DNA from: Jimgerdemannia flammicorona
Lineage: Eukaryota
Length of the DNA stretch: 41,730 bases
Assembly (NCBI GenBank): GCA_003990765.1
Contig: RBNJ01000099.1
Coordinates: 1 to 41,730, forward strand
Reading direction: 5' to 3'
Shown here: piece by piece, positions 1-41,730 of the stretch
Layout: every line of letters starts with the position of its first letter
Numbering within the stretch: position 1 is the first letter of the stretch
Translations under genes and position numbers: made by a program
The notes under the pieces: generated by a model
Databases searched by the model: none
Seen by the model: only the letters and a program-made list of their open reading frames with translations
Told to the model about the DNA's origin: nothing

Positions 1-465
1 TCCTTCACCGCCGCCGCCGCCAAGGCCCCCTCCAAGACCCCCGCCAAGACCCCCGCCAAGCCCAACCAGGCTTTGTCAGCCTCTTCCCAGTCCCCCTCCC
101 CCGCCAAGGCTTCCTCCTCCGTTCCCCCTACCCCCAAGCGTGGCCGCCAACTTGGTTCTCGCCCCGTTGGGGCTTGGCCTTGCGCTGTCTGCTCCGGTCG
201 CCTCCACTGTGCCTACTGGCACCCGGCCAAGTCTGTCTGTCCTCATGGTGGTGTTCCTTGCGCTGCTGCCCCTTCGGCTGCTTGCTCGCCTTCGGCCTCC
301 TCTGCCGGTTCCTCCTCCACCTCCTCCACCCGTGCCCCTGAGTGTAAGGGCTGCACAAAAGTCTGTAGCCGCAAGGTCTGGCACTCTGATGGGGTGTGCT
401 CCCGTTCGTCGGGCTCGCCACCTTCAAAAAAAGTCAGAGGGAAGGGGAAGGCCTCTTGCTCTTAA
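1..465 (+). CDS. PLE ORF1, C-terminal part: Pro/Ser/Lys-rich with two Cys/His clusters
   Basis: Frame 1 is open from base 1 (SFTAAAAKAPSKTPAK...) to TAA 463-465; contains CAVCSGRLHCAYWHPAKSVC and CKGCTKVCSRKVWHSDGVC. Confidence 0.6.
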   Translation, partial: SFTAAAAKAPSKTPAKTPAKPNQALSASSQSPSPAKASSSVPPTPKRGRQLGSRPVGAWPCAVCSGRLHCAYWHPAKSVCPHGGVPCAAAPSAACSPSASSAGSSSTSSTRAPECKGCTKVCSRKVWHSDGVCSRSSGSPPSKKVRGKGKASCS

Positions 466-2480
466 ACTTCCCCCCAGCATGGTTCTCCCCCGGTGTCCCC
501 ATCCCTTCTCGGATTCTGTCGTCGCTTCTGGTGTGCCCTGAGTGGTTCCTCATGCTGTCCCCCCTTCGCCTTTCCCAGTTGCTTGTCCCGAACTTTCGGG
601 TTTATTCTTCTCTTGGAACACTTTTGTCTCCTCCTTTTTCTTCGGCTGACTGCCCCCTTTCTCCCCTTCAAGTCTTTGCCTTATCCTTGGGTCCTCGCTT
701 TGTTTTTCCTGCGACTCCCTCACAATTCTCCTTCACTGATCCGGCTCGTCTAACACATTTTCGTCATGCTCTTGACCTTGCCATCTTCTTTCAAGATTGT
801 GGTGAGATGCCCTCTCGCTATTTTGTTCCTAGCGATTGGGTCCCCCCTCCCAATGTCTCTTCACACTGCGTATTCCTCGACATGGCTTGCTCTTTGTCCG
901 TTCCTGGACGTGCTCGCTCTTGCTTGGTTTCGGACCATGCCGTGTATACCGCGCTTAAATCGGTCAAGCAATTGCCTATGCATTTGCTCACAGTCACTGA
1001 TAAGAATCAGAGTTTTGCACTTATTCCTAAGTCACTCTACCTTGATGGCCTTTCTGCCCTCCTTCGAGCCATGGCTTACGAGCCTAGCGCTCTTGGATTG
1101 GATGAGGTTCTCATACTTCTTCGGGTTTCTCTGGCTCATGCTAGATCGCTTTCGGATTTCCCATTCGTGAACCCCATTTTTAACTTCTTCCAGGACTCTT
1201 TGTCCTCCCCAGATATTTCTCTTCCAGTTTTTTATGCTCTTCCTAAAGTTCACAAGCCTGTTTTGGCTTGGCGTCCTATTACAGCTGCTTATAGTTCTCC
1301 TACCACCGAGATTTCGAAATGGTTATCCTGTTTCTTTCTCTCCTGGATGACTCTCTTACAATACTGTCTTGGGCCTGAGTATACTATTCTTTGGGATACT
1401 TAGGAGCTCATCCTTCTCTGCTCCACCATTGTGCCTGTTCACTGTTTTTCTCATTTGGCCTCTGGTGACTTCTCTTCTTTCTATACTGCTATTCGTTTTG
1501 ATGAGATCGATGATTGCCTCCACTTCTTGGGCTCCTTAGTTTTTCCTTTGGACTCCCCGGTTTCATTGGCTTCCATTGTTGAGCTTATGCTCCTTGTCTG
1601 CGGCTCTAATTATTTTGAGTCAGCCCTTGGCTCCTTTCACCAGACTTCTGGTATTGCCATGGGAACGAATTGTGCCCCCACTCTTGCCAACCTTGTTGGC
1701 CTGGCCCATGAATTGCATGCGTTACGTGATATTACTTCACCTCTTTCCATTGCGTTCCGGGCTGGGGATATCTTCTTTCGCCGATATATTGATGACTTTA
1801 TTGTCTTCGCTGTTGCTGGCATCGATATCCCTAGTGTGTTCCTGGGCATCTACCCTCCCCATCATTCTATTACTTGGGTGTGCGGTACGACTAGTATTCC
1901 CTTTTTGGACCTTTCCATTTCTCTTTCTCCCTTCCGAACTATTGTTTATTCCCGTTTTCCCCATTCACAACAGTTCCCTGACTTCTTGTCCAATCATCCC
2001 CGTCGCACTCTTCTCGAATGTGTTCGTGGTGAGGCACGTCATCTTGTATTATGCTGCTCCCGTCGTTCTGATTGGGTGTCTGCTGTTCGGGTTCTTGGCA
2101 ACTTCGTGGTCCATCGTCGTGCCTACCCCATTTCTATCGTTCGTGATCTACTTGCTTCTGTCGAATGGTCTGTTGTTCACTCTTCCCTACTCTCTCCCCT
2201 TTACCCCCCTTCACTTCCCTCTCTCCCCCCTTACCCTTTCTATACCCCCTCTTCCTTCCCACCCCCGATTCTCGTCGTACCATTTGATCATGCTCGCTGG
2301 GTCGCTCAACGCCCTGACACTGTCCTGCACTCTTCTCTTTCATACCATGGACTTTCATCTCTTTCCCGACGCCCTCTGATTGCTCGTTCGCATCTTCCTT
2401 CTGTTTCTTCTTCAATCCATTGCTCTCGTTTTGCGTTTTCGTCACCTTCTGGTGCCTCCAGTTCTGCCGGAGAGGATTAA
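426..2480 (+). CDS. PLE reverse transcriptase with one in-frame TAG at 1401-1403; start uncertain (placed at the candidate frameshift site)
   Basis: ORFs 396-1403 and 1431-2480 share a frame. Motifs: TDKN, FYALPKVHK..WRPI, GDFSSFYT, GIAMGTNCAPTLANL, RYIDD (YIDD 1785-1796), IPFLDL. No GIY-YIG before the stop. Confidence 0.9.
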
Positions 2481-2975
2481 AAAACATCCTTGCCCCCTCC
2501 GGGGTCTCGCGCTCGCTCCGGGGTCTCGGCCTTACTCTGCTCCCCTCCGCTGCCTTCAGCCCCTCGCTTCGCTCGGGCTCGCTGCGGCTCGCTCCGTTTC
2601 GGCCTCACTCCTCGCTCACGCTCACCCCTCTGGGGTCTGCGGATGTTTTTTAATCTCGATTTGGATTTGTTTTGTTTGTATTTGTTTGTGATTTTTATCC
2701 TGCAACTGGGATTGGCTCCCCCTTTATCTCCGCTTATCTCCGGCGGTCATGTGGTTCCTAATTCGGTTCGCCCTGAGTTGTGGCATGTCCTCCCTTTTGG
2801 GACGTCATATTTTGTATATAAGGACCGCGTTTTTACGTGGCAATAAACAGCTGATGCATTTTCGGTTACGTTCTTTGTTCATCCCCCTTATACATGCTCT
2901 TCCACATGTCTTCCGTTTGCTTTGACACTGGCTCTGGGTTCGCTCCCTTGGCTCCCACTGGGCCTTCTTCCTCCT

Positions 2976-3140
2976 CTGAACCACTTAATCTAAATTACTC
3001 AATCTGAATTACTCAATCCAAACTACTTAATCTGAACTACTCAATCTGAATTACTCAATCCAAATTACTCAATCTGAATCATTTAATCTAAATTATCTAA
3101 TTCAAATTATCTAATTCAAATTCTTCAATCTGAATTCTAT
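2976..3140. repeat. Degenerate 14-bp tandem repeat (TCYRAAYTAYTYAA), possibly DNA-transposon subterminal repeats
   Basis: About 11 imperfect units such as tctgaattactcaa and tccaaactacttaa. Confidence 0.75.
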
Positions 3141-3159
3141 CTAAATCCTCTATATGACT

Positions 3160-3252
3160 TATATACTGAATATATATATATATATAATATATATATACAA
3201 ATACATATATAAATACATATATATAAACACACATATACAAATATATACATGT
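3160..3252. repeat. (TA)n/(TACA) microsatellite
   Basis: tatatatatatataatatatatatacaaatacatat... Confidence 0.85.
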
Positions 3253-3289
3253 ATTTTACTGTTCACTCTAGTAATTTGTTTAAAGAACT

Positions 3290-4500
3290 CTAGATCATAG
3301 CTACCATTGCTATATAGACTATATCATACTTATATGCAGCCTGTTCTTTAACAGTATTTCTAAAGTTCTTATAAGAGTACAGAATTCTATATATCTCTGG
3401 AAATTTAACAAGAATAGATTAGTAAAAAAAATCTTGAAAAAAAGGAGATAATTACAGAGAATTTTGAAAAAAAAAAAAACTTCAAAGAACCCACTTTTTG
3501 TCAATATTGCAGTATACTCAATTCTCATCCAAACTCCCCCTCCTTGCTTTTATACCCCCTCTTTTCTACTATCTGGTATTTGATACAATTCTTGCAAACT
3601 TTATTAATATAGTAATAAAACTTATTACTATAGAGATTCCTTACTACTATTGTAATAACCTCTTCATATTTATTAATAATAATATGATTTTCTTTATCAT
3701 TGAATACTCTAGCAGATCAATGGGCTTCTTGATTGAGAATAATTAGCTCTGATTTGAATATAGACTCCAAGCTTTGATAGTAATATTAATATTATTTATA
3801 TGTACTAAATAACTTGCTCTTAAACTTCTCTATTTGATCAGATATCAGATGTGGTCAAACTTGGGTAACTTTGAATTCTTCTCTGCAGTAGAACTGAGTC
3901 TTGATCTGAGTAGTGGGCCAAGTTAAGTATGTAGACAGATTATGTACAAATATTATATAGGAATTTTTAGAGAAAAATATATAAAAATGAAGTTAAATAA
4001 AATATTAGAGTAAGTATTTAGAAAAGAGTATAAGAATGAGTTATATATAGATAAGTTGTACAAGATTACTCATAAAGGCTTGCTTCTGATTCTTTTGAGA
4101 TCTCTACAATATAATATATTGACTCAACAGCTTAGTCACCAAAGGTATGCCTTATAATATTCTCTAGTCTTTCTTCATCTTAACTAGATATTATAAATAA
4201 AGTTGGTAGATCTTACTATAGAGCTATAGACTCTAAGAAAAAGAAAAACAGTATAAAATAAACTTGATTATACTGTGGGAATTTAAATATAATAACAAAA
4301 AGACAATCTATATCTACTATTGACTGCTCTAAAAAGGCTACTATATATATAGCTGTAAGGTCTATGAATTCTGAGATCTGAAGGATCACTATGAGTTATT
4401 GCTAGAATTCTCCCTTATTCTCATCATTACTATCATCATCACTATTACCATTACATATTACTACTACTTTAGCTCTTAATGAGTAGCTTGTATACTGCTT
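3290..4500 (-). pseudogene. Possible relic of a hAT transposase, C-terminal region
   Basis: Eroded motifs in hAT order on the minus strand: LESIFK (cf. LDPRFK), LDE, then KNRL (cf. hATC RNRL). Heavily mutated; read by eye. Confidence 0.3.
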
Positions 4501-4756
4501 ATATAAGAAAGAATTTAATATTATCAGCAGAGAATGTTTTTCTATCTTGAATATTCTCTCTTTTGATGATCATTAGATAAAAAAATAAGTAGACCAATAT
4601 ATAATTAAGGGCTGCTATTTATTTGTTCATAATATGGCAAGAGAAATAAAAAAGAGTATTAGAGAATAAAGAAAGAGAGAATAAAAAAAGGGAGAACAAA
4701 GAAAGAGAGAACAAAAAAAGAGTCATATCACCAAAAATTTCAGAGAACAAAGTAAG

Positions 4757-7181
4757 TATAAGTATACAATCTTCAAGTTACTAAAATCATATACATATCA
4801 CTCTCTGAATAAATCTGGAAATTACATGTAAGATTACAAAACTAAGTCAAACCAAAGTTATAGAGCACAAAGCTGAGTTAACTCAAAGTCATAGAATATA
4901 AGATTTACATAAATGGAATCTTACTAATCAGAACCAAATGCATATATACCAAGTACTCAGATACATCAAAACAGAGAACTACAACAAACTAAATAAATAA
5001 CTATAACTCTTAAATATATATATAACTATGACTACTGAAATCTACAATTATATCTATGCTGACATTTAGAATATTATTATCAATCAAGTTATATCTCTCC
5101 TACCTCTCATAAATATCCATAGCCTAGTATTTTTCTACTTTATAGAAGTCTGATAGAATGCTCTGAACATGCTCAGCAAAGTCTATTAAATTGGACAAAT
5201 CTCAAGCTACTACCAGATTGGTTACCTCCTGGAAGATATAGTCAAACACCACTATGATACAGATATTACCCAGATGTATCAATATCAGAAGCTCATCATC
5301 CACAAATACTGAGAACTCTTTTATAAGTATAGCACTTTTATTCCTTACCTCTGAGTTACTACTGCCAAAATGATTGCAACTCTGTCTTATAGCCAAATCG
5401 ATAATATAATATAAGAACTCAACCATAAGTATATTTAGTATATATAAACTATAGACAAAACCTTCTTACACTCTGACAACCACATCCTGCAAATACTCTA
5501 AGTTAGATATACTATGAAAGATATCTATAATATAATCTGGTTTGATGATGATGAAGTAGAAGATAATGATCTCTCTAATACTGATATGACCTTGAGTCAA
5601 AGATCTTTACCAACTTTGATCACTCTGTCAATTTTGTTGATAAACTTACAACAGTTCATAATCACCTATAAGATCTATTAGAATAGTGACCACTAGCACA
5701 AATATCAACCTGTATTTATCTCTAACTATTTCAACTATAATAAAGAGACTGGAAATCTATACCTCTAGATAACTCTTGAGATCAAACCAACAACTTTACT
5801 ACCCAAGTATGAGTAATATAAAGAATAGCCACTAGCTTACTATAATTTAGCAACCCATAGTACTGTTACCTATAAAGATATATAGATAGTAAATCTGATG
5901 AAAGTAAAGATGATATATCTCTCCTTTGTCCAACTAACTCTATATTGTAATGTAGCAGACACTAAGGTGGGCAAGTATGTCAGATTTCTTTATCTTGAAT
6001 TCTTGTCTTCTTGACTCCTAGAGTCAGTAGTTCCTTGAGGCCAAATGTGTTTTTAAAGAGGTAATCCTGAAGGTCCTTTTATTGATATACTTGTTCTTTT
6101 TCTAACACTTTCAATCTGAGATTTATTCACTCAAAGATACTGGGTTATTTATACAAGTTTACTAGCTATGAGATGGCTACTGATTTACGTGACTAAGTTA
6201 TGAGTCATTTAGACAATGTCTAGAAATTTAGACAATGTTGAAATGCTATACTAAATCGGGATATTCGATTTGGACAATATCTAGAAATTTAGACAATGTC
6301 TAAATTGGCGACTGCTAACTATAAGGCTATACTACTTTGGGAATGGGTGTGATCAAGTGTCCATTCCCTATTTCCTTCTTCCTAATTTGGCTATACCATC
6401 ACAATATCTAGTATATAAGACAGATGATATTATCCTGTAGAATAGTGATATGGTCCCAATATATTATTATCTGAGTAAACAGAGAGAAGTAATCCAAAAA
6501 CTACTCTTTCTAGATGACTACTTCATTAGAGATGATATTATCAATGGTAATATTATTGAAGACTACCCAGATAGTATCTAAATCTATAGATAGCTTAGTA
6601 GTTATTAGTATAGTTAGATTAGCCTTATATGATATAACTGCATACTAACTCAGTAAGGTACTAAGTTATTTAGTATAGTTCAGATAGTCTCTTATTAGTA
6701 TAAATATCTTCTTTCTCAGACCTCAGAATCTCAGACTTGAACAAATCCAAACATAAGAATCTCTGAACACTTTCTCTTAATATTTCTTTACAAACTACTC
6801 TTAGTATTATAAATAGCAAATAAACCTATTTAATAATCTATAAACTACTCTTAAGTAAATCTGAGTCCTATTAGATCTCATTCCTAACCATATTATGAAA
6901 TTTCCTAATTGAGTATTGTCTGCAGCAATATGCCAATTCAACTAAGCTGGTCTTAGTTTCTTGAACTTTCTGAAATATAGAAAATCCTGAATATCTAGAA
7001 CAAGTTCAAAAATGGACTTTGGTTGAGATGTCAACTCAATCTTAAAATTAATAAGTATAGAGAATATACTCTATATGAAATTAATATTGATCTAAAGAAA
7101 ACAGTCTTCTGGAATATCTAGAACTTTAAGAAAACTCTTTCAGAACTATGTAACAGTACTTTTATAAGTAACTCTCTTACA
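4757..7181 (+). mobile_element. Solo LTR of family A (about 2 kb plus a nested insertion)
   Basis: Colinear with the LTR at 35539-37555; termini TATAAG (from TGTAAG)...CTTACA; perfect 5-bp TSD GTAAG at 4752-4756 and 7182-7186. Confidence 0.92.
5946..6403 (-). mobile_element. Solo LTR of family B nested in the family-A solo LTR
   Basis: Reverse-complement match to 11453-11906; TG...CA ends; 4-bp TSD ATAT at 5942-5945 and 6404-6407. Confidence 0.93.
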
Positions 7182-8080
7182 GTAAGGGTGATATTATCAA
7201 AGATTTTGAGTGATCTGAATTAATTCAGATCAATCTGGATTAGATCACAAGACTAATCTAAGTTGATTCAAATCTATCACATAATGAATCTGAATCAAAT
7301 CTCATTTGGATAAATTATATCCATTTGGAGAATTATTCTTAAAGATCTTTTTCCAAAGTATAATAGTAATCTGAAGAATATAGACTTAAAGACCAAAGAT
7401 AGTAATGGTTCAATTTATACTATAGTATGTATTTTTTTACATTTTGTTTGTATATTTATTTAGTAGTTTATGAACTTAACTATTTTTATTTTTATTAAAA
7501 AAAAAATGACTACACTATCAAATTATAATGTACTATTTCTATATTTATAAAGTCATTGATAAAAAGTTTGATTAAATCTTCTCTAATGTAGACCAGCTAA
7601 GATCTATAGCTCCAAAAGATCTTACTTATACTTACCAACAAGTATTACAATATTTGTAAGTCTGGAATAATTTTATTTATTTAAAGAATGACAAGGGTGA
7701 GCTCAGTAAGCCATTCTATAGCAACTATATAAAACAACTACTCTATTTCATATTATTTAAATAGAAATCTTAGTTTATGAATATATTTCAAAAAGATGAA
7801 TATATTAATTATTATATAGTTATCATTATTTATATATTTATATTTATCAGTATATACTTATTTAATATATACTTATTTCTTTATAGCTAAATTATATTGT
7901 CTGGCCTAATACCTTATCAAGAACTTTCAATAAAAGAAAGTATAAGAAAATATATATAAAATAGCTTGAAATGATCAATAAGATTCACAATCATATTGAT
8001 TTACTTGAGATTGAAAAAATAGTTAATAATCTGTACAAAAATATTGACTCAAATAAAGATGACAAGATGATCAATATCTC

Positions 8081-9490
8081 TTTTTTTTTTTTTTTATAGT
8101 CTCTTGGATTTCTTCCTTTATTAATATCCCAATCTATCTCATACAAATACATTGAGCCTATCTTTTACCTGATCCCCCTAGGGGGGCCCCTTTCTCCCAC
8201 CCTTACTTGATGAAAGACTACTTTGTCTAATACTATCGCCACCCACCCACCACTCTGTTCACAGATTCCTTCTACTAGACAGCGACATCACTCACCCTGG
8301 GGACCTCAACCAATCCACCACCCAGTCAGTAGATCTCTCAATAACTCCTCCCACCTCACCAACTTCTCCTGCATCTCTATCTGGTGCCTTTCTTCAAAAA
8401 CAAATAGCCAATGTCCAGTCAATCCTACCCAAACTACAATAACCCACCCTATAGTGAGCCACCTATTGCCAATACCTCCCACTAGTCTAGATTTCAAATC
8501 CTCCCAGCGACCTCTCTCTCCATCTGGCCTCCTTTCTACCTAACCAGTCTCCTATAGCTATCCAAAAGTCCCCCAAAACCTCACACTCTCCTAGCCAATG
8601 TTCTGGCATTTACACAAAACCCCCAGCTTACCTTATATTATAACACTCCTCACAATCCAATTGGCCACCATCCACCAGATACCCAGCATGGAAATTTAAC
8701 ATAACATTCCTTTGCAGTATTTGCCACCACACTACCCAGAACTTGAGAGGAAGTCACCACTGCACCTCAGCACTCCAGGACCAGATTCCTGCCCAGTCCC
8801 ACTCCTCACCAATCCTCACTGCCTGCCAACTACTCAGCCAAAGATCCTGGCCAAGTCCCCACTAATACTTAACTCTATTACCAATATCAAACTCAGTAAG
8901 CAGAACCCCCCTTAGTAACAGTCTGTCCCATCACTATATAGCAGAGCTCCATGCCTCCTCTCCCTCATTGCCTTACCAGTACAGGCCTATCTGGTGTACT
9001 CTATCCACCATCCCCCATCAGAAGCCCTTGTACCATAACTGTCAGTTTCTATTCAGACCTACTAGAGAGAACAAATCTCCTGAGAATCTCCAGGGTGAGA
9101 ATCTCATCTCCCACACCTTCTGCATCAGTGGAACCCAACCTCTTCTCTATAGTTCAACAGTCCTTTTCAACCACCAAGCTTGCAGACAGTATAGCTGTTT
9201 AGGAAAATCCACAAGGCCTAGGCCTCCTCTAACCACCAGCTCCACAAGGGTATCCCAACTAATCTGGGACCTTCTTCTTGTCCAAATCCAATCTCTAGCT
9301 AGTTTCATCAGCCTCTTCACCACTCAGGCTGGAAAGTCTAAGTAATATGCCACATACTATAGCTTGGAGAACCAGTAAACATTCAGGATCGACACCCACC
9401 CCACTAGGGAGATATGACAACCCCCCCAACCTCTCAGAGCCTCCCTCCAAATGGCCACCCTCCTTTCCCACCATACCTGTGATAAGACCA
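8081..9490 (-). mobile_element. 5'-truncated non-LTR retrotransposon (L1/Tx1-like), 3' part of ORF2
   Basis: Poly(A) (T-run 8081-8095); AATAAA at 8117-8122 (-); TSD ATGATCAATATCTC at 8067-8080 and 9491-9504. Translation LNVYWFSKL*YV...WIW...ISWDTL...RGGLGLVD and a degenerate CxxC...H..xC finger. Confidence 0.9.
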
Positions 9491-9697
9491 ATGATCAATA
9501 TCTCTGATATTTCTCTTTTATTGAATAAGAATGATCTGATCTAAGAGACAAATAAGCAGAATATAAAATAGGATATATAGTAAAAGAAACTATTTATAGA
9601 AAAAGAAAGTATTTGTAAAAAAGAAATATCTATAGAGAGAAATGTTCACAGGAGTATTTGTAAATAAAAAAAGAAATAAAATGGTTTTTTTTTATAA

Positions 9698-10040
9698 GCT
9701 GTTCATATCTGTAGAATATAAGTTCATATTCATATTAAAGAGTTCATATTTGTGGAATATTAGTTCATACTCACATTAAAGAGTTTATATTTATTATTAA
9801 TTATTTGGAAAAAAAAAAACTTCAGTTTGTATTTACTAGTTTATATTCATAGCTATTTAGATTTATATTATTTAATATAGTTTGAGTTTATAGCTATTTA
9901 GTTTATATGACTATGTCTTCAAGAAAACAAATCTGTTAGTATTGACTAGTTTATATCTATAATTATTCAAATTTATATTATGAAATTATAGTTTATATAT
10001 TATACTTTCTATTTGTATTTTTAGCAATTTAGTTCATGAA
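9698..10040. repeat. Dispersed AGTTYATATT short repeats, possibly subterminal repeats of a DNA transposon
   Basis: Many agttcatatt/agtttatatt copies. Confidence 0.5.
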
Positions 10041-11452
10041 ATATACAGAAATTTGAGACTTAGTTTAGAACTGGCAAGTATGGCTACTTAGATAAAAAAA
10101 ATGATAAATAAATATATAGTATTTTTTATCAGAATGGATCTATGACTCAACCATTCCAATTTTCTGAATGACATTTTTAATGTCATCAATAAAATTCAGA
10201 TATTTATTATTGTATAGACAAGATAGAAAGAAATATAAATTATAGTCAATGAAGGATTGTTTTATATAAGCAAAATAGGAATAATGCCATCACTACCTCC
10301 AGTCAGTAATGAAGAGTCCTCCAATAATAGAGAATGAATCTTGATGAAACAAAAAGCTACTGTTAGCACCAAATAAAATACTGAGTACCAAAAGTGATAG
10401 TAACTTTTAAAGAAAGCCAAATAGACTAACAAAGTCAATAAAATACTTCAACAAAATAGTGCTGTCCTTAGATAAGTTTAAGATATAGTTTTTGGACAAA
10501 ACTCAGAGCTAATAAACTTAATCAGAATATACTCTGAATTGTATGAATATACCACTAATACTATCTCTATGAATGCTATTGTGAAAAATCATCTATTTGA
10601 TAAAAAATTGCAATATAATAAACAAATTCAATATAATAAGACTAAGAAAGAATGAAAAATAGTAATCATCCATCTAATCAAAAAAGTAATCTTATCTTAA
10701 TAGAAGAGAAGAAGATTAAAAGTAAAATAATATAGTTAAAGAAGTATATTAGATTTATGATATAACTTCTCACCTAATACTAAACCAGATCTACTATCTA
10801 TAAAGAGTAAGTAAATGAGATTTAACTTAAATATAAAATAATAAGATATATTTACTATACAAAATATATCTATAATGAATCTGAAAACTATACTATAAAT
10901 ACTACTATACTATAAATACTATAAATAATAAATACCACAAATATTATATATAAAAATCTCAATTTATATCAATAAAGATTTGATTTTAATAATCTATAAA
11001 CTCTTATATTATATATAATTTATTATTAAATATATATTCCTAATGCTACTATATACTTCTTAAATAAAAACTGGCCACAATTATAAGTAATACCAAGTTC
11101 ATATAACTGTATTTTTGGTCTATATACTTGGCTATTTAGTCCAACTATATGTTTACAAATAAAATATATATTTAAAAATGTTTCTCTTATGATATGTGAT
11201 CTACATACTTATTTATTAAATATGAATGAAAAGAATATATATTCAATCTACCTGCTAAGTTCTTTTTTACTGAATCACATTCCTCAAACAAGAGTTGTAT
11301 ATATATATACTATATGAATAATTATATCCACAGATATAATATTAAACTGCTCAGTCTATATAGTGATAGCTATTTCTGTCTCATAATTATAAGAGACTAT
11401 GTTTTTAATACTAGTATCCTCAATATCTACTATATTATACTACTCTAAGTAT

Positions 11453-11906
11453 TGTGACAGTACAGCCAAATTTGGAAGAAGGAAATAGGGAATAGACACT
11501 TGATCGCACCAGTCCCAAAGTAGTATAGCCTTATAGTTAGCAGTCTTCGATTTCAACATTGTCTAAATTCTTAGACATTATCCAAATCGAACACCCCAAT
11601 TTAGTATAGCATTTTGACATTGTCTAAATTTCTAGACATTGTCTAAATGACTTATAACTTAGCCACGTAACTCAGTAGCCACCTCATAGCTAGCAAACTT
11701 GTATAAATAACCCAGTATCTTTGAGTGAATAAACCTCAGATCGAAAGTATTAGAAAAAGAACAAGTATACTGATAAAGGGACTTTTGGGATTACCTCTTA
11801 AACACATTTGGCCTCAAGGAACTACTGACTCTGGGAGTCAAGAAGACAAGAATTCAAGATAAAGAAATCCAATGTACTTACCCATCTTAGCATCTGCTAT
11901 GTTACA
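11453..11906 (+). repeat. 5' LTR of element B
   Basis: Direct repeat of 17687-18145; TATAAATA 11702-11709; AATAAA 11728-11733; internal 19-bp GACATTGTCTAAATTTCTA repeats. Confidence 0.97.
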
Positions 11907-11909
11907 ACT

Positions 11910-11958
11910 TGGTGTCTATTGGCTGGTGATTCAAGATGAATCCCTCACTTTCAAGCTA
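11910..11958 (+). promoter_or_regulatory. PBS-like site (TGGTGTCTATTGGCTGG) and conserved leader hairpin
   Basis: TGG 3 nt after the LTR; block conserved in C and D; GATTC-AAGAT-GAATC inverted repeat. Primer tRNA not identified. Confidence 0.7.
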
Positions 11959-12020
11959 AACAATGAACAACCACCACTATCCGAATAACCATACAAACCA
12001 AGTCCCAATACCCAGACAAG

Positions 12021-15000
12021 ATGGATATGAGACCATCAGTATTCCATAGATATACCTCAGATAAATCAATCATTACCTTCATTGACGATTTTGAGCAGTA
12101 TGCTGCTATAAGGACTCTGACAGCAGCACAGCAAGTAGCCCTCATGTCCTTCAGTCTACGAGGCCCTGCCAGAGCAGCATTCACAGCCGCAACCCATGCA
12201 GGAAATGATGCTGATGCCATACTGACAGCACAGAAGACCTGGCTCTGAAATACATATTATATAGACAAGATCAAGCAAGCCCTGAAGGATCAGCTCAAAA
12301 TAATATGCCAAGGAATGAGTGAGGATCCAAACACATTCTATACCAGAATTTGATATCAGATAATCCTTGCAGATTATGCTGCTGCTATCTGAGATCAAGT
12401 AGCCAAAGCAACCTTCATGAAAGGAGTCTATCCAGAAATAGCCATGGCCATCCGCTCATCACCAGTAATTCTGGATCTGCCACAGAAGGTCACCTATGCT
12501 CAGCGATACTGGATAGCCAGACACCCACAAGACCATACAATGGAGAGAGTTACAGGAGTCAGAATTGAGGCACCCAAGGCAATCAGTATGATCCCCACCA
12601 CAATGATCAATTGAAACACACCTCAGCCAAAAGCTACAGAGCAGCAAAAGAACAGTGACCCTATGGAGGAACTCACCAAAAGGTTTGCTGAAATGACTGC
12701 CCACCTGGGAGATGTGGTAAAGGAAATCCAAGGAAGAGATTGTCACCCTGTTCAGAAGTTTGCCGCTACCTCAGACAAGAAGAAAGGTACCTGCTACAGC
12801 TGTAGAGAAGAAGGCCACTACTCCTATAAATGTATGAGTGAAACCAAATGCAAGGCTCAACCAAGCAATACCACACGAAATAAGGAGCAGGCCAATATAA
12901 TCACTTTTGAAGAAATTGGAGAATCTGATGAAGAGGAATGGGAGGCCTATCCTGCTCAGACCACCAAGAAGGATGCTCACAAAGAACCCTACAAAAGACC
13001 GCCAGGAAGACCCAAGAAGAACCCAGTGGAAAAGCAGATGGAAACTGATACAGAAAGCCAAGCTGAAGAGATGGACCAAGATATCAAGCTGGAGCAAGCA
13101 GTTCAAGATATCATCCAAGGAACCACTCTAGCCAGTGAAGGAGAAAAAGAAAAGAAGCTTCGTAAGACCAAGACCTTTAAGTATGATATCTTCAAGGATC
13201 TCAGTCAACAAAAGGTCAATGCAACCTTTGATCAGCTTACAGAAATCCCAACATTCAGACAGCAAATGAGGTTTGGACTTGCCAAAACAACCAAGGAATA
13301 AGGATGGAAGATAACTGAGGCCAATAATATTCAAGAGGACTCAGGAGAAGAAAGTGAGAACAATCACAAAACCTCTGCTTATGTAATATGCCAAATTGAA
13401 GATAGAACCTTTGAAGCTATCATTGATATGTGAGCAGAAAGATGTCTCCTCAGTAAGAAGGCAGCAGACTGCCTAGGTTGAGATGTGGAAGAAGCAACTA
13501 AGCTAGTATTCATCACAGCCGATAGCACAAGAGCTACACCTCTGGGAAAGATCCGAGATGTTCCCATCAAGATCGGAGGAGCAATAATCCCAGTAGATGT
13601 AATCATAACCAATGCCACCAACTATGACATCCTCATTGGCAATCAATGACTTCACAAAGCCAAGGCGGTAATTGATCTCAATGCTCAGAAGATGCAAATC
13701 ACCTATCGGGGACAGAAGATACGAATTCCCATCAATGTCAACAAAGGAGTCCTGTCTGATATAGAGGAAGAAGAGAGTGAGCAAGAGGAAGCTTACATGG
13801 TAACTACTCCAAAGAAGAAGAAAGTTGGATGGATGAGTGAAGAAGAATGGTGCAAGAAGATCACAGAAGGTTATGCCCCACAAGGAGTCTGTCCTCATGG
13901 AATCAAGATATACTATATGGAGCATGTTAACAATTGCTACCAGTGCACCATTGGAACCAAGAAGATCTATCAGGAAAGAAGGCAGAAAGCTCTCGAAAAA
14001 CAGATCAGAGAAGAAGAGAAGAAGGAAGATGACGAACCACCAGTCCTCCTGGAGGACAGTGATGATGAAGAAGAAATCAAGGTCAAGATTCGAAAGATCC
14101 ACCCTAATGCAGTCTTGCTAGAATATAAGTCAGAAAACGCAGCCAGAATAGACATCGCTACAGTAGAAGAAACTGTACTGGAACCCCAGACAACCACCCT
14201 ACTCACAACTGGACTGGAGATGATCATCCCAAAGGATCATGTCAGGATTCTCAAGACAAGAAGTAGCCTGGCTAGAAGCGAAATCACAATTGAAGGAGGA
14301 GTTATTGATTCAGACTCTACTGGAGAAATTCTACTCATTGCTAGGAACCACAATCCTACAATTCCATTCCCAGTCAAGAAGAAGGACCGATTGGCACAGA
14401 TGTTGATCTTCCCAATCATACAGCCAAGGATCATAGAAGTCAAGAATCTGGAGAAAATGAAAAGAGGAAAGAAAGGATTCGGATCCATAGGAAGAGGAGT
14501 ATTCGCCAGCACCAAGATCACCGAACTTGAGCATAAGAAGGAGGAAAACATGAGCAAGTATAGTTATACTATTGGAGATGAATTCCCACTCAAGGAGGAA
14601 CTCAAGAAAATACTCCACAAATTCAAGGATGTCCTTGCCATGGATTTCAAGGATATCAAGGGAAAGACCCCACACTACTATCACGAGGTAGATACTGGAG
14701 ACACCGAACCAATTTACCAGAAGGTAATATCTGTCCCACCAGCCTACTGAGAATGGCTCAGAGAAGAAATCAAGCAGATGGAAGAAGCCAGCATCATCAA
14801 AGAAGCCAGCAGCCCCTGGTCTTCACTAGTTGTACTAGCCCCAAAAAAAGGAAGCAAATCTGGAGAATTTGCCCCAAGGCTCTGTGTTAACTATAGAAAG
14901 CTCAATGTAGTTACTAAGAAGGATCGCCAACCACTGCCGCTTATCAGTGACATCCTTATAACACTGGGAGATGAAGCAGAGTACTACAGCACCCTGGACT

Positions 15001-16013
15001 TATACTCAGGATTTCACCAAATCGGACTCACAGAGATGACAAGTGAAAAGTCAGCCTTCATCACCCCAGACAGAACCTACATCTACCTATGAATGCCATT
15101 CAGAATGTGCAATGCACCAGTAAGCTTTCAGCGAATGATGAACAAAATCTTCCACTATGACATGGGAAGATGGATGATAGTCTATATCGATGATATAATC
15201 ATCTACAGCAAGATACCTGAGGAACATCTGCAGCACATACAGTAGATAATGGAGAGACTAAGACAACATGGCCTTTATATTAAACCCAAGAAGTGCATGT
15301 TTGCAGAAATTGAGATCTCCTATCTTGGCCATATTATCAATCAAGATGGAACATACATGGACCCCCTCAAAATACAAGCAGTAGCAGCATACCCAAGGCC
15401 CACTACTGTCACAGAAGCCCAAGCCTTCATGGGACTCACCTCCTACTATCGCAGATTCATTAGAGGATTCTCCAACATCACAGGTCCAATCTATGAACTC
15501 AACAAGAAGGATATCAAGTTCCAGTAGACTGGCAGACAACAAAAAGCATTTGACGAACTCAAGATCAGACTAACTCAGGCACCCATCCTCAGATGACCCA
15601 ATTGGACCCAAGAATTTATCCTTTAGACAGATGCAAGTATACAGGGACTAGAAGCAGTCCTAGCTCAAAAAGAAGACAAAAAAGAGTATGTCATTGCATA
15701 TCTTAGCCGCGGAACCTGAGGGGCTGAAAAAGAATATGAGTCCTACAAGTTGGAATGCCTTGCAGTCATCTGGGCTGTGGAAAAGTTCCACTACTATCTG
15801 GCTGGAAGACACTCCACCATCCAGACAGACCACTCAGCTCTCATCTGGCTACTGACAACTAGACAACCCAAGGGAATCTATGCCAGATGGATAATGAAGT
15901 TACAAGCCTATGATGTAACCATTGTACACTGCCCTGGAAGAACAAATTCCAATGCAGATGCTCTCTCATAGACACCTTGAACTACCTCCAACCAACAAAT
16001 CAATCATGAATAA
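12021..16013 (+). pseudogene. gag-protease-dUTPase-RT-RNase H polyprotein in a single frame with many nonsense mutations
   Basis: ORF pieces at 12021, 12417, 12663, 13692, 14778, 15249 and 15750 are all in one frame. CYSCREEGHYSYKC knuckle, AIID protease site, dUTPase motifs RSSLA/GGVIDSD/RLAQML/RGKKGFGS, RT LDLYSGFHQI and YIDD, RNase H TDAS...TDH...NADALS. Confidence 0.95.
14076..14495 (+). other. dUTPase domain within pol, between protease and RT
   Basis: All five trimeric dUTPase motifs are recognisable (A.IDI, RSS, GVIDSD, RLAQ, RG..GFGS). Confidence 0.93.
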
Positions 16014-17198
16014 GGAGCTCTACTACAGAATTATCACATACCTGGGACAGCAAAAGATGCCCCAACATCTGGAAGAATGGACACAAATGATTATCAACAG
16101 AACATGGAAACAATTCGAAACTGATAGAGAAACACTGAAGAAAGGAAAACTACTGGTCATACCAGAACACAAGAAGGAGCAAGCGATGAAATCAGTATAC
16201 AAACTTGGCCATCTAGGAGGAACGAATACATATAACAAGGCAAGAAGAACAATATGGTGGCCAGGGATGGAGGAAGATATCAGACAATTTGTCAAGACAT
16301 GCAATAAATGCCAGAAACAGAAATAAGACCAATGGAATCAGGCTCCAGGATCAGCATACATAGAACCAGTACCATTTGCCCATATAGCAATAGATATAAT
16401 CGGCCCTCTACCCTTGATCCTGAGTGGTAACTGATATATCATTGTTATCATAGACCTTTTTATGAAGTGGATAGAAGCAGGACCCCTCAAGGAAGCCAAT
16501 GTACAGTCAATCACTGATTTCTTCCACAAGGAAATCATCTGCCAGTTCAAGACCCCAACACAAGTAACTACAGATAGAGGAACAGAATTTGTGAACCAGC
16601 TCTTTGAGGTTCTCTACAAGAAGTACAAGATCCAGCACATTCGGACCACAGCCTATCACCCCAAGGAAATGGACAAGTAGAAAGGACCAACAAAACCCTC
16701 AAGAATGTCATTGCCAAGATCTGTGATAACTACGAGAACTGGGATCACTATCTGCCAATAGCATTATCTGCTCTCCGGGATATCTGATCACAAAGCACCC
16801 ACTTTACCCCTTGAGAAATACTGTTTGAAGAAGAATATCCTCAAGGAACTCTATCATCCAATGGAGATGCTGTATGGAAACATGTGGACATGGAAATACA
16901 GAGACTATACCAAATCAGGAAGAAGGCTGAGGATTACATAACCAAGGTGCAGGCACTACAATAGAGGAATGCAGAAAAAACCCATAAGCCCTTAGAGATT
17001 ATCAAGATAGGAGACAAGGTCCTAGTGTATTGGAATATGGTAGAAGCTTCATGGTCACGAAAACTGGAGCCTAAGTAGAAAGGACCTTACCTTGTGCAAG
17101 ATATAAAAGGGACCACCTTTTGGCTATGAAAACCCTCAGGCACAATAATCCCCACCACCATTCACCGAAACTGACTCAAGAAATATCATAGTCAGTAA
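16006..17198 (+). pseudogene. Integrase, encoded as a separate ORF in the +1 frame
   Basis: MNKELYYRIITYL..., GHLG...WWPGM...CNKCQ, IAIDIIGPL, TDRGTEF, VERTN, GPY motif. No chromodomain. 1-bp deletion near 16660. Confidence 0.92.
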
Positions 17199-17211
17199 CA
17201 AAAGTACTGCG

Positions 17212-17649
17212 ATGGCACTCAAGATCACTAGTACTACCCAAAGAGCCATCAAAAGACAATGGCACACCACTGAGCCTCTGACCATAGAGGTATACTATGA
17301 GGATATTCAAAGTATCATACAGACTCATCTCTCTTGGATCTCGTACTTTAGAGTCTATCAATATCGGGCAGAATTCCAAGAGTACTTCAAGCTTAGGCAG
17401 GTGCTCAATCAGGATCCAGCAAAGACCAAGGAGGACTGGATTGCCAAGTGTTAACTCTCCCACTCACAGATCACTATTGCTAAAAGGATCCACAAGTTAT
17501 TCTGAGAAGATGAACTAGCAATAGACCACCTGAGAGGAGTAACCCCCACTGACTTTGAGAAAGTGAGGAGACATCATTGGGAAACAGTCATACAGCAAAT
17601 TGCACAGTATAAGACCATACAGATGGTTGAAGCCTGGGAGTTTGAATAG
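17212..17649 (+). pseudogene. 3' accessory ORF (~145 aa), unknown function
   Basis: ATG 13 nt after the IN stop; two internal stops, one of which is CAG in copy C; also present in C. Confidence 0.7.
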
Positions 17650-17675
17650 ATGCCCCAAGGATGAGACCATCTATT

Positions 17676-17685
17676 CAGGAGGAAG
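17676..17685 (+). other. Polypurine tract
   Basis: CAGGAGGAAG just before the 3' LTR. Confidence 0.85.
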
Positions 17686-17686
17686 T

Positions 17687-18145
17687 TGTGACAGTACAGC
17701 CAAATTTGGAAGAAGGAAATAGAGAATAGACACTTGATCGCACCCAGTCCCAAAGTAGTATAGCCTTATATATAGTTAGCAGTCTTCGATTTCGACATTG
17801 TCTAAATTCTTAGACATTATCCAAATTGAACACTCCGATTTAGTATAGCATTTCAATATTGTCTAAATTTCTAGACATTGTCTAAATGACTTATAACTTA
17901 GCTGCATAACTCAGTAGCCACCTCATAGCTAGCAAACTTGTATAAATAACCCAGTATCTTTGAGTGAATAAACCTTAGATCGAAAGTATTAGAAAAAGAA
18001 CAAGTATACCGATAAAGGGACTTTCGGGATTATCTCTTAAACACATTTGGCCTTAAGGAACTACTGACTCTGGAAGTCAAGAAGACAAGAATTCAAGATA
18101 AAGAAATCTGATGTACTTGCCCATCTTAGCGTCTGCTATATTACA
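17687..18145 (+). repeat. 3' LTR of element B
   Basis: Direct repeat of the 5' LTR. Confidence 0.97.
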
Positions 18146-20378
18146 GTATGTAAGTCAATAGACTTAGTAATCTTACTCAATTTTGAAGAGAAGGCAAACT
18201 TGGGCAAAAAGTATTTACTTAATCTTGTCTTATATATCTTAAACTACTTATCTGTGAGATCATACAATACTACTCAGTCATATCATAGACTCTCATAAAA
18301 CTGTTACTTATAGCAAACAAGTTGGCAAAATATAGCTAAATCTAATTTTGTATCCACAAATAGATTATAAACTCTAATTGATAAAGTGATAAAGATTTAA
18401 TCTATAGAGATTAAGGAGATATTAGAAATATTACCAAAAAAGTTTACAGGCTAGCTTATATAAATAACTTACTGTTAGATTTGAAAGTTTGAAAAGATTT
18501 TTCATATTCACTTAATGATGATATTCATTTCTAGATACAAACTAGAGATTATGAAAAAATGTTTGAGTGATAAGTTTGAGATCATATAGCTTAAATAATT
18601 TTGAAACTTCAGTGTACCTTTAAAGATACTAGTACTCAGGTACCAGTATTTCTCAGTTATTAGTGAGCTTGAGATGTCTATGAACTTACTGGTTATAATA
18701 TGATCAAGCTTGTCCTTAAGTACTGTTTGGTACTCTACAAACTTGATAACTTGGAGAAGAGAATTATGTTTATTTATTTATCAATATGGTATCTTAACTT
18801 CTATATAATATTGATGTTTAGTTATCTCTGTATCAGTATTATCTGATATATCAAATGTTCAAGTTGATTTAGAAATATGCTATAGAGTATAGAGTTTTTC
18901 AAGGTTTAGTAAACTTGGTGAGATCTCTGCAACTATTCTTTTAGTTTATTGAATTGAGATAATAGTATATCTTGATCTATAAGTATTTTTTCAGTCTAGA
19001 CTAGTGATGAGATATAGAAGTACCACTTAATAAATATTGTGAGATATTTGATAATATTAAGTAATTTGAAAATCCCTCTCATATATAGAAGGAATATCTT
19101 TTAAATTCTTTTTTTTTTTTAGTTAAATAGTTCACAAACTTACTATAATATATATAATACTTATATATATCAGTTATTGATATTCAGCTATAGTTATTTG
19201 ACTAAGATTTGAAATTCTAATAGAGAATTTTTTGAGCTCAAGATATTAAGAAACAGGTTAAATATAGAGATCTAGCTCTAGTATAAGTAGGTTTGTCAAA
19301 TATGTATCAAATAAACTTTTAATAAGATTAAGAGTTAGATTAACCAGGTATTCTCAGATATATTTTTTCACTTGATGAAATATATTAGATATAATTATTA
19401 AATAAATATTTGTAAGAGGTAGTTTCCATAATATATTCTGGAGTTTAGTTAATAGATAATATAATTATTAGTAAAAAATATTTATTCAAAAACAAGCAAA
19501 ATTAATATATATAGTTAGTCTCCACAATCTACACTCTTGAAGGCTCTTCTCAGCTATTTTATATTTGCCTTTCAAATTGTAAATCTGTGTATTTACAATA
19601 GCTCTCTATATTTCAGGAACTATTTATAGAGGATATATTTTATCAAGATATAAAAATTGCAAGTAAGAGGTCATATATTTTAAGCAGGCTTGATTTATAT
19701 AAATTAGGCAGATTAAACATGCCTTTGGATAATTGACTATAAAGAACATAACTACTAGATAGTAATTATAAATTTTGCTATCTGATTTATATATAATGAT
19801 ACTACTATAAAATATATTTATGATCAACTATCAAATAATAAATTTTTTATTTAAACAATTTTATAATTACAAATATTATCTTTTTCTTACTATTGTAATA
19901 TAGCAGATACTTAATCTTAGAAGTATGTCAGATTTTTGTATCTTGAAAACTTGATCTTCTTTGACTCTATAGAGTCCTCAGAATATAGAGGTGGGTGAGT
20001 TTGAAGTATATCTGCCTGCAGACTTACTAGTTCCTTTGCTTTCTCTTTGCTTTGAACTATTTCAACCTGAGGTTTATTTACTCTAAGATACTGGGTTATT
20101 TATATAAGTTTGCTAGCTATAAGGTAGGTGGCTAAGTTATGAGTTATTTCAAAAGTGTCAAAATATTTTGATATTGTCAAAATACTATACTATATTAGGT
20201 CTTTGATTTCAAATCTTTCAAAATATTTAGAAATTGTTGAAATCAGAGACTGCTAACTATAAGACTATGCTAATTTAGAACTAATAGTGATTAAGTATCT
20301 ATTCTCTATTTCCTTTTTCCAAATTTGGTTCTACTATTACAACTTTCTCCTAAATAGATAGTCTCATCCCTAAAACAT

Positions 20379-20817
20379 CTATTCAAATTCTCAGACCATA
20401 ATAGTCTATATGGTCTTGTACTATATAATCTGTTGTATTACTGTCTCTCAATGGTATCACCTTACTAGCTTGAAATCAGTGGGAGTTATTCATCATAAGT
20501 AGGCTAGTACTGGTTCATTATCTCAGAATAACTTATAAATTCTTTTAGCAATAGTGATTTATGAATAGAAGAGCTGACACTCTGTGATCTAATTATCCTT
20601 GGTCATTTCTGGGCTCTTATTAAGTATCTGTTCAAGTTTGAAGTACTCTTGGAACTCTGTCCAATAGTGGTAGACCTTAAAGTGTAAAATTTTGAGAGAG
20701 ATGAGTCTATATGATACTTTGGATACTATCATAAGATTCTTCTATAGTTGGAGGTTCTGTGGTATACTATTGTCTCTCAATGGCTCTTTGAGTAGTACTA
20801 GTGATCTTGAATACTAT
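20379..20817 (-). pseudogene. Accessory ORF of element C
   Basis: Colinear with 17212-17649 (ITIAKRIYKLF...ITPTDFK). Confidence 0.7.
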
Positions 20818-20830
20818 TGCTGTGCTTCAG

Positions 20831-22016
20831 TTATTGGCCATAGTTCTTCTTGAGTCAGTTTTGATGAATAGTAGTTTGTGCCTGAGAGTTTTCATAGCCA
20901 AAATGTGGTCTCTTTTATATATTGCACAAGGTAAGGTCCTTCTCACTTAGGCTCCAGTTTTTATGACCATAAAGCTTCTACTATATTCCAATATATCAGA
21001 ATCTTATCTCCTATCTTAATAATCTCCAGAGGCTTATAAATCTTTTCTGCATTATTCTGCTATAGTGCCTGCACCTTGGTTATATAATCCTTAGCCTTCT
21101 TCCTGATTTGGTATAATCTCTGTATTTCTCCATCTACATATTTCTATATAGCATCTCTATTAAACAATAGGGTTTTTTGAGAACTTTCTTTTCTGAACAG
21201 CATTTCCCAAAAAGTGAAATGAGTGCTTTGTGATTAAATATCCCAGAGAGTAGATAATGCTATTAGTAGATAGTGATCCCAGTTTTCATAGTTATTACAG
21301 ATCTTGGTAATAACATTCTTGAGGGTCTTGTTGGTTCTTTCTGTTTATCTATTTTCTTGAGAATGGTATACTATAGTCTGAATATACTGGATCTTGTACT
21401 TCTTGTAGAGAACCTCAAAGAACTAGTTCATGAATTCTGTTTCTCTGTCTATGGTTACTTGTATTGAGGTCTTGAACTGGCAGATAATTTCTTTATGAAA
21501 GAAATTAGCAATTGACTGTGCATTGACTTCCTTGAAGGATTCTGCCTCTATCTATTTCATGAAAAGGTCTATGATGATAATAATATATTGGTTGTCAGTC
21601 AAGGTCAAGAGTAGAGGGTCAATCACATCCATTACAATATAGACAAATGGTACTAGTTCTATATATGCTGATCTTGGGGCTTAATTTCATTAATCTTGTT
21701 TCTATTTCTAATATTTATTGCAGATCTTGACAAATTGTCTGATATCTTTCTTTATTTCTGACTACTATATTGTTCTTCTTGCTTTATTATATATGTTTAT
21801 TCCTTCTAGATAGCCAAGTTCATATATTGATTTCATTACTTACTCTTTCTTGTGTTCTGATATGACTAGTAGTTTTTCTTTCTTTAGTATTTCTCTATCA
21901 GTTTCAAATTGTTTCTATGTTCTGTTGATAATCATTTGTGTCTATTCTTCCAGATGTTGGGGAATTCTTCACTGTTCCAGATAGGTAATAATTCCATAGT
22001 AGAGCTTCTTATTTAT
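20831..22016 (-). pseudogene. Integrase of element C
   Basis: Colinear with the B integrase; start codon decayed to ATA. Confidence 0.85.
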
Positions 22017-25000
22017 GATTGATTTGCTAGTTGGGAGTCCTTTAGAGTATCTATGAGAGAGCATTTACATTGACATTGGTTCTTCCTGAGCAGTACTTAA
22101 TAGTTATGTCATATGCTTACAACTTCATAATCTATCTGATATAGATTCCTTTAAATTGCCCAGTGGTCAGTAACTAAGTAAGAGCTAAGTAGTCTATCTG
22201 AATAGTGAAGTATCTTTTAGTAAGATAGTAGTAGAACTTCTCTACAGCCCAGATGACTGCAAGACATTCCAACTTATAAGATTCATATTCTTTTTTAGCT
22301 CTTTGGGTTCCTTGGCTTAGATATATAATGACATACTTCACTTTATCTTTCTTTTGAGCTAAGACTATTCTTAGTTCTTGAGTACTTATATCTATCTGCA
22401 GAATGAATTCTTGAGTCCAATTAGGTCTTCTGAGGATGGGTGTCTGGGTCAGTCTGACCTTAAGCTCATCAAATACTTTTTGTTGCCTACCAGTCTATTG
22501 GAACTTAGTATTCTTCTTATTGAGTTTGTAGATTGAACCTATAATGTTAGAGAATCCTCTGATAAATCTTTGGTAATATGAGGCAAGTTCCATAAAGACT
22601 TGGGCTTTAGTAACAGTAATAGACCTTAGATATGCTATTACTGCTTATATCTTGAGAGGATCAGTGTATATTCTATCTCAATTAATGATGTGTCCAAAAT
22701 AAGAGATCTCAATTTCTATAAATTTACATTTCTTGGGCTTAATATATAGGTCATGCTTTCTCAGCTTTTCTATTATCTGCTAGATGTACTGTAGATATTC
22801 CTCTGATATCTGGCTGTAGATAATTATATTATCTATATAAACTATTATTTATCTTTCTATATTATAGTAGAAGATTTTGTTCATCATTCACTGGAAACTT
22901 ACTAGTACATTGCATATTCTAAATAACATTTGCAGATAGATATAGATTCTATCTGGGGTGATGAAGGCTGATTTCTCACTTGCTGTTTCTGTGAGTTTGA
23001 TTTGGTGAAATCCTAAATATAGATCCAAAGTACTATAGTACTATACTTTATCTTCCAGAGTTATAAGAATATCACTGATAAGAGACAGTAGTTGTCAATC
23101 CTTCTTGGTGACTACATTGAGCTTTCTGTAATCAATACAGAGTCTTGGGATAAATTCTCCAGACTTGTTTCTTTTTTTTGGAGCTAGTATAACTAGTAAA
23201 GACTAGGGGCTATTGGCCTCCTTAATGATACTAGCTTCTTCCATCTGCTTGATTTCTTCTCTGAGCTACTCTCAGTAGGCTGACAGGACAGATCTTACCT
23301 TCTGGTAAATTGGTTTGGTATCTCCAGTATCTACATTATAATAATAGTATAGACTCTTTTCTTTGATATCCTTGAAGTTTGTAATAAGGACATCCTCAAA
23401 TTTATAGAGTATTTTCTTGAGCTCCATATTGAGTGGGAATTTATTTCCAATAGTATAGCTATGCTTATTTGTAGTTTTCTCCTTCTTGTACTCCAGCTTA
23501 ATAATCTTGATACTAGTGAATACTCCTCTTTCTGTAGATCTGAATTTTTTTTTTTCTCTCTCTGTTTCCTTCAGCTTCTTAACTTCTATGATCTTTAGTT
23601 GTAGGATCAGAAAGATCAGTATCTATACTGACCAGTCCTTCTTCTTAACTGGAAAAGGTATTGTAAAATTATAGTTCCTAGTAATGAGTAGGATTTCTTC
23701 AGTATAATCTGAATTGATGACTCCTCCTTCAATTATAATTTCACTCTTAGCCAGACTGCTTCTTGTCTTGAGGATCCCAACATAATCCTTTAGGATTGTC
23801 ATCTCCATGCTGATTATAAGTAGAGTAGTTATCTGAGATTCAAGTACAGTTTTCTCTACTATAGTAATATCTATTCCAGCTATATTTTCTAACTTGTATT
23901 CTGGTAGGACTATATTAAAATGAATCTTTTGAATCTTGATCTTGATTTCCTCTTCATCATTACTGTCTTTGAGAAGAGCTAGTGGTTTATCATCCTTTTC
24001 TTCTTTTATTTTCTTCTCTTCTCTTATCTGTTTCTCAAGGGCCTTCTCTCTTTTTTGATAGTAGATCCTTGATTTTGCCAGTATACTGGTAACACTCATT
24101 GATATGCTCTATACAGTATATTCAGATCCCATAGGGGCAGACTTCTTATAGTGCATATTCTTTCATAATCTTCTTATACCAGTCTTCTTCACTCATCTAT
24201 CTAATTTTCTTCTTCTTTTTCTGAGTTATTACTATATAGACTTCTTCTTGTTTACTATCTTCTTCCTCTATCTTAGGCAAGACTCCTTTGTTGATATTGA
24301 TGGAAATTTGCATCTTCTGTCTATAATAGATGATCTGTATCTTCTAAACATTCAGATCAATTACTGTCTTGACTTTATAAAGTTACTGATTACTGATGAG
24401 GATATCATAGTTGGTTGCATTGATCATGATTATATCTACTAAAATGGTTGCTCCTTCAAACTTGATGGGAATATCTCAGATCTTTCTCAGAGGTGTGACT
24501 CTTATGTATACTATCTGCTGTGATGAATACCAATTTAGTTGCCTCTTCAACTTTCCAATCTAGGTAGTCTGCTGCTTTCTTGCTGAGGAGGCATTCTCTT
24601 GCTCTTATATCAATAATAGCCTCAAAGACTTTATTCTTGATTTGACAGATTGCATAGGCAGAGATCTTACAGTTGTCTTTACTTTCTTCTCCTAAGTTCT
24701 TTTGAACATTGTTAGCCTCAGTTATCTTCCATTCTTACTCCTTGATTGTTTTGGTAAGTTCAAATCTCATTTGTTATCTGAATGTAGGGATTTCTACCAG
24801 CTGCCCAAAGGTTGCATTGATCTTTTATTAACTAAGATCCTTGAAGATATCATACTTGAAGGTCTTAGTCTTGCAAAGCTTCTTCTTCTTTTCTCTTTTA
24901 CTGACTAGAGTAGTTTCTCAGATGATATCTTGAACAGCTTGTTCTAGCTCCATATCTTGATTCATTTCTTTATATTGACTTTCTGTAGCAGTCTCTATCT

Positions 25001-26015
25001 GCTTTTCCACAGAGTTCTTCTTGAGTCTCTCTGATAGTTTCTTGTAGAGTTGTTTACAGACATCTTTCCTAATAGTCTCAGCAGAGTAGGCTTTTCATTC
25101 CTCTTCATCTGATTTCTCAATCTCCTCAAAGGTGATAATATTGACCTGTTCCTTATTTCAAGTAGTATTGCTTGGCTGTACCTTGTGCTTGATTTCACTC
25201 ATATATTTATATGAGTAGTGGTCTTTTTCTCCACAAGTGTAGCAGGTATCTCTCTTCTTATCTAAGGTAGTAGCAAATTTCTGAACTAAGCAGCAGTCTC
25301 TTTCTTTAATTTCTTTTATCACATCTTCTAGGTGGGCTATCATTTTAGCAAACTTCTTGGCAAGTTCCTCTATGGGGTCACTATTTCTCTGATATTCAAT
25401 AGCTCTTGGTTGAGGTGTATTTCAATTGATCACTATAGTAGATATCATACTGATTGTTTTGAGTGCTTCAATTCTGACTCCAGTGACTCTCTCCATTATA
25501 TAGTCTTGTAGATGTCTGACTGTTCAGTATTGCTAAGTATAGATGACCTTTTGTATCAGATCTAGGACTATTGGTGATGAGTGAATGGCCAGAGCTATCT
25601 CTGAGTAGATTTCTTTCATGAAGGTTACTTTAGCTACTTGATCTCTGATAGTGGTAGTATAATCTGCAAGAATTATCTGATATCAGATTTTGGTATAGAA
25701 TGTATTTAGATCCTCACTCATTTCTTAGTATATTATATTAAGCTAATTCTTCAGTATCTGCTTAATCTTATCTATATAGTATGTAGCTTAGAGCCAGGTC
25801 TTCTATATTGCTAGTATAGTATAATTATTATTTTCTACATAGGTTGTAGATATGAATGCTGCTCTTGCTGGTCCTTGGAGATTGAAGGGCATGAGGGTTA
25901 CTTGCTACCTTGCTATCAGACTCCTTACAGTGACATATTGTTTAAAATCATCAATAAAGATAATAATTGACTTATTTAAAGTATAACTGTAGAATACTGG
26001 TGGTCTCATATCCAT
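22009..26015 (-). pseudogene. gag-PR-dUTPase-RT-RNase H of element C
   Basis: CYTCGEKDHY knuckle remnant; dUTPase fragment in ORF 23623-24099; colinear with B. Confidence 0.9.
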
Positions 26016-28224
26016 CTTGTCTGGATATCTTAGTTCAATTTATATGGTTGTTTTAGTAGTAGCAGTTGTTTATTGTTCAGCTTGAAAGTGAGGGATTTAT
26101 TTTGAATTATCAGCTAATAGATACAAAGTTATAATATAGTGGATGCTTAACCTTAGAAGTACATCAGATTTTTGTATCTAAAAAACTTGATCTTCTTTGA
26201 CTCTATAGAGTCCTCAGAATATAGAGGTGGGTAAGTTCAAAGTATATCTGTCTATAGACTTACTAGTTCCTTTGCTTTCTCTTTGTTTTGAACTATTTCA
26301 ATCTGAGATTTATTCACTCTAAGATACTGAGTTATTTATATAAGTTTGCTAGCTATAAGGTGGGTGACTAAGTTATGAGTCATTTTGAAAGTGTTGAAAT
26401 ATTTTAATATTGTTAAAATGTTATACTATATTAGGTCTTTGATTTTGAATCTTTTAAAATATTTAGAAATTATTGAAATCAGGGACTACTAACTATAAGG
26501 CTATACTAATTTGGGACTAGTAGCAATCAAGTGTCTATTCTCTATATTCTTCTTCTAAATTTGGTTCTACTATCATACTATAGATAGTTCACAAAGTACC
26601 CATGACATATATCTATAATATAAAACTGTTTTCACTTTATAGAAAAAGTCTTTTTTGATCTCCTTGGGAGTCCCTTTAATAATTAGAAAATATGTAATTA
26701 CTGGGAATATATTTTGTAAGTATGTTTGTCAAATACATTTAGAGAGATTACTAATAGAAATATATAGTAGATATATTTTAGTATATCCAAGCAGATTACA
26801 ATATATTTAGTCAATTTCAAGTAATACCAGAATTACTATTGCACTAAGTGGGAGTTTTTTCTATAGCTTAAAAAAAGAATTATAGTCTGCAAATAGTGAG
26901 TATACTGACTAATTACCTGCAAACTTAAAATTAATTATTATTTTACCTGTGTTTGCTATCAAAAATCACTCTAATATACATATCTTAGAGTACTTTCATA
27001 TACTATCTGCCATATAGTATTTCTTTACTTTAAATTTCATATTATCCTTGAATAAAGTATTTGACATCAGCTTATATAAAATAGTAAGTAGATCTCAATA
27101 GAATAGCATATATTCACTAGTCTAAGTTTTGGATATATAAGTAATGTTAAAAACTTTATAATTGAAGAGCTAATTTAAAAAAGAGAATTACTGAATGTTC
27201 ATCAATTTAATAGGAATATTAACTGTTTAATTATATATCACTCTATTTTTAACTACTATATCTAAAAGTTTTATCATCTCTCTTAAATTTGTAAACTAGA
27301 GAGACCTATTCATTATTAAAATTCTTCTATCTATAAATATATTAAGAAGTTCATCTGCAACCTTTTGGGATATATTTCTACTTTGAAATAATAGATTTAT
27401 AAGCCAAATTTCTCAATTATTCTTCTAAAAATATATATAAAGGATTGTTTACATTAGTTGTAGATACTCATCTAAGTTTAGAAATAAATTCATTATGCAT
27501 TATAAGTGTTTTTTTGCTATTGATAATCTGACCACCAGTTGGTTTATAGATAATATGATCCTTGCCAAACTCTAATATAGTAGATGAGCTTCTCTGATCT
27601 TGAATTGAATTATCATTTTTACTAAACAATGAGTTTTTCTATTCTTAAATTGGAGATAGATCATCATTACTGATATTATCTTGAATTATATATATATACT
27701 TAGTATGATTATCTGAAATCTTTTAAGTTCATTTATATAGATTGCTTAAACTTGAAATATATATAGAATTCAAGGTTAACTTATAAACTATTGATAAATT
27801 TATAGATAATAGTAGTATAATATTAAAGTTACTAAAATCTTAACAAATTGAAAATTCAAGAATAGACTTGTCATTCTGATATTGTGTAAGTATATCATAT
27901 ATCTTTCACATATATCAAGTCAATCCTGAGGCAGATTTGTACTTTTGATTACAATATGAGCAAAAAAAACTTCATATTGATATTAGGTTTGAAGTAGAGA
28001 AGAATTTGAAGAATAATATGAATTTTGATAGTAAGTTCATAATCACAAAACATACTGATTTATATATCTGAAAGATGATAAGGATAAGCTTAGCAAGCTA
28101 TTCTATAATAACTATATAAAATAAGTACTCTATTTCATATTCTTCAAATAAAAACCTCAGTTTGCAAATATTTTTCAAAAAGATAAACATATTAACTATT
28201 ATATAGTTGCTGTTATTTATATAT

Positions 28225-29738
28225 TGTCATATAGTGGTCGCTGAGTCCTTCAAATATACCAGATTCTCTTCAAGGTATATCTCTTAGACTAACTCAAGTT
28301 TATTATAAGCAAGTTCTTATTGGAGTATCTTCTTAAGGTCTTATAGTCCTCAAACTTCTTATCTTTAACTATCTTGTTATTTCTTAGATTGCTTGCAAGA
28401 AAGTATGTATAAGTGAAACTGGAACTGACTTTATTTCAGAGGAAATAAGAGGGGTATTTATACAAAATATAATTCAATAGTTGCTAATATATAAAGTTAA
28501 ATATAAATTCTAATAACTAAAACTACTAAGTTCCAGGGTTGGCACTGATGGTTATATAGGTTCAGGATGCTGATATAATTCAGTGTCACATCAGAATACC
28601 AGTACTGGAACAATTTTGCGTCACCTCAGAATGTCAGTGCTGGCATTATCCAGTGTTACATCAAAATACCAGTGCTGACATTATTCAGTATAACAAAGAA
28701 CTTAGAGCAGAAAGTTCAGGATCATGGGGGCTTCATCCTCATCATCACTGAAGGAGATGAGATCTGTGAATTTGTCATATTTGCATGCTTTGATATCATA
28801 CAAGATAACATTATCACTGATGATATCATCATGTTTGGCAGCAGGAAGGAGGTCTGGGGCTCTCTAGTCTATAAGGTTCTCTTCTACAAAATAGGGGACA
28901 AATGTGGGGTCTTGGGAAGATCTAACCCAGATGCTTGGACCTTGAAATACTGAGATCAATCCTTGCAGGAATTGGTCTAGGTTGTCTTGGAGAATGGGGT
29001 GCCAGAAGTCTTCTACTTCATCACTATTGAGGGTGATAGTGGACTGAGCTTCTGTAGTCACTCTGGCTTCTAGTATATTGATATGGTGAGATGACAGGTC
29101 TCTGAAATCTGAGACTCTAACATACTCTAAGTTGGGGATTGACCATGGTGCATGCCTGAAGATCTGATGGATCTTCTTAGCTATCCTTGTTTCATGTATA
29201 TCCATGGGAGTGGCATCTTGTAGCTCTTGAGTGCTAGCCTGTGGGAACTCCTGGCAGAGGAGGTTTCCTATTTCATACTCCTGCCATATTTGGAGGTATT
29301 CGGTAGCAATAGTGATCCTTGTTTTCATTTTACAGTAGTAGAGGATAAAGTGATAGGGATCTGCAGTACCCAGGTTGACACTAGGAGTCCTTCTTGAGCA
29401 GGTCCTCATGGCTCTTCTGATATCTTAAAACATCCTTTCCTCAACTGAGATGCCTTGGTGATTCCTTAACCTTGAGGTTTGGTAGGCAGCAGGCATTTTG
29501 TTTGTGGTAAGTCTTTGAGCTATTTTGGGATTAGTGGTTCTTGTTGGTTGCTGCTACTGTGGTTCCTTGATCCTTCTTTTATATTCTTCAGGATGCTTAT
29601 ACTGTAGTCACAATGACTTGTAGTTGGTCATCATTGCTTATCTCATATGCCATATGATCTTCTTGTGCTCTGATCTGATAGCTTGTAAGGAAAGGCTGTC
29701 TCCTGTACTGATGTCATCATTCTGGGGTCACTGTTATA
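28225..29738 (-). repeat. 3' LTR of element D (inner boundary inferred from the PPT)
   Basis: PPT CAGGAGGAAG at 29740-29749 (-), identical to B, followed by TATAACAG (cf. TGTGACAG); TATAAATA ~28455-28462 (-); AATAAA 28430-28435 (-); ~33-bp tandem repeats 28565-28695. Confidence 0.7.
28702..29409 (-). CDS. LTR-internal accessory ORF of D, unknown function
   Basis: 181-aa ORF 28864-29409, extendable through one TAG to TAA at 28702; QEYEIGNLL...IAKKIHQIF...IPNLEYVRVSDF resembles the B accessory ORF. Confidence 0.65.
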
Positions 29739-30051
29739 TCTTCCTCCTGAATAAGGATCTTCTTGAGCATCCTTATTCATTGGTCTAGTCCTGAAAAATT
29801 TGCTGATCCTATAACCTCTGGCAAGGGGTTGAAAAGTAGTATTTATGAGCTGGTGTCTTCTCTTTGTATTTTGGCATAATGGTGAAGAGTTGCTCCCTTC
29901 ATATAGAGTAAGGGCCTGATTCTGATCTTGACCAATCAGTTGATGGTTTGAACTCCTCTGACTTTGAAAGTCTCATGGATGAGTAGTTGCCAGTACTGTA
30001 TCCCTTAGAGAATGGTCCAGACAGATAGCCTGCTGGTCATGGGACATGCTG

Positions 30052-31297
30052 TTATGATTTGTAGACTAGAACCTCATGGGTGGTTATCACATTTTGCTTC
30101 TCTTGTATAGGTTCGTGGTACTTCTTGAGTCTATTCCTATGTACTGTGGTAGGCAGTATGGTCCCTGAGATTTTTCTAAGCCAGAAGGTGGTTCTCTTGA
30201 TATCTTGTACATAGAAGGGTTCTTCCCATTTGGACTCCAGTTTTCATAACCATGAGGCTTCTACTATATTTCAATTAGTAGAATCTTTTCTCCAATTTGG
30301 ATGGGTTTTAGGGCCTTGTGATTCTTTTCCACATTCTTCCTTGTCAGCACTTGTGACTTGGTGATGTAATCTTCAGCTTTCTTTCTAATTTGATATAGTC
30401 TCCAGATTTCTGCATCAACTTATCTCTAAGTTAGGTCTAGATTTATGGCTGAGGTTCCATCAGAATCTTCTTCTCCAAAGAGCAGCTCTCTTGGGGTAAA
30501 GTGTGTACTCTATGACTGTATGTCTCATAGGACAGAGAGGGTGGTTGGGAGATAGTTATCCCAATTCTCATATGTCTTTGAGATTTTCACTAGAATGTTC
30601 TTAAGGGTCTTGTTGGTTCTCTCTGTCTGTCTATTTTCTTGAGGGTGGTACACAGTGGTCTTTATGTACTGGATCTTGTATTTCTGATACATTATCTCAT
30701 AGAATCCATTGACAAATTCCATACTGCAGTCTGTTGTGATTTGCTTTGGTGTCTTGTAGTGGCAGATGATTTCTTGGTATAGAAAGTCAGCTATAGAGAG
30801 GGCATTGGCTTCTTGTAATGCTCCTGCCTCTATCCATTTAGTGAAGAGGTCTACAATAACTAGAATATAGTGATTTCTTGATAGTGTTACTAGTAGTGGT
30901 CCAATGATATCTATTGCAATGTAGTGGAAGAGGATAGGCTCAATTCTTGATGACCCGGGTGTCTGGTCTTACTGATCTTGTTTTTATTTTTGGTACTTGT
31001 CATACCCTTTGACAAATTGGCACAGATCTTCTTCTATCTTGGGCCACTATATAGTTCTTCTTATCTTATCATATATGTTGGTTCCTCCTAAGTATCCTTG
31101 CTCATGTACTTTCTTCATTACTTGATACTTCTTGTGTTCGAGTATTACTAGCTTTCCTCCTTTTCTAAGTATAGTGTTATCTAGTTCAAACTGTTTCCAA
31201 GTCCAGTTGATGATAGTGGTTGTCCAGGGTTCAGGTGGTTAGATATCTTCTGCTGTCCAAGGTAGCTGATTAATCCATAGTATAGCTCCTTATTCAT
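30052..31297 (-). pseudogene. Integrase of element D, separate ORF
   Basis: MNKELYYGLISYL..., IAIDIIGPL, YHPQ..RTNKTL; 1-bp deletion near 31230. Confidence 0.9.
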
Positions 31298-34200
31298 GTT
31301 GAATAGTCTTGATGGGAGTATTTTGGGGTATCCTTGAGAGTACATCAGCATTGGTGTTGGTCTTTCCTGAGCAGTACTTGACAGTACAGTCATACTCTTG
31401 CAGCCTGTAGATCCATCTAGCATATATTCCTTTGGGGTTCAGAGTGTGAAATAGCCAGGTAAGAGCAGAGTAGTCTGTTTGAATAGTGAAGTGTTTTCTG
31501 GCTAGGTAGTAGTGGAACTTGTCTACTGCCCAAACTACTGCTAAGTATTCAAGCTTGCATGACTTGTAGTTCTGTTCTGCTCTACAGGTACCTCGGCTTA
31601 CATAGGAGATGATATATTTATATCCATCTTTTTTCTGAGCTAGGACTGCTCTAAGTCCTATAGTACTCACATCTGTCTGCAGGATGAATTCTAGGTTCCA
31701 ATCTGGTCTTCTGAGGATAGGTGCTTGAGTCAACCTAGTCTTGAGTTTATTGAAGGTTTCTTGGTACTCCTTAGTCTATTCGAATTTGGTCTTCTTCTTC
31801 AGTAGCTTGTAGATAGGTGCTACAATATTGGAATATCCTTTGATGAATCTTCTGTAGTAGCTGGCCAGTCCAAGGAAGGCATGGACTTCTGTGGTTGTTC
31901 TGGGTCTTGGGTAGGCTGCAATAGCCTCGATCTTCATAGAGTCTGTGTGGATTCCAGTCTAGTTGATAAGGTGTCCTAGGTAGGCAATTTCTTGAGCTAC
32001 AAACTTGCATTTCTTAGGCTTGATGTAGAGGTCATGCTCCTTGAGCTTCTTGAGGGCTAGCTGTATGTGATTAACATATTCCTATGCAGTGTTACTGAAG
32101 ATGATTACATCATCAATATAGACAAAGAGCCATTTTTCAATCTCATTGCTAAAGACTCTGTTCATCATTCACTGGAAACTTGCTGGGGCATTGTATATTC
32201 CAAATAGTATTTGCAGATAGATATAGGTGGTATCAGGTATGATGAAGGCTGATTTCTCACTGGCATCTTGTGTGAGACCAATCTGATAGAAGCCTGAGAA
32301 CAGATCCAAGGTGATGTAGTATTTGGCTTCACTTCCAAGAGTGGTAAGGATTTCTTGAATATTTGACAAGGACTGCCTATCCTTCTTGGTAATGGCATTG
32401 AGCTTCCTGTAGTCAATGCAGAGTATTAGTGTGAGCTCTCCAGGTTTGCTTCCTTTCTTCAGAGTAAGGACAATGGGTGAGGCCCAGGGGCTGATAGCTT
32501 GCTTGATGATTCTGGCTTCTTCCATTTCCTTGAGTTCTGCTTGCAGCCACTCTCTGTAGACAGGTGGTATTAGTCTGGCTTTCTGATAGATGGGCTTGGT
32601 ATCATCAGTATCAACTTCATAATAGTACTTGGATTCTTGATTGTAGATATCTCTAAAGTCTATAGTAAGTACTCCTTCATTCTGGTGTAGGATCTTGAGA
32701 AGTTGTTCCTCCAGAGGAAAGTTTTCTCCAATGGTATATGTGTGCTTATTCTGGTCCTTGTCTTTCTTATGCTCAAGTTCAGTAATCTTGGTAGTAACAT
32801 AGGCTCCTCTTCCAGTAGATCCAAAGTCTTGTTCTCCTCTCTTGGTCTTGATGAGTTCAATGGCTTCTATGATCTTGGGCTTCTTGACTTTATGGATCAG
32901 TATCTGGCCAATTCTGTCATGCTTCTTGACTTCAAATGGGGTGGTGGGGTTGTGATTCCTGACTATGAGAAAGATTTCACCAGTGTAATTAGGGTCAATT
33001 ACTCCTCCTTTAACTGAGATTTTACTTTTGACCAGACTGCTCCTGGTCTTGATAATTCTGGCATGATTCTCTGGTAACTTAACTCCAATTCCAGTGCCAA
33101 GTAGGGTGGTGGTCTGTGGTTCGAGGGTAGCATCTTGAATGCTGGCAAGGTCCATTTCTATGGCTTCTTCAGTCTTGTATTCTGGGATCTTAGCTTCAGG
33201 GTGAAACTTCTTGACCTTGAGGGTGATGTCAGATTCTTGTTCCTCCTCATCATCACTGTCAGCCTGAAGCTCTGGGGGCTGGTCATCTTCTTCAGCTTTC
33301 CTTTTTGCTTTAGTGGCTTCTTACTCATATTTCTATTAGCAGATTTTCCTGACTTCACTGATACAGGACCAGCAGTTATTCAGATGTTCAGAGCAGTACA
33401 TCCTAGTGCCATGGGGGCATCTTCCTTGAGGGGCATAGCCATCAATGATCTTGTTGTACCACTGCTCATCTGTGAGCTTGGGTGTCTTGTTCTTGTTCTT
33501 GTTCACTGAGTGCATAAAGACCTCTGTGTCCTCTTTATCTCCTTCCTCCATGTCTGATAGAACTCTTTTGTAGACATTGATAGAGACTCATATCTTTCTT
33601 CCTCTATAGTTGATCTGTATCTTCTGGACATTGAGGTCAATGATGGCCTTGGCCTTGTAAAGCCATTAGTTGCCAATGAGGATGTCATAGTTGATGGCAC
33701 TTGCGACAATCACATCTACTGGGATAGTAGCTCCTCCTATCTTGATGGGAACTTCTCAGATTTTGTCAAGAGGGGTAGTTTGTATACCATCTGCTGTGAC
33801 ATAGACCATCTTGGTGGACTCTTCAATATCCCAACCTAGGTGGTTGATTGTCTTCTTGCTTATGAGACATCCTCTAGCACTAGTATCAATGATGGCATTA
33901 AAGATACAGTCTTTGATCTGATATGGAGTATAGACTGATGTCTTGCACTGGTCTTCAGATTCTTCATCTGAGTTCTCAGATTCTTCCTGTGCATTGTGAG
34001 CTTCTACAATCTTATACTCTTGATTCTTAGTGGTAGTTGCAAGTCCTACTCTCAACTACTGTCTGAAGGCAGAGACTTTGACTAGTTGTCCAAAGATAGC
34101 ATTGACCTTCTGTTCCTTGAGGTCCTTATAGATATCATACTGATGGATCTTGGTCTTATGCAGCTTCTGTTTCTTCTTGCTTTCACTTTCTCCTGAGACT

Positions 34201-35312
34201 GGAGTAGTGCCTTCAATGATTTGGTAGGCAACTTCATCTAACTCCATGTCTTGATCAATCTCCTTGGGTTGGGTCTTGCTTTGAATAGTGACAGCTGGAG
34301 TCTTCTTTAGTCTTCCAACTGGCTTGCTGTTGCTCTTCTTGTCATAGGGCTTGGACCAGGTTCTGATACCTTCAGTAGCAGGGTAGAATTCAAGCTCTTT
34401 GTAGTATTCTTCATCATCAGTGTCACCAATCTCCTCGATGACTACTGCATTAGTTTGTTCTCTGGTTCTGCTAGCATTGCTTGGTTGGGCTTTGCATCTC
34501 ATTTCAGTCATGCAACTCTTTGCATAGTGGCCTTCTTCTCCATATCTGAAGCATGTGATATTGCATTCTTCTATAGCAGCTGCAAATCTCTGCACTGGTC
34601 TCCTGTTGGTGCTTCGGACTTCTCTAACAACATCACTAAGATATGTAGTCATCTTGGCGAACTACTTGGTAAGTTCTTCCACTGAGTCAGCTTTGGCTAT
34701 CTTGGGGGTAGGTGGGGTTGGTTGTCTGTTTACAACTGTGGCAGGTATGATACTAGTTGGCTTTGATGGCTCCATCTTGATGTCAGTTATTTTCTCCATT
34801 GAGTGTTTGACAGAGTGTCTGGCAGTCCAATATCTCTGTGCAAAGACCACTTTCTGATCAAGGATCAGTGCAGCTAGGGTAGACTGGATTGCTAGGGCAA
34901 TTTCAGGGTGAACTTCTTTGAGGAAAGTTGAATCTGCTATTTGTTCCTTAAGGCAGTCATCATAGTCAGCTAAGACAATCTGGTGGCAGATTTGGATATA
35001 GAATGAGTTGGGATCTTCACTAAGTCTCTGATAGATAGTATTGAGTTGATCCTTGAGAGCTTGCTTGATCTCTTCAGTATAGTATGTTGTTCTGAAGAAG
35101 GCCTTCATGTTGACAAGTTTGGCTGCACCAGTATTAGCAATGGTGGCTGCATTGAACTTATCTCTGGCAGGTTCTCTGAGGCTGACTGGTAGAAGGGCCA
35201 ATTGTGCATCTACACCAAGGGCTCATATGATGGTGAATTGTTCAAAGTCTTTAATGAAGGTCAGGATTGACTCTTTAGTAATATATTAGAATGTGGGGGG
35301 GTATATTTCCAT
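31290..35312 (-). pseudogene. gag-PR-dUTPase-RT-RNase H of element D
   Basis: AIIDTSA protease site, GGVIDPNYTGEI dUTPase, LDLFSGFYQI RT, RNase H ending NADVLSRIPQNTPIKTIQHE*. Confidence 0.93.
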
Positions 35313-35431
35313 CTTGTCTTGAATTCTTACAGGGTAACTCTTGTAGTCAGAGTAGTTGTTATGGGGGTTGTTCATTTTTCAGCTTGAAAGTGAGGGATTC
35401 ATCTTGAATCACCAGCCAATAGGCACCAAGT

Positions 35432-35538
35432 TGTCATGTAGTAGTCACTGAGTCCTTCAAATACACCAGATTCTCTTCAAGGTATATCTCTTATACTAAC
35501 TCAAGTTTGTTATAAGCAAGTTCTTATTGAAGCCTTCC
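35432..35538 (-). repeat. U5 end of the 5' LTR of element D
   Basis: Matches 28225-28330; followed on the minus strand by ACTTGGTGCCTATTGGCTGG. Confidence 0.9.
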
Positions 35539-37555
35539 TGTAAGCACACAACCTCCAAGCTACTGAAATTATACATCACCCTCTGAACAAGTCACTGAAA
35601 TCACATGTGACCCTGAACAAATCTGGAAATCACCTGCTTGATTACAAAGCTGAGTCAATATGAAGTCACAGAATACAAGATTTACACAAACGGAATCTTA
35701 CCAATCAGAACTAAATGCATATATACCGAGCACCGAGATGCATCAAATCAGAGAACCAAAACAAACAATAACCACAACTTCCAAACACACAAACATGACC
35801 ACTGAGATCTATAACCATATCCGCGCTGACATTTGGAATGCCATTATCAACCGAGCAACACCCCCTCTGCCCCTCATGAATATCCATAGCCTAGCACCCC
35901 TCTACTTTGTGGAAGCCTGATGGAATGCTCTGAACATACTTAGCGAGGTCTACTGAATCGGACAAATCTCAAGCTACTACCAGATCGGCCGCCTCCTGGA
36001 AGACATGGTCGAACACTACCATGATACAGACATTACTCAGATGTCTCAACACCAGAAGCTCATCGCCTGCAAACATCGAGAACTCTTCTATGAGTACAGC
36101 ACCTTTATTCCCTGCCTCCGAGTTACTACCAGCGAAATTGTTGCTACCCTGTCCTATGGCCAAATTGATGACATGATATAAGAACTCAACCAGAAGTACC
36201 TCGAGTACATTGAAACCACAGACAGAACCTTCCCACATCCCAATGATCAAATCCTGCAAATGCCCCAAGTTGGATATGCTATGAAGGACATCTATGATAT
36301 AATCCACTTTGATGAAGATGAAGCAGAAGACAATGATCTCTCTGACACTGACATGACCTCTAGCCAAGGATCTCTGCCAACCCTGATCACTCCGCCAACT
36401 TTGCTGATGAACTTACAACAATTCATAACAACATATGAGACTTATTGAGACAATGACCACTGGCACAAATACCAATCTGCATTCACTCCTGATTACTTCA
36501 ACTACAATAAAGAGACCAGAGAATACAACTTATACCTTCAGACAACCCTTGAGATCGAACCAACCACTCTACTACCCGAGTATGAGCGATATGAACTACA
36601 GCCACCAGCATACTATAACTCCGCAACTCACAGTGCCGTAACCTATAGAAGGTACACAGATAGCAAATCCAATGAAAGTGAAGACAATACACCCATCTTT
36701 TGCCCACCAACACCTTATCTAGCATATGAGACAGACAATACTATCCTGTGGGATAGAGATGAAGTTCCAATATACTATTACCTCAGTGAACAAGAAGAAG
36801 TAATCCGCAAACCATTATTTCTAGATGACTACTTCATCAGAGATGATGCAATTGATGGTGATGTCATCGAAGACTATCCAGACAGTGCCTAAACCCATAA
36901 ATAGCCTAGCAGTCATAGTATAGTTGTATGACATGACTGTGAACTGACTCAGCAGTCAGATGATCCCTTGATATGTCAGATCACACTTGTACTATGTGAC
37001 TGCATTCTGACTCAGCAAGGCACTTAGTGCTATATCCATATCTAGTATAGTCCAGATAGCCCCTCACTAGTATAAATACCCCCTCCCCCAGACCTCAGAA
37101 TCTCAGACTTGAACACACAAGAACATTCCTGAATACTTCCCCACAATATCCCTTCACACTATTCCTAGTATAGCAATATCATGAATAGCGAATAAACCTA
37201 TTTAATAACCTGCAAACTACCCTTAAGTAAATCCACTCCCTGTTAGGTCCCACTCCTAACCCCATCACGAAATTTCCTAATTGGGTATTGTCTGCAGTGA
37301 TATACCAATTCAACTAAGCTGGTCTTAGTTTCTTGAACTTCCTGAAATATGGAAAATCCTGAATATCCAGAACTAGTCCAAAGAAAGAACTTTGGTTGAG
37401 ACGTTAACTCGATCTTGAAATCAATAAGCATAGAGGACATACTCCATACAAAATTGATCTTAACCATAAGAAAACGGTCTTTCAGAACATCCAGAATATT
37501 CAGAAAACCTTTCCAGAACTATGTAATGGTTACCCTAAAAAGTAACCCTCTTACA
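35539..37555 (+). repeat. 5' LTR (2017 bp) of family-A element
   Basis: TGTAAG...CTTACA inverted termini; homologous to solo LTR 4757-7181; TATAAATA ~37071; AATAAA 37191; followed by ACTTGGTAGTAGCAG (PBS-like). Confidence 0.92.
35795..36892 (+). pseudogene. LTR-encoded ORF (~365 codons, 4 in-frame stops), unknown function
   Basis: One frame from MTTEIYNHIRAD to DVIEDYPDSA*; each stop is one transition from a sense codon. Confidence 0.65.
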
Positions 37556-37560
37556 ACTTG

Positions 37561-39655
37561 GTAGTAGCAGTTTACAATCCAATTCTGCTTCAAGACACTT
37601 CCTCACCCCGCTACAAACCCTTCTGAGAATTCCTACAAGTTGGTATAAAGCCCAACCTCTGAACTGGAATTTATCCTGAACTATCTGACAATCTGGAGAG
37701 AATTGAACCTGACATACAAGGACAATTTGACCTCTACACCTGTAACAAGTGGGACAAACTTCATTCTAAAAAAGAAGTACTCCGGTTAAACCAGCAAATA
37801 GGTGAAACCCTATTCACTAAACTCCTTGCACTATACTCAGCAAGTCATAATGAAGAAGGTCTTATTGAAGCCTTCTTTACTCTTCTCAATAAGAGTTTTG
37901 TCAGCTCCACAAATCCGAGTGACCTAGGACAACCAGCAGCAGTCTTTCTAGCCTTAGTTCCTCACGAAGCCCAAGCCTCTGTAGCCAAGTGGCTCAACTC
38001 TACCAACTTTCACCGCACCAGGACTAAGACTGCCTTATACTACCGATTCCAGAACAGCAAGGCCTGCCATATCCTTAAAGAAGAAGCAAGAGAAACCCTT
38101 CATCAACTACCTGACCCTGAACCTGAAGCAGGCCCTGCTACAGCCCTACCTGAATCTGAAATTAACACCGAACCTGAACTTGACTTTGAATTAAGTCTAT
38201 CTGAAATCAGATATACAACTGATTCTGTCTACTTTGATACTGAGCAAACCCAATTACACAGGGACCAAACCGAAGAAGAGGAGGAGTATCTCAGTGAATT
38301 CGATCCCAGATATACCACTGAAGGAGAAGTACCTCCATCAGGACAGAATATACCTATATAGCAACAAATAGTTATCTATCTAGCCCTCACTCCAGACCCA
38401 CAACTACTACTCCAGCAACTTACACAGACCCAAAGAACTCCATCACATTCTGCACCAGTACCTCAAGTAGTACCAGTAACACCACTACCAGCAGTCCAAC
38501 TGCCTCCAGTAAACAACATGGCTAACCAATAGATTCTTGATCTTACAGCCCAAGTAGCCATAATGGCAGCAACCATTACTGCCTTAGCTGAACAGACCCG
38601 ACCTACCAAAAATCTGAGCTTATCTATCTTCAATGGTACTGCACAAGAAGTCCAAAGCTTCATTAGTATAGTTGACACCAACTTTGAAGCCAATCAATGG
38701 ACTAATGAGCGAGTTGCTGACCGCATTCTGACAAATAATCAAGACCACACTCTGGAACAACTCTTTGCTACCACTATAGCCTATGTCTACCGAGTTGTTA
38801 CATTCTTCCAAGGACCTGCCGAAGAATGGTGGCAAACCCTTCCTGAAAAACCCCTCACATGGGATACCCAACCTACAGTAGTTGCCCAGAATGCAGCAAA
38901 CAATGCCCCAGGATATGGAGCCCATCCTGCAGCCCCTGGACTCAAACAACTCATGATTGCTCAATACCACAGCGAAACCATGATTGCTGAATCTCAAGTA
39001 AAACTCTGCAACCTCAAATTTGATATATATGGCAAAGAAGAATTCAAAACCTTCTGTACAAAACTTGAGTCACTCCTGAACACTGTTGGCCTAGGATATA
39101 TTGCCAATGACGAAGCATGAAATAGTATAAGAGCAGACCATTTATTTGATGCTCTGCCTGAATGGCTTACTAGAAAAATCTGAGAGCAAGGCTGCCCAGT
39201 TAGTTGTGATCACTAATAATGGTGCCTGACAAGAATCAAGACCATGGTCAAGCAAATCCTAATAGCCAGACCAATTCTGCCCCAAAGACAATTCAATAAC
39301 AAGGAAAAGACTTGGACCAAGAAAGAAGAACCCAAGCATGAAGCATCCCAAGCTCCCTCCACATCCACCTCTTGGACACCCAGAAACCATAAACCCACCC
39401 AGCCAAGTACCTTCAAGAAACTTACTGAAGGTGAAAGAAATGAACTTCAAAGAAGTGGAGTATGTTTCTATTGCCGAAAGACAGGACACATGGCCAGTGC
39501 CTGCCCCAACCGAAAACCCTGAACAGCAATACGAGCAACTGTTACCACTCTTCACCACCTCAACAACCTGACCACCAGAACACTAGACTTTGTCAAGTTA
39601 AGACAAACTGCTAAGGCCCCAACCAAAGGAAGTCAAAAACATCTTTCTCCAGTAA
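37561..39655 (+). pseudogene. gag of family-A Ty3/Gypsy element with long N-terminal extension; interrupted by a LINE
   Basis: FNGTAQEVQSFI, FFQGPAEEWWQ, KLTEGERNELQRSGVCFYCRKTGHMASAC (CCHC knuckle); single frame with transition-type stops. Confidence 0.85.
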
Positions 39656-41730
39656 CATTCAGGTTACACAACCCTTTGGCAACACTTTCGACACAGTTTC
39701 TGGAGAAAAGCTACTAGTTTTATGGCAACCAACGAACATCCGGAGGTGCATACTGGGCAGGGTGGCCCTAGAGCGTTTGACTGGCAGCAAGTGGGGAGAG
39801 GCCCCAGCCTGGGGGGAAGTATGAGGGGCCTGCTGGCAGGGGGCCGCAGTGGAAGAGGGGGTGGAGCTGGAGGTCAAGGATCCGGCAGGGTGAGCTTTGC
39901 GGAGAAGGTGAAGGGGGGTCGACAGGGAGCTGGACTGGAGAGCTGGCTGAGAGGGGGGAGGGTACCGGTGGCGGCTTTCAGGCAGCAACCGCTTGGAGGT
40001 GCCTCTCTGGAGGGCCATAGGAGAGGAGCTGGGGGAGTAGCGGCTGGGGCGGGGACTGCTGATGGGGGTGTGACAGGTGATCTGGAAAAAAATCTAGATG
40101 GGACTGCTGATGGTGTGCTGAGCAGTGGGAAGGGCACGAGGCCCAGGGACCTGGCGGATGGTGTAACGGGACTGGCAGTGGCTCCGTTACTCAAGAAGTC
40201 GATCTCAGCATTCGCAGTCACACTGTGCTTCAGGGGCTTAGCAGTAACGGCAAAAATGGTGCTGGGGCTTATTGCTAAGCAGGTGGCAGGAGCGGCTTCG
40301 GTGAAGTTTCTGAAGGGACTGGAGGGGGTGGAGGTGGGATTTGAGGAGGTGGAACTGCTGGAGGAGGCGCTGAAGGTTGGGTTAGTGGTTGGGGAGGTGT
40401 ATGTTCCAATGGCAAGGTGCTTGAAATGGGATCCAAGGGTGGTCCAACTGCTGGTGAAAGGAGTACCCACGGTGATGGCGATGGAGACAAAGAAGAGAGT
40501 GGAGGATGTCATGGCGGAGTATGGCGAGGTAGTGGATATCGGATTCAGGGTCTGGGAAGGGACCGCGCTCAGGACTGGGAATGTGGATGTGAGGATTCGG
40601 CTAGCTGGGAAAGAGGCTACTGGGAAGACGAGGGACTGGCCTTCGGTGTTGGTCTGGGGGGCCTTTCTATGCAAGGTGACGCGGGTGAAGGGGAGTGAAG
40701 AAGAGGAGGAAGATTTATTGGAAGCGCTGGAGGAGCTGGATGGGGCTGTGGAACGGCAAGCTAAGGCTTGGAAGACTTTCGAGGAGTCGACGCTTCTGGA
40801 GGTGGTGGATGGAAAGAGGATTTGAGTGGACAAGGTGCAGTGGGAAAGGGCTCAAGGACGGAAGAGGCAGAAGGATTTGCTGGCCAAGCTGGAGGGTGGT
40901 CATCAGAAGGATGCGAGCATGAAGACAGGTACAGAAGGGGCCGGAGCAAGTGTCTGGGCTGGTGAGAGGAGTGGGAATGAAGGGGCAGGGTCCGGAAAGG
41001 CTAAGGAGGTGGAGATTAGAGACCTATATGCTGACGGCACCTTGGAGATTTGGGACGCCGGCTGGGAGAACTCCCCCACCCCTTCCCCTCTAATCAGGTG
41101 TGGCCCGGCTTCCAGGAATAAGCCTGGGGAGGACGTGACGATGCTGGGAACCCAGCAGGTGAAATTCAGTGTTCCGGAGGTGTTGGATGGAGACCAAGTG
41201 GGGGCAGCAGGGGAGGAGGAACTGGTAGATGTCCCAGAGGTGTGGGATGAGGACGCGAGCGTGGGAGCGGACACCACAATGCTGGATAGAGGGAGGCCGG
41301 CGACCCCGGGTGGTAAGGAGGTGGGGAACCTACTTTGGATGTGCCGGATGATGAATAACCTGGCGGCGGACGAGCTGGGGGAGGTGGACTTGCGTGGGAT
41401 GAGTGATGAGCACTGGATGAGAATTTTGCAGGGGGAAGGAGTGGCGATGGTGCTGAAGGCGGAAATTCTCGTAGTGTACCTGGCGGAGGAAGGGTATGAG
41501 GTGGATAAGGAGAGGGAGGCAGTGGTCGCGGGGGAGAAGGCTGAATACTGTTGGAACAGGCGTCATGGGTTGCAACTTTGGCAGGAGGCTTGCATCGAGT
41601 ACCGTGAGGAGTTTGAGGAGAAGGCTGATGAGGAGATGAATGAGCTGTTGGCTGGACTGGAGGCTCAGAGGGCCGAAGAGGAGGAGGTGATGGCTGAACA
41701 TAATCTGGACACGGCATGGGAGGAGAGGGG
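39656..41730 (+). mobile_element. Young non-LTR retrotransposon (probably L1/Tx1-like), 5' portion; left boundary approximate
   Basis: Abrupt switch to G-rich, CpG-containing sequence; ORF1-like protein. Confidence 0.7.
39722..41730 (+). CDS. LINE ORF1-like protein (RRM-like core, acidic tail); one TGA at 40823-40825; runs off the window
   Basis: VSFAEKV, LLVKGVP...VMAEYGEVVDI...TGN resemble L1/Tx1 ORF1; the frame stays open from 40826 to the window end. Confidence 0.65.

Follow-up and report, generated by a model that had tools for sequence, protein, structure and literature searches.

In textbook LTR retroelements and retroviruses, integrase enters the particle within Gag-Pol, and dosage is set at the gag/pol boundary. 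A 41,730-nt stretch of Jimgerdemannia flammicorona DNA (contig RBNJ01000099.1; hereafter the window) contains three LTR elements, B, C and D, in which the RNase H (RH) and integrase (IN) domains lie in different reading frames that meet at a start/stop overlap. Is this overlap a lesion of decayed copies, or is it the way in which a whole lineage expresses its integrase, and if so, by what route is integrase translated?

Three elements of the window share one junction

The elements and their parts are listed in Table 1. A preliminary description of the window had claimed a start/stop overlap between RH and integrase in B, and both translation and exact sequence search bear this out: the first base of the pol stop is 5 nt past the A of the integrase ATG, and from 16006 the +1 frame reads MNKELYY. 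The gag-to-RH frame of B, with Pfam matches to dUTPase, RVT_1 and RT_RNaseH in codons in phase with 12615, terminates at TAA 16011-16013 as described, but it is a closed frame, with 13 internal stops. Two of these (15969 and 15978) fall in the RH tail, and both are private to B. The integrase frame of B is open over 16006-16323 (106 codons, including the H2C2 zinc finger) and has stops thereafter; a 1-base length difference near 16660 shifts the tail of the rve core to another frame. B, C and D are all dead, with LTRs diverged by 6-11%.

Table 1. Positions of elements B, C and D and of their parts in the window.
Feature	Position	Strand	Basis or remark
Element B, decayed LTR retrotransposon	11452..18145	+	self-BLAST, direct repeats
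B LTRs	11452-11906 / 17686-18145	+	94% identity
B gag (CCHC knuckle)-PR-dUTPase-RT-RNase H frame	12615..16013	+	translation, stop list, Pfam
B tract of 45 nt 5' of ATG	15961..16005	+	composition, folding
B junction CATGAATAA	16005..16013	+	ATG 16006-16008, integrase; TAA 16011-16013, pol
B integrase remnant	16006..17300	+	translation, Pfam
Element C	19893..26575	-	self-BLAST, direct repeats
C LTRs	19893-20342 / 26129-26575	-	89% identity
C junction CATAAATAAGAAG	22005..22017	-	same phase as B
Element D	28224..35529	-	self-BLAST; Pfam dUTPase and RVT_1 in 32169-33320
D LTR pieces	28224-28322 / 35431-35529	-	94% identity over 99 nt
D RT-RNase H frame, last 161 codons, open, ending ...NADVLSRIPQNTPIKTIQHE-stop (IQHE)	31290..31775	-	
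D junction CATGAATAAGGAG	31286..31298	-	ATG A at 31297, integrase in +1 frame
D integrase remnant	30116..31297	-	1-base deletion after 31233 (codon 22), then many stops

C is 78% identical to B across its full length, has low GC and numerous stops in its frames, and, as the preliminary description had it, keeps the phase of B with the start codon changed to ATA (in CATAAATAAGAAG, at 22017 on the minus strand); C is a dead copy. D shares about 70% identity with B internally, and its LTRs match neither those of B nor those of C by BLAST at E 1e-10. The same junction sequence had been reported for D on the minus strand, and CATGAATAAGGAG occurs exactly twice in the whole window, at 16005 (+) and 31298 (-), with the RH frame of D (31775-31290) ending IQHE-stop. 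The RH tails of B and D were likewise found to be of equal length, at 14 codons each. No indel separates the three elements between the NADxLS motif and the ATG, and all show the same +1 phase change at CATGAATAA; the sole internal gap in their alignment is the 1-base deletion after 31233 in integrase codon 22, already recognized as private to D.

Between B and D, the coding signature changes frame at the junction. Past the ATG, pN/pS over 142 codons is 0.28 for the integrase frame, against 1.10 and 1.30 for the remaining two. 5' of the junction, the RH frame has 0.31 and the integrase frame 1.03; the integrase-frame reading 5' of the ATG is without coding signature (pN/pS 1.03 and 1.17). The B-D substitutions past the junction had been called mostly synonymous, which, over the first 21 comparable integrase codons, holds per site (pS 0.63, pN 0.15) but not by count (7.0 synonymous, 8.0 non-synonymous).

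Contigs of four public sequencing runs cross the junction with 0 gaps. A joint of 15892 to 16005 (one contig each, X3 and X7) was judged to be an alignment artefact of diverged relatives and not an intron, because its shorter side has 26 letters and its ends are AA..AT. A short intron between RH and integrase was also rejected: there is no GT..AG pair of plausible length, and the distance from RH to the zinc finger is as in fused relatives.

Rfam and tRNA scans of the window gave no match. The other large ORFs (390-1403, 8866-9345 and 37663-41728) matched no Pfam family, and thus no host gene was identified in the window.

The split is kept in intact relatives

Comparison sequences were metagenome contigs, some of which are perhaps chimeric assemblies of multi-copy elements. 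Loci were scanned with a 5-sequence alignment, a 22-sequence alignment being too diverse, and were taken as informative (n = 18) when the integrase match began at residue 1 and an RH motif lay upstream. The flank of one locus (L010) carries another element, not host genes.

RH and IN frames differ in 18/18 informative relatives, as they do in B, C and D. Counted from the A of the ATG, the pol stop starts between -5 and +8 nt in 16 of the 18, and also in B and D. L011 and L023 depart from this, with an additional stop 86-92 nt 5' of the ATG, and yet have an intact integrase under selection. Among more distant relatives, RH runs into IN without a change of frame in 33 of 42 loci.

Among the upstream ORFs are some of 1281, 1493 and 1651 codons and two of no less than 1577 and 1746; they carry CCHC, PR, dUTPase, RT and RH domains. 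Intact integrase ORFs have 371-543 codons, the integrase of the clade being about 410-430 codons long. Intact copies with RH and IN in one open frame would have spoken for an inherited lesion; instead, relatives with long ORFs on both sides keep the split (L009, gag-pol of at least 1746 codons and IN of 418; L012, 1493 and 371; L002, upstream ORF of at least 830 and IN of 419). Among proteins from close relatives of the window copies, P0197 (536 aa), P0005 and P0196 terminate in ...TIQHE, like D, and P0214 (415 aa) begins MNKELYY, a start of the MNKELY type for which a search had been suggested. The N-terminal extensions of P0215 and P0198 are the RH tail read in the +1 frame. P0197 and P0214 are D-like, and P0198 is B-like.

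Both ORFs are under purifying selection, with dN/dS of 0.08-0.20 for integrase (at saturated synonymous divergence) and 0.11-0.15 for the upstream ORF. These comparisons of sequence indicate that the RH/IN split is almost certainly the ancestral, functional arrangement of the clade; the suggestion of an ancestral expression strategy is thus supported by intact relatives that keep the split.

Classification

The elements are of the Ty3/gypsy type, with LTR pairs (B, C and D) and the order PR-RT-RNase H-integrase (RVT_1, RT_RNaseH, Integrase_H2C2 and rve by Pfam in B, D and intact relatives). Canonical fused-pol Ty3/gypsy elements share this domain order, and their integrase is homologous, down to the N-terminal helix that precedes the HHCC finger. 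Integrase inside one continuous Pol, another mark of the group, is found in none of B, C, D and the 18 relatives.

A dUTPase lies between PR and RT, with PF00692 matches in B (1.7e-22), C and D and in 6 of 7 upstream ORFs scanned, the exception (L015) being cut at the contig start. The CCHC knuckle, PR, dUTPase, RT and RH share one ORF in L001, L007, L009 and L012, with no gag-pol frameshift. This differs from most rotifer families, for which a gag-pol frameshift is described in section 3.1 of PMC5408684. The chromodomain (PF00385) that marks the integrase C-terminus of chromoviruses had no match at E ≤ 1e-4 in any of 5 integrase ORFs. The rotifer elements Juno, Vesta and TelKA and the dUTPase elements of basidiomycetes likewise combine PR-dUTPase-RT with a CCHC gag and no chromodomain; compared by description, in the available text of PMC5408684 and PMC2864245, they have a canonical PR-RT-RH-IN pol, in contrast to the separate integrase here. 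The nearest integrase cluster in the ESM Atlas consists of 407-aa stand-alone integrases, mostly from Rotifera, and clusters from Mucoromycota come next; this serves as a lead only. We found no description of an RH/IN split in LTR elements in the literature searched, which consisted in part of incomplete texts and had most subscription journals and Repbase reports outside its scope.

An invariant start codon at a variable junction

The start Met is present in 22/22 aligned proteins, 7 of which are extended upstream. In a further 116 proteins, 87 start at this Met, 4 are extended and keep it, none is without it and 25 lack the N-terminus, such that it is retained in 91/91 further stand-alone integrases with a readable N-terminus. 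The ATG is conserved in 19/19 loci, and more than 100 distinct stand-alone integrase ORFs start at the same Met. In fused relatives, a Met occurs at the projected start position in 0/32.

The position of the pol stop around this ATG varies. Six junction forms were found (ATGA, TAATG/TGATG, stop-2nt-ATG, ATG-2nt-stop, ATG-4nt-stop and ATG-5nt-stop), and all three stop codons occur at junctions. Reassignment of stop codons was ruled out because all three are used there and integrase lies in another frame. Stops of the ATGA and ATGAAT types are partly a consequence of the conserved Met-Asn start. On the integrase tree, where both phases appear, the phase has changed at least 3 times and the stop position at least 6 times, and the split group is compatible with a single clade (p-AU 0.61). 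Integrase-frame stops lie 1, 6, 8, 9, 10 and 11 codons 5' of the ATG (in L024, L015, L054, L003, L014 and L008, respectively). In L018 and L054 the stop precedes the ATG, and the shortest overlaps measure 1-4 nt.

Signals upstream of the junction

The TURBS core TGGGA (UGGGA) was present in 0/17 junctions (100 nt upstream of each). In 9 of 11 -1-phase loci a hairpin ranks no higher than the 5.6th percentile of local background; there are 5 compensatory pairs, and in most -1-phase loci the hairpin lies 5-10 nt upstream. The 7 +1-phase junctions, that of the window included, are unusually unstructured: the 45-nt tract of B is 4% G, C/A-rich and nearly structure-free, and the tracts of other +1-phase relatives are similar. 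No one upstream signal is common to both phases, with a hairpin in most -1-phase loci versus a G-poor unstructured tract in the family of the window. Of 15 folds of 103 nt around the junction, 14 had z-scores of no note, and only that of L010 stood out, at -4.67. Enriched upstream 5-6-mers (CTCTC, AATACC, CCCAAG) were discarded as signals, being largely explained by conserved ...ALSRIP / ...LPKG coding.

How is integrase translated?

We favour, as the likelier overall explanation of the sequences, a Ty3/gypsy-type clade with an ancestral split and an integrase made by coupled termination-reinitiation ('stop-restart'). One long ORF encodes gag-PR-dUTPase-RT-RNase H and a separate ORF integrase, the AUG of which overlaps or abuts the pol stop; ribosomes that complete the long ORF would initiate anew at the AUG beside its stop. 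Such an integrase would be a free protein, less abundant than Gag-Pol and without protease release from a polyprotein, and in this family a single stop/start would stand in for the RH/IN cleavage site as well as for the gag-pol frameshift that usually controls dosage. Reinitiation after an ORF as long as 1300-1750 codons normally requires a tethering element; this length counts against the reading, as do the lack of UGGGA, the lack of an upstream signal common to both phases and the share of the Met-Asn start in producing the adjacent stops. The available text of PMC5972666 gives the formula of a reinitiation cassette as AUG-Nx-stop, UAAUG or AUGA, and the junction spacing found here fits it.

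Three routes had been proposed in the preliminary description, namely stop-restart, a +1 frameshift and a subgenomic RNA. The first is the one we prefer, and integrase is probably translated by reinitiation, while +1 frameshifting lost ground in view of the two phases, the ATGA/TAATG overlaps and the invariant AUG. Integrase may, as was also proposed there, need a path of its own into the particle.

The most durable alternative, which we consider unlikely, is that integrase comes from its own mRNA (spliced in the manner of env, or from an internal promoter) or by internal ribosome entry, with adjacency reflecting genome compaction. Extra ORFs of LTR elements typically use spliced messages, according to the available text of PMC5408684, and the unstructured C/A-rich tract 5' of the AUG in the family of the window could serve for internal entry. 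L011 and L023, moreover, keep a selected integrase despite a pol stop 86-92 nt earlier, which also suggests, for the stop-restart reading, that tight coupling is not strictly needed. An own mRNA, however, gives no reason for the stop to remain within 8 nt of the AUG across at least 6 changes of arrangement. Inspected by eye, the 30 nt leading up to the AUG show no conserved AG acceptor, and the sole contig joint is the one with AA..AT ends and a shorter side of 26 letters.

Programmed frameshifting (+1 in the family of the window, -1 elsewhere) would fuse RH to integrase such that a Gag-Pol-IN polyprotein persists. This is very improbable, even though the integrase frame is open for 29-67 codons 5' of the ATG in B, L001, L012, L002 and L013 and a shift at the terminal GAA-TAA in the family of the window would continue into KELYY. 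LTR elements commonly pass from gag to pol by shifts of +1 or -1 (PMC5009743); here both phases occur inside one clade, with at least 3 changes, and a junction listing searched by eye showed no common shift heptamer in the overlaps. The room between an integrase-frame stop and the ATG shrinks to 1-11 codons in six loci, the stop comes ahead of the ATG in L018 and L054, and the integrase frame 5' of the ATG lacks a coding signature between B and D, as given above. Frameshifting also leaves the invariant AUG unexplained. Reinitiation is thus favoured over frameshifting because adjacency survives phase changes, the AUG is invariant and integrase-frame stops lie so close upstream in six loci.

An old frameshift lesion in non-autonomous copies, with integrase supplied in trans from fused-pol elements, would suit the three dead copies of the window, with their 13 stops in the B frame and LTR divergence of 6-11%, but is scarcely credible given the many relatives with intact long ORFs on both sides of the junction, the integrase dN/dS of 0.08-0.20 and the more than 100 distinct stand-alone integrase ORFs from the same Met.

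Comparison with known systems

Caulimoviruses are relatives of Ty3/gypsy elements with tightly abutting ORFs, including pol, that are translated by reinitiation and not fused. They use a dedicated viral transactivator protein and are not known to have an integrase; no such transactivator is evident in the clade described here. Foamy virus makes its whole Pol from a spliced mRNA, independently of Gag, and Pol must use its own interactions to reach the particle or the cDNA. All of Pol is separate in that case, whereas here integrase alone is set apart, adjoining the pol stop.

Calicivirus and influenza B (both with TURBS), victorivirus, hypovirus and the non-LTR retrotransposon SART1 have stop and restart codons that overlap or lie a few nt apart, as here, and the downstream protein of known stop-restart systems is wanted in smaller amounts (PMC5972666, in its available text). 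The same text describes upstream structure without UGGGA in some systems, victoriviruses among them. In the clade described here, most -1-phase loci have an upstream hairpin, and the window's own family has no upstream structure. In a further departure from known stop-restart systems, the upstream ORF here is an LTR-retroelement gag-pol (1300-1750 codons) and the restarted product would be integrase. The chances are about even that this constitutes a widespread clade making free integrase by stop-restart after a 4-5 kb ORF, with non-TURBS signals and as the first such cassette in LTR retroelements. Equally balanced is the proposal that lineages would differ in these signals, some having a hairpin just upstream and others a G-poor tract free of structure.

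Implications

The clade departs from the textbook arrangement in that integrase alone is set apart, at a junction kept tight by selection through repeated phase changes. Pipelines for transposable element annotation that expect a fused pol would call such split elements frameshifted or non-autonomous. If reinitiation is the route, eukaryotic stop-restart would reach LTR retroelements, and would do so after an unusually long upstream ORF; the junctions would provide short natural cassette variants for the study of post-termination ribosome retention, and the path of free integrase to the cDNA would become a testable question. If the stop-restart reading holds for the clade, integrase, being a free protein, must reach the reverse-transcription complex by itself, and these elements would represent a natural experiment on how much of the integrase must travel with the particle.

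Integrase junction of the elements in the window

The Ty3/gypsy-type LTR retrotransposons B, C and D (see table) are all dead copies. In B, 13 stops interrupt the long frame, and the integrase contains stops as well as a 1-base difference in length near 16660. The frames of C are full of stops, and its GC content is only 0.32–0.35. In the self-comparison, the LTR pieces of D have no match to the LTRs of B or C. Pfam places a CCHC knuckle, dUTPase (1.7e-22), RVT_1 and RT_RNaseH in one frame of B, and Integrase_H2C2 and rve in a frame separate from RT/RNase H; dUTPase is carried by C and D too.

Elements in the window, and RNase H/integrase junctions in these elements and in metagenome contig loci (L numbers)
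Feature	Position or loci	Strand	Integrase phase	Remarks
Element B, LTR retrotransposon	11452-18145	+		LTRs 94% identical; self-comparison of window
Element C, LTR retrotransposon	19893-26575	-		LTRs 89% identical; 78% identity to B, full length
Element D, LTR retrotransposon	about 28224-35529	-		Interior ~70% identity to B; self-comparison
Junction ATGA	L003, L008, L009, L024		-1	
Junction TAATG or TGATG	L006, L010, L015		-1	
Junction stop, 2 nt, ATG	L018, L054		-1	
Junction ATGAATAA or ATGAATAG	L001, L012, L014; B and D		+1	
Junction ATG, 4 nt, TAG	L004, L007		-1	
Junction ATG, 5 nt, TGA	L002, L013		+1	

Exact matches to CATGAATAAGGAG occur in the window only at 16005 (+) and 31298 (-), and the counterpart in C is CATAAATAAGAAG at 22017 (-). 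The RNase H frame of B and D extends 14 codons beyond NADxLS to a TAA, with the integrase ATG (MNKELYY) 5 nt ahead of this pol stop in the +1 frame. Since the sole internal gap in the B/C/D alignment is a deletion in D at integrase codon 22, the phase is common to all three elements; the exact motif search and the alignment thus confirm the shared phase change of the preliminary description. Between B and D, the coding signature switches frame at the junction: before the ATG, the RNase H frame has a pN/pS of 0.31 and the integrase frame 1.03; after it, the integrase frame gives 0.28 and the two remaining frames 1.10 and 1.30. The differences, earlier described as mostly synonymous, are so relative to the number of sites; in absolute count, 21 codons have 7.0 synonymous and 8.0 non-synonymous differences.

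Four public runs (three of soil metagenomes or similar, one of an organism) yielded contigs that span the junction without gaps, the only listed length differences being near 16660. These contigs lack the two RNase H-tail stops, which are private to B. Nearly all private differences of B from these copies are transitions (T>C, A>G, C>T, G>A), including both tail stops (15969-15980). Together with the low GC and many stops of C, this pattern resembles decay by deamination, either RIP-like or linked to methylation. Runs X3 and X7 each have one contig in which 15892 is connected directly with 16005. Omission of these 112 nt would bring the RNase H frame into the phase of the integrase ATG. On its shorter side this joint has only 26 letters, and its ends are non-canonical.

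Elsewhere in the window are a solo-LTR-like copy (5942-6406, -; 88–89% identity to the B LTRs) and a 2.3-kb repeat (4867-7181), with a second copy adjoining D (35644-37555; 78–80% identical). A GC-rich ORF at 1404-2480 (+) that matches RVT_1 only weakly (E 7e-4, under the cut-off used for Pfam) may be another retroelement, as may four large ORFs of 195–389 codons without a Pfam family (37663-41728, +).

Stand-alone integrases in relatives

Metagenome-derived proteins were searched with the 106-codon integrase start of B and the 161-codon RNase H end of D. Among close relatives, the C-termini of P0197 (536 aa), P0005 and P0196 (...TIQHE) are exactly that of D, and P0214 is an intact integrase of 415 aa beginning MNKELYY. 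An exhaustive search of representatives gave 22 proteins matching from query residue 1, all ≤423 aa, while matches to proteins >1000 aa are confined to the zinc-finger part and begin at residue 36 or later, except for P0140 (from residue 9). The start Met is invariant in the alignment of the 22 proteins, and is not imposed by the gene caller, because it is also kept in seven with a called start further upstream; in P0215 and P0198 the N-terminal extension corresponds to the RNase H tail read in the +1 frame. Searching with P0214 returned 232 proteins at E ≤ 1e-30. Of 116 new ones examined, 87 begin at the Met and 4 retain it behind an N-terminal extension; none is without it, and 25 have no N-terminus.

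Junctions in metagenome relatives

A metagenome contig scan yielded 80 loci, 19 of which match integrase from residue 1 (30–78% identity). Eighteen have an RNase H motif upstream (the upstream DNA of L035 is degenerate), and in all 18 the RNase H and integrase frames differ. In 16/18, the distance from the A of the integrase ATG to the start of the pol stop is between -5 and +8 nt (see table; L008/L009 and L004/L007 are near-duplicate pairs). In the related loci L011 and L023, which retain TAATG/TGATG, a further stop stands 92 and 86 nt upstream, respectively, directly after NADALS(R) (L011:360-460, L023:200-300); despite this early pol stop, their 430-codon integrase is intact (dN/dS 0.08).

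Upstream ORFs reach 1281 (L001), 1493 (L012), 1651 (L007), at least 1577 (L008) and at least 1746 codons (L009), and include gag knuckle, PR, dUTPase, RT and RNase H (Pfam). Integrase ORFs span 371–543 codons, the longest (L006:1838-3466) having ~120 more than those of other loci. dN/dS is 0.11–0.15 for the upstream ORF and 0.08–0.20 for integrase in pairs with estimable dS, with pN far below pS in the remaining pairs.

In L010, a 229-codon ORF (1315-2004) overlaps the integrase end and is followed by a second long gag-pol-like ORF (2508-7400), which could reflect tandem elements or a permuted assembly. Contig-end repeats of 99–100% identity (L009:1-140/8087-8226; L004:1-99/7846-7944) would fit young elements whose LTRs are near-identical, or a collapsed multi-copy assembly.

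Ancestry of the split

Intact relatives keep RNase H and integrase in different frames, supporting the earlier proposal of an ancestral split; we consider it almost certain that the split pol is ancestral. The alternative, a lesion inherited by non-autonomous copies, is rejected by the relatives' intact long ORFs on both sides of the junction, retained start Met and purifying dN/dS.

The same analysis was applied to 42 more distant loci (26–35% identity; L035 included), and in 33 of them integrase shares its frame with the RNase H motif. No fused relative (0/32) has a Met at the projected start position, and the five that align from model position 7–8 have the homologous helix without it. On a quick integrase tree (41 rows, several long outgroup branches), the 21 split or stand-alone rows cluster, and a one-clade constraint is not rejected (p-AU 0.61). 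Among these rows there were at least three changes of reading phase and at least six of stop position, counts that are more secure than the exact topology.

Relation to known elements

As described in PMC5408684 and PMC2864245, the bdelloid rotifer elements Juno/Vesta/TelKA and basidiomycete elements share the PR-dUTPase-RT order but have a canonical pol including integrase, and rotifer dUTPase-bearing families mostly use a gag-pol frameshift (PMC5408684); compared by these descriptions, the clade in the window differs in having gag-pol as one ORF with integrase apart. No report of split RNase H/integrase in LTR elements was found in the running text of open-access papers. Similar stand-alone integrases in the ESM Atlas come first from Rotifera, then Mucoromycota, which serves only as a lead to hosts.

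Translation of integrase

Among candidate features that might retain the ribosome at the junction, a hairpin lies within 45 nt before the AUG in 9/11 -1-phase loci (≤5.6th percentile of own coding background), with five compensatory pairs between L006 and the L010 group. Stable hairpins stand 5–10 nt 5' of AUGA/UAAUG/UGAUG junctions in L006 (1790-1835), L010 (130-175), L011, L023, L015, L009, L003 and L024. The family of the window copies lacks such a hairpin; in contrast to the -1-phase loci, all seven +1-phase junctions, the window's included, are nearly structure-free (72nd–100th percentile), with 4–13% G before the AUG vs. 18–23% in the background. The G-poor, C/A-rich and almost unstructured tract occupies 15961-16005 and 31298-31342 (-) in the window and recurs in L001, L012, L014, L002 and L013, and in L007, although the latter is in -1 phase. 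The UGGGA core known from caliciviruses and influenza B was found in 0/17 of the scanned upstream stretches.

A separate integrase RNA or internal entry is less likely than stop-restart: L011 and L023 argue for some independence from tight coupling, but this route gives no account of the stop/AUG adjacency. Frameshifting that fuses RNase H to integrase is disfavoured because both phases occur, overlaps are as short as 1–4 nt, an integrase-frame stop lies 1–11 codons upstream of the ATG in six loci, the pol stop precedes the ATG in two, no common heptamer was seen by eye in the junction listing, and the integrase AUG is left unexplained.

The translation systems that come closest are the stop-restart cassettes of viruses and of the non-LTR element SART1 (PMC5972666), with no LTR element among the stop-restart cases as presented in that 2017 reinitiation review. 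The split-pol spacings fit its formula for coupled termination-reinitiation (AUG-Nx-stop, UAAUG, AUGA). Judged by sequence comparison, the AUG is shown to be conserved, the pol stop to be kept adjacent through changes of phase and arrangement, and both ORFs to be under selection. Ribosomes ending on the gag-pol ORF would restart at the adjacent AUG, and integrase is probably translated by such stop-restart.

Follow-up and report, generated by a model that had tools for sequence, protein, structure and literature searches.

Self-comparison and boundary reading resolved the window, by which we mean the whole 41,730-nt stretch of DNA analysed here, into a nest of decayed LTR retrotransposons. Element B (11453–18145, + strand) is bounded by LTRs of 454 and 459 bp that are 94% alike, and carries the 4-bp TSD GTAT. 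Boundary reading places its 5′ LTR at 11453–11906 (+); its 3′ LTR (17687–18145, +; 459 bp) contains no ORF, has a TATAAA at 17941 and lies directly 3′ of the polypurine tract (PPT) AGGAGGAAG at 17677–17685 (+). Element C (19893–26575, − strand; 4-bp TSD ATAG) has 78% nucleotide identity to B, and element D (28224–35538, − strand) is 67% identical to B over gag-pol. The 3′ LTR of D, which bears an ORF in its U3, spans 28224–29738 (−; ~1515 bp). Only ~110 bp are left of the D 5′ LTR (35431–35538, −), which was the insertion site of a family-A element and is cut by it. The 5′ LTR of that element, A2 (35539–37555, + strand), measures 2017 bp, ends in TG..CA and has a TATAAA at 37071; downstream of it come the PBS-like ACTTGGTAG (TTGGTAG) and a gag that encodes a CCHC zinc knuckle. 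A second family-A copy, A1 (4757–7181, +), is a solo LTR with the 5-bp TSD GTAAG and heavy C-to-T mutation; a B-like solo LTR in inverted orientation interrupts it at ~5933–6404.

A Pfam search of B in all three frames (E ≤ 0.01) yielded the pol order PR-dUTPase-RT-RNase H-IN, with the aspartic protease at residues 491–599, dUTPase at 735–860 (E = 1.9e-21), RVT_1 at 979–1144 and RT_RNaseH at 1234–1335, followed by Integrase_H2C2 and rve. The same search found no chromodomain after the integrase core of B. The dUTPase corresponds to 14109–14486 (+), between protease and RT, and D can be aligned with B over the same region. By this domain content B/C and D are classed as dUTPase-bearing Ty3/gypsy elements; the pol and PPT of family A lie outside the window. 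A dUTPase between protease and RT is a rare feature; two studies, in the passages available, report dUTPase-bearing LTR retrotransposons from fungi and from bdelloid rotifers (PMC5408684, PMC2864245).

The LTRs of A, B and D have a TATA core, GTATAAATA[AC]CCC, in common (at 37071, 17941 and 28462, respectively). The junction of LTR end and PBS start, ACA/ACTTGGT, also recurs in all three (11902–11913, 35428–35439 and 37551–37562), and the remaining LTR parts are unalignable. Comparison of the non-coding LTR parts, with a scoring scheme that is poor for them, found no likeness beyond the 13–17-nt TATA core and a D–B stretch after the TATA (5/500).

Several features lie outside the elements or concern other copies of them. 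A 167-bp direct repeat (81% identical; 7672–7838 and 28059–28225) falls outside all mapped elements, one copy ~490 bp past A1 and the other adjoining the 3′ end of D. The window ends, 1–2900 and 39656–41730, are GC-rich (52–59%) and contain long + strand ORFs, of which the ORF at 390–2480 has a weak RVT_1 match and a YIDD motif; its KVHKP..RPI motif is, we presume, Penelope-like. Directly after this GC-rich RT-like ORF, 14-bp units resembling TCTGAATTACTCAA are repeated in tandem over 2961–3142, with nine overlapping 70-nt register copies. Public sequencing runs with window-like sequence were limited to soil metagenomes and one coded organism, in small shares, with no RNA run among them. Contigs from public runs represent other copies; these mostly carry G/C at positions that are A/T in the window, and joints in these contigs resemble LTR-LTR or empty-site forms. 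One contig of run X7 joins 19892 to 26597 with 16 other letters between the two sides and element C absent, which may mean that the site is empty, or filled differently, in a related genome.

Besides gag and pol, B carries an accessory gene, ORF3, at 17188–17649 (+). It comprises ~153 codons, is interrupted by in-frame stops at 17452 and 17503, and holds the domain with which this report is concerned. A sequence-only reading of the locus had drawn the interval as 17212–17649. Its end is retained, but the original start was at 17188, where the codon is now ATA and where both copy C and the intact relatives begin. Pol, in a different frame, terminates at 17196–17198, 8 nt past this original start codon; the resulting pol/ORF3 overlap at 17188–17198 is compact and virus-like. 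ORF3 follows the integrase core (rve) and ends 27 nt before the PPT, after which comes the 3′ LTR. The copy in C (20382–20841, −) has several stops and one frameshift. As the earlier reading had it, the ORF of B/C comes after the integrase: in both elements it sits between integrase and PPT/3′ LTR. All nine peptide strings quoted in that reading occur in the window in their given frames, namely at 17377–17406, 17476–17502 and 17527–17556 (+) for B, at 29257–29283, 29158–29184 and 29104–29130 (−) for D, and at 35972–35998, 36062–36088 and 36113–36139 (+) for A.

In D and A, the accessory ORF was said to lie inside the LTR, and both ORFs do lie wholly within it, upstream of the TATA box. The D ORF (28702–29496, −) has ~264 codons, an ATG at 29496 and stops at 29427 and 28866; its shared domain occupies ~29068–29433 and is followed by an acidic tail. 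Since the PPT and LTR start of D (29748–29738) align with those of B/C, the D 3′ LTR is ~1515 bp long and contains the whole ORF; its extent rests on this likeness because the D 5′ LTR is truncated. The ~300-bp spacer between IN and PPT of D holds no B-like ORF3 remnant. The A ORF (35795–36892, +) has 365 codons, with stops at 35918, 35954, 36179 and 36446, a shared domain at ~35831–36172 and again an acidic tail. It resides in a genuine LTR of ~2017 bp, as seen from the TG..CA ends, the PBS-like sequence and gag after A2, and the 5-bp TSD of A1. The ORF remnant of A1 starts at 5028 (+) and is split by the inverted B-like solo LTR. In both families the ATG lies ~250 nt from the 5′ end of the LTR (position 243 in D, 257 in A).

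The order of signals places both LTR-borne ORFs upstream of the TATA box: PPT 29748–29740, ATG 29496 and TATAAA 28462 in D; LTR start 35539, ATG 35795 and TATAAA 37071 in A. Because the D and A ORFs end upstream of the TATA core, they are located in U3, the U3/R border being a predicted one, and a gene in U3 is copied into both LTRs. The PPT comes after the ORF in B/C and before it in D; for A, the order follows from the U3 location. The domain had been described as occupying different positions in the different families. This holds for the DNA, where the places differ, but not for the RNA, where the position is the same: in all families the accessory ORF is the 3′-most coding unit of the genomic RNA (gag-pol-accessory).

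All three ORF types have intact relatives in public metagenomes. For B, four intact proteins were obtained from nine candidates (61–74% identical, 115–153 aa); for D, seven from 23, plus cluster members of up to 323 aa. Family A is represented by P0012, which covers the C-terminal 247 aa, and by P0022, which covers the N-terminal 128 aa and is 88% identical. Every one of these relatives is a short ORF belonging to one of the three types, on a contig of 0.5–3 kb. The search for further loci returned one in metagenomes, L001, and none in viral contigs or genome contigs.

Comparisons within each ORF type revealed strong constraint on the reading frame. Between the ORF3s of B and C, dN/dS is 0.21 in frame and 0.59 and 1.35 off frame (Nei-Gojobori, 131 codons, 14 skipped). 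D against L001 gives 0.13 in frame and 1.1 and 1.9 off frame (211 codons), with dS saturated at 2.0 and a pN/pS of 0.32, and A2 against A1 gives 0.19 in frame and 0.71 in both other frames (282 codons). For the same B–C pair, dN/dS is 0.18 in gag and 0.11–0.38 in pol. The ORFs are therefore genuine genes, and purifying selection acts on them with the same strength as on gag and pol; a ratio near 1, which would have spoken against the proposed gene, is far from the 0.13–0.21 found in frame.

The decay of the window copies has a direction of its own. Copies of the window elements differ chiefly by C>T and G>A: from A2 to A1 there are 285 such changes and 61 in reverse, 150 of the 285 falling at CpA. 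CpG observed/expected ratios are 0–0.37 in the LTR elements and 0.53–0.74, much less depleted, at the GC-rich window ends, while DNA between elements has a GC content of 22–24%. This strongly directional hypermutation looks RIP-like, methylation-driven or both. The in-frame stops of the window ORFs are TAA, TAG or TGA where intact relatives hold sense codons, which fits C-to-T decay.

One pair of stops in family A is placed alike. A2 (36179–36181) and A1 (5412–5414) both have TAA at the codon just after the shared domain (...QIDDMI). P0022 ends at the same residue, and P0012 has a sense codon there. The shared stop could be a parallel CpA mutation, the mark of a common defective lineage, or a leaky stop that yields a B-like, domain-only protein.

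Sequence comparison connects the domain across all three families. For B and D, the window copies match by BLASTP at E = 7e-5 over 34 residues, and hhalign of the family alignments yields a probability of 75–81% and E = 1.2–2.5e-5 over 102–104 columns, from shallow profiles (Neff 1.3–1.7). tblastx segment identities are inflated by off-frame HSPs and serve as a rough guide only. The three families can be aligned colinearly with MAFFT, and the alignment contains two blocks that A and D have in common and B lacks.

For family A, the first-pass tests were weak and used window copies with stops and many C-to-T changes. These decayed copies gave a BLASTP E of 0.49 to D and no match to B, hhalign E-values of 0.017–0.2 with probabilities of 0.3–2.6%, and six-frame HMM matches at noise level. 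In column shuffles the result was 1/200 for the N-terminal part, and 11/150 and 4/150 for two halves. When the window A ORF was searched with phmmer against 1.84 billion representatives, B and D proteins were absent from the matches.

The intact relative P0022 scores 18.7 bits against a D-domain HMM made from 10 natural proteins, no A sequence among them (HMMER p = 7.8e-8 for one comparison; HMM 5–120, P0022 13–126). This score was reached by none of 3000 residue shuffles (maximum 11.6) and none of 2000 8-residue block shuffles (maximum 13.7), and the reversed sequence scored −0.8. With the same HMM, B relatives score 9.0–14.7 bits, window A2 9.0 and A1 4.0; the best unrelated stretch in the six-frame translated window scores 3.2. 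An HMM of B and D together gives P0022 16.3 bits (0/3000 shuffles). The direct A–B comparison, P0022 against a B-only HMM, gives 8.1 bits in the same register, a value reached by 5 of 3000 shuffles. Pairwise, phmmer scores P0022 at 22.5, 20.9 and 19.2 bits against the D2-type proteins P0014, P0016 and P0020; BLASTP finds 24.5% identity to P0014 over 110 residues (E = 1.8e-6) and E = 0.004 to the B protein P0008. Against four D1-type members (P0001, P0002, P0003 and P0013), P0022 reaches only 1.0–6.8 bits, so that the pairwise signal comes from the D2-type.

Could the likeness of A be due to chance or to convergence among helical acidic proteins, with descent confined to the sister elements B/C and D? 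Such a reading would account for the noise-level scores of the window copies and the weak match of P0022 to D1-type proteins, and the choice of A by eye in the earlier reading introduces a selection effect. Against it, P0022 was not seen in that reading, and yet it attains 18.7 bits with 0/3000 and 0/2000 shuffles and matches P0014 at a BLASTP E of 1.8e-6. Moreover, its alignment runs over 114 residues and includes an N-terminal block beyond the region first picked out. Composition was controlled with the tails: a D-tail HMM scores the acidic tail of A at 0.9 bits, a value reached by 327 of 2000 shuffles, so that acidic composition alone scores nothing. We consider chance likeness very improbable. 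Judged from these alignments, homology across the three families is confined to the N-terminal ~115–130 residues; the acidic tails of D and A show no likeness. The proposal of a domain common to several LTR families, to which an absence of profile similarity would have been fatal, is thus upheld by significant profile matches among all three (B–D hhalign E = 1.2e-5; A–D HMM 18.7 bits via the intact P0022).

Regarding the nature of the protein, we found no signal peptide and no TM-like stretch in eight proteins of the three families. The maximal 19-residue Kyte-Doolittle mean in these proteins is 0.19–0.97, and there is accordingly no TM segment. Without a hydrophobic segment the protein is not env-like, which agrees with the earlier reading; nor is there a Pfam env match. 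Pfam searches of the window ORFs and six intact relatives gave only sub-threshold chance matches, leaving the ORF3 proteins without any Pfam family. Sequence profiles of the B and D families had 0 matches in the PDB at E ≤ 10. AlphaFold2 models of B (pLDDT 56.8) and D (38.5) are both helical and too poor to support a common fold. Foldseek with these low-confidence models gave 0 matches at E ≤ 0.001 against PDB and BFVD, and the best hit in VIA wide (Z = 7.0, again with low-confidence models) was to generic helical bundles, below the stated noise level. In the ESM Atlas, matches were to unnamed or unrelated clusters, and the Atlas model of P0002 has a pLDDT of 0.35.

The B protein (153 aa) consists of little more than the domain. 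Those of D and A are highly acidic, with net charges of −20 to −41, the first 60 residues being near-neutral or basic and the second halves acidic. D proteins have an Arg-rich start and end in ...DEDEAP..LNFLL, neither of which is kept in A or B. Cysteines are few (0–4).

The position of the B/C ORF, where an env would be expected, could suggest that these ORFs encode structural or entry proteins, either env-like or a second gag-like product. This is contradicted by the missing signal peptide and TM-like stretch, the hydropathy maximum of 0.97, the 0–4 cysteines, the lack of a Pfam env or gag match, and the U3 location of the D and A genes; we regard it as most improbable. In our view, the region at 17188–17649 is probably one copy of a retrotransposon accessory gene, whose product has a soluble, all-helical N-terminal domain of ~115–130 residues that is homologous in B/C, D and A.

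How the families came to hold the same domain is less clear-cut. Family A had been set apart from the others, and it is indeed distinct in its 5-bp TSD and in its gag, which can be aligned with B gag only at the zinc knuckle. The accessory domain can still be aligned, although between B and C it evolves faster than gag (dN 0.189 vs 0.146; nucleotide identity 74.7% vs 79%). This pairing of an unalignable gag with an alignable, faster-evolving domain leads us to lean towards transfer, as do the U3 location, the ATG offset and the two alignment blocks that A shares with D and that are lacking in B, the sister of D. Passage between lineages by recombination has roughly an even chance of being the right explanation. 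Retention from a common ancestor is less likely, but still a serious contender.

Alternatively, the domain might be a fragment of a host cellular gene that each family captured independently. Gene capture by LTR elements is documented, as the available parts of the plant review describe (PMC7264820). Here, the relatives are without exception short ORFs of the three known types on 0.5–3 kb contigs, and no longer cellular protein was found among relatives of near length, nor, with the A query only, among the 1.84 billion representatives. In addition, all copies have the same place and the sense orientation. Independent capture is accordingly improbable.

Being encoded at the 3′ end of the genomic RNA, the accessory protein needs a message of its own, and we propose that this would be a subgenomic one. 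In B/C, this could involve splicing or termination-reinitiation, the latter being conceivable because pol terminates 8 nt beyond the ATG. The U3 of D and A contains a TATA-like motif 65–80 nt upstream of the ATG, and an LTR AATAAA lies 3′ of the ORF, so each D or A LTR could make a monocistronic mRNA. This message would begin from the U3-internal TATA-like motif and end at the poly(A) signal of the LTR itself.

The protein itself would act in trans on the expression of its own element. Tentatively, the position of the gene, the Arg-rich N-terminus of D and the acidic tails studded with hydrophobic residues suggest a nuclear regulator, either a transactivator or an RNA-export factor. A counter-defence factor or an assembly chaperone are other live options. 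The roles in anti-silencing, nucleic-acid binding or translation that the sequence-only reading had offered may apply, but nothing favours them over a transcriptional or export regulator. More speculatively, and with a rather low probability, the D and A LTRs could be self-contained cassettes of U3 promoter, ORF and poly(A) signal, expressible even from solo LTRs, whose N-terminal domain would be traded between unrelated families and kept as a counter to host genome defence (C-to-T hypermutation, CpG loss).

Among retroviruses, accessory genes in or overlapping U3 include MMTV sag, lentiviral nef and foamy-virus bel, and their functions differ. The D/A gene is like them in being situated in U3 after the PPT (by deduction in A), duplicated in both LTRs and 3′-terminal in the genomic RNA. 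It differs in that sag, nef and bel belong to vertebrate retroviruses, and no sequence or fold match was found here, the fold models being of low confidence.

Additional ORFs are also known from LTR retrotransposons. In plants, aORF-3S are sense ORFs between pol and the 3′ LTR (Vicient & Casacuberta 2020, PMC7264820). As far as the accessible parts of that review go, B/C have the same layout, a sense ORF between pol and PPT/3′ LTR, whereas D and A differ in having the ORF inside the LTR, an arrangement of which these parts make no mention. The aORF-3S also persist in diverged copies, with a degree of conservation close to that of the other proteins of the element, comparable to the dN/dS of 0.21 against 0.18 for gag found here. 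In contrast to the proteins described here, the plant cases are, in the same account, mostly env-like with TM segments. Their origin and function are obscure, as here, and we found no sequence relation. For barley Bagy2, the review describes a spliced mRNA for the extra ORF, a possible model for B/C (PMC7264820).

A precedent for a shared gene is found in bdelloid rotifers, where, in the portions of the report at our disposal, ORF3 types common to unrelated retroelements of one genome are read as gene sharing (Rodriguez, Kenefick & Arkhipova 2017, PMC5408684). Their carriers resemble B in the dUTPase between PR and RT. The rotifer ORF3s, as described there, are a GDSL esterase, a DEDDy exonuclease or env-like, and lie outside LTRs of 159–551 bp (PMC5408684); the domain reported here matches no family and in D/A is situated within the U3 of 1.5–2 kb LTRs. 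In C. elegans, the Ty3/gypsy element Cer1 encodes CERV, according to the consulted text a non-env accessory protein that is nuclear, acts on the element RNA and is made from a spliced mRNA (PMC10309623). CERV can serve as a model for a possible role, the likeness being one of description. Novikova et al. 2010 (PMC2864245) drew fungal Gypsy elements with an 'add. ORF' of obscure function and describe fungal elements that bear a dUTPase, in some of them between PR and RT; the 'add. ORF' may be likened to ours by the figure legend. ORF0 of Retrosat2 is situated upstream of gag, not within the LTR, and phrase searches of the literature returned no report of an ORF inside the LTR of an LTR retrotransposon. 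We therefore rate the finding as a new domain family with an unusual, LTR-borne placement, within the known class of extra retrotransposon ORFs.

That LTR retrotransposons can carry extra genes is known, but most of these genes lack an explanation. What is unusual here is a domain without a Pfam, PDB-sequence or fold relative that is selected as strongly as gag and pol, occurs in families whose gag cannot be aligned, and in two of them is borne by the LTR. Each element holds two copies of an LTR-borne gene, and the gene persists in solo LTRs, which alters its expression, its spread and its potential for co-option. The arrangement resembles the one thought of for retroviral U3 genes (sag, nef). 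If trees of pol and of the domain disagree, bdelloid rotifers would be joined by a second clear example of retroelements drawing on a common gene pool, in a different and probably fungal host. Such a shared pool, if true, would also offer a handle on the roles of non-env accessory proteins.
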